In this document: one piece after another, positions 1-64,000 of the stretch
Layout of the letters: each line of letters begins with the position of its first letter
Numbering within the stretch: the first letter of the stretch is position 1
Assembly: GCA_965235115.1 (NCBI GenBank)
Contig: OZ249436.1
Coordinates: 35,466,001-35,530,000, forward strand
DNA length: 64,000 nucleotides
From: Laetmonice hystrix
Lineage: Eukaryota
Reading direction: 5' to 3'
Program-made: the position numbers and the translations under genes
The notes under the pieces: model-generated
What the model was told of the DNA's origin: nothing
Databases searched by the model: none
The model's input: the letters and a program-made list of their open reading frames with translations, nothing else

Positions 1-758
1 TATCATCAAGAGTTTGTCGTCAGCTTCCATCACCGGGCCAACGTATTTGTTCAGGTCTTGTTCTGCCTTGCTTGCCTTGGAGCCACCCGACACCCAATAT
101 CGTTTGAACCACATGCACACAGACAAATCAATGGCTTTCAATTTCTCCAGAGATTCATAGGATTTGGAAAATTGTTCAAACACGCTATCGTGCATCGCCA
201 ATGCCTGCCCAATGGTTTCCGAGACATGGATGCCGTCAAGATCCGTGATAATGTGTAATGGATCTAATAGTAAAGCGAGTTGTCCTAAGACATTCAAGCA
301 GGTTTGGTGGAAATGTATAGTGGAATAGTTACTCCAGGTATCTCGATAAAGATACGCGACCGTTTTGTGGTACATGCTAGTGAATTTCTTCAGTTTTCTT
401 GCCCCTATTTCCAGATCATGAATGGGCCTTGTTTTCATTGTGCAAATTCCGTATTTAAGGGTCTGGCATATGCTAAACTGCGGCGGGGGCGATATGGTTG
501 GGAAGTAGTTCACGTTTGATTCAGGGGGATTTTTAGATCTTCCATCATCCATCCAACTATTATCCTCCTCTTCCTCCCCTGACGAATCGAAATCTTGACC
601 CTCGTCCGGTCTGGGCGGCGGACGCTTGTCTCTATCACCGTACAGGTTTGGTGGACCTGTCATCGACGGCTTGTGACGCATTGCCGTCACAGGGCAGGCT
701 TGGTCAGCTGGAATCACCACAACATGGCAGGTTTTCATTGATGTGGCGCTGGTTTGGC

Positions 759-799
<41 letters not shown>

Positions 800-2588
800 G
801 GTGTTGTTGTGGATGTTTGAGATGTTGATTGGGATGTCGTGGGTGCTTTTGTCGTTGGGCTCACTGTAACTGGTTGCGTAGATGTCGTTGAGAGGGACGG
901 CATTGGAGTGACAATAACCACTGGAGACGTACTGCTAATGGTTGTAGATTTGGCGCTTGTTGATTGTAAGGTACTTGACGGTAGGGGGTTATGGGTGAGC
1001 GTTGGCGCCGTACGCAGGGATGTTGTCGTGTCTCTAACTGAATAATCAATGGTTGGTGGGGCAGCCAGTGTTGTTTTATCGAGTATGTCATGTGGATGTG
1101 TTCCTGAGGTTGTTGTCACAGACGCTGGAGTAAGATATGTTGTCTGGTCGCCGGAAGGACCTGAAGCCCCGCTAGAAAGCCAATACGGGTCCATTCGGGT
1201 AGTCTCACCGACTGGGGTAAACACATGGTACGAGGTAAGGCTATCAAGAGTATCTCCTGAACTGTCGTAGTCGGTGGAGATCCAAGAGTCACCACTCCAC
1301 GCTCCAGAAGTGTCCCATGACATATCGGACATGACGTCACTATCAGGGTACGCACTGGTAGGTATATGTGACAGGGTGTCACTTGTCACCCAAGAACTTC
1401 CCTGACTGGTTTCCCCTGGAACTTGACGTTTATAGCGTTGATGACTCTCTGGTGGTCCCTCCATATTTTCTGGTGTTCCATTTAGTGGTCCTTCTGGTGT
1501 TCCATGCGGTGGTCCCTCTGGTCGTCCATCTAGTGGTCCCTGATCTGGTGGTCCATGCGGTGGTCCCTCTGGTGGTCCATCGTGTCGTCTATCTGGTGGT
1601 CCATCTGGTCGGCCGTCCGATGGCCTCCGTCTAGGATGACCATGTGGAGGGTGATTGTGGTCCAATCCGTCGTGGCCCCTATGGTAGTCGGCACCACGGT
1701 CGGGATCCCCATGGTAGTCGGCACCACGGTCGGGATACCCATGGTAGTCGGCGCCACGGTCGGGATCCCCATGGTAGTCGGCGCCATCGCCGGGGCTGCC
1801 GTGGCCGTGACCGCCGTGACCGGCACCGCCGTGGTCGTGGCCGGGACCGCCGTGGCCGGGACCGCCGTGGTCGTGGCCGGGACCGCCGTGGCCGGGACCG
1901 TCGTGGCCGTGGTCCCCATGGCCGTGGTCCCCATGGCCGTGATCGTTGGGCGGCGGTGAAAGGAAACGTTTCATGTCGGAATCGTCACACATGCCCATAG
2001 TTCCATCATCCCCTTGGTAGAATCTTTCGGACATATCTAACTCTCCAGTATTAATGCAAGTGCTAATTACTTCCTTCATGCTTGTGAAGCTGACAGGATT
2101 ATAGAATTGCTTATATAATTGCTCAAGGGCGTTTGTGATTTTGAGAATCGATGGTGGTTCTGGTATATTCTCTAAGTATTTCTTCTTCGCATCGACAAGT
2201 GGTGATTTGTGAGCCAAACTGGTATCAGTAAATGGCCCCCTTTCTTCACCCGTGATGATGTTTGGAATCTCAACGGTTGACGTCAGGGCTGCACCGTTCG
2301 ACAGGTTGACACTGTAATGGTACAGTACGTTGGCAAAGGCCTGGGACGCAGCCAGTACGCGGTCAAACTGGGTCCTATCAGTCAACGCTGTTATCTTGAT
2401 GACTTTCTGAGAAATCTCCCTGGCCTGCAAGAATTGTTCCTTCGTCCGGTTCTTCTTAACCTTATCAAGTAATGCTATTCGATCAACGTTTAAGGTAGAG
2501 ATGGTGGTTGATGACAGTCGTGGTGCGTAGACGACCCTTCGACAAGGTAAACTGCAGGAACAATTGCCTGATTGAAATGTGCTTTCAC
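1..2588 (-). CDS. Channel gene giant exon 11 (end of thumb plus a >800-aa insert; open past the window edge)
   Basis: cttctctttcag| ESTFQSGNCSCSLPCRRVVYAPRLSSTTISTLNVDRIALL... I read the frame to position 1 without meeting a stop. It is missing from the ORF track, probably because it has no stop inside the window. Confidence 0.88.
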
Positions 2589-5500
2589 CTGAAAGAGAAG
2601 ATCACGTTATATTTGACCATGAATCAGTGTGCATGAGTTTATGAGTCTATTTGTCACAGAAAGGGTTTGGTATTCAAAATGAGACCATGACCTTCTTGAA
2701 CAGATAGAACTTTATTATCGGTCAATCTCAGTGTTAGTATGATTTGATCAAGGAGATGGTATAGGGCTAACTCACGTTGGCTGGGTAGAATGCACTGAAA
2801 TTTATCTTTCATCGAGCATATTGGCGCATCTCCTGCAACATAAAACCACACGATCTTGTAAAACACACTTGGTGCTTAGTTTAACATTAAGTTCTGTTAA
2901 GATACACACTATTATTGTACACACCAGCCCGTATCCCCATGTAATATTACACAATGTCATGTGAGCTGCGTTAGTGAGTGTGCATACATTAAAAAAATTA
3001 AAACCTTGGCGTTTGAACAAGAGGGGTTGATGGCTAACAGCCCATGTATAGGCTGACGTAAGATGTCCTGGGAATGATTAAAACACGTGTACTCACCTAC
3101 CATATATATGTCCTTGCATTTGCACCTTTCTATGGCATCCCTTGATTCACATTTAAGTAGGCAATCTCCCCGGGAAGGTGCTCCGCTGACACAGGTACCG
3201 TATGGATCTTCTAGATTTGTTATCTGTTACACATATACTTTATAACACGCTGCGGAAATACCGTCAGACAAGAGTGCAATTATTTGACCGTATTACATTG
3301 TTAGCGCGCAGTGTCATGCAGTCCCAGTTTATTTAAACGCAATTTGATCTCGATTCGAATAATTAAAGAATTTTAGAGGGAGCACATCTGTTTTAAGTAC
3401 ACGTTTTTATGCATTATGCAGTCGGCTTCGAATCATTTACATCAAGATATAAAAACTCGGCTTCGAATCATTCAAACCTATTGAGCTCCCTTCGAGATAC
3501 AATATCCACTAGATGTACTAAAATGGTGTACTACTAAACGAAATAATTTCGGAAGCAAGCAGCCATTCCTCCCACCTCTTTACGGCCTATGGCGACTAAT
3601 GTATGAAATCCTGGTGAAGCAGCAAAGCCTTGATCTCTGATACGTGGTGTATCGGACGGATTGTGTAAGAACACCTGAAAAAAGTTTTATTTTTTGGAGC
3701 TAATTAGGGAAAAGTGATTTTGGCTCACCCTGTCGTAAGCATTCGTATATTTATAAGAATCTTTTTACCTGTAAGATCCAACAATGTTTCGGCGTGGCCA
3801 AAAAAACCAACCACTATTTTAAAGTAACTAATTACAATGCCTCAGTGGGATAATTGTTAAAATTTTTAGATTTTTTTATTTTTTACCCCTTTTTCAGATA
3901 TGTTGCAAATGTGCTACATTGGGTTTCAGTTTCAAAACTCGAATCCAGGTTTGTCACATACATTTCTTTGTAAGATCTATTAGATCTTTACAAACAATAA
4001 AAAACATGGGCTATACCCGGGGGAGCTATGTTTTTAAAAAAGTTTGTTTGCCGGGGGGTCTGGGGGGCCTCCCCCAGGAATTTGTTGCAATACAATTTTG
4101 CTGTTGATGTTGGAAATTTAGCTGAGGTAGCTGCCCCGGCTGCCTCACTGCATTTTACGGCCCTGTATACAACGGGTGCCACATGCCTCTACTGGGGGGG
4201 GGGGGGGGGGTCCGGGGAATTTTTGTTTGTCCTTGTATGACAGAGGGACAGGGGGCCCCCAGATTAAGTTTGCCCCAGCCCCCTCACACTTCTTAATCCA
4301 GCACTGCTGCTGCTACTACTACTATTACTAGTACTAATACTACTATGACTACTGCTACTACTACCACCCCCAATCTGATAAGATGGAATGACTATTATAT
4401 AGTATACGCCCTAATACCAGATTAGCATAGGCTGACATTTGGACATTCATGACAATGAAGACCCAAAGTTGCATTTCTGCAACATCACAAAAACTTGTTG
4501 CATCCAACACTAACCAGCCACTTCAAAAAATATAATCAGATCTGCAGAATCTTGACTCTATAAAGAGTATGTATGAATTTTATTGGAGACTTCACTCACA
4601 TAAGATGCTTAGATAGTTCATGAAATTGTCGGACACTAACCTGCACACGGATACAGCCATCTTGTTTTGGGTGTCATGGCTAGTTCTATGAATGTCTCAC
4701 AGATGGCAGCACAATAGTGTGCATTTCTACAACGTTGGGTTTTCGTGGATATAATTCAGGGTTGATTTCACCACAGTGATATAATGCCCTTGGGCTGGAC
4801 CCCCGGGAAAATTTGTTGCATATTTGCAACAGGGGGTCTTACAGGGTTTTAGACAGATCAATTGAATTTACCTTGATACCGGTATCTTCCTGGGGGCCTC
4901 TCATGTATTGGTACTGCTCCACGTTAAGTACTAGGTGAAGGCCTGCTCCAATGCCTTTGTAAGGAATGAAGACTCAGGTTTACATCAGGTTCTTTTACTG
5001 AGCGTGCTACTAGCAGTTTACTACATTTACTAGCAGTAGGCCTAGATTGTTTCACCTGATGTCATCCTTCTGATGTCATCCTTATTTATTATTCGTGTAA
5101 GTATACCAATTTACATGTTATGCCATGTCTGCCCATACACTCCCACTCCTAGAGCCTGTATTCACTCCCAGACAGTTAAACTTCCCATCATGGCCACTCA
5201 CCGGCGCCAGTTGCATTCATTTGACGTTTAGGATCCGAGTTGAACGTATAACATATTCCCATGTCAGTGACAGATGTATTGAAATTTGTTGTATCGTAAA
5301 CCTTACCACGCCACTTACATCTACAAAAGGCAGGGTGATCATCCGCAGATTATCAACGTATATAGTAACCACCACTTCAAGACAAAGCGGTCATTCGAAT
5401 TAGGCCTCGCTAGTGGTCGCAATAAACCAATGCCTTTACAAGTCTCCTATCAGGCCGCCCTCCCCATTTTTTCATGGATTTAATTATGGTTGCAATAAAC

Positions 5501-8367
5501 TTTAGATTTCCTCTGATTATAATCACTGTATCATGCATGTCTCCCTTCCTGAAAGCTGTGCGCACTTTTTAATATTTTGTCAGATATATAGGCATTGGTA
5601 CATTTTCGCCGGTCGCTATAATAATATGAGTGTGATTATACAATGGTGATTTCTATCGTCGACCGTTATAGACTTACGAGTCGATGAAGTCCAAACGCTG
5701 GTGAGCGGACTGATGAAGAAACTCTGAAGTGTTGATGTGCGAGAAGTTGCCGAACAACGTCAGGTCTGGTTCTATGTATAATGTGTAAAAGGTACATGGA
5801 TACGTTGTGTCAAAATGAACAACTTTGCACACACTCTAGGGATAGCACTGCTTTGTTCAGAGAACGTGATCACTAAATGAAACCCATGAGTTGAAGATCA
5901 GAAACAGGAAACCACCCGGCAGAGATGTACAGGAAGACAATTTTAGAATTATTCGGCCCATAATCCCACAGATTTAAACCTGAGCTTTCCTTATGGATGA
6001 CAAAGTCGGTGGAGGTCGTTGTATATAGACACGGCGATTATTACCGGAGTTTCCAAACACACTATCCAGGTAGTCATAAACGCCGAAATTATTCGCTTCA
6101 ACTAAACTGAAATGAGGGGAGAATTCCTAATTATGTTCAAATTAATATCAATTCTATTTCTTTTCATATATTCGATAAGTTTCACATACAATGCTGTAGG
6201 CCGACATCTAGCTGTATCAATCCCATTAAGACCTTATTAAGACTTCAACTTATCCATTAGATTCTAAAGTAAAACATTATAAACGGAATTAAAATAAAGG
6301 ATTATTTCCTGGCGAAAATCTCCTTTCAATGTGTTCATTCGACTGAAACATTATGCGCCTGAATTGTTAAATGAGATATTGTATGATCTTACCGGAAATT
6401 ATTTTGATTGCATATGGTGACGGCAGGGAAAGGCACGCCTGCCTGGGAATAGACCATCTCCATGTTGACGCTGGATTCACGTTTAAAAAAGTCATGGGTT
6501 CTCCAACCAACCCACACTCCGAACATAATCACAGCTGTCATAACACATGTAAACCATGCCGCCCTGCAGACAAAAGGTACGATTATAACACATGTAAACC
6601 ATGCCGCCCTGCAGACAAAAGGTGCGATTATAACACATGTAAACCATGCCGCTCTGCAGACAAAAGGTACGATTATAACACATGTAAACCATGCCGCTCT
6701 GCAGGCAAAAGGTACGATTATAACACATGTAAACCATGCCGCTCTGCAGACAAAAGGTACGATTATAACACAATGTAAACCATGCCGCTCTGCAGACAAA
6801 AGGTACGATTATAACACATGTAAACCATGCCGCTCTGCAGGCAAAAGGTACGATTATAACACATGTAAACCATGCCGCTCTGCAGACAAAAGGCGCGATT
6901 ATAACACATGTAAACCATGCCGCTCTGCAGGCAAAAGGTACGATTATAAAACAACTGGTGAAGTGATGCTGCATTAATCTCGACAGCCTAAAATAATTTG
7001 TTTTTCTGTCAAATCTCTTTCCTGCGAATCCGAGGACTGCAAGTCTATTGATCGTAGTAGTTTTGTTTGGACATTTCCGGTTTATGTGCAGATAAATAAT
7101 GTATACTAAGCCTCTGTAGACCATGTCAACAAATACCATAGGGGTGTATGGATATTTCGAAAATCGATGACAGATCAAGAAGTTCAAAGCTAAAAATTAG
7201 AGGGGAAAAGTTAAGGTACTTGCCTCCGAATGCCAATAGGCTTGTTATCAAATATATATTTGATGCCATGGAAAGTTGTACTTTGTGTAAACTCGTTCCA
7301 AGATATGACCTCCTCAGGCTGTAGATCTATGTCCGCCTCGGGCCGAGTTGCCCCTGGCTGAGCTGTCTCTGGTGGAGTCTCCACTGGTTTGTTTCCCTCA
7401 GGTCGAGTCACATCCGGCCAAGCGAGGTTAACCTTCTCGGGTTTTGTGTCGCCTTCCTCCGCTGCCCTGATATGAAAGATGAAGAAAGTTATTATGTATA
7501 TCTGATAGGATGAAACCTATTAGTACGCTGGTATCAGCATGTTGGCAGATTTCGAGTCCTAATAATACCCCCATATATCGGGTGGGCCAAAAGAAATTGA
7601 AACACTGTAATATTTGGAACATGATATCATCTGCAAGCCTGTTCCACTAAGCCCGAAAGACGTCTTTGAAATGGTCGCTGAGCCCAAAGAGGTCTTTGCG
7701 GCGACGGGTGTTCCACTAAGTTCCTATTCTTTAACATTGGCCCCGCAAAGACGTCTTTCCGTTAGTGGAACGGACGGTATGACGTGACGTCAAATGTATG
7801 AAATGCCCTATGCCAAAAACTGGTGGCTAGTCCCGACTTAAACCCCATGGGCACCATTTGGGATCCCCTGTCTGAAAAAGTCAATAAAGATCGCAAACAA
7901 AAATTCGCCGAGAACGAATACTATTAACCATATAACATGATGCCCTAAATATCAGTGACAAACTATGAAAATTGTAGAAGCTATAGTCAAGTAAACAGTG
8001 TTCCAGACACAGCGGGGCCAACTCTGCTGAGGACGCCTGGTCCGGCATTGCAAGTTTTGCAGTTTTTAAAATGACCCTATTTTTAGACAATTTGACCTAT
8101 TCATCTGAAATTTGTACCATGCACAGGCCCCAATTAACCAGATGATAATCATGTTCCAAATATTTTGACATTGGGGGTAAAAATTATAGATGTTACAGTC
8201 AAGAAAAGAGTCGAGAAAAGAAAAGAATAGTTGGGCGATTATATGCAACATTATGTAGGAAATGTTATGAATACATCTAAGTAGTACATTCTATTTAAGA
8301 GTAGCCAATATTGTCCGTTTTGTATCAAGGTCTATACTTACCTGACGAGAATCTCCCTTGCAGACAT
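1..8367 (-). CDS. DEG/ENaC/ASIC-family amiloride-sensitive-type cation channel subunit with a giant extracellular insertion (3' end, including TM2, outside window)
   Basis: Manual splicing join(8367-8342,7466-7224,6563-6393,6106-6045,5771-5678,5320-5202,4954-4872,3674-3576,3223-3097,2832-2776,2588-<1) gives 3669 nt = 1223 codons with all intron phases matching. Family motifs: FTQSTTFHG (pre-TM1 HG), TM1, FPAVTICNQN, GICYTFN, GLHLVLNVEQ, GFAASPG, PYGTC..C...C..CKC thumb, CSCSLPC....Y...LS. Confidence 0.93.
2776..2832 (-). CDS. Channel gene exon 10 (thumb)
   Basis: ttttatgttgcag| GDAPICSMKDKFQCILPSQ |gtgagt. Confidence 0.92.
3097..3223 (-). CDS. Channel gene exon 9 (Cys-rich thumb)
   Basis: gtgtaacag| ITNLEDPYGTCVSGAPSRGDCLLKCESRDAIERCKCKDIYMV |gtgagt. 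Confidence 0.92.
3576..3674 (-). CDS. Channel gene exon 8
   Basis: cttttttcag| VFLHNPSDTPRIRDQGFAASPGFHTLVAIGRKE |gtggga. Confidence 0.92.
4872..4954 (-). CDS. Channel gene exon 7
   Basis: ccttacaaag| GIGAGLHLVLNVEQYQYMRGPQEDTGIK |gtaaat. Confidence 0.92.
5202..5320 (-). CDS. Channel gene exon 6
   Basis: ccttttgtag| CKWRGKVYDTTNFNTSVTDMGICYTFNSDPKRQMNATGA |gtgagt. Confidence 0.92.
5678..5771 (-). CDS. Channel gene exon 5
   Basis: atacatag| EPDLTLFGNFSHINTSEFLHQSAHQRLDFIDS |gtaagt. Confidence 0.88.
6045..6106 (-). CDS. Channel gene exon 4
   Basis: cctcatttcag| LVEANNFGVYDYLDSVFGNS |gtaata; phases fit both neighbours. Confidence 0.8.
6393..6563 (-). CDS. Channel gene exon 3 (TM1 and FPAVTICNQN)
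   Basis: ttttgtctgcag| AAWFTCVMTAVIMFGVWVGWRTHDFFKRESSVNMEMVYSQAGVPFPAVTICNQNNFR |gtaaga. The 5' boundary is ambiguous because the acceptor is tandemly repeated. Confidence 0.9.
6541..6947. repeat. 45-bp tandem repeat x9 spanning the intron 2/exon 3 junction
   Basis: Unit TAACACATGTAAACCATGCCGCYCTGCAGRCAAAAGGTACGATTA starts at 6541, 6586, 6631, 6676, 6721, 6766 (one extra A), 6812, 6857 and 6902. Confidence 0.97.
7224..7466 (-). CDS. Channel gene exon 2 (cytoplasmic N-terminus and HG motif)
   Basis: Acceptor tttcatatcag|; encodes ...WNEFTQSTTFHGIKYIFDNKPIGIRR; ends at a GC donor, AG|gcaagt. Confidence 0.9.
7641..7771. mobile_element. Small hairpin/MITE-like element in intron 1
   Basis: GTTCCACTAA...TTAGTGGAAC terminal inverted repeat with subterminal AAAGACGTCTTT palindromes. 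Confidence 0.45.
8342..8367 (-). CDS. Channel gene coding exon 1 (MSAREILVR)
   Basis: ATG at 8367; strong CAG|gtaagt donor at 8342/8341; phase 2 matches the exon starting at 7466. Confidence 0.7.
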
Positions 8368-9820
8368 AGCTGTAGTCAGTTCTGGACTTCACATATAGCA
8401 TAATGCCTTGTTCCAGCAGTTTCGGAGTTTGGTGTGGAAGGCAGAAAACATCACGTGGTGAAGCCCAAATTTGATCATCTGTATTTGTCTCCCCATATTC
8501 GTTTGATCAAGCCACGGCATGCCGTCTGGCAAAACTACAAATGATACGTTCAGAAGTTGTGTTTACGTAGGCATCCATCGATGTTTTACTTCCAATGGAA
8601 GTGCACGGTCAGTCAACTCGACACACACTTCGCAGGATTATAATGTGTGGAACTTAGGACTGATAATCGATTTATTAAATTTACAGAAGTAAGCAGAGTT
8701 AATCAGTTTGTGTCACTTTATACGATGGTCATCAGATTCCATTTGCCCTTACATTACGAGAACACAGGAAGAGGTGGGAAGACCCTGTCTCCATCACCTC
8801 AGTGGCCATTCACATTTCATGCCACCCTGCTTTGTTTTGTTTTTAATTTTTTTATAGTTCTATAGTGTATTTCACCAAGTCGGTTTCCTGTATTCTGTCA
8901 GCCATTCTGATTTGATATTTCCATCCGCTAATATTACCATTTCCGTAATGGTTTCTAAGCCGTAAATTCCAAGCCTAATATTAGGAAAGTGCCCATTGTG
9001 TGAAGGAAAGTCCTTTTTCCAGTAGCATATATTATCGCCGCAGTGTATGAGTTTAGCTGGGACCACGCCTCTGTATACTGGTCACCTTGCTTGTTTACCG
9101 TCACTATTCGACCAGTATGTTGTATGACTACATTTGGTTAAAATCAATCTTCCGAATCGATATCGTGGATGCCTACTGTGCAGGCTGCCAGCAGTCATAT
9201 CGGGGTGGTAAATTGTGTGTGATATTCATTTTATACATTATAGGTACAAATGTCATCGTTTCCCTGCGACTAATGACGAAAACTGACCGGGTGACAGACC
9301 GGATTATAAGTGGCAGCATTCTGTGTAAGGACTCCCAGTATCATACCATTTTCACTTTAATAAAATGACAACAAATGCGTAGCATAACAGTGGACGCTGT
9401 GGTGGACAAATAGGCCTATATTATTGGAAGAGGAGACACTATGCGGAATATTGTTTGTTTTGTGTGTGTGTTTTTTTTTCACTGCAACAATGGTTATAGA
9501 ATATAGAATGAATTCTATGGTGTGTTCAATCAAAGACAACAAACTTTGTACATAGTTTAACGGGAAAAACTCATTTTAATCAACATTCCAAATATTCAAA
9601 TTGTTATCACGACATGAATCATGGCCTTCTTCACTACAGTGTCACTGGGTTTCAAAATTCGCAGGGAAATTTTACAAAAATTACAAAAATTCATTTGCCC
9701 TTTTTCATAGAGAAACCTTGCGGTAAGCCATAGCCTATGAAACAAAGGGGGCTAAGGTTTGGTTGATTTCATTGTTTACAAAAGCGAGGCTGAAGAACCC
9801 GTCAGATCCCTCCGTAATCT

Positions 9821-11515
9821 TCACTGTGCCTGTAAATCAACTGAACTTGACCAGATCTGGCGGGCATCAGATAATATCTTGCCGAACACGTCGATTTCAA
9901 ACTTGCCGAGTTGCTTCCGAAATCCCCGGTTGGGGTCGATAATGGGGCGCCTCTCCTTGACGAATAAATAGGAATCTTTCAGCGACATCCGCCTAGTTAA
10001 CATAAGATAGGCAATCACCACAGTGGAACTGCGACTTGCTCCAAGGTTACAGTGTACTAGAACAATGCCCTTGTCGGCAATGGCATCCTGGATGAACTGT
10101 ATGGCAGCGGGTAGTTTGGATAGAATGTCAGCACCTGCCTCGTCGTTCACCTTAACATTGTGGTATTTTATTTTGTCCTCAAACGCATTAAAGTGTTCCT
10201 TTGTGATATTCACAATATGCGATATCTTAAGGTCCGTGACAATATTCTCATTGGCTGCTTGGTCCCCACGGCCCAGATATAGGTTGTGAAGAATTGCTGA
10301 GGGATATTGGACTAGAAGTTTCTGACGTTCTTTACCTGTGCAAACTACTCGATCATTACATAAAAACGGAAACGCCGTGTCAAAGGCTTCAAAGCCACCT
10401 TGAAGGATCATGGGCGCCACACGCTTACCCTGTAGGTGTTCCACTGTGACACTCAGGGTGCTTTCCGTGAGAGAATGGGTAAGTCCGTTGTTATCGTACA
10501 CCACGATCAGACTGTATTCATGAAGAGGCAGAAGTTGGTCGTTCCGGTCAAGCTCTTCCACATGATATGACGTGGTTATGTGGCTGTTCCGGTACAGCCC
10601 TTCGTCTCGTGTGTCTACAATCAACAGACACGACGGGTCGAACAGGTATGGACTGAGCTGTCCGTCGGCCATCTTGTTGTATAGCTGCGTCACTGATATC
10701 GTGCCGTCATCCTGTGTTAGAGACGCGCGGTCTGACGTGAAAGGTCCCAGAACACGACCTGACACTCGCCCCACTGAGGGTCCGTGACTAGAGCCAGCCG
10801 ACAGGGCTTCCATTGACGTCTGCGTTCCGTCAGCTTCTGATGAAGACGTCATGACGTTATCGAATGAAAACTTTGGGCGGTTAATCTCTCTGCAGGATTG
10901 TCCCAAAGCCTGTGTGGGAAGACGTGCATCTAATGGTAGGCCTATGGGAGGTAGGTTCCATCGGTTAGACAGAGCTACGTCAGCGGCAGGCCGTGCAGGT
11001 GGCGGAACCGGAACTGCAGACGCCGGCCCAATGCGGCAGCTACGTCCTCGCTTAACCTTTCGCTTGGTCACCTTTTCTCCAGTTTCCCCTTTGGGCTTGC
11101 AATCTTTACCTAAATCAGTGATTAAACCCGGAGAAATCTGACAATAAGGCCTAGGCATAATCTAGGCTTAGACTCTGGCATTAAAATGCAGTTTATGGAA
11201 GTTAAAATAGGGATAGACCTATCATCAAAAATGTAAGCTATAGGCCTAATACTCATAGGCCTACTTAATGAGAGCTTCTAATGAAGACCTTACACAATTA
11301 AGTTCTAGGAATATCAAATGTAGTAAAATGTCAGTTTATTTTAATAGGCTAAACTGTGCATGCAGGATGCTAGACCTAGACCGATAAGTCACGTACGTAT
11401 CTCAATACGTCGGTCTAGGCCTACTAAATACTGGTCTACAGGCCGGTTGTCATACCTTCAAGGTCGTCCTCCGCCGCGAAGAGTGTTTGACGCAAAGGAA
11501 CACGAGTGATTGCAT
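9821..11515 (-). CDS. STYXL1: STYXL1 (MK-STYX)-like rhodanese/CH2 plus dual-specificity phosphatase with an intact catalytic motif
   Basis: ORF 9821-11158 contains TQLYN..., LLIVDTR...SHITT, IVVYDNN, ILQGGFEAF, QYPSAIL..LYLG, DLKISHIVN, VLVHCNLGASRSSTVVIAYLM and PNRGF..QL..FE..VFG, collinear with STYXL1 as I recall it. Likely model: join(11515-11456,11137-9821), using AAG|gtatga and cttattgtcag|ATT, phase 0. Confidence 0.82.
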
Positions 11516-12853
11516 CTCCACCCTTATGAAAAGAAGATAAGTATATCGGAATTACCTCAGGTGTTTCTGAATAGGCTTAAAATGAAAACCTAGGCCTATA
11601 ACCTAATTATAAATCTCATAGAATAGGCTTATGTTCACGCTGTAGATTGATCACTTGCCGGGTACCTCCCTGTAGACTCTATCCTTCTGTTTGATCTAGG
11701 CTAAGTATGGGGAAATTCTTCAATGCCCTGGCTGTGAACAGACACCTCAATGTTTGAGAACTGTAAGGCCATAATGATGCTTACAGAGCCCTCTATGGGG
11801 CGCTCTGGGAGGTAGTCGCCAGCTGCGCCGTCTAGTGGAAATAAAGTAAAGTCGGAGCGAATCGAGCCGGATTTTTATCGAGGACGCCTAGCCTACACCT
11901 GACAACTTTACCGCTAGGCGGCGCCAGCGGTCTAGGTTGTAGCAGACATAAGAATTTGAAGCTCAGGCTTAAGGGTAAGGAGTCGTTTTACTGTATCGTT
12001 TTCAGCAGATGTGCGTAGAAAAATTGAAATGTACTTTCTGGTGTATAAAAACAAGAATTATCTTTTAACCCCCCTTTCAGCCTATGCACATTTTATTGGT
12101 AGTTTTGAACTAGCAGAAAAATATGGGCCTATAGTCGAAAGCTGTTAATTATGAAACGCTTCAGATTTGGAATGTCTGTTTGTATAGGCCTAATGTTTCA
12201 GATTTGGGATGTCTGTAAGACATTTTGAAACATTGTTCTTAGGCCTAAATGTAGACCGGCCCTAGGCCATAGCCTATACTTGTCGATTTTACACTGCTAT
12301 ATAATATGTTTTACTGGCCTACCGCATGTTGTTCAGCGTAGATCTATACCTCTGAAGACCTACCTGAGAATATTCTCCAACACTCGGTTTGCCCTCTCGT
12401 GTATCATCAGTGTATCCTTGGCCAGGTTCAAGGAGTCCCACCAGAGTTGGTCTCCTAACCGACCCATCGCCGAATGCCTTGCTTTCTGTTTGACCCATAC
12501 TAAGTCTAAGGCCTTAAAGTGCTCGTAAGCCAAGGGCGTGTATTATGCCAAATTGAATGACCTAGACTTTAGGCTATCAGGAGTGTAACCTCCAAAAGTA
12601 ATACTCAACTTCAGCGGTAGGTTTACTTGGTAGGCCTATATGACCTATCAATGTGATCCATTCTGAAACACTACCACAGTGGTTGTAGCATGGTGACCAC
12701 CTTTGGAGTCCTATAGTTGTCGGGGGGGTAGGCGTTCACGGTGTACGTATAGGCATGGGTGTTTGGTTTTATTGTGGCCTAGACCTATCTAGATGTCCGA
12801 CCTCTCGTGGCAATGATATTTAACAGTCTGAGCCAAGAATTAAGCCGGGTGTC

Positions 12854-13265
12854 CACTAAGCCGATTTTTTTGTCGGCGACAAAATGGTAATCGTATGGGC
12901 ATCGACCATTCCATGCATGCAGCATGGTCCCATGCACGGTTTCGTCATGTCCACTATACCACGATAATTCCTGTACGACGACGTCGGTTGGATGTCGTGC
13001 GAATGCCATTCAGCCCATTCTGATAGCTGCTCTTGAAATTTGAGGGTGCCCCCTTATCGTGTGACTTCTCACACGACGATTGTATTTATCCAATCTTGTC
13101 GGCGATGCCCCCCTCCCGACATTTTAGGAGCCACATGATTGTCGTGTGGAAATTCGTGTGACTTTGTCCACTCATTATGGTCCACTAAGACGATTTTTTA
13201 CACGAATCGCGGGCCTTTCGGCGATGCATCGCTGATGCCCACACGACGCGAAAATCGGCTTAGTG
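12854..13265. mobile_element. Non-autonomous DNA transposon (MITE)
   Basis: Perfect 15-bp inverted repeat CACTAAGCCGATTTT (12854-12868) / AAAATCGGCTTAGTG (13251-13265), with an internal partial copy near 13181. Confidence 0.7.
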
Positions 13266-13533
13266 CATAGTGCTGACTTTAAGGCTATACCAGTCAGGCT
13301 GGGCGAGTTCAGAACGTGTTGGCCCGGTAAAATTGGGTCAGATTGAGAAACACACTTCTTTTAAGAAATTTAGTAGGCCTACGAGTCAATCAGTAGCCTC
13401 GAAATCCTATGTCGTAGGGGGTGGGGGTGGGGGGTTCGCAGGACGCCGGTAGACTGTGTGCGTACATATAGGCCTAGTTCTGGCTCCAGTGCCAATAATT
13501 AAAAAGAACTGTTATCCCTTTACGACCTATAGC

Positions 13534-13788
13534 CAGTGGCGGATTTAGGGGGGGGGGGGCGCACGCGGCGCCCCCTTCCCCCCCCCCCCCACCTTATTTC
13601 CAGTCCCCTGCGAGAGAACTTATTTCAGCTAACTATACACCTGTGTCCCAGATGCCAGGAAAACGCATTTAGCTCTTTAATTTTCAATTTTTTCTCGAGG
13701 AGGACCCCCAGACTCCCGCTACAGGCTTTGGCGCTTGCGAGGTGGGCTACGCCCCCCCCCCCTTTCAAGAAATCCTGGGTCCGCTCGG
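13534..13788. mobile_element. MITE-like interspersed repeat (CAGTGGCGGAT...poly-G/poly-C type)
   Basis: Begins CAGTGGCGGATTTAGGGGG and ends CCCCC...AATCCTGGGTCCGC (degenerate TIRs). Similar G/C-tract elements occur near 4000-4305, 16201-16314, 31905-32090 and 35000-35070. Confidence 0.55.
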
Positions 13789-13918
13789 TTTCGCGTGTCA
13801 ATCAGTAACAGTAGGCCTAGGCTGCCTTAATTCGTATAAGCTAAGCTATGCCGAGGGTATGACTTATATACTCAACCAATATAGGCCTAAAGCCTATATA
13901 TATTTCTTGAAATATCCA

Positions 13919-14165
13919 CCTAAAGCCGGCTTTCCATGTGTACGCTTCCGTTAAGCCTGGGTTCCATGTGTATGTTTGCGTTACCCGTTTGCGTTATCCG
14001 TTTCTGATTCAATCACTTATGCCTATATTTCCTATATGGGAGCGTTTCTATATGTATCGGACTATGAAACGTAGGCCCGGACACGAAATGCTCCCATAGG
14101 AAATAGGCGTAAGCGATTGAATCAGAACGATAACGGGAACGTACACATGAAACCCCGGCTTTAGG
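13919..14165. mobile_element. Long-hairpin (palindromic) MITE
   Basis: CTAAAGCCGGCTTTCCATGTGTACGCTTCCGTTA pairs with TAACGGGAACGTACACATGAAACCCCGGCTTTAG. An inner arm TTCTGATTCAATCACTTATGCCTAT...GGGAGC pairs with GCTCCCATAGGAAATAGGCGTAAGCGATTGAATCAGAA. Confidence 0.8.
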
Positions 14166-16200
14166 GTGTAAACACCCATTTTACAGTGGAGAGCCTTCTC
14201 GCCAAGGCCCAAGGGCACGGAACCACGAAAGGTTCTTCGTTTTGCCGCCAGATGTCACTTAGCGTTCCCTGACTGCATTCGTGCGAACTATCATGGCCAA
14301 TTCGACATGAATGGAAACCTGCAAAGGCATTTCGACTCAGTAGGCCTATACTAACTCGTCAGTCTTCTGGTTAAAATGATTAGGCCTAATATATGATAGA
14401 CTCTGTTCATGTATTGTTAAATTTTCAATTTTACTGCCTTCAGATCTATATACCGGTCCGTGATTAAAAAGTCTGTCACTTAGTCCTTCAAACCTCGTTG
14501 TTCAAACTAAATTTCAAACAGCTCAGCATGTCCTATTCACAATGTGACAGAAACACGACCTGGTTTTGATAGGGCTGTTCTGTTATCGGTTGTTACCACC
14601 GACCAGTGCCATGTATAGACCTCTAGTACCTTTTTGGACTTATAGACCACTCAACCACTTCAGGAATAGACAGGTAAGTGGGGGACTAAGGTATATTATG
14701 CACGACACTGCCAGGCATAACGTATTTTTCTTCTATATCTCAGTTTTATCTTTCAAAAAAGCTTTAAAAATATGTATCTTTGCATCTTAGCTTCAATAAA
14801 GCTATCTTTCTATTGTCTATAGGCTAACCGAGAAGAGTTTTGGAAACGCTCATAGAATTATTAGAAGACGTACGGCCGACTTAAAATATTGGGAAAATAC
14901 GGACTCTCCCCTCCATAAACGTGGCAAAATGTGCAAATATCAGCAAGATGACGAAATGACACAGCGCTGAATAAAGTTCATAGAAATGCACGAGTCTATG
15001 GGGGGGGGGGGGGGGGGGAGGGTACCCAGTACGTGTACCTTATAGTCAATGTCGAAAGATGAGACATCATACATTAAATTACATGTCTATATGCTATACT
15101 TTTTTCAAAGTTATTAAATAAGGATATGATTTCACCTAAATGAGGCCACGATAATGTACTTTCATGTAGTTATATTTATATATCCTCTCACTACGAACTG
15201 ACGATATCGGAGAGTTTCATCAAACTTTGTTGGTCCCCTTGATTAGCTTGACGTGTGCGCGCCTCCCGCTGAAACCTGATCCATATTGCCATCATGCAAG
15301 ACACACACGTGATCTGCAGGCCATTCTAAGAAATAATATGCGATGCAGAAATGAATAAATTTACATGGATTTTGCATGCGAATAAGACAAAAGTCGATAC
15401 GCGTGCAAACAACTAGTCCCTTCAACGGTATAGGAAGATTCCGAGATGCCATTTTAGCCACTGGTTTCACACGTTCTTGTGTTGACTGAAAGGCATTTTT
15501 GTCTGGCAGAATTACTAGTGGTATCCCGCCTTGTAAGCCGGCGGCTGGCTGCCGGCTTGGAATACTAATTACTCTAGCCGCATCGATTTCCAATCGTAGT
15601 CACAAATCCTTTGTATTAAATACGAGAAAAAAAGCTAATGCTTTGTTTGACGAGATCGACGGCGCGAGATTTGCTTTCAAAACACAGATATATAGTTACA
15701 ACTCGACCTGACTTGTTTGGACAGGTGTTGTGGCAGCGTTACTTGACATGCTGCAATGAGACCGCACCTCTATGATGTCTACTAATATCGAGTTGTTGTC
15801 ATTGTACATTGGCTATGAGGGATTCTACTAACACGCCCGTTACCAATCAATGGAGGGCGGCCGTGCTTGATTGGGCCCGTCCGTGAACAGCGACAGCTCA
15901 CTGGGTGCGTGCGTCAGCAGCGGGTGGGGTGGGAGCCATAAAGGAGCTAGGTGTGGGGTGGTGGTGGTGGGAGGGGGGGGGGGGTAGGGTGTGTGTGTGT
16001 GTGTGGGGGGGGGGGGTGATCTCAGGGCTGATTAAAAACGCGGGAGTTGGGAAGGCCCGAGTTCGTCTGTCGTATTCTTATAGCTGTGTTCAGTATTGCC
16101 CTGTTCGCTATAGAAAGTTTAGGGAGGGTAGAGCCTATAGAGATATTGGTTACCACGGTCTGTAGGGAAAGGGGGTAACAAGCATCAACAACTTATATCA

Positions 16201-16309
16201 CCGGATCCAGGAGGGGGGGGGGGGGTCATTCGTCTAGTCCGAAATCTTTTCTTTTTTTCTTTTTTTTCTTTCTAAGGAGGTGCAACCCCCACAACCACCC
16301 TGGATCCGG
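16201..16309. mobile_element. Short MITE-like element
   Basis: Perfect 11-bp inverted repeat CCGGATCCAGG / CCTGGATCCGG enclosing G- and T-tracts. Confidence 0.55.
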
Positions 16310-16928
16310 CCCTGTCACGCCTCATTAGGGTTGAGTATGTGAACCTCACTCAGGGCCATGTAGGCACGTTATACAAAAATAACAGTTAGCTACAGATACG
16401 ATGATGGCTGATAAGTATTCATGCGTTTAGAAAGAAAGAAAGAAACTGAACGTTAATAAATCCCCATTGCCTGGTCCATTGGTCTCAAGCCTAAATGTAT
16501 GAAAGTAAGCTCAACTTTAAAATTGAGCGGATGTCAAAGTTCACTATAGTTAGGACGGGTGGGCGAAAACAATTGCCGGTACGGGGTGGACTGTTCATGT
16601 GGCGTGAACACCCGGTTCATGCGGCGTGAACACCCGGTTCATGTGGCCATATCGACGACCACGTGTACTTCGTGGCGGTGGCCCGAGGTGTGAATGTCAA
16701 CCGGAGCCAAGCGCCGCACGTGGCCGATGTCAACCGGCCGCGCGCCCCTGGCCGTGCAACCAATGGACACGTTTGAACAGCTTACGCTCATTTGCCTATC
16801 GATGAAAGGTGTAATCGTGTTGGCAAACAAACATTGTTTGCTTAAATTAAGGCGAGATAATGGCGAGCACGATTGTTAATATGATCTTAATGGAATCCCA
16901 TTGACGGGCCATGACGGGCAGCGTGTGC

Positions 16929-17079
16929 CGGCCAGGTTGTGGGGACGACCCTCGGCGTGGAGGGCGGCGGTCGCTAGCCTGGCTGGACTCGGGATGACAC
17001 CGAGGCCAGGTTGTGGGGACGACCCTCGGCGTGGAGGGCGGCGGTCGCTAGCCTGGCTGTAGCCTACTCGGGATGACAC
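16929..17079. repeat. ~74-bp direct duplication
   Basis: GGCCAGGTTGTGGGGACGACCCTCGGCGTGGAGGGCGGCGGTCGCTAGCCTGGCTG occurs twice in tandem. Confidence 0.9.
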
Positions 17080-17440
17080 CGATCTCCCTGGATAACATGG
17101 AGGTCATGTACGGGGTCATCCTGGGACAGGAACACGGGTAAACTTTGCGATCAAACGACAGTGTGTTATTTATAAATTTTAAAACCTCCTCCGGTTAGAT
17201 CCGTCTACATGCAGTGTTTTATATAGGCTTATGTCTAGTTTTAAACTGGTAGTCCTACTTTGTCTCCAATACACCCTGCCACTAAGGTAAACATCGATAT
17301 AGACTCTATAGCCTAAATTAACAATTTGCATCAGTAAGAAAACATGACAACCTTGAACAGCTGAGATATCCGCCACAACACCTGGTTTTTATGTAGAATC
17401 TCAGTACTTCAGGGATGCCTTCCCCTGCCACACCCCCAAC

Positions 17441-19425
17441 CGTGGGATGTATACGGCCAGGTCTGGGCCGGGGGTATAGGCAGCAGTGGGATGTACAGCC
17501 AGGTCTGGGCGGGGGCAGGGCAGCAGTGGGATGTACGGCCAGGTCTGGGCGAGGGCAGGGCAGCAGTGGGATGTACGGCCAGGTCTGGGCCGGGGATAGG
17601 GCAGTGGGATGTACGGCCAGGTCTGGGCCGGGGATAGGGCAGTGGGATGTACGGCCAGGTCTGGGCGAGGGCAGGGCAGCAGTGGGATGTACGGCCAGGT
17701 CTGGGCCGGGGGTAGGGCAGTGGGATGTACGGCCAGGTCTGGGCCGGGGGTAGGGCAGCAGTGGGATGTACAGCCAGGTCTGGGCCGGGGGTAGGGCAGC
17801 AGTGGGATGTACGGCCAGGTCTGGGCCGGGGATAGGGCAGTGGGATGTACGGCCAGGTCTGGGCGAGGGCAGGGCAGCAGTGGGATGTACGGCCAGGTCT
17901 GGGCCGGGGGTAGGGCAGTGGGATGTACGGCCAGGTCTGGGCCGGGGGTAGGGCAGCAGTGGGATGTACAGCCAGGTCTGGGCCGGGGGTAGGGCAGCAG
18001 TGGGATGTACGGCCAGGTCTGGGCCGGGGGCAGGGCAGCAGTGGGATGGACGGCCAGGTCTGGGCCGGGGACAGGGCAGCAGTGGGATGTACGGCCAGGT
18101 CTGGGCGGGGGCAGGGCAGCAGTGGGATGTACGGCCAGGTCTGGGCCGGGGGCAGGGCAGCAGTGGGATGTACGGCCAGGTCTGGGCCGGGGGTAGGGCA
18201 GCAGTGGGATGTACGGCCAGGTCTGGGTGGGGACAGGGCAGCAGTGGGACGTACGGCCAGGTCTGGGCCGGGGACAGGGCAGCAGTGGGATGTACGGCCA
18301 GGTCTGGGCGGGGGCAGTGCAGCAGTGGGATGTACGGCCAGGTCTGGGCCGGGGGTAGGGCAGCAGTGGGGTGTACGGCCAGGTCTGGGCCGGGGGTAGG
18401 GCAGCAGTGGGATGTACGGCCAGGTCTGGGCCGGGGGTAGGGCAGCAGTGGGGTGTACGGCCAGGTCTGGGCGGGGGTAGGGCAGCAGTGGGATGTACGG
18501 CCAGGTCTGGGCTGGGGACAGGGCAGCAGTGGGATGTACGGCCAGGTCTGGGCGGGGGTAGGGCAGCAGTGGGATGGACGGCCAGGCCTGGGTGGGGACA
18601 GGGCAGCAGTGGGATGTACGGCCAGGTCTGGGTGGGGACAGGGCAGCAGTGGGATGTACGGCCAGGTCTGGGCCGGGGGTAGGGCAGCAGTGGGATGTAC
18701 GGTCAGGTCTGGGTGGGGGCAGTGCAGCAGTGGGATGTACGGCCAGGTCTGGGCTAGGGACAGGGCAACAGTGGGATGTACGGCCAGGTCTGGGTGGGGA
18801 CAGGGCAGCAGTGGGATGTACGGCCAGGTCTGGGCCGGGGGGAGGGCAGCAGTGGGATGTACGGCCAGGTCTGGGCTAGGGACAGGGCAACAGTGGGATG
18901 TACGGCCAGGTCTGGGCGGGGGCAGGGCAGCAGTGGGATGTACGGTCAGGTCTGGGCCGGGGGTAGGGCAGCAGTGGGATGTACGGCCAGGTCTGGTCCG
19001 GGGGTAGGGCAGCAGTGGGATGTACGGCCAGGTCTGGGCCGGGGGTAGGGCAGCAGTGGGATGTACGGTCAGGTCTGGGCCGGGGGTAGGGCAGCAGTGG
19101 GATGTACAGCCAGGTCTGGTCCGGGGGTAGGGCAGCAGTGGGATGTACGGCCAGGTCTGGTCCGGGGGTAGGGCAGCAGTGGGATGTACGGCCAGGTCTG
19201 GGCCGGGGGTAGGGCAGCAGTGGGATGTACGGTCAGGTCTGGGCCGGGGGTAGGGCAGCAGTGGGATGTACGGTCAGGTCTGGGCCGGGGACAGGGCAGC
19301 AGTGGGATGTACGGCCAGGTCTGGGCCGGGGACAGGGCAGCAGTGGAATGTACGGCCAGGTCTGGGCCGGGGGTAGGGCAGCAGTGGGATGTACGGCCAG
19401 GTCTGGGTGGGGACAGGGCAGCAGT
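17441..19425. repeat. G-rich 38-41-bp minisatellite, roughly 50 copies
   Basis: Consensus GTGGGATGTACGGCCAGGTCTGGGCCGGGGGTAGGGCAGCA. Confidence 0.98.
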
Positions 19426-19620
19426 GTACCCGAGTGATCGACGTCACGCTCACCACAGTAATGGCGCTGCGCGGATATCATGAAGATTGCGACAGGAATT
19501 CGGCAAAACACTCTCCAGAATTTTTGTTTCAATTTGAAACTTTACCAGTTCCTTCTCAATATCATGACCAGGGATCCCAGGTAGCGATATAAGGTCATAT
19601 TTGGCAAAGTACTGGTTTAA

Positions 19621-20066
19621 AGGGAAATGTGAGTGTTCGAATCGACCACTAGAATTTTCAAAATATTTTATGGGGGATAGCCTTTGTCCTTAGGAGTACA
19701 AAGAAACCAAAAAATATCATATGTCACCGAATTAGATTTTTTTTATACAGGCCTCCGTAAAAAATGGGTCTTTACTATAGGTTTCAAACAAAAAAATTAC
19801 AGCCTGCCAAACAGTCAGTGCCTTGGTAAAACACGGGTCTTAACTATAGCATTCAATGGAGTTGACAGGTTCTGGCACACAGTTTGGTTCATCATTTAAA
19901 AAATACTACTGATTTCCACATCAAACTACTGCATAAAAAGTTGACTACATAAATAAGCCCAACATTTTTCTGTTAAAGCTCACTACGCGGCGCTTTGAAT
20001 ACTCACATTTCGCCCGTGGTACCAACGCGACTCACTAGGTGGCGCTTTGGACACTCACATTTCCCT
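19621..20066. mobile_element. Kolobok-like non-autonomous DNA transposon
   Basis: ttaa|AGGGAAATGTGAGTGTTCGAA ... TTTGGACACTCACATTTCCCT|ttaa: TIR of about 30 bp, TTAA on both flanks, purine (AG) termini. Confidence 0.85.
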
Positions 20067-20871
20067 TTAAAGGATTCATCTCACCCGCCGGAAAGGCCGG
20101 AATCTTCAATAGATTGCTCACCACTGACGTACTTTATGGCACTGAATGTTTTTCATATTGATTCTGTGAACACCTCCTATGAGTAGATAGAGCGAATGAA
20201 ATTATTCCTGGTGGAAAAGTGACAAAAAATAGCTGGAGTGCACTAACCCGATGAATGCCGCCCTTTTTGGCATGTCGCCGAATCGTTTGAACATTGTGTT
20301 GTTGTGGTGTAGATTCGAAACCTATTTTCGCTAGTATACAAATAATTTGAATAGGCAGCAGTGTACGTAGAAATATAAAAAAACAACTCTCGAGGTCTCG
20401 GAAGCCAAGTAGGTCATTTTCAGTGACTGAAATAAGATTTGGCGACTTTTTGAATGTATTTTACATAATACCCGCCAAGTTCACATCTAAAGGTAGGGGA
20501 GCTTTGGATCATATCGGAGAACCCCAATGCAGAGATATTGTTTGTGAAACGTTACGTAGGACTTGAAATTCGTGAGACAACCACTTTAAGTTAACTCACC
20601 TCATTTTGTGTAAGTATATGCTATCACACCCATGCAATGCGTAGACTTCTATAATAACGAGCCAAAATCTTCCCTCTGGTGCGCCACCCTTCATTCCATC
20701 CTCCGTTCTATCTTTAATTACGCCCTCTGTGTCACCCCTGCACATTTTATTCCCTTCCTCGAATTCACACATTGACTTGTAAAATATTACAAAGGGTATT
20801 TTTGACCCATGCATGCAATCCCCTGACCGGACTATCTAGGGGATTCTCATTCTCATTTTCGGCGTCCATGT

Positions 20872-20902
<31 letters not shown>

Positions 20903-20972
20903 GCAATTTGACGCAGAGTGATGAAAAGTAAATTGTGTCTCCAGAAACTCTAGGGAGGGGAGAGGGGAAGTT

Positions 20973-20989
20973 GTCTCCAGGGGGCGCTG
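20973..20989 (+). promoter_or_regulatory. CTCF-like motif
   Basis: GTCTCCAGGGGGCGCTG, close to the CCASYAGRKGGCRS consensus. Confidence 0.45.
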
Positions 20990-21879
20990 CCTGCTGCCCC
21001 CTCCTATGACCACGGTCCTGTATAGGCCGAACCCATGCAAACGCCCCGCTACCTCCCCCTCTTCCTTTTTGTCTGAGTTGTCGCCATGTCCATCGCCGCC
21101 TGTAAGCGTCAAACGAAAGACAAGTTCTGCTATACATGGTGTATGGTGATGATTCCCCATCCTGCGACCGCAGGCAGCAGTCATCAAAAATGGAGAGGCA
21201 ATGTGCGCGCCACCAGGCGGCTTCTGCTGTCATTACTAGCCGGCTCCGATCACATCTGGCCTGCGCGCTGGGACGCGACTAATGGAGGCTTGTCATAATC
21301 AATTAAGCCGTTGCCGTCTTGTTGCCGCTAAAGTGGAGTCAAATATCTTATCTTGCTACAGATCATAACAACAATAATTAAGCCGCTCACTCTCTGCATA
21401 TTAATTACGGCGTTGTGCTAGTCTGATGATTTAACAATGGGATCCATAACGCGAATATTAGTGCTCGCCTCAGTGAGTCGCGCATGACCGGCGGCGCCAT
21501 GTTGAGCCATTCATTTCTCATTTAGCTGCGCACACCGATTCATAACATTGAATTAATGCGCACGTCTGCTGGGAGTTCTGTCGCTTGCCTTCGGCCATTC
21601 GATGCCAATTTCATCGGACACTGATTTGTAACACTCGCACAACATTTCATTACACCCTAAGATTTAGAAGGTAGCTTCAAGAGGTGGAAGTATTGGTGTT
21701 GGTTACGGTTGTAGGTGTTTTAGCGGCAGAACGGATTGGAATTGTAGAAAAGAGATAAGATTCTGACTTGATTACCACATGGCAATCTGAGTACATGTAC
21801 ATGAAGATAGCTCTGCCCCGCCGCCCGGCCATGACTGATTGACAATTAGTAATTCTTCAGGCATCTGGCGCCCAGATCC

Positions 21880-21898
21880 GCACGCCCCCTGGTGGAGC
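21880..21898 (-). promoter_or_regulatory. CTCF-like motif
   Basis: Minus strand reads CTCCACCAGGGGGCGTGC. Confidence 0.5.
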
Positions 21899-22422
21899 AC
21901 TCATAAAGTCGACATTGAAATGGTAAATGACTGGATGCCAGCGGGAGATTCAAAACTTTTGTGGCTTAATTTAGGAGTCGTTCTGAAAATACCCACCATT
22001 AGTAATTTTGTAAGATAAAAAAACTATAAACAAAATTATGTGAATCTGCAGACTGTTTCGGGTAAAGATATAGCCAAGGTTGAAGCTATACGTTCCTCTG
22101 TTTCTGACATAGGGTATACGGCTGATCTTACTTTGAACTGACAAATTGATTGTCAAGCAGCAATTGTGAATAGGCCTATATCCTTTTATGGTTGTTTCTT
22201 GTTTTTGTTTCGTTGGGAAGTATTAAAAATTAACTTTTATATTATGAATAGACAAAGGGGGGGGGGGGGGTTCCATTTAAATGGTCGTAAGTCTGGGTTA
22301 TCGACAAAAGCAGATCTTGACAGGTGAGGGTGAAATGTTGACCAAAATCTCTTAATAGCGTATATTTGAATTGTGAAAATCCTTCTTCCATACGTGACCG
22401 AAAGGGGTGGAAATTCTCAGAG

Positions 22423-22560
22423 GTAGGAGGTATAAGTCAATGAATCAGTAGAATATATTCTGGACCATACCGTAGGAGGAATAACTCAATGAATCAGTAG
22501 AATATATTCTAGACTATACCGTAGGAGGAATGACTCAATGAATCAGTAGAATATATTCTA
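22423..22560. repeat. 49-bp tandem repeat x~3
   Basis: GTAGGAGGAATAACTCAATGAATCAGTAGAATATATTCT... at 22423, 22472 and 22521. Confidence 0.9.
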
Positions 22561-25500
22561 TAGATTATATAGTATTTTTATGCCGAATTAATCATTATAA
22601 TATATTATGTGTGAAACCAATCTCAAGCAAGGCTTATGCCGATCTGCTATCTTGGCATTAGTTATAAATCAAAGTGCCTATATCTTATAGTGTACTGTTA
22701 TATATGAGTAGAAGGTACAGCCTCCCGGCCTACCGAAACCGAATGTACATGCCTGCACGACATGAAATATTTACTGTGCAAATGAGAATAAGGTCTATAG
22801 CCTACTGTAACCCCCACCCATGTAATTCCGTTTACTTCCCCCGATAAACATATTCTAGATAGATAGTCTGTCTTGAACGATTTAAGCCAGGGATCATGTA
22901 TTTTCAAGAAGCGTTTCACAGTAATAATTACTGATCCCTTCCACTGCCAGTGGGGATCAATTATGTAGGAGCAAACTATGATGAGACAGCATCGCCAGCC
23001 TGCAGCATACGGCTACTCCCGCCGCGCCAAATCCTCCCCGACTTCGTTTCTCGCCTCGTCGTCCTCATACGGCCTTGATTCTAAATTACATAACTATTTG
23101 ATAAAGGATGGAACAAATCCGAACTCGCTAAATATGCATATTGCTCATTAAGCCTATTAAGATGGCCGGTCGTCGTGTTTCATCTCTGGCGGATGATTTA
23201 ACGGTGGGGATCTGGGCGTCTCGCTTCCCCCAGATCGCTCGTTATCATGCCAGCTCGTCCTCCCCTCAAACAATTGATTAGTATCTAAATCAAAACGCAC
23301 ACATCTATCCAAGACCTGCATGCCTTGAAATTGTGTGTGTAATCAGTGCCGTATTCGCGCCTACAGACGAGCGACCGTGTTGACTTAGACTTGGCCTGAT
23401 TACGTGACGTTTGCTCCACGTCTTCACGCCCGGATGTACGTCAAAGCCGTCCCCGCCATTTCCCGGCATACCCGACGTTCTTCCCGATAACCCCCGACTG
23501 TGTGCACTACAAACGTCTGCAGATATCCGTGAGATATACGATGTAGCCTTTGTACACCCAGACAGAAAGTCTTGTTAGCATCTGGCTATTGAACAACACT
23601 CGATACAATAAGACTTAGGCCTACCCTATAGACTATGTTTTGACCACGATGCCATCAGCCTGGGCAAGAACTCAGGATGATACTATATAGTTCATTAATT
23701 TTACACAAACCCCATTTATCAAATCCCTATGATATGGATCATAGCATTCAGACGATAGAGATAATACACACTTATAAGACGCCCCCAAAAAAACCTTTAT
23801 GTGGGTCTACAGGACTGCTGATAAACTACACTGGGCCAAAATAAGCGTTAGCAATGGGTATGGCCTATAACTCACGGTGGCACATTTTTCCGATGTCTTA
23901 ATTGGTTTCGCCTGCCCTGAGACTGATTTTCTTATGATTTAAATGGACTTTACCGAACCGTTTAAAATGACAAACATAAACATGTTTTGAGCAGTGTCTG
24001 TAATCAATGAGAGCAGTGTTGATCAAGGATATGCTCTTCCGGCCAGGAATGCTATATAGGTCTACCGATTATAGGGACCCGTAAACTTAGGTCCAGATGT
24101 AGCCAATATTATATGATTAAATCTTGATACAGTCCATGAGAGATTTTATTGAATACTTACGATGTCTCATAGTCTTCTTTTCTTGCTTATGTATACATAG
24201 TCTATACGCACAACGTTTTTTATTTTGGTCAACTTAACTAGTTTCTGAGAATTGATGAGCCACAGTCATGTAATTCGAAGGTATTTCTAAGTCTCGCCGC
24301 AAATGACGTCAACGAGTATCATTTTTACAATTATGAAAATTTCTATTGAGAAATTACAGGCAAATGAAATTTAGTAGAGCAGTCCAACACCGAAAAACAT
24401 ACCGGTGGATACATTTTTTTAAATCTTCAACTACATTTCATTAAAACTAACCAATTACGTCTAATTTCCTAGAATTAATAAGCTGGCACAATGGCTTCGC
24501 CTGGGAATCAAGGATGCAGGCAGCCACGTCTTGATTGCGATCTCAATCAGTGGCGCGGATCACCATAATGTTAGCACTCTGAATGAACATTAATGAATTG
24601 TTGGCGCTATCAGTGTCATGTATCATCGATAATCTCCTCGATCATTTCGCTAGAAGAACTCAGGGATTGGACGGGAGGGGCGCAAAGCCAACGCCGTATC
24701 CATGGCGCCCTTTGAAGCAGGTCATATAGCTGTACTTTTGACGCCAGTTTGACCGTGGGCTTCCAGCATGAGCTTAGTTTGATCATTAATTCTACAATGG
24801 AAAGATCGCATTGATAGTTTCTCACACAGGATGCTAATTTGTCGGCAGATGGGCAGATGGTTCTCTACGGTCCACTTCGCTTTCACTGACCGTATGGCAA
24901 AATGACCTAGTTGACACCGCCCACAGGCCCTGCTGTACTTAGCCATGCATGCTGGTAGGAGTATACTAAACACGTTATTGAGCGCCTTTTTATCTATACA
25001 AATTGATCACCAGATAAGTAATTTCAAATTAATAACGTTTCGTGTACATAGTTTGATAAAGATGCATTGTTTTGGGTGGGGTGGATGAGGTGCGGGCCTG
25101 CACTGTTTAAGCATACCATGTTTGCTTGACTGCCCTTCTCGACGGCCGACCAAGTTTACTTTGCGGTGGCTCAGTGCCAATCGATGCAAACGCTAATGGT
25201 CTTCTTTGTTTCTGTATGTAGTTTCCTGCTTACATTTCTCAGGCCGCTGTGAAAGCAAATGTTCAGCGGAGATCATTCCCCGTGTTAATTAATGGAATTT
25301 TAATGCATTACTGAGCTAATGGAGTTGTGATCTTAGTTTCAACACAGCGACAAAGAGGTGTGTCAACATTGCGGCCTCGTTTCGCCGCATGTGTCAATCC
25401 CCGCACAAGGCTAGCTGACAGCTCACTTCATCTTCGTCTGCCGGCGGTTATTTTATGGATGATATTCCATTTAGGATAATGATACTTTTAAACAACAGTT

Positions 25501-28500
25501 ACATCGCATAATGTAACACCTACATGGATAATGTCGCTGGATTACGGAGCAAACACCATTATAAGGTGTGGTTTTTAGAAACGGGGGGAGTGAATGTCAT
25601 TGTCCTTTGACGCGTTTTTTGGGTATACACAAACGTCCTTTGGTACTTTTTGATACATTCTTCGTATAACTATAATGCACATTTTGAACATAGAACAATG
25701 GACGCCTTGATTGTAGTCGCATACAGAGCCAACTTTCCATATACTACTTACAGTGTTCATCAAAAGTCTGTTACTATAAAGCCATCCATATATTCCTGGA
25801 CAACGAATCCTTAATATTTCTTTAATTTACATTCACTCGCAAACTTCATTCCATGCAGCGACAGCGTCCACCTTTATTTCCCAATCAACCGCGTTCTCGT
25901 TCCCGCGAGAGTCTGCGTGCGAGACTGTGAACAGTATTGAGCAGCCTGACCCTGAGCTCACCATCTGATAAAATCACTAAATCAGACGATGCAGCAACGG
26001 TCAGCCATTGCCAGAGCTTCTATCATATTGAGCCAGTCAAAACGACTTAGAGCATGACTCGCCAGACTATTTATTGGCTATTTATGGTCGCTTTTGATAC
26101 AAGAAATGACCCAGGAACACCTCGGCCAAAGCATGCGAAATGAAGACGCCCTGGCTTAAATATCGATTTCCTGGCTAAATGGAGCAAGGCGCTTGTGTCC
26201 CGGCCTACCTGGCGTTGGATGACTTTTCGTGCCACATTCTTGCATGAACGACACGGAGAATGGCATGTTTCTGCCAGGGTCTGTGGGTACGTTATGTACT
26301 AAGACGCCAACATGAACTCGCTGGTGTGTATACCATTCATTATGAACCCCCAGAAACCTCCCTCATCACCCAGTTTACCCTAATGAGGTGAACGATCTCA
26401 ATAACCAAGGAACATTATAAAGATCACAAATGGAGAACTTGTGCAGGGGGTGGATTGAGAGCCCGTCACACTGAGTTACTGACAAGGTTTTGGCATTCAC
26501 GTTTTTAAAGTTGTCTATAGAATCAACGCAGGATTAAATTTTTCGACTTTAAGGTCTACCAATGAGAGTTACATTATAAAAACCGGAAAACCGGACGAAT
26601 GCGTACGAAGCTTTATGTACTCTTCAAGTTTAGTATCCACGGTGTTATGTCATATAATATTATACCTTCGGCTACGCATCGTTATGTAATATAGTATCAC
26701 AACAATCGTGTTTGTGCGTATAGTCAGTATAGTATATACGGTGTATGACAACGGGACTGACGGCAGGATTCAGAGCCTCCTTCCAGTACCACCAGACTGA
26801 ATGAGACGTATACATTCAATCATGATCCCGTCGTTTAAGGAATCCAAACGTTTAACAACCTCCAGGCTAGCAGTCAACCAACCACACAAAGAAACATAAA
26901 GGAGATGCCTTATCCTCGTATCTCAACGTTAAGCTCTCCGTTAGCACATTCAATTATAGGTACAATGTCTTCGCGTTCCCTTTGTTTACTAAACAATTTG
27001 AAGGTAGCACTGTCGCACAGAAATAGTTTCTAAAGGTGAGTTAACATTATCCTTAATTAGCTCTATGTACACAATGCGTCCCAATGACTCGCCTCACCAA
27101 ATAGTTCATGGTCACAATGGATTAGGGCGTTATTTTTATTTGAGATTTAGGCGGGAGGGCACCAAGCATGGACAGTCGGTATGAAGTTGTGATGAAATGA
27201 CCTAATCGATACGGCAAAGTAATTACAGTTCGCCCAAACTATTACAACATTTTTTTCCGCTATCCTATAGGAAATTGACAGCAAAATCGTTCAAGGTTTA
27301 CAGCCATTGTCGTTTAATTCAGTTGAGATATGCGCCACTTTGGGACTGATGGCACGACGTCGGCCACTCTCAGGTCAGAGGTCCGCGGCGAGGTCACACT
27401 AGGTCCCATATGAAGCGTGCACAATCTTGACACCGACTGTCGTAATTTCAGTTCTAAACTTTGACTGGAATGAATTCATTTCAGCGCCACCAAATTGATT
27501 CCCGCCAGAACAAGGAAGCGGGAGATGGGTTTTTGGAAGGGGCCGTCGAGGACGGAGTATCGGTCAGTACGGCCAGCGCCCCTCCGGCCCATTGCTCACA
27601 TGAGGAGGGGCCGCTCCCCTGACAGCTTCATCGTCGACCGCCGGCATACCTCCGTCAGCCTCCGACTGGCCGCGTCATTATTTGTGAGCGACAACCAAGA
27701 TCGAGTAGACAAAGACATGATAATTATAGTCTACGGTCGCTCCTCTGACAAATACAGTCAAGGAACAGTTCCGAAAAAGTGATTTTAATAAATCACGATG
27801 GCCCTCCGAGTGGCATAACGCTCTCACGTGGGTGACATCGGAAATTAACTGGCGCTGGCTCCTGCGTCCATGGCGCTCCCCCGAATACAATTCAATCTCA
27901 ACGCAAGTCGACTGAAACTGAATATAGTGCCCCCGAACTGACGTGCGAGTCATACATTTTATGAGTAGCCATACAAGAAGAATGGCACGTTTATATGGTG
28001 GTGGGGTAGAGGTGAGCAACGGGCGGGACCCAGCGCGATCCATCAGCGCCACTGAAAGAAGTCGAATTAACGCGCACCGGCCAATATTGGCCATCTCGGC
28101 AATGCGAGCCGTATAACATTACTCTCCCTACCGATCATTTATAAATCTATTGGTTGGGCCCGCCAGAGAGAAACAAATTTATTTGTGCCGACAACGATCG
28201 CAACCTGAACGAATAAGACGAAGGAAATTGATAAATCTCTAGATGCAGCTTCATTTTCGGGTGACATTTGTCGAGTAGGACAGGCGGCATTGATCGTAAG
28301 CCACCAATCTGACCGGGTGGTGGCTATCTAAGTGGCTCTAAGTATGGCTGCTCGATTTCCAGCGTTAACGGAACGCAAATCGGACATGTGGCTTTACGCT
28401 GCCAGAATTGGCTGCAACTCTTTTATTATGGAGAAAAAAAAGTCGCTTTGCCAGCAGACGGCATCTGCTGGGGCGGTCGAACTGCTTCCAAGGACTCGTT

Positions 28501-28671
28501 TCTTCATTTCTTTTCTGATAATCACAAAGTCCTTCTATCTGTAATAGGGTGGCCTTTCGCGTTTTGTGGTTTATGGGTCCAATTCAAGGCTGTAGATGAA
28601 CGTTGTAATGAAGAATGACCAGATGCCACTTACACAACAGGACTTAGTGGGGGAATTAACGGAGAGTTGAA

Positions 28672-29270
28672 GGCATAGCGTTATCCGGGACCCTACAGAT
28701 GTTGATTGTTGTAGACCTATCGTTATCCGGGACCGTACAGATGTTGATTGTTGTAGGCGTATCGTTATCCGGGACCATACAGATGTTGATTGTTGTAGGC
28801 ATAGCGTTATCCGGGACCCTACAGATGTTGATTGTTGTAGGCATATCGTTATCCGGGACCCTACAGATGTTCATTGTTGTAGGCATATCGTTATCCGGGA
28901 CCCTACAGATGTTGATTGTTGTTAGCCTATCGTTATCCGGGACCGTACAGATGTTGATTGTTGTAGGCCTATCGTTATACGGGACCCTACAGATGTTGAT
29001 TGTTGTAGGCATATCGTTATCCGGGACCCTACAGATGTTCATTGTTGTAGGCATATCGTTATCCGGGACCCTACAGATGTTGATTGTTGTTAGCCTATCG
29101 TTATCCGGGACCGTACAGATGTTGATTGTTGTAGGCCTATCGTTATACGGGACCCTACAGATGTTGATTGTTGTAGGCATATCATTATCCGGGACCGTAC
29201 AGATGTTGATTGTTGTATAGGCATATCGTTATCCGGGACCGATTGTCGTAGGCATATCGTTATCCGGGAC
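28672..29270. repeat. 42-bp minisatellite x~14 with a 4-unit higher-order repeat
   Basis: Unit ATGTTGATTGTTGTAGGCATATCGTTATCCGGGACCCTACAG; the variant pattern recurs with a 168-bp period. Confidence 0.96.
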
Positions 29271-32200
29271 GCCATATTGGATGTCGTAGGCCTATCATTA
29301 GCCGATACGCCTGACTTAAGATGGCGTCGTGATTGACAAGGAGTGCTAATCTGAATGTTGATTCATTATTGACCGGGTAATCCTGACCGTTGTAATGAAC
29401 TTTGTATTGGTATTGATCTGTACTCAGGATGCTGTGTAGAGTGCTGTAACGTTATCCACATGTTTTCTTTGTCTCCTGCGATGAACCTCTCTTGGTGCTG
29501 TAATCTTGTAGTTGAAGGGCGATCAAACTGAGAAGTGCATTTGTGTTTCCGAAAGATGCTCCTGTATAGGCCGTAGGCACTATACATGAATCTGTGGGTC
29601 TGAAACCAGTCTTCACCAACACACTCTCTTCATCTCATTGTGTCTCTCCCTGTCTCTCTGCCACGGTCTTTGTCTTTACCTGTCTGTCTCTCCCTCTGTA
29701 TCGTTCTCTTCACATCTTTCGCTCGAGATGAGAAACCTAGTTTTTGTTTCATGAGCGATCTTGAAGCAACTTTTAGGTTAGGTTAGGTTACATATACTTT
29801 TTGAACTAATGTTTCACCCCTGTCCGCTAGGTGGCGGCACCATCGGTTGGGCGGTTTGGCATATGCAGGGTGTCAAAGTCGGTCTGTGAGCAGTACTTAT
29901 AGACACTCACGGCAATTACCATGTACCATCAACACAATTTAATATGACTGCCATTAGTCGACTTAAAGTTCGCCATGGTTACGAATTCCTTAGTAAACAC
30001 CTCCCGCGGGAACTTTAACATCAGGTCGACTCGCAGTCCTGCATGTAAATATGATTATTGTAGGGCCGTCATGTATTCAGTATAGTACCTTTGTAAGACT
30101 GTAGTAACAGAAAATGTAATCTACAAAGAAATCATTACTACATAGGCCTATACTACAACAAAAGTACGATCTGCATGGTTGTTAACATAATGGATAACTA
30201 GTTTTTAACAACTGCGCACATTCTGAACAGCTGCGTGGGTCCCCATTGTTCGAGTCCCTTGATTGTGTTTAATGTTTGAAAAGTTATCATAAGGAATGAG
30301 AATAATGTTAGTATTAAAGGCTCGGCCACGTCGTCCGCAGTTATAGGCCTGCTATAATACTTTGTGGGATACTCTTCCCTTAGACTAACAAACAAATTAA
30401 TCAATAAATTAATGAATAAGTTCAGGTAAATATCTTGAAGAATGAATTGAGAAAGTCTGCTGGCATTGTTTGACTCTATAGTTAGTGCGAAAGTTCTATG
30501 AAAACGTTACACCGTACAACCTCATTCGCCCCAACAATATTTCTCAGTCCAAGTATGCGCAAGTTCTCACTCTAAATGCTTGTTGGCAGTTTTCTTTTCT
30601 TTACTTCTTGCACTACCAAGATGCATTGCAGCGGCCTGCGGTGCACAGATGGGTAAATAGCGTGACTCGCTGCGTTAGGAGGCTGCGCCACTCGCCACAC
30701 GTTTACTTGTTAGAAGTCTCAGAAATGGTGTCGCTTGGCGCAGAGCCCGAACGTCGCTGACGGTCGGACGACAGGTCCGTCGGCACGGCACCTCCGTGCG
30801 ATGTCTCTGGAGAGAACACTTCTTGTTGAATTTCCTTTCTGTTTGTTATCTGTCTTCTTGGTGGTGATCGTGCGACATGTACTCGGCTAATTGTGAAAAA
30901 TGAATTTGTTGGGCGTGGGGCACGAAGCTTGCCACGCTACTGTTAGCACCTGGGTAATTGGTTCCGCCAACACTCGTCCTTGTCTTCCGTCGTAAGATGA
31001 ATAGCTCGGCCATATTGAATGTGGACCACTCGTACATAAGTATTTCGTGGAGAACTGTGAGGAGGAGTTAATTGAGTTTACAGACATTTTCAAACAACAT
31101 CAAGTGTCGTAAAGTAAAACCAATTTTTCTCGAAACATTTTAACTCGTGTTCGTCTCCATTTAAATCTATAATGTAAATCGAATTTGAAGCATTTAACTA
31201 TTTCAGACTTGAAGACGTGAAGATGATGAATTCTCTGCACTCACTTCGAAACGTTCTCGCCACGCCGTTAAGTCACGAGACTTGAGGCGGGGACACAGCG
31301 CGTCAAGCAGACGACAGTTTCTTTCAAAGGGGGCGCTTCCTGATAACGCGCTGCAGCGTCGGCTCATCTCTCGGCGAAATTAGGACACTCGCCCATGCGC
31401 AGTGAAGATCGCGTCAGGGTTGTAATTGGATAACACCAATGTGGTAGATCCAATAATTAGATAATATCGCCATTTCCGATCCTCATGGTGCGCTAAGAGG
31501 TAGTTAATGGTGACACAAGGTGTTCTTGGCTCTACTGCCGCGTGCTAACTGCGGAGCTCAATAACCAAATGAATATTTGGAAGAGTAAGACCAATTTACC
31601 TCCACAAATCATGCCATCGTTTAGATGAGGCTTATGAAAGTGGTTGTCTTGCTATCCCCACAGGTCAGGTATGATAAGATAATCGGAATGACAAGCGTAA
31701 TGTAACGCAAAAATGGCTTAATTGGATGCATAAATTACAAAATGTTGGCCCTTTTCCTGGCCATGCATTGCTGCCTTAATTGCTGTTTTTTTTATATAGC
31801 TTATATTATCTTAGGGCAGCCAACGTAATATCTGAACAAATTGAAGACAATAGATTCAATAGAGATGTTATAGGGACGGAAATGCCCGAGTAGCATAAAA
31901 CGCGTATGGGGACTCTTTGGTTAAGGGGGCAGAGGGGGTGATTTGCCCGAAATTTCTTTGTCTGATTTTATTTTCTTTGCCCGAATTTTCCCTACTGCTT
32001 TCCCCGAATTTGGGGGACAATGCCCGAATTTTCGCCACTGTTTTGCCCGAATTGGGGGGGGGGCGCAACTGCCCCTGCCCCCCGGCTGGTACGAATGTGC
32101 CCGTATCTATACATATAGGCCTATACCTTCCATCTATAAAAACATTATTATATGAGTATTAATCCAGATAATATGTATACACTACACACATGTACGCACA

Positions 32201-35200
32201 CTCATGTATAAATCTTTACAACTTTACATATTTGTAACATACTCACCTGTGTGGAGTTTTACAGTCCCTATATGGGACACTTGGTCAGTCTTGATGGCCC
32301 GCGGCTGGTCTTCTAATATTAGTACTCGTCTCTTACCATTTTATTATATATAAACCAATTACCCCAGTATACAGGCCTCCCGGGCCAAAACATTACCATC
32401 CTCACAATGCAGAACAACCTTTATGATCCTCTGGCTTCCTTTCTCGGCGTCCCTTTAAGGCACAGATCACAGCCTAATGACTCCACAATGAGGATGGTAT
32501 AGTCGTCACATCTAAGACCGCACGGCATTGGGCTGATGTTCTGTCTGACTTTTATTGCCCATATATGGTACGCCGAAATTATATTAAGGCTGGTCAGTTT
32601 ACAGCAAGAAGGCGAACAATTGAAATCACATCGACGTGCCTGAATGTGGCCCATGACGACCGCGGGTTTATAGGGCGCGTAAATATATCAGTGGTTGCTT
32701 AGTGACAGGCCAACTTTGATGTCTGAATGGAAGACATCTTTGAAATGTTTGTTTCCATCTGGTGGAACATTACGTTAAGTGGACCTACCGCAAGCACTTT
32801 ATTACCATTCCAATCGCACAGGTTTGCTGAAAAGTGTCCGGCAGCCGGCATGGCAATTGAAATGTAGGCCTAGACCGACATGACTGGGTTCGGATAATTC
32901 ATTTAACCTCCCTTTCCTCTCCAGTTTGCGTCACTGCGATCATCATTATATTCCCGTGCACCCAGCCAGGACATTGGAACACCCACAGTTCCCCTGGAAT
33001 CATTCATCATTTTGTTCCCGTGAAAGCTACCTTTCAGGCTTATCATTGGGCAACTTTATAAGGTAATTGTGGAACGTACATTCAACAATGTCAATACTTT
33101 AAAACATTTGCCTTTGTGTCTTCTTTCGAGCGAGGGTTCGCCTCCTCGGGGCAGACCTGTGACAGTGGGCGTCAGGGGGACTAAATAGGTGGTCTCATCT
33201 CTTTCAAAGCTTTCAAAGGTCAGCTTGGGGGGGGGGGGGGGGGGCAGTTGACATCCAACTTGATCAAGATTCTATGGACGGTTGCATCAGAGTGTGACGC
33301 GGTCTAGTAGGTTCTCGCGACGGTCGCGACACACGGACCTATAGCTCCTACAGTGGGGGTGCAAGGGAAGGTTGAGGGGGGGGGGGGTACCTGGGGTTCC
33401 TGGTCCGTCTTGATCAGGCCGGTAGAGGTGACTCTATTTATTACAACCAGTAATAGGCTTGTTGCCTACTTTGATTGATCGTTGGCATTATGTCTATTTT
33501 GCTTGGCAGCGTTGCGTTGAACAGCAAGCGTGAATTCATATTCTTGCGGTCGTGGGGCTGGAGATGGTATGCGATGATTAGGGCGGGCGATCTTCACCCA
33601 CTGCTTGTTGTAAGGGCTCGTTAACGTTGGGTAAGTCTGGCCAGGGGTAAGGTAAATAGTCGGTATTGTGTCAAAGTGACAGTCCTACTTCATGGACTGT
33701 CACCGCAGTCACAGCAGTCACATTCCTCACCCGTCCCGCCTGTCCACCCCCCTGCCACCGACCACCCTCTCTCCCGACACCCTATACCCTCGATACAACC
33801 TCCCAACAATGAGTGCCATATCAAGCCAGAAGTATCAACCCTCCGCCCCCGACTCCAAATGAAGGCTCACCACAAGATCCCCTCCGTCTGCCTGTAGGCT
33901 CATCGCAATGCGACCCAATACATTTTAAAATTAATTGTCCCCTCCTTGTTGTGGATTTAATTGAGAAAGGCAACCACCGATCACTTCAGACCGACTTGAT
34001 CCCTCCATTGTGTAAAATCAGACCCTACAATTTGGTCCTCGACGACTTACTGATAGCCACCAACTGTGCGGGGTCGGTTGATAAACGACGCAAAGGTAGA
34101 ATCCAAGCCACCGATCATGTAGTCCGGCATTCCCAGCCCCCCACAAACAACAGGCATGTGTGTCTAGCCACCGATCATGTAGTCCGACATTCCCAGCCCC
34201 CCCCCCCCCCAACACACACATACAACAGGGGCCTGTTGCATAAACAACAAAGATCAGATTTTTCATGAACAACGACAGTAGACGTTGCATAAAAAATCGT
34301 TCTTGTTCTACGACGTGTCGTAAGTTACGATACCCCGAAATCCTCCAGAATCTGTTGCATAAAATTTTCGTTGTTCTGACGGTGTCGTTCAATGTGTCTT
34401 TATTCCCTTTTCACTGTCGTAAATTACGAACACCAAAAAGGTGTTCGTTAAATCCACCGAAAGTCTAAAATATTTTTGGGGGGAAGGAAAACAGTCATGG
34501 AACGTCATGGGAGAAGACGACGGTTCTTTTCACATATAGATCCCGTCACATACTTCGACTCGGAGCAGTTTATCCGTCGATATCGCTTAGATAAGCAGTC
34601 GGTGGTTTGGCTCAGCCTGGCCTTTGCAGTCCGGCTCCTGCTCTACCGCAGGAGACCGACGCGGAGGGGGGCTCACCGCACAACAACGGGTATAAATATC
34701 ATTTGTTTACATTTCAAAATGAGAAAATTAAGTAAAGACTTAAAATGAATCAAAGTAAAGACTCTACTGTTATAGAGGAATATAATTTAATGCCAGCATA
34801 TGCCCGAAATCCTCCAGAATCTGTTGCATAAACTTTTCGTTGTTCTGACGATGTCGTTTAAGGTGTCTTTATTCCCTACCTGTTTTATAAACATAGGCCC
34901 ATATGCCTAAAATAGTAGGCCTAACCTATATTTTTCACTTCAACTTAGATATTTTTTAACACTACACTAGTTAGTATTGGATAAGTGTGGCCTATACATG
35001 GACCTTTGGGTCCGGGGGGGGGGGGGGGTTTAGACCCCCCCCTCCCCAGCCAGCCCCCGGTTACGGGCCTGAGTACTAGTTTTAGAGGAAAAGAATGAGG
35101 GGCGGGGTCACCCATCAATTTTAAAGGTTACAGCCTGGTAAACATTCAGCGTCTTGCTGAACATGGTGATGTGGTAACAACGCGCGGTACTGGGTGGCAC

Positions 35201-35225
35201 TTTGCACACTCCCAATTTCCCTTAA

Positions 35226-35565
35226 AGGTGCTATTCGTCTCGCACAGAATGGTATTTCTCCTATCATACATTGTGCACATAGTACTAGAAAAAATTCCTA
35301 CCGATACCATTGGCCTGATAAACCTTCTATTAGTTTGTGTGCAGCATTTGAAACCTATCTCGGTGCGCACCGAGATAGAGCCATTTCCTATGGTGGGGCG
35401 TGTCAGGGTCTCCACAGGCCTTCTGAGAGAGCCCCATTTGTGCCGTTATCCATGAAAAATTTTGATTTCCTTTGTTGTGAATCTATTTCCATGATAGGTG
35501 GGATCACATAAACGTCAACAAAATTAAAAATAAAAAAATTGAATTTTTGTTCACGAATAGCACCT
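35226..35565. mobile_element. Kolobok-like MITE nested in the Harbinger element
   Basis: ttaa|AGGTGCTATTCGT ... ACGAATAGCACCT|ttaa: perfect 13-bp TIR with TTAA flanks. Confidence 0.85.
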
Positions 35566-35609
35566 TTAAACGCGCGTAGTCAGAGGTTGCAGTATAATAA
35601 TGACATACG

Positions 35610-35920
35610 CCGGAGCCTGGAGTATACCCCCACCAGACTATACCCGGGTATAATCTGGCCTATCCTAGAGTATACCCGGGGCTATTCTGGGCTAGCCCCC
35701 TGGGTACAAACTAGGCTAGCCCAGATTAGGCCTATACCCCCCCCCCCCACACCCATATACAAATCCCATATACAATTTTAAAACAAGAAGTTGGTATGTA
35801 GTTATTCCGATTAAAACATCTAAAAACTGTATGAAATAAACTTGTGGATATTCTACCATGGGGGTATAATCTGGCCTGGGGGGGTATACTTTGGGCTAGC
35901 CTGGTTTATACCCGGGGGGT
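35610..35920. mobile_element. Repeat-rich MITE-like fragment nested in the Harbinger element
   Basis: Recurrent TATACCC(C)GGG, GGGTATAATCTGGCCT and GGGCTAGCC motifs in both orientations. Confidence 0.45.
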
Positions 35921-36212
35921 CAGGTCAGGGGTCACTGAAACGGCAGTAGGGAGGATCCAGGGTGTGGCAGAGGTTGAATGAAGTGAACGATCTCTGTCAT
36001 GGAGAGTGCTGCCAGCCAGCACCTGGCCTAACATAGCGGATGCGTCTGGTAGGCAGGGGACCAGGCTACGACAGAAAACATCGTTCCAGCAAGAAATCAA
36101 CGATGGACTTTATGCAACAGAATCTACGACATGTCGTTACCATTGTCGTACGGTCAACGAACATCTACCCATTTTTCGTTATTGTACTGTCGTTGATTGT
36201 GCAACAGGCCCC

Positions 36213-36630
36213 AGGCCCGTGTGTCAACTCTAGCCACCGATCATGTATTGCAACATTCCCAGCCACCTCCCACACACAACAGGCCCGTGTGTCAACCCTA
36301 GCCACCGATCATGTATTCCAACATTCCCAGCCACCTCCCACACACAACAGGCCCGTGTGTCAACCCTAGCCACCGATCATCTATTTCAACATTCCCAGCC
36401 ACCTCCCACAAACAACAGACCCGTGTGTCAACCCTAGCCACCGATCATGTATTTCAACATTCCCAGCCACCTCCCACACACAACAGGCCCGTGTGTCAAC
36501 CCTAGCCACCGATCATCTATTCCAACATTCCCAGCCACCTCACACACACAACAGGCCCGTGTGTCAACCTTAGCCACCGATCATGTATTCCAACATTCCC
36601 AGCCACCTCACACACACAACAGGCCCGTGT
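36213..36630. repeat. 68-bp tandem repeat x6, with two diverged copies at 34105-34228
   Basis: Unit AGGCCCGTGTGTCAACCCTAGCCACCGATCATGTATTCCAACATTCCCAGCCACCTCCCACACACAAC. Confidence 0.95.
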
Positions 36631-36659
36631 ACCACGTTATGGATACCGATTTATGACCA

Positions 36660-36677
36660 TCCCACCAGGTGGCGCTC
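36660..36677 (+). promoter_or_regulatory. CTCF-like motif
   Basis: CCCACCAGGTGGCGCTC. Confidence 0.5.
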
Positions 36678-38475
36678 TCACATATTTCACCCGCGGCCAA
36701 TGCGGCCAAAGCAAACTTTCCTAAAAGACGCCATTTATATAGTGTCGTCGCGTTGAGAAAGGCATAGGTACCGCTTCAGTTGTTTTGGAAAGTCAGGTCT
36801 CAATGGGTAAGAGTGAGTGTGTCCCGGGAGGGTTTGAAATGTTGTTATAATGTCGCCGATAGGACGTTCCTCCTCCAGCCTATTGATATAATCGGACCGT
36901 GGTGTCAATCACTGATGGCCTATTAGCATACAACGCCCATTAAGTGGCCACCATTCATCCTTGCTTCACCAGATACAATCTTTGCCGCATTAAGGAGGCT
37001 ACCTTTGGAAACCTGTCACCTGAAAACTTTTTCACAGTTACAGCATCTCATGACGAAACCAATGACTAGGGCAGACCCCAACCTCCGAAGTCATATACGA
37101 AACTGAAGATTCCAGCGATTTATTTCCATATTCAGACTAAAAGTTTACGATATACACACATTTATGTACAATGAGGATATATTAACTGCGGTAATGCAAG
37201 CCGCCGGCGTGACATCTCATAATAACCCCCTATAAAACTGACCCCCTGCTCGTTATACTGTCTGTAATATAACCTCGATGGGTACTATTTCCTTAATAAT
37301 AATAACCCCCTTTAACCAAATGTAGCCCTGCGGACACCAAGGAGAGTGTAGAGACCTATAATGGCGACCCTACGGTTCAATATAGGGGGCGATCATTGGA
37401 TTGAAACCTCAAGTGAATTAAGCAGGAGGTGATTTCAAAAACTTCACGACGCATGACATGTCTATCAATGACTTTAGCTCGATAACGACAGGCACCCCAT
37501 TAAAGTTACCCACCCCCTTTACGTAATGTTACCCCTTAGTTTTTAGAGCTTACCACACACAAAAAATCCCATCATGACACGGTCGTTGTATATAGTTATC
37601 GTCATTCATTATTCGGCGATAAGTACCGTCATTATGTTTGAGAGCAGTTATTATACGTGGAGAGAGAAAGGGTTTTGGGGTCGGTGTCATTTCTTGGTCA
37701 CAATCAACCAGGAAGTGATGTGGTAATCACTGTTGTCCCACAGAAGTAACGAGCACAATGATTATGGTAGACCAGAACATTCCCATGTTGAGCAAATAAA
37801 GTCTAAGTTAAATGACTATAAACTTCAAACTCCAAAATTCAATCAAAATGACACGAATCCTCGGTAAAAGGACATGGTCGAGACGGAATGAAGGTCAACA
37901 AGTGGGTATAACACCGGAAAGGGTAATAAGTAAATCATCGAAATGGGCGCTGTTAGTGAAGTCTCTCGGTGTACTTAACCAGGTGAGATCGGCCACGTAA
38001 TCCGATCCCATACACCACTGGTGCATGCGGCCATGAGATATGATAAACTACGGGTTATTCTATTTCATTGCATTCCAAGCAAATGCTTGGATGAAAACTT
38101 GTTTTGTCGCCGAGGTCATGTGTCTGATGGAAGTGGCAGCCACAGCCTGAGGATGTCTACAAGCGAGGGGTTTGGTGGAGGCAAGGCTCGTTGGTCAGAC
38201 CTGTTGTCTGGTATAACTTCTCCCTCCGTTATTAGAGAACTGCCTGTCTGAGAGCACCGCGTGGGCAGGGCGCGGGTGGTCCCCAACAGGTGCCCACCAC
38301 ACTCCACATCACCCCGCCGCCCCGGGGCCTCACCCCTCGGCACCTCGGACCTCACCCCAACACCCCTAGAACACCCCCCGAATGTAGACGGTTTAAAAAA
38401 AACTCTCATAATGACAGCTGTAAGCGCGCCGCGGTCAAGTGGCCGACGACGCCCCGTTACGATGCCGTCGGCGGG

Positions 38476-38478
<3 letters not shown>

Positions 38479-38516
<38 letters not shown>

Positions 38517-38517
38517 A

Positions 38518-38563
<46 letters not shown>

Positions 38564-38709
38564 TACAGATACAGAGAGAGAGAGAGACAGATGGAGACAA
38601 CTAGAGACAGATAGAGACAGACAGAGAGAAAATAAAGAGAGACAGATAAAGACAGACAGATAGAGAGAGACAGAGAGAGGCAGAGAGAGACAGATAGAGA
38701 CAGAGAGCG

Positions 38710-38757
<48 letters not shown>
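38479..38757. repeat. (GA)n / GACA compound microsatellite
   Basis: Direct reading. Confidence 0.97.
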
Positions 38758-38813
38758 CAAGCATCGCGTCTGCATCGCGTCTGTATACGGCGTGACTGGT
38801 GCAGGAATGACCG

Positions 38814-40036
38814 GGCTGGTTATCCCTGTACCGAGACGACGAGCTGGTTATCCCTGTACCGAGACGACGAGCTGGTTATCCCTGTACCGAGACGACGAGC
38901 TGGTTATCCCTGTACCGAGACGACGAGCTGGTTATCCCTGTACCGAGACGACGAGCTGGTTATCCCTGTACCGAGACGACGAGCTGGTTATCCCTGTACC
39001 GAGACGACGAGCTCCCTGTACCGAGACGACGAGCTGGTTATCCCTGTACCGAGACGACGAGCTGGTTATCCCTGTACCGAGACGACGAGCTGGTTATCCC
39101 TGTACCGAGACGACGAGCTGGTTATCCCTGGTTATCCCTGTACCGAGACGACGAGCTGGTTATCCCTGGTTATCCCTGTACCGAGACGACGAGCTGGTTA
39201 TCCCTGGTTATCCCTGTACCGAGACGACGAGCTGGTTATCCCTGGTTATCCCTGTACCGAGACGACGAGCTGGTTATCCCTGGTTATCCCTGTACCGAGA
39301 CGACGAGCTGGTTTTCCCTGGTTATCCATGTACCGAGACGACGAGCTGGTTATCCCTGTACCGAGACGACGAGTTGGTTATCCCTGTACCGAGACGACGA
39401 GCTGGTTATCCCTGTACCGAGACGACGAGCTGGTTATCCCTGGTTATCCCTGTACCGAGACGACGAGCTGGTTATCCCTGGTTATCCCTGTACCGAGACG
39501 ACGAGCTGGTTTTCCCTGGTTATCCATGTACCGAGACGACGAGCTGGTTATCTCTGTACCGAGACGACGAGCTGGTTATCCCTGTACCGAGACGACGAGC
39601 TGGTTATCCATGTACCGAGACGACGAGCTGGTTATCCCTGTACCGAGACGACGAGCTGGTTATCCCTGTACCGGGACGACGAGCTGGTTATCGCTGTACC
39701 GAGACGACGAGCTGGTTATCCCTGTACCGAGACGACGAGCTGGTTATCCCTGTACCGAGACGACGAGCTGGTTATCCCTGTACCGAGACGACGAGCTGGT
39801 TACCGAGACGACGAGCTGGTTATCCCTGTACCGAGACGACGAGCTGGTTATCCCTGTACCGAGACGACGAGCTGGTTATCCCTGTACCGAGACGACGAGC
39901 TGGTTATCCCTGTACCGAGACGACGAGCTGGTTATCCCTGTACCGAGACGACGAGCTGGTTATCCCTGTACCGAGACGACGAGCTGGTTATCCCTGTACC
40001 GAGACGACGAGCTGGTTATCCCTGTACCGAGACGAC
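38814..40036. repeat. 28-bp minisatellite, about 40 copies
   Basis: Unit GAGCTGGTTATCCCTGTACCGAGACGAC; some units carry an extra CTGGTTATCC. Confidence 0.98.
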
Positions 40037-43000
40037 GGCCAAGTTTTACCACATTTGATTTGTGAGTGTATAATCCACTGAGTCGGTGGGAGAAAAAGAA
40101 GAGTAATTGATATTTGCCGAACACGGGATGTCAACCGGCTGAGTGTCTGCCGATGGTAAAATAGTCACGTGTCTGTCTATACCACATTCTGTAAATGATA
40201 CTGTCGCTATAGGATCCCTAATTATATTCTGATTTACTTTACTCTGGGTTTTTTTAACCACTATTCATTGGCATTAGTTATATGCTTGATTTCACTTCCT
40301 GTATGCATTCTGTATAGAGCAAAACATGTTGCGCCGCATACAACGGCTCCCCACAGATCTGTATCTAACTGTGTACACTATACCTACACTATATATACAG
40401 TGTGTTGTTTTAAATCAATTGACACCAAGTAACGATAATGAAATTAATATTTCGAGAAATATTTTTCTAGTTCGTAGAACAGCAGTGTAAGTAACTTAAC
40501 ATGACATATATTTGGCGGGTTTGACCTATTGTATAGGATGCACATATTTCAGGAATATTTCTCGCACCAGTGTGGTACAGAGTGGGCTGTTTCTCAAGTA
40601 AGACGTTGGAGGGATAACGTTACCCTGTATGTATATGTCTTGTATACGATATATTTCGTCTCGTCATTGATTGATGGTCGACGCCATGTTAGAAAACTAT
40701 CCGATCAACGCTTTTAAATGTGAATGGCTTTTTATTACCTAAGCGTATTGAGCAGGTAGATAGAACGAGGTCAAAGGTACAGAAATTGCATCGGCTTCTC
40801 AATGTCCGCCTCAGGCTGTGCCTCGTTTGACTGATGGGTGCAGGCTCTGAGGCTATGCCACCCAAGTCAATCCCCAGCCCATAGACTTTCTATATAATGT
40901 GGTCACCGAAAAAAGGAAATGACAACACAACCAAAAAGGTTGATGGTGAGGGGGCCTATAAAGGAAAAGAATTGTTCTGAGGGAGTCACGACACATACAT
41001 GTGTGCACATAATGATGACTGATATACTATAGGGCCATTATTGTTTATTTGGCTGTGTAGTGGAATTTTTTTTTTTTTTTTTTTTTTGGGGGGGGGGGGA
41101 ATAAAACATTGCAAATATTACGAGCGTTCAAAGGAACACAGTGCAGCTGGCGTTTGTCGTTACTATCTCGTATGTCGCTAATCATTCTCCTTCTTTTAAA
41201 TATTGTTCATCTCATTTTCCCTATTGATATATTCCTTCCCCTGCAGGTTCAAAACCTCTTTAGTTTCCGTTGACATTGTGCAATTATTGGATGTAATCGA
41301 TATAAAGAGTGTGAATAGGGTATCGGAGAATGGAAACGTCTTTTTGACGTATCACAGACGGGCTCGGACTGTCCGGACTCACAGGCATGTCGTACAGTAC
41401 CCTGGCATTAGGGTTCAGTCTCGTATATTACTCATGGTATACCAATATCATTTGGTTATCTCACAGGTCAATATATCCCTGTCTCTGGGTTCGGCCTTTG
41501 TTGCCCATAATATATCGGGTACTACTTTTGGGGTGTAATGAATCTGATGTAATAAAATCTGATTACACATGCTTTAAATCACTGTGAGTGTTAGTGAAGT
41601 ACATGTATCAGTATACCGCAGGTTTGAAATGTATAGCAGTTTCAAGAAAAGTTGTAGAATCGACAGCCGTGGGAAATCCATGCACCAGTTTGATTCATTC
41701 AATCCTATATGGTCGCCTTTCTCTGTAGAAACCTTTGGAGACCAATCAGGCCAGTACTTTCGCGTATATATACATGCACCTCCCCAACCCGCCCCCATTA
41801 GTTGGCATTACCAAACATGCAATGGCGTTTGCTGTACATTTAAACGGTCTGCTGGAATCTAATTGCGATATATACTTATTGTCGACTTCAAAGTCGAGAA
41901 CCGTCGCTCACAAACCAAACGACCTCTTTGAACCCGACAGTAGCGGACGTCGTATAAGCCCTTCATATGTCTGTCATCCCAAGTAGGTCTTCAGAAGTTA
42001 AATTAAATCTCAATCGGCACCGTGGAGCTGGAAGATGCGCTTTAGGATAAGTTGACAGGTAACAAGTGCTGGGATGGGGGCTGTTAAAGCGATGATTTAG
42101 AGGTGGTAGTCGTTGTTGGCGGGCGGTGCGGTGGGCTGACCTGTGGGTGGGCCACCCAGCCCCGCCACCCGGCCCACCTTTTATGTGGCGCAACGTGAAT
42201 TTTATTACTCTCTACCCGACTACTGATGAAGCGTGTGAAATATCATCATTGAAATGTATCCATTATTCACAGAGTTCGGCATCGTTACCTGTGCACGATA
42301 CTGAGAATAGCTTCGCACAAAGAAAGGATATAGCAACACAGCAGCAGACAACGATTAATACTATAATGGACATTTACATGACATTGAATCCTATAATGGT
42401 CACATGACATTGTTATACATGCATGATTATAATGACTTGTATAGGCCAGACATTATATAGATGATACATAAATTTATGTTCCTTTTATTTGTTATGTGAA
42501 ACATTTGTCCATAAAACCCCAACAAACTATCCTTCAATGAAAACACGCATATTTCCGCATTAATATAGCCTAAGCTGAATGTATATCCTTTTAGGTTTTA
42601 GGTGACAGGTTTCTAAAGGTGGATTTCGTACTCTGTTATTGACGTGTCCTTGCTACAGTTTACATGTACATGTATATGGCCAGTGGTGTCCAGTGAACCT
42701 CCGTCGAATCATGCCGTCATTATACCCAGTGATTTATGTTGTTTCAAAAGGTGCATCATGTCAAAAATACTATCTGTTCTAGCCACGTGAGATAATCATC
42801 TGGAAATGAATTTCGCTGCTTTCAATTACCTATATGTGGAAAAGAACGACTTCCATTCAAGCCAGTAAAAGCCCCTCTTAAAAAGAGAAAAAAGTAGCTT
42901 GGCTAACGTATTACTTGCTAACTTAAGACTGACTTTATAACAATAAGGTTTTAACCTGTAATGACTGGTTAGAATGCGTTAGCCCTATATTTATGAGTGT

Positions 43001-46000
43001 CGGGTCTGATCGACCGACATGGGCAATTTATCTTCCAACTTTTGTGAGATTGAGCTGAATGGGGCATGACTGAATTGCTTGAGAATTTAATCGCATTTTC
43101 TATGTGGACAAGGACTGGGGTTCGTCATTGTCCACGCCAACGTCTATCACTGAAATAGATCGTTGTCTGTTTCCTCACTGATACTGTCTTCTCCCGCTGT
43201 GGTCAACACCATGTAAACAGCAGTGCACGTTTCAGGCTAGATCGAGAGGCTCTTTATATCCCTAGTTTCAGGCCTGCATTACCGTGCACTTTTTCAGGGA
43301 CCTGTTAAATTTCGTTCGAGCTATGCATGGATAGGACTGGGCGGTTCTCAATTTGATGACCCACATTATCCAGAAGGAAATACTTAGTAGTCAGGGGCGG
43401 GTGCCATGCAGAGTTTGGCTTTCAGGGTGTGCCTGTTGCGGAGCTGAAGAGGCAGCATCAACCGGGTTTGCTCTAAATCCCAACGAAAGCTAATCTGGTG
43501 CCATTATCCCACTAATAGATGCACGTAGTTGACATGGGCGTTCGGGGCCAACTATTTATCCCCTGGGCTACAGCATTGAGAGCCATCGGGAGATGCCATC
43601 TTCGCCGGCATCAAGCTCTATAGCAGGCCTTGAAAATGTTTAGGTGTGCTCTAAGAATACATCGCTTCTAATCAGATCTCTTGGCACCAGCGACGACAAT
43701 CAGATAAAATGCGTGCCCTGCCCACGAAAAAACCCCTGACATCTATAGTGTGGCGCAACTACATAAAGGAGGAGACGTCGCGACGACAGATGTTGGCTGG
43801 GGTAGTAGTGAGGGGGGGGGGCAGTGGTCAGGAGGGGCGCACGGCACCAAGACGAGCCCCTTCCGACGGGCACACACACACACCCCGAGTGGCCGGAAAC
43901 TTAAGTGCCGCCTCGTCGACCCGCCATTGAGAGGCGGGACCATGAGTCCTCGTCGCTAGTCGGTGATTTCAACAGGCACCAGCATGAAAAACAATGCCTC
44001 GATGCATCTGAGCATCTTGTTATTGTTGATCACTATCTTGTTGTTGATGATCATGATGACTCGGCCCGGTTGAGGAGAGGTCTTAAGGACGTGAATATGG
44101 ACGATAGGGCTGTATCGCCCACGTCGTCGACATAGCATTGTTGACCCACTCTGGGTTTAGATGGAGCTGTGAGTTGTAAGCCTGCTTACCCAGCTGATGG
44201 ATGGCCTCAGAGAAGGCTATCGCCACAATCTGACTGGACGAATACTTATACTGTTGGAGCTCGGAGCTGCTGCAGGCCAGCTGCTCGCTGATATAGGGGT
44301 ACCATTCTCTCTGAACACACATGGTGTGATCACTAACCACACAACCACATGGAAAATAACTTAAGGAATGTTGGTATCTTAGTCTTTGGAGAAAACCATT
44401 AATAATACACAGCATCCTCTCTATACGAGCCAGTCATACTTGGACGTCGATAATGTACAGCACCATGTATGTTACAATAATATTGAAAGAAAATTATAAC
44501 TGCCGGCTTTAACCTTATAGAATCAACAATGTATAAAATCATGCATTAACTAATAGTGCTTGGTAGCCTACATATACAGTCGATAATGTGCAACAGCACC
44601 ATATGACATGCATACGTATACAGTACATGTACATGTACTTGTGGATGGGAGAGTGCGTGTTGAGGGGAGAGGGAATGTACGTACGGGACTGCCACACTAG
44701 AAATGATGAGAAAGTGTAATTAACAAACATACATGGGCATTTGAATAAATAACAACGGATGTCTGCCCCTAACATCCAACGTAGCCATTGTATGGTTACG
44801 TTGTTCAATGTGTGACTTATAGTTGTTCAATGCGTGACTTATAGTTTCCCATTCTGGAACTTGCTTTAGTGTGGATTTATATTGTTTGGTAGGGTAAGAA
44901 TGTAGAGTTGCTTCGATTAAAACCCCCTATATTATGCTCACTGGTCACTGCCCCGTGCCACTACCCATTGCTGACCGGAGAGAAAACTTGGGTCTCCCCC
45001 GCCAGGAGGGAGTCTCATCAAGAGTTCTAAACCGCGGGAGAAGGACAGTAACCAATCAGCGATGGAGGGGGGGGGGGGGGTGCTCGAATCGTATCTGTCT
45101 GTGCACGGTCCGGCTCATGCAATGCTGTCTACTAGGGCTCGTCAACAACCGACCAGCTATCAGGACACATATCAAGCCGCATGCATTATACAATTGAGCC
45201 AAGTCCGCGCAATCCCTCCAACTTTTTCCCGAGCTTCCATCCGACGAATCTGTGCCCGGAAATATTTTCAAGTTAATAACACTTGATGACAGTGGCGCAG
45301 CGAGAGGGATTTGTTGCCCGGGCTGGGATCTAGCGGCAAGGCGCTCGGTTTTAATTCTATCAGGCGGCGTGGCCAAGCACTTAGGCCGCCCATATCGGCC
45401 CGTCCTAATGCTGCCTCTCGCGGTAATAACTTTCCGACATCGTGCTGTATAAATAATGGAGCCAAATTGGAAAACGAAGCTAAATTCCTAAGTGGTGGCG
45501 CTGAGAAATAGCATTATTGACGCGAGAGCGCATCATTTCATATATACTATCAGCCTACACCCGGAGAGCAAATTGGGACGTTTAAATGGAAGTAATTTCG
45601 GAGGAAATTGAAGCCGGAAGCGGTCCCGTTTGGCCTAATCCATCAACCGAACCGCGATCAGATAATGTATAAATTATTAGTAAGATCAGCCTAAATTCAG
45701 AAGTTAGTTTGCCGAAATTAATTATTCAGCCGATAAAGTGGGGTGGCATTTTTGTGTGCTCGCGCCCGTCGCGGCCTAAGCCGAGCTTGATACGGACGGA
45801 TGTAATTCGGGCGCCGTCATGTTTTGCAAATACAAGCGCCTACAAATCGCTGTGATTGCAGCAATATGGATGGCGACCGACGCAGGAATTTACTTGTGAT
45901 TTGGATGCGACCGTTTATGCCAACGGTGAGATGTGTTGGCAAATGGCACTCAATCAGACCAGCAATCCCGGCTTTGGTGCGGCAGACGATTTGACGGGCA

Positions 46001-49000
46001 ACTGATGGTTATTGCTGGATTGAGCGGACGAACTTGGCAGGCTGGTCCGGTCAACTGAGTTTAGTTACTTCAGAAGGTAGCAGGACTGCTACATGAGCAT
46101 CCTCCAACAGGTTCTCGGCAATAAGGACTGGTATGTCTGTATCCCCGCGCGTTGTAAGAAAACACATTAGGGGACCTACGTTCAACAATAAAGATGCACG
46201 TAATCTATGTACATGGGGAATAAGAAAACCTACATCTGTTGAGAGGGAAGTATACACATGTATATAGGGCCTACTCGTGCTTATATAGGCCTAGAGGCAA
46301 CTATTAACCTATATAAGCTTAACCCTGGTATCCCATTCATTATGCACTTAACATGCATGTACTCGTGAACGAGCATAATGTTCGAGAAGGGTCCCTCTGT
46401 ACGATGCGCACACGAAACCGGAAGTTGACTGAGCGAGGCGTTATGTGGTTAAAAGAGGTTGATATACATTGACTAACAGTGATTTTGACGACAATCATGA
46501 CAAAACTACCACGGATGTATTTGATATGTATGCATCATTTGGAAGTGGAGAGTTTATTGATATGCATGATTGTATATAGTTTTCATGGTCGACTGAGCAA
46601 CCACGGTGGAGCAACACTTGATAAAATAACCTCCAATAGCTTTGCTCCAATAGCTATGGAACTCAGGAATGGATTGTGCTGAGCCCTTCACTGCCGTTCA
46701 AGAGAATTAAGGATCGTAAATCTGCAGAAAATGAAACAGGAAAAGAAAACATTATTGTCATGATTTAATTCCAACCTTAAATGGCAGGAAACAGTATTTT
46801 TTCCTTCTGAATTTTCTAAGAAGTCGTCGCTCCGAAATTGTATTATCGCACATGTTGATGGTTGTCTCTCTGGATCAACGTGGCCATCAAAACTTCCTTT
46901 GATCTTTCATGTGAACGTCATGTAACATGCGTCACCTGAAAAACATTGAGATGAATTTTAGTGGTAAGTAAATGTAGGCAGCTCTCAATAATAGATATAT
47001 TAATAGCTGATAACACTAATGAAGAATCACTAATCCAAATCCGCGGATGTCGACGCTTAGTTTCACGGCTCTTGCAACTGGAAGCCACCTGTCAATCTTT
47101 ACATCTGATTGGTCAGCGACAGCATGCCCAGACATCGAGCAATTATACGACTTCCGAAAAGACATCGGAGACATCCTCCAGCCCGTGGTCTCCATACAGA
47201 AGTTCTCCAGGCATGAATTATACGGGTCCGATGCATGCATGGTGCAGGCCCAATGAAAGCACAGATTTCAAACTTGAGGTCACAAATGTTTGAGGCACAC
47301 TGATGTTTTAACACCCAGGACTTGCATGCACAGTTGCACCTAGGATTCATGGAATTCGGGCTAGGAGTTAATCACTTGGCCTTCATATGATTCTGTAGTT
47401 ATAGATAAACTATACGAGTATATATGTTGAAGGAAGACAATTAGAAACCTTTAGCTAGTCTACAAATTCAGTTGACCGACTCGTGATACTGATTGCTTCC
47501 ATGAATACGGCTCCTGTCCTGGAGTAAAGGGATTCGTCAGAGCTCTACAATAACTCATCCGTACAACGAACCGGGTCCGAACGTCTCTAGTATCAGGATA
47601 TGGCCTGCTCCTATTCCCGGTTCATATTGATTATCTGGACAGTGAGAGGGGGGAAACGACCCGGGTTAAATCACAGGAAAATTGTTGGTTTCTAGAACAG
47701 TTTATTGAGTACGTATAGTTGTCAACGTGCCCGCACTGGGTCCATTGATGGGCAATGGTGCAAGACTCAGTGCAGTAACACCTGCCCCTGGGGACCCCAG
47801 ACCACGAGGGGGCGACCACTCCACTGGTTTGGAGACGTGGAAAGAAAGGGGTGGTTGGCAGGCGGTAAACCTAGAGCTGCACTCTTTAGATTGGGGTTGA
47901 GAAGAGATAGATGTGAGCAGCCGACCATGTCAACCTCACCGATGACTCCTTGCGGCGGCGACGTCGATCACATTTCACCTAATTGCTTCGCCTTTGCGAC
48001 CCCCCAACTCCTACGTCACGAGGCCGCATGAGGCGTATATACCAAGCATATATATACATGTACACACACACATATTCTCCGCTTGATAATGTGGGTGGAT
48101 TTAGCGACGACTCGCTAATATATTTACCGTCTGGCAGCAACAATAGCGAAGGGCTGTCGCCGCGCTGAGATTCGCACCGGAAAGGCGTCGTTCTCGACAC
48201 AGAAGGAAACGCTAAATCCGAGACGAAGAACCTTTCGCCAAACACGCTCGGGGTGCCGTGTCCACATGGCCATATGGCTGTCACACTTTTGCACGTACGT
48301 GTGGACTTTGAGCGGCAACTGTAGATGGACACATAGGTAGTTCTTAGTTTACATTTAGTATCGCTTTCTTGAGTGAGAGAAGGGTTGGATTAGTGGCACT
48401 CTGACAACTACTCACCGCTCAGCGAGTTCGAGGCGCCAAGCCGAGTTTGCGGGTCTCCGTTGACCCCGACTAAACCGTTTGGCGACACGATGACGGGGTA
48501 TTCGGTCGGGCGGAGGGGAGGCCAACACACCTGCACCTCTAACATGAAAATCATTTGGCGGCGTCTGCATTAAAAACGAGAGCACTCGTCATATATTGTG
48601 GCGCACACCGAGTAATGACCAAGCAAACACAAGGCCGTGAAGGCACGAGCCACCGAGCTCGGCCGCGCAGTGGGTGGTATATTTGGCTTGGTATGCACAC
48701 AGGGCTTACAAATGTTGGAACACACCAAGTAAAGTTATACCATCTGAGTCAGTAGGAAAAACGATGTCTTTGACGTGTTGTGATGAGATTGGAACTCGGC
48801 TCTCACTTTCTATCCTCCCCTATAGCGCTGTTATAAATAACATTGAAAGATTCTCAACGTTACAGAATGCATACTACCTCTCGCCCTAACTATATAGTTT
48901 ACATTTACTTGTTATCTCTCTCCGAAAATGTGAACTCTATACTTGCCCTGTTCAAATTAGTACATGGTGGTATATGGAATTTTATTTATGTGTGCGGGTA

Positions 49001-50179
49001 CACTTTCTCTATTCACGTTCAATACCAGTGCAAACGTTGCAATTGTGTAGATAAGACATGTAGTTCTTGTACTCACTGGTATATCGGGCCTAGGGGCAGG
49101 CCGTACAGTTTATCTGCAGGTTCGAGTTACTTAGTACGTTCTCCCTAGTTCGGAGATTTGTATCTACAAGTTCGGATGCCCTTTTAACATTTGAAATCGG
49201 GCGCATCGCAGTATAAGTACGTGTATATGTAAAGTAAGCCGTATTTAACATGGAAGCGTTAACTTGTATCAAAATGTTATATTTGATACAGTCATGTAGA
49301 ATCACCTTGGTATGTACAATATACTTCCTGTGTGCAGACCTAATCTGCAAACTCGAAGGTCCTGGCCGCGGGAGTCAACGCTTTGTTTCATAGCCCCTGC
49401 AACCGGAAGCCATCTTTCTGTCTTAGCATATCCTTTTGAATAATTACATTATCGCACTTTAAAGTTTGACTGATATACATCTACAATTATATTCTAAAGA
49501 TTCAGAGTTATCAGAACTACTATTTACGATCATTACGGTATTCTAGTATAGTTTGGTCTTCTTTTGAACATGCATGTGACTTAAAGGCCCACTGTATACT
49601 TGTCGAAGAGAGTGGCGCCCCCTGGATACCCGGCCCAAGTCGGTTTCATAACGTACTCCGCTCACCTACATGTATAAGGACCTATTGATATCCCACTAAC
49701 ATATGATTTAGCTGTTTCAAATAATGTACGTAATATTATTTCCTACGCGACCTATAGTTGTAGCTACGCCTATGCAACTCATTTTTCGGGAATTGATGCG
49801 AGGAATCTTGTCTTGCTTCGGAAGTTCCTTTGGTGGCTTCTCAACAACATATACATGGGAGACATTTTAGTTGTGTTATGAAAGCATAAACCAACGTCCT
49901 CCTCTGACGCTGGCTCTCTGATCCCATGCCATCATCTTTCTGCCTTATCTTATATTTTTACCATTCATTTATGATGTAGGTGCTATAGATGGTAAAAACT
50001 CCTTATAAAACTAACGGTGCAATGTCCAGTACGGCCACAGCTCACAGACAGTGCCTCATATCACAAAAGTGTTCTTATCGATAAGTTTGAATTATCGGCC
50101 GCCATTATATAGGGAGACGTTCACTTCCCTGAAGAAATATATCAGAGTTTGTTGGCGGGGAATTCTGGTTGTAGATCGC

Positions 50180-50640
50180 CCTCGACCTTGGTTATAATAG
50201 GTCTGTACTACTCCTCGACCTTGGTTATAATAGGTCTGTACTACTCCTCGACCTTGGTTATAATAGGTCTGTACTACTCCTCGACCTTGGTTATAATAGG
50301 TCTGTACTACTCCTCGACCTTGGTTATAATAGGTCTGTACTACTCCTCGACCTTGGTTATAATAGGTCTGTACTACTCCTCGACCTTGGTTATAATAGGT
50401 CTGTACTACTCCTCGACCTTGGTTATAATAGGTCTGTACTACTCCTCGACCTTGGTTATAATAGGTCTGTACTACTCCTCGACCTTGGTTATAATAGGTC
50501 TGTACTACTCCTCGACCTTGGTTATAATAGGTCTGTACTACTCCTCGACCTCGGTTATAATAGGTCTGTACTACTCCTCGACCTTGGTTATAATAGGTCT
50601 GTACTACTCCTCGACCTTGGTTATAATAGGTCTGTACTAC
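50180..50640. repeat. 33-bp near-perfect minisatellite x14
   Basis: Unit CTCCTCGACCTTGGTTATAATAGGTCTGTACTA. Confidence 0.98.
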
Positions 50641-53600
50641 TTTGGTCAATCCTTATCGTGAAGACAGATGTCTGATTCACAAATGAAATTTGTAATTTAA
50701 AGATATAAATGATAGGCGATCAGTTTTGCGAAGAATGGGATTTCTATAGTTATACTTTTTACATGTTTATGCCTTCTATATATGGACAAGGGTATACTAG
50801 GGCTAATGCCTTCTATATATGGACAAGGGTACCAGGGCTCTCGTATTTGTTTTTTGTTTCCTTGAAGGAACGTCCAGTATTATCTATTTCCCTTTCATAA
50901 ACACCCATCCATCAGGTCGAAACATGAGGACCATAGTATATGGGACATTTCCACTTGATATACGGGTGTATATATGTTTACTGGTGTACATCGACCTCAC
51001 AGTGTGTACATATATCCATTATACAGGCATCATTCAACAACATACATTTACCTTTCTTCATGTTTCAGTTTTTATCTTCAATTGTGTACGTTTACAATGT
51101 ATAATATAATATAACGAGCTGCACATTTTTCAAAGTTTTATGTGACATGTAGGTAAATTAAGCGTGAGGGTATGCCATGGGAAAAACATACTCTGATATA
51201 AAATCACTTTCTCTTGTCAGACTTGTGGGATGTTTATTCATTGTCACTATTATAGCGAGGCGATGCATACTATTATGACGGCCATCTTGTAGTAGGTTGG
51301 TCGCCGATAAAGCTACTATATTAGTACTATATACACAATGTGCTCCAGGACGGTTCTGTGATAGAAGCACGACTTTTACCCGGCCGCCGTGTGTTGTGGG
51401 CGCGGGGCCCATATGGAGAGGCCGACAACTTTATTGTATCGAGTCGTGTAATAAGTAGTCATCAACCGACCCCGGGCCCGCGAGCATCAATCATCTCCTT
51501 ATCGCTCAAGTTGCTATTAGCTTGGCCCAGAGAAATACAGTTGAATGTAAACAAGCGCCATGGTTAATGCATGCAGATATATCCGACGGCACTCACCTTT
51601 GAACTCAGTCTTCATTGTAGTTGGCGAGTCGCGAAAAGAGATTTTAGCGGCACTCAAGAGCATGATAATGGGTGGATATTGGGGCCTTGTTGGAGGGGCA
51701 TGTTGGGGCCACCCGCCCTCCCACCCCGCCCTCCGTACCGGGAGAGATATTGGAGGGTTCTCTCTCTCTCTGTAAGCACAGACTCTCGGAGATACTGTAG
51801 GCCGTTAGTGTCGGATAATTAAATTGCCAACGATCGGGGCGGGCAAGAGTTTGACGTTTTGTTTATTAAACTGGTGCCAAAGCAAATATGCGCATCACTG
51901 ACCCTTAACTGTTGGCCTAATTAAGGCTTCAAGGGTCCATGATGCATGCGTGATCCTGTCCAGTGTGACAAGTGCAGTGCTTCTTACAGTGTACTACAGC
52001 GTATGTATGCAATGTGGATATATATGGCCTGGCCATTATATAAACAAGTTCAAAATAAACTATTTATTTTCCTCTCAGACGTAGAGACTGGCCTGGCATA
52101 ACATATTAGTTATCCATGAGCGCGATTGAGTGATAGTGACGGGTGCATGGCTATATAGGAAATAGGAAAGACTAAGCAGGAAAACAAAGCACTGACACTG
52201 AGGGCTTTCTCAGTCAGTAGTAGGTCCCCTCATGTGTTGCTTCACGACAGCTTAGAGAGGGTAAGTTATTCGCGTATTTCTTCTACGAGACGTTTACAGT
52301 GTGAAATGCTATTAAAATTGTATGTGGGAGGTGTGCGCCAGTTGTGGGGCCGTCGCCGAGTCCGCACCAAGGGACCGGCAGCCACGTCGACGGTCGTCAC
52401 CTCGCCGGGCCTGCAGGCGCGGCGACCGCCGTCTCTCGCCCCGGGACATGCCCCGGCCAGGCACGCCAGCGCAGCCGCCAAGACCGACACCAACTTCGTC
52501 CAGGTCCACCCTCGCATTTGTGAAAGCCATCTTTCGACTCTGTCAGCTGACGGTCAATCAATATGTAGCTCGTGGCTTGTGCTTGCAGCCGATTTGTATA
52601 TAGAAATATTGACTTATTTGTTTAGTATATGCGACACATTTTATTAGCGTGTTGTTCAAACCTGGCCTGATGATAAGTAGGATGAGTGGTGGGACATTAT
52701 TATAATATACTATAGCATATTAGGTATGGCCAAGGGGCCTATATTTACTCATTAAGATGGCAATTGAATATTGTTCACAGTAGAGGAGGTAATATATCAA
52801 TATAAAGAAGCCAAGGTGTAACGACTTTTATTTGATTTTCATACGGAAATACTGGCTGTCTTCAGTTTTGGCACTAACTATAGGGTTAAAAACGTGCGAA
52901 TGGGGCGAACGTGGCAGTGCGCCATTATGCCGAAAGGTGAAAATTAAACTGACACCGTGCCACGTTTGAAGCCCCTTTCTCGTGGCAAGGTACCATATAT
53001 ACAGTTATGGCGACTCCTAGAGACAGGAGGGACTGTGTGGACATAATTAATGTCGCTATAGCTCACTTACAGACCAGCCCGGAGGTCACTCTGGAGTGTA
53101 TCTCAAAGTATACACGGCCGAGTGAGTTCTGCAGTGTCCGCCCCACGTCCAGCGCTCACCAACTGTATAGCCCTGTTACTCTCCACCTCCACACTCAGGC
53201 AAACCAAACGAGGATCTAGCGCCAGACAACGCCAGGCGCTTCCAGGCCGCCCCTAATGAAAATTAAGCTAATCATTTTGCAGATTTTATTTATTCGGATG
53301 TGTCGATATACAGCGAACACGAGTAATGCAGCGCAATCTGGCGGCGAGATCAGGCGGAGGATTAGGCACGATTCCGTTCTCTCATTAGTATGCATGGGCC
53401 AGCGACAGCCATTATGCAAACTACATACTTGCTTACACACCACATGTCAACTCACAATCCCCGCAATTAGCTCAACCATAAAATTTGATGTTTGTAAGCC
53501 ACTAATTAATCTCTATCTATGAAAATGCGAAGTGACAGCTATCGATCAATTTCCATGCACGCTGCCTCGGCCAGGATGCTTGCCGAATTAATAGACAGGC

Positions 53601-56600
53601 ATAAAGTAAATGTCGCCTTTATTAATTCAATTTTATGCTTGGATGTGTTCGACCGAAGTTCTGTTTTAATTACTTGTTTTCTGTGTGATACATACTCAAT
53701 ATTGTTCGCTGATTTCCCGCTGATTATATACACACCGGCGACACCGAGTATGTTTACTGAAGTGTCTCAAGCAATATGCATGCACACGCACGCGGATATG
53801 ACCATACCCCAACAGACACAAACATTCAAGGGTGCATGGTCTGATAATACGGGTCACCATACGAATCCATGGCTAGAATTATAACCCCACATGACTTACA
53901 TGACTTATTTGACCTGTGGCTGCAGGAATATAGTGATTTCGGCAGTCGATACAAAATAGTTTACTGGCGTTGTAAAGGTCAGGCTTTAGCACTGTACATA
54001 TTTATTTTCTGAATTAATTCAATATACTATAAAGACACCAATTTAGTAAAGTATATTATTATGTCTCTTTTTTATTGTGTTACTCTCCGGAAAGTAGCCT
54101 AATAGATACATGACGGCCTCAACCTTTCCACATGAAATGCAGTCACAATCCCCTGCATGCAGGTCTTCAAAGCTTGTGGTAGTTTATAAAGGAATCAACT
54201 TATAGATCATTTTGATATTGTTTGGCATTATATGTCGTATTTTTAATTACCATCAGTCACCATGTCATGTTGACGAAAGATGTCGAATTATTCATCATGA
54301 TTTCAGTCCGGTGTTGACAATCGGTAATTAGGTTTGTTGACTTGGAGGTTTGAGGCGAGGAAAGCGGTTTGAGGAGGGCAAACAGTTTCCCAATACAAGG
54401 CGGCAGGCCCTATCACCCAGCCCGTGCCGTTCGCCACCCATGGGAGCCGTTCCGATCCAGCTACTCACAACCCCAGTCTCCTGACCTCGGCCTACACGCC
54501 CATCTGTCCAGCGTTATCACACATCTAAACGACATGAAACAAAGATTTCTCCGCCAAACCTTCAAATAGCAGCCAGCAGCACACAGTACGGATAATCAGC
54601 ACGGCATGCTTCATAATAGACTTTATAATGAAATTCTACTTAACCCGGTTCACTTTAATTGTTTTACAAACAAAGTTAGGACCGGGGTCCTTCTTTGTGG
54701 CGAGTTCTCCGAGGCCGGCCTCAAGCGGAGGGCGCCCGCGGATAATTGTCACAGGCAACAACGGGGCAGAGAAAAGACATGTCAAAACTGATCAATGTTA
54801 GCCATAGGCGTTGCCATTTTATGGCCGAATAGATTTGTTTCATAATGACACGTGCTCCATGCACCAGTGTGTAGACACAAGGGGATGATCGCCGGCCCGT
54901 CTCTCTCGTGATTAATTTCACAGGAGTGAAACTTACACCTGAGAGAGTCTGTCACGGGGGATGTCGGCCTGTCCCGACCGGGAATTAGCTGGCCCGCAGA
55001 GCCAGGCCGCCCAAATGACGCCCAGGTTCTTAATTTCACTTCTTTATGAAGGCAGTCCTACGGCCGGACAGCAGGTCGGATGGCCAGCCAAATGGTCGTT
55101 GGTAATCTATTGGCGGACAACCACCTATATACGCTGACCACTCAAATATATTATACACGCATAATGCATGCACGCTTCACACTCCATTCAGATGATGGTT
55201 GCTATGGCATATGTAAACTTCAAAGTATACTCTAAATCACTCCGTTATCACCGGAAACTGAACTTAAGGCACATTCCCGAGAGATTTGAGAAAGTTGCAC
55301 GCTAGAATATAGAAAAACATATCGTTATATTTTTTGTCAAAAGTTTATTTAAATCATGCATGAGGTCCTGCATGTTCGTCATGCTGATTAAAGTAATGGA
55401 AAGCTAAATATTGGTGTTATTTGGAAAAAAATCATGCAAGAATCCGTTATTAAGACTTAAGAGAATTACTGAGTTAAGATATATAACTGAAAATTGTATT
55501 ATAATAATGTTTCTCAACTTGTATATACCTGAAGTCCCATCACACGTAAATATTATCACTTCTTCTCGATGGATATGTAGCTTTGAAAACGAGGTGTAAA
55601 GGTTTTGATATTAATTTAAAATCTTGATATAAATGAGAATAACTTCTTAATGACATACATCGGACACTACACTGAAGTTTTGTGGGAGAAAATTGCGTCT
55701 TGGTGTTATGGCATTTTCTACATTGATCAGAAGATAAATCATATAGAACGTTGTCAAAAAATGGCTTGGTAAACCTGAAGAAGATATAGCTGTCCATAGA
55801 GTTCCATATATGACTGTTTTAAGTGATTGTAATTCCATTTTGTGGATATCTTTATCAAGGGTATTACAAAACTATTTGAAAATCATGACAGCCTGGTAAT
55901 GATCCCCAGATGGAATATTGTAACTGATTAGAAAATATCTTTGAGCTGTTTTGAAGTTGTGGGGAAAATAGAAATTCCTCTGGATATGCTTGATAAATTG
56001 ACTAACGGATATTGTCAATCTGTATGCCTAGATATCCCCGGACCCTTGGAGATATTTCTGAATTGCGAATAAAATTAACAACGGTATTCCATAGAGTTTG
56101 TCCCTGCTTTCGTCGCTCCCTTGATCGCCGGCCATGACGACCGCAGCGCCCTCAGCGGGAAGTATTCGAATCAAATCGCAGCGCAAAAACCACGATCAAG
56201 TGCTACATGGAAACGTCTGAAATGAGATGAGATATAATATCGAATTAATCCCGGAATCACACAGAAAGCGACAAACTATTAAAAAGGTAATTTGGCATAA
56301 ATCTGGCCGCCTCCCGGAATAAGCGAATGACAGTGTGCCGTCGACCTGCACACTTTTCAAAGGCACCGATACTGAGCCGTTGTCTATGCGCCAAATCCAC
56401 ACCTTGATCTTTCATTTCTCGGCAAATACCCTACAAATCCAGTACCATTCCATAAACAATAATAAATCCCCCAATCAGCCAGATAGTGATTTTGTAGTCA
56501 ATTCCCGACCCGAATTTGCATCATAATTACATTTACTGACAGTTGCAGTGGCTGGCGTATGATTGGTGAGAGGGGGCGGGGCGTTTGGGGCTCGAGAGCG

Positions 56601-57622
56601 GGGAGGTGGGGGGGGGGGGGGCAGGGGGCCAGGGGGCCAGGGGCCAGGGGGGCAGGGGACCAGGGGGCCGGGATGGAAAAGCGAGGAGCCAGACCTTTCC
56701 GTCAGGGAGGTTGAGACAGAAAGGACTCGATGTCCCAGACCTGAACGACTACTTCAAACAGCTTTACTTTCAAGGCAATGTCACTCAGTCGAAAAATTAC
56801 CCAATTTCATTTACTGAAAATGGTTATTTATCGCGGCCAGTGGTGGCTCGGTATGCCAGGGGACTGAGGGGGCGGGTCGAAGTCTCAGTGGCCTGTCCGA
56901 GTTGGCAGAGAGGTAAATTGAAAAGTCAGTGCGGCCGTGCCGGGGGGTGTTGGGGTATGGGGACGATGTTGTGTCGGGGAGGAGACAGGAGCGGAGGTGG
57001 CGCCCTCACAGCAGTGTTCTACACGGGCTGACCGGCTGACCGGCCGGACGGGTAGACTGGCCGACAGGCGGGGCAGTGTCTGACAACTCATTGTGGCAGA
57101 TGAGTGTTAGTGGAAGGCAGTGGCGCGGCTCGGCCTGACGTCTTGATACGACGGCGGCTCGGGTGCCGGCGACAGTCGTGATTTCACGCCCCTACTCCCC
57201 CGGACTGCATGCCGGCCGAGTGGCCTCGGGCCCCCCGGCCGGCCCCCGGCCCCTGGCCGCCGACCGCCCGCTCCCACGTGGACCCCGCCTCCGCCTCCGA
57301 GATGACGTGCCCGCTTAATTGTATGTCATGTATGCCAGTCATTGGGCCCCAGCACTTGACTTATAACCACGCGGCCCGTGGCGACCTGCCACCCCAATTC
57401 CCCATAATGCCATCATTGCTTGCTTGACAAGTTGAAATATATATGTAGCGAGGGCATTGGGCTGGAAGCCCGAGTGTTGTGGGAAAGTTGGCAGTTGTAT
57501 ATACAATCCAGCAAGTGCTCCGTCATCACCAACCGGCCCAACCGATAACAGCTAAAGGGGAGACGTCTAAACCGGGCAGACTGCTCATTTTACTGACTTA
57601 TTATCTGCTCAATAAGACACGA

Positions 57623-57650
57623 CTCTCTCTCTCTCTCTCTCCCTCTCCCT

Positions 57651-57701
<51 letters not shown>

Positions 57702-57715
57702 TCCCCTCCCTCTGC
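57623..57715. repeat. (CT)n microsatellite
   Basis: Direct reading. Confidence 0.95.
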
Positions 57716-59219
57716 TTCTCTCCCTGGTACCTCCTGCACCGACCCTGATTCACGCATTGGTAATTAAAAAAGTTATATTACATTTAACTTTTATTGACTG
57801 TCTACTGAACAATTGTTATTAAAAGCAAAACATTCGTACATAACATAGTCTACTGTATATGTTTTACATTGGCGTCTCCGCCTGTTTGATAACGGTACCT
57901 GATACTAACGGGCCTCTTCCTATACTACTCGTATACTACTCAGCTCTACTATTAGGCCTACTATAATGTACAATATGACTTTTCATGCCAGATGTGTCAT
58001 CTACTGCACCCACATTTCCGATATATCATCGGGTTGGACGTTAGCCCTTTAACTCCGAGAGCAGTCAGAGAGGTTAGTCACAAAACGGACAGCCATGCTG
58101 GACCTGTGATCACAAGGGATCCCTGCCAGTTTGAACGTCTGTCAATCTGCCGACCACTATAACAGCACATCAACCAAACCATCTATGACCCGGGGTGATT
58201 TTTCACACTCCCAACTGACTCCACGTTAATGAAAAGAATTCTATGAAAATTCACTCAAGTGCTCTTTGATGCGAGTTATAATTGCAATGGCGGTAATTAA
58301 AAATCAATGAGATTGTCGAGGGCGGCTGGGAGCGACGCGCGGCCAGGCATGAGTCCGCGCTGGGATCGGCGCCCCAGGAGATCCTTGCGCCATTCGACCC
58401 TCGACACAAAGTCGATGTGACATATGGCGCTAATTTCCAGTCTAAATTCAACCCCCGAGCTAACTGATCTATTATTCATTCATAGGAAAAACATATCATT
58501 TATATTTATTGTGTTATGTGCAGACTGGAATGGGGGAGGATTTGATGCATTAAGATGAGGCCTGATGCCCGGATCCATAATTGAACGTTGCAGGCGTCGC
58601 TTGATCCAACACTCTCTGTCTCTAGACCTCGAGGTGCCATCTCACGTAACGTAACCCACCCGACACCCCTCGCTTAACCGTAATCAGATTAAACAGTATA
58701 GTTCAGAAATTATCATTTAAGCGGTCAATATTATGGCTATATAATGTAATGGGCGTCGGATACGCCTTCATTGATTTGATACGAATATAAAAAGGTCGAT
58801 AATTTATAATTGATATATCGGCATTTTGTTTGTGCTGTACATAGTGGAATATGGCAATTACAACTTTACTTTATAGTACACGTATATGACACAAAGAATA
58901 AAGACTAAGTGTCAGGGTAGTTACCCTATAACTGATTCTAAATAAAATTATCAGTATACATTTACTGGTGACGGACTAATGTTTGATTAATGATTTGATC
59001 ATGGTAATGTATACAGAAGTTATACCTAAGAGAAACATTAGACATCCCTTGGCTTTCCTTCAGCTTCCAGCCTCCATTACTTTCCATGGCTAAACATGGC
59101 CTACCATTTCATACTTACCGTTCGCCAGATGATTAGGTGATGAGACTGGGTATCCATTATGGATGGCCATGTGTGGGTCGGCGGTCTCCGTGGGTCGTGC
59201 CAAGGCATTGCCAGGGGAG

Positions 59220-59300
59220 GCCCAGCCCCGGCCCAGCCCCGGCCCAGCCCCGACCCAGCCCCGGCCCAGCACCGGCCCAGCACCGGCCCAGAGCCGGCCC
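59220..59300. repeat. 11-bp GC-rich tandem repeat (GCCCAGCCCCG) x~6
   Basis: Direct reading. Confidence 0.85.
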
Positions 59301-61140
59301 GCCGCCGCCATCAGCTTACCCGCGCACACGCGTCAACTCGGCCATAATTGAAAATGCATCCTTTCCTCCACGCTCGTAATCACAAGAGCAAAAATGACAA
59401 ATCCATTAGATCGACGCAAAGATAAAAGTAATAGAATCTGGCGCGGAATAGGGGCAAGAACGGGGAACCGGGTGTGAAGTCAAGTACGCCTGTGATTGCA
59501 GGATTGGGAGATGGGCTGACCAACTGCGGCGTCCTCCACCTCCAAACGTAAGCAGATGGTTATCCTTCTCGTCTCATTCTACCCGAATTAATGGCAGAAC
59601 TGAAACAAATTTCAACATTATGCAGATGGCACCGAACATTGTACAAAGACCCGACCTAATCTGTATGATTTACAAACGATATCTGACAATCGAACTTCTT
59701 TGTTATTCACACCGTTCCGCGTCGGAAACGTGATACGAACTTTTTCCTTTCCTTTATTTAATATACAATCACCCTAGATATATAAAGCTCCGTATATATC
59801 ATTATTATTTTAACATATGCATATGGCATAGGCCTATATCTATGCCTGGTGATCTCTTTTCAACGTTATAGTGTTCTCAGTATACAGCTATGTGTCACTT
59901 TGGGATAAAACACTGACCACCCCTGTAGGGTATGAGCTAACGTATATATTTCGATTCTTTGTTGTAGTTATTGTAGAGTCGAGCGACTTATAATCGTAAC
60001 GAGGATTTAAATGAGGTGCCATTGGTCATACGTTATCTGTCTGAGGCACATGTCTCAGAACCTCATTGCCTGCAGCTATATATCAAAAACCAAACCCAAG
60101 ATTTCGTCGATAATAGCGTAATCGATCTACCTGTAAATAAGGGTGACGCTGAAGCCACTATATTATAGGTGTAATAGTTGTCTATCTGGAAATCCGAATT
60201 GGTCAAACCTGTTTAAAGCAAGACCTCCTCAGAACGTTTTGTGGCCAGCTGACCGCGATAATGCCTCAGGGCCAGGCAGCATCTTGTCTGATGTGCTGCC
60301 ACACCGTAGGTCCCACAGAATGGACAGCCGGCCACCAGCTGTCGTATCACCTCCCGATATATACCTAAAGTATACATCTGTACCTGAAGGAAGAGCAGCC
60401 TGACTGCATCGTATGTTATCAAGTGAAGAGAATTAAACACCCAGCCCCCTGGCTTTGAACAATCTCTCTATCTCCACCCCTTGGGCTATGTCATTGCCGT
60501 GATAGCTGTACTTTCAACAAGAGACCAGTGGGGGCTATTTTATTGCGCCAATTGGCCCCCATTTGCATATCATGAGGTAGTGAATTACCTTATCAATTGG
60601 CGGCTGCCGCCTGCAAGGGTCGGGCGGTAGTGCCTAAGAAGAAGGACAGTTGTTGATAATAGGCGAGGGTGCGGTGTTATTTATACTGTCCGTCAGGGCC
60701 AGAGATGAAACCCAGCGGTCTGAGGACGTACTTGGCTGATACCTGTTTATGTCCAGTGCACACCTGACAATCTGTTGATCAAAGCCCCGGTAGATAGCAT
60801 AATTATTCATCCCGCCACACACTCACAAACACTCACACCTACGCACACAAACGATGGGGATTTTTTTTATAAGCGCCAATTTAAACAAGGATTGAATGCT
60901 AATGAAATTGTTGGGAACAATCGACCTGAACTTTAAAGGGTTCTTCTCCCCTGCGAAACCTCTAAGGTACCTGTAAAACAGGTTGGGTCATTACGACACA
61001 AGTGTCATGCTGGCAGAATGAGTATGGATGGAACTTTCTCGCCATCTCGTCAGTGGGATCGTATATCTTATATAGGTCTTACACGGCGCGGATATTATAG
61101 GAACCAATTGCGAAAGACGTCTATTCATTTCACAGTATAT

Positions 61141-61146
61141 TTTATT
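61141..61146 (-). terminator. Candidate Uncx polyadenylation signal (AATAAA)
   Basis: TTTATT on the plus strand, about 660 nt after the stop codon, in AT-rich sequence. Confidence 0.35.
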
Positions 61147-61804
61147 CAACCTAAACTGGAACAACGGTCACATTTTGGTAAATCACTCATAAATAGTTAA
61201 CTGTACAATTATAGATGATGACATTATGCATTCAATGACGATGAAACAATTGGAAATGCTGATGATAAGAACTAATTATAAGCGTCTCTGATGTTGAGAT
61301 ATGGATGAAAGGATACGTCTCTGAGCCACTGACAACCAGTGGATTGCGTTCATTCTATACAATTGTTTTTTGAACAGAATATTTTAGTTAACTTATGTTG
61401 TCTCTTACGCGTACAATTCTGTATGAAAGAAATACAACGCGTAACGTACGCGTTCTGTGCAAATATGAATACGATGACAAGAAATCTATACATACTTCGT
61501 ATTGATGGGCTGAATGTAATGGTATAACGTTTACTTTGCTGACAGTATTCTGAAACTTCTTAATCACTTTTAGAGTCCATATTCGGAAAGTCAATTCCGA
61601 TTAATTCCCTCTACGTTATCACTCCATTTCCAATACACGAACTAAAGATCGTCAACATTAACAATATAAAGTCAGACCGTGCGGACGTCCATGCAGGAGG
61701 CATTGTTTATAAGTTTTAGTTTCAGCACCATAGGTGCCAGTCAAAGGTGGAGTATAGGTGATGAAGAGATCACAGGCCGGGATATGCTAACCCGGCCTTT
61801 AGCC

Positions 61805-62755
61805 TCAGTGGAAATCCTCGGTTTCTGATTTAAAGTGTACGTCATCATCTGGAGTCCGACCGAGAGGACCGTCCGGAAGTGTTTGGTAGGTCACCGGACT
61901 GGACACGTCTCTGGGTTCACGTTTCACATGGACAGGGCTCCTGGAGGGGGGTAGTGGGGTAGATGTGATGACGGTGGGGGACGTGGAGCAGCACCGCCCG
62001 ACGTCCGCCTGTATAGGGGACGGTGTCCGGTCACCGAAACCAAGCAGCCCAGTCGTCTCGATGGCAGCCCCCTGGCGGGCAGACGGAGAGACAAACGTGC
62101 AGCCAGGTTCGGGACTGTTGGGCGGTGACGGGGTCGGCGGGGTCGGCGGACGCTCAACTTGGAAGCCGACTGGTTGCGTGATTGGATAAAGAGGATACAT
62201 GCCCAGAGACAGCGGGTTCATAGACTTACTGGCCTGTACCCTCGGATATTTAGAGTTCGGTCTCCTACCACGAGGCACCTTGGGCGCCTCTAATAAACTC
62301 TCAATGCTGAAAGGACTTTTGAGGGCGGGTTTCGCCTGTTGTTGATTGTCGGGTGACCTTCCGGATTGGCTGTGGCCTGACTGTCCTTCTAGTTGAGTGT
62401 CAACCTCACCATTTATTTCCTCACCGACAACGTCGATTTCGTTATCTGTGATGGCGTCCCGACTACAATCCATACCGTCAGCGGTCGAGTCCTCGCCCGA
62501 GTCTGTGCCTGACAGTGGACGTGCCTCGCGGCCCGTCATTGACGCTTGACGTTTACGTTCCTCTAAACGACGCAGACGTTCCTCCTGTTTCCGCCGTTTT
62601 TTCTCTGACCGATCTGCTTCCCGCCGTTTGAGCTCCTCGGGATCGATGGGGTCGCCCGAGCAGGTCTGAGGGTGCGCGTTGTGAGCCGGCCGACCTGGGC
62701 CCTTCTTCGTATTTTCCTTTTTACGCCATTTGGCCCGTCTGTTCTGGAACCATAC
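61805..62755 (-). CDS. UNCX: Uncx/unc-4 paired-class homeobox gene, last coding exon (upstream exons outside window)
   Basis: Acceptor ttttctctgttgtag| at the classic helix-3 intron position, then VWFQNRRAKWRKKENTKKGPGRPAHNAHPQTCSGDPIDPEELKRREADRSEKKRRK, the post-homeodomain signature of Uncx/unc-4. It is in frame with ORF 61805-62539, which carries the eh1 motif FSIESLL (62311-62291). Confidence 0.95.
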   Translation of the reverse strand, partial: VWFQNRRAKWRKKENTKKGPGRPAHNAHPQTCSGDPIDPEELKRREADRSEKKRRKQEERLRRLEERKRQASMTGREARPLSGTDSGEDSTADGMDCSRDAITDNEIDVVGEEINGEVDTQLEGQSGHSQSGRSPDNQQQAKPALKSPFSIESLLEAPKVPRGRRPNSKYPRVQASKSMNPLSLGMYPLYPITQPVGFQVERPPTPPTPSPPNSPEPGCTFVSPSARQGAAIETTGLLGFGDRTPSPIQADVGRCCSTSPTVITSTPLPPSRSPVHVKREPRDVSSPVTYQTLPDGPLGRTPDDDVHFKSETEDFH

Positions 62756-64000
62756 CTACAACAGAGAAAAATTCAGTCGGTCAAAGTCAGGCCTGGATAG
62801 CGGAGAGGAGACACACACCTCAAAATGTTGCTCAAACGACCAGATTTATGTAAATCATCTCTATTTGTCTTATAGATATCAAAGAAACACGATCCATGGA
62901 ATAACGATACGGGATACTTGCATATCAATCGTCCCTTTTGGTTGTGTCCCGCATATATTACATAATCTTTTACAACATTTGCAGCAATGAATAACTTAAC
63001 GATCATATAATATTCTAATAGATTCTATAGCGATTTATATTGCCATGTTGGCTGTAAGGCCTAAACTATATAGACCGACAAAGTCACGCCTGAGATTAAA
63101 CAAGTGTCTGTGTAGTCGCTCAATTGTTTCGACATGAAGCACAAGTGCATTTATTATCCTCGCCTAATGTCATTCCGAATATATCACTACGTATACTTAT
63201 ACAACAATCCCCTGTCAATACAATGACCGCTCTAAGGAATGCCTTCTAGGAAATGTGCATGGCTAATCTATGCTCTATAGTGTAGAATGTGGCTTTAATA
63301 AGCAATAATATGCATGAGATGCGGCAAAGTGGGTGTTTGTTCCTATTGTAACTGGTGTTGTAGGCGTCAAACTGCTTGACGGCCCACTTGACGGGACACA
63401 ATTAAATACCACTCCACTCAAAACTATTGTGACAGATCTAAGACTTTGAAAATAGGAAGTGACAAATGTTGTGTATTCAATAACATTATACTTGAATCAA
63501 AGAAACGCAAAAGTACTGCATTAATCTAAAAAAAATCCAAGCGGCAAACATGCAGGCTTCCAAGCGTTTGGCAATTTCGCTCTGGCCAATTGCGATAGAA
63601 TTGTTTTTATCGACTGTGCCCATATCAAATTATATTAGTCAAAGAGAACATATAAATGTGTTAGCAAGATCATGTTATTTTAAGTGTACAGAATGAGAGG
63701 CAGCAGTATGATATTGATGACTTTCTCAGTACCGGTAATACTTTAGTTCTGGAGACAACCAAACTATAGCTTTGAATATCACGAATTTCGTGAAGTCTGC
63801 GTTATAAGAACTCACATTGTCAACGACCCAACTGTCGGGCCTGACAGAAACGGCTAACACAAACAAACTTAATTCGATCCTAGCAGGCATTGTCTCTAAT
63901 GGCAAGGGTAATATAGCCCCGACAAAGTCTACAGTCACCAAAGTCCTTGCCGACAGTCCTCAGGGGCTATATCAGTCGTCGCCTATGGCTAACCGTATAC

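Follow-up and report, generated by a model that had tools for sequence, protein, structure and literature searches.

A predicted helical tower at the knuckle of a clade of invertebrate DEG/ENaC channels, extended by a mucin-like loop in Laetmonice hystrix

Matrix tethering of DEG/ENaC channels in force sensing is a long-standing question (excerpts of PMC10148893). Shear sensing by alpha-ENaC depends on N-glycans of the palm and knuckle that serve as tethers (excerpts of PMC6955349), and the relief of ENaC gating inhibition by furin cleavage is established (excerpts of PMC6197857). ENaC belongs to clade B of the family; its GRIP domain, the protease-sensitive part, lies in the finger, and one glycan serves as the tether at the knuckle. 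The lophotrochozoan FaNaC/WaNaC channels, including MGIC, are likewise placed in clade B (PMC10507113, in part), and four Platynereis channels, MGIC among them, are 508-614 aa long in the available part of 10.1101/261990. ASIC1/ASIC2 and BASIC (ASIC5) belong to clade A (PDB 6ave, 9mky; PF00858). A histidine in strand beta-1 is important for proton-gated ASICs, and Caenorhabditis elegans DEL-10 (Q10025, NP_495302), whose stimulus is stated to be unknown, has been placed in an ASIC/BASIC subclade (excerpts of PMC9822975). DEL-10 has 1069 aa, with about 370 residues between the last thumb Cys motif and the post-knuckle strand (PMC9822975 supplement, in part). It gave no current differing from controls in an oocyte pH screen, although a figure legend counts it among the channels with amiloride-blocked currents at pH 7.4 (both from excerpts of PMC10424705).

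Here we describe a subunit with a far larger knuckle. The window, a stretch of 64,000 nucleotides of Laetmonice hystrix (assembly GCA_965235115.1, contig OZ249436.1, positions 35,466,001 to 35,530,000), holds most of a DEG/ENaC gene on its minus strand. The encoded protein has in common with the ASIC/BASIC channels the core domains, the thumb cysteines, the HG motif and a TM2 with GAS filter, and differs from ASIC1 by about 1000 extra residues near ASIC1 residue 393-395, where its relatives have 460-525. The alignment to ASIC1 breaks at residues 373-395, narrowed to about 393-395 with a second relative, a place between the two helices of the knuckle. The main result reaches beyond this gene: a predicted helical domain, here called the tower, appears to mark a clade of channels, one branch of which adds a mucin-like loop with a furin-type site.

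A channel gene with one very long exon

Splice-site reading of the window and its left flank gives an intact model of 12 exons and 1486 aa, in which all acceptors are AG, ten donors are GT and one is GC.

8342..8367, minus strand: exon 1, putative (ATG; aa 1-8), from an ATG and a GT donor whose phase fits exon 2; less certain than the rest of the model
7224..7466, minus strand: exon 2, cytoplasmic N-terminus and HG motif; GC donor
6393..6563, minus strand: exon 3, TM1 and FPAVTICN; PF00858 match 22-88; the final copy of a 45-bp tandem repeat holds its acceptor
6045..6106, minus strand: exon 4, short finger region; splice model
5678..5771, minus strand: exon 5, finger; splice model
5202..5320, minus strand: exon 6, beta-ball/palm with C200 and Y207; splice model and alignment to ASIC1 and a relative
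4872..4954, minus strand: exon 7; splice model
3576..3674, minus strand: exon 8; splice model
3097..3223, minus strand: exon 9, thumb cysteines; splice model
2776..2832, minus strand: exon 10, thumb; splice model
1..2588, minus strand: exon 11, window part; the whole exon ends at contig position 35465432
contig positions 35465179-35464957, left of the window: exon 12, TM2/GAS and stop; splice model

A minus-strand frame runs without a stop from window position 2601 to base 1 and for 568 bases past the window edge (1057 codons from stop to stop). Within it, exon 11 begins at 2588 behind a canonical acceptor and covers 3157 nt (aa 361-1412). A 252-nt intron follows, and exon 12 then supplies the post-knuckle strand, TM2, the selectivity filter G1455-A-S1457 just beyond the window, and the stop. 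The HG motif before TM1 is retained (H75-G76, exon 2). PF00858 matches the locus in two separate parts, both above cut-off, at positions 22-88 in the TM1 exon and 399-455 in the TM2 exon, while exon 11 in between matched no Pfam family above cut-off and no SEA or other mucin domain. These results bear out a sequence-only reading of the window's first 2,588 nucleotides, which had proposed a DEG/ENaC subunit of at least 1223 aa with an insert at the knuckle position within one exon, and a TM2 with a GxS filter to be sought beyond the edge. A pseudogene was rejected on the sequence, the 1057-codon frame being open and the 12-exon model complete with TM2.

All ten thumb cysteines and the pair C141/C222 are kept in the ectodomain, and C200 stands without its usual partner: in the segment of aa 200-207 (window 5320-5202), a Tyr (Y207) occupies the place of a Cys conserved in ASIC1 and in a tower relative. 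This one substitution, in the beta-ball, could be an allele or an error. Upstream, the 45-bp tandem repeat (window 6540-6953; 9.2 copies, 95% matches) copies the intron-exon junction of the TM1 exon. Its five proximal AG acceptors are mutually in frame, so that, depending on which of them is used, the protein could gain 0-4 copies of a hydrophobic 15-aa unit ahead of TM1; the four distal acceptors stand one base out of this frame.

Since the exon model comes from genomic sequence alone, in a region with tandem repeats, the long exon might be an artefact of modelling or assembly, its low-complexity part being an intron or spliced out. We consider this very improbable. None of 5000 composition-matched simulations kept the frame of the loop free of stops (mean 13.9, minimum 3), the other five frames across the loop contain 10-27 stops, and the window part of exon 11 holds no strong acceptor-like site. 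A single sample with three public runs has contigs in every one of the 30 bins of the stretch, although these runs may derive from the source individual and so are not independent of the assembly. Relative to these contigs, the indels inside exon 11 measure 15 and 3 nt, both in frame, and those outside 2, 1, 2 and 5 nt. Furthermore, proteins from other assemblies have an open loop at the same place. Among the 40 substitutions listed (24 more exist), 33 fall in exon 11 and create no stop; 16 of these 33 leave the amino acid unchanged, where about 25% would be expected to (p 0.003). By part of the insert, the listed variants are synonymous in 13 of 23 cases in the helical blocks, against about 22% expected, and in 3 of 10 in the loop, as expected under neutrality.

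Elsewhere in the window, a single open frame with rhodanese and dual-specificity phosphatase matches (9821-11161, minus strand; PF00581, PF00782) ends about 1.5 kb upstream of the putative start of the channel. Another minus-strand frame, at 61805-62755, opens with the C-terminal homeodomain motif VWFQNRRAKW and presumably represents a paired-class homeobox exon. Long tandem-repeat arrays with several open frames, at 17318-19273 and 38636-40081, are probably non-coding satellites.

Composition and predicted structure of the insert

The insert of about 1000 aa has two layers, a helical tower and a disordered loop of about 490 aa that separates the two halves of the tower. From the N-terminal side, its blocks are as follows.

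1963..2514, minus strand: tower, N-terminal half, with C538 and C561 (aa 386-569); composition, alignment, AlphaFold2, profile comparison
1654..1962, minus strand: His/Gly/Asp repeats, observed in this lineage only (aa 570-672; G 32%, H 20%, D 17%); DNA repeats of 15, 30 and 36 bp
1438..1653, minus strand: Gly-Pro-Pro repeats (aa 673-744); 12-bp DNA repeat
1426..1437, minus strand: candidate furin/proprotein-convertase-type site RYKR (aa 745-748), followed by Gln; motif
1150..1425, minus strand: Ser/Asp/Gly-rich tract (aa 749-840); composition
730..1149, minus strand: Thr/Ser mucin-like tract with poly-Thr (aa 841-980; T 36%, S 16%); composition
490..729, minus strand: Cys motif (C981, C992), Pro stretch and acidic patch with Ser-Gly and Ser-Trp (aa 981-1060); composition, alignment
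1..489, minus strand: tower, C-terminal half, window part (aa 1061-1223, continuing to aa 1412 outside the window); composition, AlphaFold2

The succession of helical, His/Gly/Asp, GPP, Ser/Thr, acidic and helical blocks stands as it had first been read from the sequence; that reading had overlooked the RYKR site.

For the full-length nemertean relative from Lineus (80 rows; mean pLDDT 87.2, pTM 0.67), AlphaFold2 predicts an ASIC-like core, with matches to ASIC structures at E about 1e-20, and an all-helical insert whose long helices count 84 and 75 residues. An alpha helix rises 1.5 A per residue, and helices of this size would be 11-13 nm long. For the focal exon (29 rows), block pLDDT is mostly 72-97 in both helical halves and about 25-49 in the loop, with residues ~200-697 of the exon disordered in the model. 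Structure searches with the focal model gave no Foldseek match at E 0.001 for the insert and, with VIA-align, generic bundles only. The best of these, a designed four-helix bundle, scored Z 11.4, which is within the range usual for helical models, so that no homologue is claimed and the absence of one is not established. The four-helix-bundle alignments run from model residue ~70 to ~1036 (range ends only), consistent with both helical halves forming one bundle of about 520 aa. Comparing the profiles of two alignments that share no rows gave a match (probability 100, E 1.3e-54, 569 columns) and puts the focal loop at Lineus residue 533, the turn that follows the first long helical run; the loop thus probably sits far from the membrane. 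In these models the knuckle has become a folded bundle of helices, and the disordered loop leaves this bundle where most relatives have a short turn. The tower's orientation and height are inferred.

Spread of the tower and affinity of its channels

Three paralogues in the same genome have at the same place a single exon of 530-550 aa, which runs from the last of the thumb cysteines to the same F-F-x exon end. At least ten paralogous open frames of 497-595 codons were found, the focal frame alone reaching 1057; there are at least three further loci with a split or broken match, these paralogue counts being lower bounds. The genome as a whole has at least 97 PF00858 matches, with many intronless DEG/ENaC genes, some in tandem arrays (C5:25.20-25.28 Mb, C4, C2, C21 and others). 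Another DEG/ENaC gene (L033:7247-6240, C13 near 26.55 Mb) carries a low-complexity insert in the finger region, just past FPxVTFCN, with Gly-Gln-Asn-Gly-Pro repeats, an RPRR site and a Pro-rich stretch in that order; from its sequence it looks like an independent insertion of repeats plus a furin site. Two long frames that adjoin a further DEG/ENaC match (L037:6076-150; 488 and 1502 aa) resemble by eye the gag and pol genes of an LTR retrotransposon of Ty3/gypsy type.

Searching 1.84 billion sequences with a HMMER profile of four tower exons returned 380 representatives at E 0.001 and 122 at 1e-10. Among the 30 members examined of 150 listed, named carriers are Lineus, Tubulanus, Capitella, Owenia, Dimorphilus, Pecten, Argopecten, Ruditapes, Babylonia, Haliotis, Littorina, Argonauta and Lingula; a separate search added Solemya. 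The entries are mostly annotated as 'uncharacterized'. The insert measures 462-525 aa in 11 of 18 full-length relatives (cut by a motif rule that did not cut the other seven), 1008 aa in the focal protein and 16 aa in a hemichordate control. Among matches of at least 400 aa, 71 of 107 stop right behind the F-F-x motif, which fits an intron common to the clade at that point. In a tree of the core only, all 19 tower rows lie on one side of a branch (SH-aLRT 98), and an Owenia protein is nearest to the focal channel; this is a quick tree with limited outgroups, one hemichordate protein plus 18 channels from this genome that lack introns. On sequence evidence, the tower marks a clade whose channels come from annelids, nemerteans, molluscs and brachiopods.

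The domain seems to have gone largely unnoticed. A word-indexed homolog search with the whole of exon 11 gave no match at E 0.001 and, with the C-terminal block, a single protein; an Atlas feature search with the tower alone gave no usable match. In full-text literature whose coverage leaves out most subscription journals, no paper describing such an insert was found, and the available text of PMC10507113, which notes uncharacterised clades, has no passage on one. The tower is easily missed because alignment trimming removes it: published trimmed rows of DEL-10, in the part available, lack most of the insert. A helical domain of about 500 aa on a large clade of invertebrate DEG/ENaCs is thus apparently not previously described. 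The sequence-only reading had supposed that the helical flanks might already be known, which the literature searched does not support; its expectation that they are a family feature and the low-complexity core rarer holds.

Other long ectodomains occur. P0037 (817 aa) is a tower channel in which a Thr/Glu-rich repeat tract is inserted close to where the tower ends on its C-terminal side, by its sequence a second site of mucin-like expansion. P0162 from Ptychodera (1054 aa) is a long DEG/ENaC without a tower, and its Pfam list also holds PF00431, PF00090 and PF00057, which we take to be CUB, thrombospondin-1 and LDL-receptor A domains.

By score ranking against reference entries, on which the assignment rests, the core of tower channels is ASIC/BASIC-like and not MGIC/FaNaC-like. 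One relative's core scores 202 bits against ASIC1, 180 against BASIC, 115 against FaNaC and at most 93 against ENaC, and a second scores 209 against ASIC1 versus 89 against FaNaC. Full-length tower relatives reach 194-209 bits with ASIC1/2 entries, which top the lists, and 126-180 bits with BASIC. Kinship with MGIC, suggested in the first reading, is rejected: FaNaC/WaNaC entries score 115 and 94 bits only, far under ASIC1, and the Platynereis channels have the canonical length given above. DEL-10 may stand closer. A scallop tower channel is named 'degenerin-like protein del-10' at NCBI, and an Atlas feature search with a scallop member retrieved a nematode del-10 cluster at 0.95. DEL-10 has its insert at the corresponding site, and by eye the start and end of that insert resemble the tower, a putative homology; the insert is shorter than that of the focal channel and no long mucin-like loop is visible. 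The term DEL-10 was not found in the supplements of PMC9949801.

These comparisons also bear on whether the subunit conducts. It could be non-conducting or modulatory, acting in heteromers only or serving chiefly at the cell surface or in adhesion: the beta-1 His of ASICs is absent (a Ser is at the aligned place, read by eye), one conserved Cys is lost, and DEL-10 passed no significant current in the pH screen. We regard this as quite improbable, as the HG motif, TM2 and GAS filter are retained and DEL-10 is named among the amiloride-blocked currents.

Evolution of the loop and possible roles

Between fixed anchors, the segment that holds the loop measures 19-110 aa in 25 of the 29 near-relative rows and 429-712 aa in the other four, which represent three lineages (the focal protein; P0022 and P0151, one cluster; P0135). 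With the loop removed, these four proteins form one clade (SH-aLRT 99), and identity to the focal helical blocks is 44-52% in the nearer lineage and 25-27% in the farther. An R-x-[KR]-R site is present in all four long loops and in none of the 25 short ones. Since short loops have less room for such a site, shuffle probabilities are the fairer measure (0.055, 0.032, 0.027 and 0.023 for the four long loops). The order of furin site, Ser-rich tract, Thr-rich tract and acidic patch with Ser-Gly and Ser-Trp is common to all three lineages, and C561 and C1068 are kept in all four rows. The loop sequence itself aligns to the nearest lineage only over its last ~150 aa (35%), and the focal loop gave no alignment to the farther lineage. 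The His/Gly and GPP repeats are private to the focal lineage, as is a second motif, RDKR followed by Pro, which the other long-loop lineages lack. Metal capture by the His/Gly repeats is disfavoured as a conserved role, as is the ion capture proposed in the first reading, these repeats being missing from both of the other lineages with a long loop.

Membrane mucins and cell-surface proteoglycans have Ser/Thr-rich repeats of variable length, a processing site and Ser-Gly beside acidic residues. The focal loop resembles them in its tracts, processing site and acidic Ser-Gly and differs in being an internal loop within the folded domain of an ion channel. In composition it agrees with a mucin tract. 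Its number of Ser-Gly pairs is close to chance (8 against 7.2 expected, p 0.44), so the idea of glycosaminoglycan chains is weak here; elsewhere the enrichment has p 0.004 and 0.0008 in P0022 and P0151, and 0.22 in the farther lineage.

Part of this variation is what one would see if the tower were a structural spacer that helps in assembly, clustering or contact between cells, and if the loop were repetitive coding sequence that evolves fast, is tolerated and hardly affects gating. Between the same anchors the loop ranges from 429 to 712 aa, two near-identical long-loop proteins differ by one 59-aa repeat unit, variants in the loop appear neutral and the focal lineage alone has the His/Gly and GPP repeats. 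This is unlikely in our view, given that the furin site, the Ser-then-Thr order, C561/C1068 and the acidic patch persist across lineages whose towers are only 25-27% identical.

Alternatively, the tower might be a receptor domain for a ligand or protein and the loop a glycan shield or regulatory cap; cleavage of the loop would then activate the channel, as furin does in ENaC but at another site. The tower is well folded in the models and occurs in several subfamilies, with ten paralogous frames in this genome, as ligand-specific receptors often show; every long loop has a furin-type site, and the stimulus of DEL-10 has been left open. Against such a role, ENaC takes two cuts to free its inhibitory finger peptide and here a single site is shared, RDKR being focal only; the loop seems distant from the finger/thumb gating surface; and neither Foldseek nor VIA-align matched a specific ligand-binding fold. 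We therefore hold a receptor role to be rather unlikely.

Our preferred reading, to which we give somewhat less than an even chance, is that the focal protein is an intact subunit of the ASIC/BASIC branch with a built-in extracellular tether that couples the channel to mucus or matrix. Going by general rules for such motifs, the loop would be cut at RYKR in the secretory pathway and its Ser/Thr tracts would be O-glycosylated, and a glycosaminoglycan chain may be attached to the acidic Ser-Gly. Once cut, the loop would form two free arms while the channel stays assembled, because the channel core and the bundle keep both halves together. The rigid tower would raise the arms off the membrane, where they may engage mucus, cuticle or matrix; drag or pull would then pass from knuckle to palm to gate, as force-from-filament gating or modulation of the cation channel. 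The tether reading is supported by the glycan-tether precedent of alpha-ENaC at palm and knuckle, which the focal channel resembles in having a furin-type site in an extracellular insertion and a potential matrix tether at the knuckle, a 500-aa domain with a mucin-like loop in place of ENaC's one glycan. It is also supported by the furin site and block order kept in three lineages that form one clade. The mostly unconserved loop sequence with its neutral-looking variants weighs against it, as do the Cys-to-Tyr change at aa 207 and the lack of a significant DEL-10 current in the pH screen. Moreover, most tower channels are without a long loop, and a tether role there would need another partner.

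Extending the tether reading to the whole group, we tentatively put forward, as a possibility more doubtful than probable, an overlooked protostome DEG/ENaC subfamily that includes DEL-10 and in which a knuckle tower of about 10 nm is the gating tether; one branch would bear furin-opened mucin/proteoglycan arms at the tip of the tower and be a single-gene mechanosensor, channel and tether in one, for flow, mucus or cuticle strain. The tower is a large, presumably rigid domain, with a putatively glycosylated arm in one branch, on the element implicated in ENaC shear sensing, which makes the tether model testable by deletions. Should DEL-10 prove to belong to the group, such a test could draw on a genetic model and on an orphan channel. 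Even without a tether role, a predicted folded domain of about 500 aa with no Pfam family, found in hundreds of sequence clusters, needs a function.

Follow-up and report, generated by a model that had tools for sequence, protein, structure and literature searches.

The splice acceptor at the start of exon 3 of a DEG/ENaC channel gene was found to be repeated nine times in the annelid Laetmonice hystrix, within a minisatellite of 9.2 copies of a 45-bp unit (TRF, 95% matches) at 6540-6953 on the minus strand of the 64,000-nucleotide stretch of contig OZ249436.1 that was analyzed here (the window). It is probable that the 3'-most acceptor, at 6563, dominates with little leak to the other copies, and that the array is a near-neutral by-product of repeat instability. 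Judged by its sequence, the array fits the structural definition of a mirage minisatellite, namely tandem units that lie across an exon-intron border and repeat the splice signal: its units are arranged head to tail, they span the boundary of the host exon, and a splice signal is present in nine of nine copies.

The host gene, on the minus strand, encodes a DEG/ENaC channel and is intact, an 11-exon model running from 8367 to the window start giving 1221 codons without a stop. The Pfam ASC domain, the HG (His-Gly) motif that precedes TM1, TM1 itself and a Cys-rich extracellular domain are all present; the gene extends past the window start, and TM2 lies outside the window. A putative first coding exon (MSAREILV, 8342-8367), followed by a GT donor, was placed by its frame and Kozak-like context. 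Exon 2 (7224-7466, 243 nt) was assigned by translation and alignment and encodes the motif as FHG. The unique part of intron 2 (6954-7223), delimited by translation and joined to a repeat unit in a short-read contig, begins with a GC donor (AG/gcaagt), and exon 3 (6393-6563, 171 nt when counted from 6563) carries TM1 and an FPAVTICN motif (Pfam ASC, E 2.4e-09, together with alignment). Exons 4 to 11 were modeled at 6106-6045, 5765-5678, 5320-5202, 4954-4872, 3674-3576, 3223-3097, 2832-2776 and 2588 to the window start, all on the minus strand. Pfam ASC matched two exons besides exon 3, and the TM1 region weakly matched solved ASIC structures (E 0.15-0.82). The introns are short, about 190-1200 nt, and one exon measures at least 2588 nt.

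The relationship of this gene to other annelid channels was studied at the protein level. Channels of the same family (ASC, PF00858) from Dimorphilus (CAD5126520.1), Owenia (CAH1775107.1) and Capitella (ELT88608.1) are 34-37% identical to it over the N-terminal 290-390 residues, and share the HG motif, TM1, a Cys-rich thumb and a long extracellular insertion. The insertions in these relatives are shorter, however, while that of the host channel is much longer and of low complexity. It is encoded by exon 11 (1-2588, minus strand; at least 2588 nt); the very long insertion that this exon contributes to the extracellular domain holds repeats rich in His/Gly and others of Pro/Asp/Gly, a mucin-like tract rich in Thr, and the furin-like site RYKR. 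Exon 11 gave 58 protein matches, of which 18 were looked up, and the three with a species name came from Owenia, Dimorphilus and Capitella. The closest (P0074) matched at 52% over the first 200 aa, with a similar layout and the sequence RKKR. Word-index protein searches with exons 3 and 11 returned no match, Atlas matches were all under 0.9, and no Rfam match was obtained. The possibility that the repeat is itself coding in other frames or on the plus strand was rejected, as the ORFs at 6371-6775, 6453-6974, 6495-7196 and 6766-6987 contained no Pfam family at the curated cut-off.

Each unit of the array comprises the last 21 nt of intron 2 and the first 24 nt of exon 3, as read on the minus strand. 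An earlier reading of the sequence alone had described nine tandem acceptor copies with exon starts at 6924, 6879, 6834, 6789, 6743, 6698, 6653, 6608 and 6563, and this was confirmed both by TRF and by the hexamer CTGCAG, which is kept in nine of nine units on the minus strand. No further copy of the unit was found elsewhere in the window. The nine acceptors are nearly alike, with 1-3 differences over 37 bases, and a pyrimidine tract and candidate branch points are present in each unit. The first base of the exon is G at 6608 and 6563 only and A in the seven upstream copies; G is the commonest base at this position in the channel gene (6 of 10 acceptors). The two 3'-most units differ from the seven others in this base, but the differences are too few for a tree. 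Intron 2 would measure 299 nt if spliced to 6924 and 660 nt if spliced to 6563.

The consequences of using each acceptor were explored by translation from the donor at 7224. Joining to any of the acceptors from 6563 to 6743 gave a stop-free product with 0-4 extra 15-mers, for example AAWFTCVIIVPFVCR, so that the four in-frame decoys (6608, 6653, 6698 and 6743; 6564-6743, minus strand) lengthen the stretch from the HG motif to TM1 by 15-60 residues. Hydropathy confirmed that these residues are hydrophobic, as had been proposed. The four remaining decoys (6789, 6834, 6879 and 6924; 6789-6924, minus strand) add 226-361 nt and lead to a premature stop. The shift was traced, in agreement with the same proposal, to a single extra base in the assembled sequence at 6772-6773 (AA on the plus strand, TT on the minus strand), within the unit that follows acceptor 6789. 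In the frameshifted products the stop codon lies 99 nt ahead of the exon 3/4 junction, and because a stop more than 50-55 nt ahead of an exon junction marks a transcript for NMD, transcripts from 6789-6924 are predicted NMD substrates. The arithmetic behind three possible outcomes (a normal, a TM1-extended or a frameshifted product) is therefore right at the level of translation. A GT lies four bases downstream of the GC donor of intron 2 (7218-7224, minus strand), at 7220, and competes with it. Rescue of the frameshifted acceptors by this GT was rejected, as none of the nine acceptors is in frame with it.

The reality of the array was addressed using three short-read runs from one sample, possibly the source of the assembly itself. 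None was recorded as RNA, and their contigs cross introns without joints, as DNA does. Depth over the unit was 512, 619 and 161, against 50, 58 and 28 over the adjoining flank, which makes it 6-11 times deeper in all three runs, and in one contig a unit continues into the unique intron sequence beyond the array. The sequence-only reading had named an assembly artefact as the outcome that would undo it; the array is present in the short-read contigs, and so it is real. That the whole of it arose in assembly, an explanation for which no supporting point was found, is extremely improbable in view of the depth in all three runs of this one sample and of the contig that joins unit and intron. The single unit contigs reached 8.0, 5.1 and 5.5 times the single-haplotype depth, and the assembled haplotype alone predicts about 3. 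This excess suggests that both haplotypes carry an array, and the depths hint that the units of the two arrays differ somewhat, depth not being the same as copy number.

The extra base at 6772-6773 was considered separately. It could be that it is a consensus error of the assembly, in which case all nine acceptors would be in frame and the silencing branch would vanish, an outcome compatible with the dominance of 6563. The change is a single-base extension of a homopolymer within a repeat, and it is absent among the four indels listed from the contigs. However, 23 further records lie beyond those listed, the contig comparison spanned 4800-6590 and so covered the terminal unit only, and contigs drop rare paths and variants. 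Each haplotype holds a single occurrence of the 30 k-mers that contain the extra base, next to paths 3-6 times as deep, and its absence from contigs is therefore expected either way. Taken together, a consensus error retains a modest chance of being correct. Two further features were seen in the same comparison. At 4800-4848, where there were loose ends, depth was some ten times that of the flank; a dispersed repeat within intron 7 has its edge here. At 6124-6277, in intron 3, 10 letters and one gap separate the haplotypes over 155 bp, indicating a highly heterozygous individual.

Homology was used to identify the authentic acceptor. The product of splicing from 7224 to 6563 aligned without gaps to the Dimorphilus channel P0128 from the HG motif through TM1, while the alignment of the four-unit extended product with P0128 broke in two. 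Only the combination of GC donor 7224 and acceptor 6563 gives the HG-to-TM1 spacing that is normal for the family. Because only its product aligns gap-free with P0128, 6563 is identified by homology as the authentic acceptor. Acceptor 6924 does adjoin the unique intron sequence, as the sequence and the unit table bore out; this does not make it the real acceptor, however, because the pyrimidine tract and candidate branch points recur in every unit. Selection of 6563 by RNA structure was also rejected: no structure favoring it was found, predicted pairing being similar at all nine acceptors (mean unpaired probability 0.22-0.40). Since sequence hardly separates the nine, position must decide between them.

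The most likely interpretation of these data is that the spliceosome would pair the 3'-most acceptor, 6563, with the strong donor of exon 3 across a 171-nt exon; the exon would be 532 nt long if it began at 6924. The eight upstream copies, each with its 24 exon bases, would then leave with the intron, and the channel would be made normally. Such leak as occurred would mostly reach 6608 and 6653, and NMD would remove transcripts spliced to the four far copies. Such behavior has parallels. Lancelet mirages are reported to leave splicing undisturbed (PMC3087553; PMC3902484). Among human donor arrays, the site adjacent to the exon is described as the only one used in F7, LMNB2 and PDGF, and in IFI6 and CBS it is used together with the two nearest copies (PMC1557585). 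Duplicated beta-globin acceptors were spliced in vitro to the distal site only (PMC5389562). By analogy with the human arrays, leak in the channel gene should favor 6608 and 6653 over the frameshifted copies, as a mirror image of IFI6 and CBS.

Several points stand against the dominance of 6563. Where human acceptors compete, the upstream one is on the whole preferred, and this preference is no more than reduced once the introns on both sides are longer than 250 nt (PMC9225289); the nine acceptors of the array are near-identical; and duplication of the beta-globin acceptors made splicing inefficient in vitro (PMC5389562). In addition, intron definition is conceivable in the channel gene, because its introns are short, one exon is at least 2588 nt long and the first acceptor lies 299 nt from the GC donor. 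Were the GC donor paired with 6924 in this way, mainly frameshifted, NMD-degraded RNA would result and the haplotype would be null or hypomorphic. The short introns and the huge exon, the upstream preference of human acceptors and the frameshift at 6924 all speak for this outcome, which is nevertheless very unlikely indeed. The reading frame is intact, the array is apparently on both haplotypes, the published mirages splice normally (PMC3087553; PMC3902484), and the differences between the haplotypes tell against a dead gene.

These differences were counted from the 40 of 45 variants found, all within 4800-6590, 10 of which lie in exons. Nine of the 10 exonic differences were synonymous, against an expected 21-28% (p 7e-6 to 8e-5), which shows that purifying selection has acted on the channel gene over the time scale that these haplotypes represent. 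The count bears only indirectly on splicing, and part of that selection may be older than the array. Splicing forced to 6924 would ruin the protein, either by the frameshift or, without the extra base, by 120 added hydrophobic residues. The second outcome being equally ruinous, the gene should by then have disappeared from any population with arrays of this kind.

The role of the decoys in tuning TM1 was weighed next to that of silencing. If use of 6608 and 6653 were leaky and allele-dependent, a sizeable minority of subunits would carry 15-30 additional hydrophobic residues before TM1, and the array alleles would behave as a splicing QTL for channel dose. In favor of this, 6608 is the only decoy with a G at the first exon position like the authentic site, the unit length is divisible by three, and hydrophobic residues are what it adds; in IFI6 and CBS splicing does reach the two nearest pseudo-sites (PMC1557585), and repeats that alter splicing are described as widespread in humans (PMC10078293). 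However, the hydrophobic reading of the 15-mer simply follows from copying the start of the TM1 exon. Moreover, the insert parts the HG re-entrant loop from TM1, a spacing that is kept in P0128, so the products are more likely to be dead than tuned. In ASIC1 the re-entrant loop that contains the HG motif forms the lining of the lower pore and supports the GAS constriction (PMC7308080). Because the inserts fall between this pore-lining loop and TM1, loss of function or poisoning of the trimer is, by analogy with ASIC1, more likely than graded tuning. On balance, leak of this kind is unlikely.

A more elaborate proposal is that the array forms a heritable dial on channel dose. In-frame leak would yield trimer-poisoning, TM1-extended subunits, the one-base insertion would protect its allele by diverting the four intron-proximal copies to NMD, and array length and insertion together would constitute a splicing QTL under selection, in a channel with a sensory or neural role. 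This was judged very unlikely. There is no support for the broader suggestion of the sequence-only reading that acceptor choice varies and either tunes TM1 or silences the channel, because the gene is under purifying selection despite an array that seems to be on both haplotypes, and because published cases of a like kind splice normally or leak only to one or two adjoining copies.

The origin of the array was explored at its edges. An intron-side 8-mer, TGTTTTAT (6946-6953, minus strand), is identical at seven of eight positions to the exon-side TGTGTTAT (6540-6547), and with the array collapsed the distance between them is one unit. The pair is the likely seed of the first duplication, to judge from this arrangement. 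In the simplest account, slippage between the 8-bp near-repeats, 45 bases apart and flanking the border of intron 2 and exon 3, would have duplicated the acceptor, and slippage or unequal exchange could then have expanded the array to nine copies. As a repeat, the array itself is far beyond chance. The window contains nine arrays with units of at least 28 bases and at least 2.5 copies (TRF), and with 21 mapped junctions the chance that one or more arrays would straddle a junction is about 0.11 (p). No selective explanation is needed, because straddling of the junction is compatible with chance.

The remainder of the window was also surveyed. At 9824-11161 on the minus strand, some 1.5 kb upstream of the channel, lies a single-exon ORF of 446 aa that combines rhodanese and dual-specificity phosphatase domains (Pfam DSPc, Rhodanese) with an intact HCxxGxxRS motif; its best matches are 46-53% identical, with Branchiostoma proteins at 43%. 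A homeobox gene of the Unc-4-like type (Atlas lead 0.85) has its last exon at 61808-62755 on the minus strand, with the acceptor of that exon at about 62755, and about 50 kb without a detected gene separate this exon from the phosphatase. Six further minisatellites were recorded by TRF, at 17442-19426, 22423-22560, 28666-29240, 36212-36630, 38815-40037 and 50180-50641 (units of 28-68 bp, up to 49 copies), among which 42-bp and 33-bp units contain acceptor-like or AG/GT-like words. No host exon was found for these arrays, as none of the 137 ORFs of at least 72 aa in 11200-64000 reached the Pfam cut-off, a length at which small exons would escape. The idea that the other arrays of the window are further mirages was rejected, as no host gene was found. 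A short ORF at 34452-34745 on the plus strand shows some resemblance in its wording to the start of a Harbinger-type transposase; it gave no Pfam match.

The array was compared with known systems. Amphioxus mirages are described in Adh3, troponin C, the globins BflGb6 and BflGb9, and PGBD5 (PMC3087553; PMC3902484), where tandem units likewise span an exon-intron border and repeat the splice signal. In BflGb6 the polarity is the same as in the channel array, the 3' end of the intron being followed by the 5' start of the exon, with 3-6 units; the 45-bp unit falls within the 10-72 bp range given for Adh3; and boundary units are said to differ from inner ones, as the two 3'-most units here may also do. 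The channel array differs in having an annelid rather than a lancelet host, a unit that is a multiple of three and lies in a TM1 exon, one unit with an extra base, and an intron with a GC donor. In the human splice-site VNTRs F7 IVS7 (37-bp), CBS IVS13, IFI6 (6-16), LMNB2 and PDGF, an authentic splice site is similarly reiterated in the neighboring intron, and the exon-adjacent site is dominant, with leak confined to the nearest copies in two genes (PMC1557585). Those are donor arrays, however, whereas in an acceptor array each unit must also supply a pyrimidine tract and a branch point. Engineered duplications of the 3' splice site of the Reed and Maniatis type also set near-identical acceptors in competition, the upstream ones with a truncated piece of exon (PMC5389562; PMC9225289); but these comparisons concern two sites in vitro or human transcriptome statistics, and the channel array has nine sites in an invertebrate gene. 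No report of such arrays in annelids was found in the literature searched, which left most subscription papers outside.

If the array is neutral, its main use is as an invertebrate system in which nine acceptors compete naturally, so that acceptor choice can be assayed by counting outcomes by frame and peptide. As a mirage, it is also a warning for gene prediction. Its importance would be raised only by RNA in which leak into a membrane-spanning segment of the channel differed between alleles.
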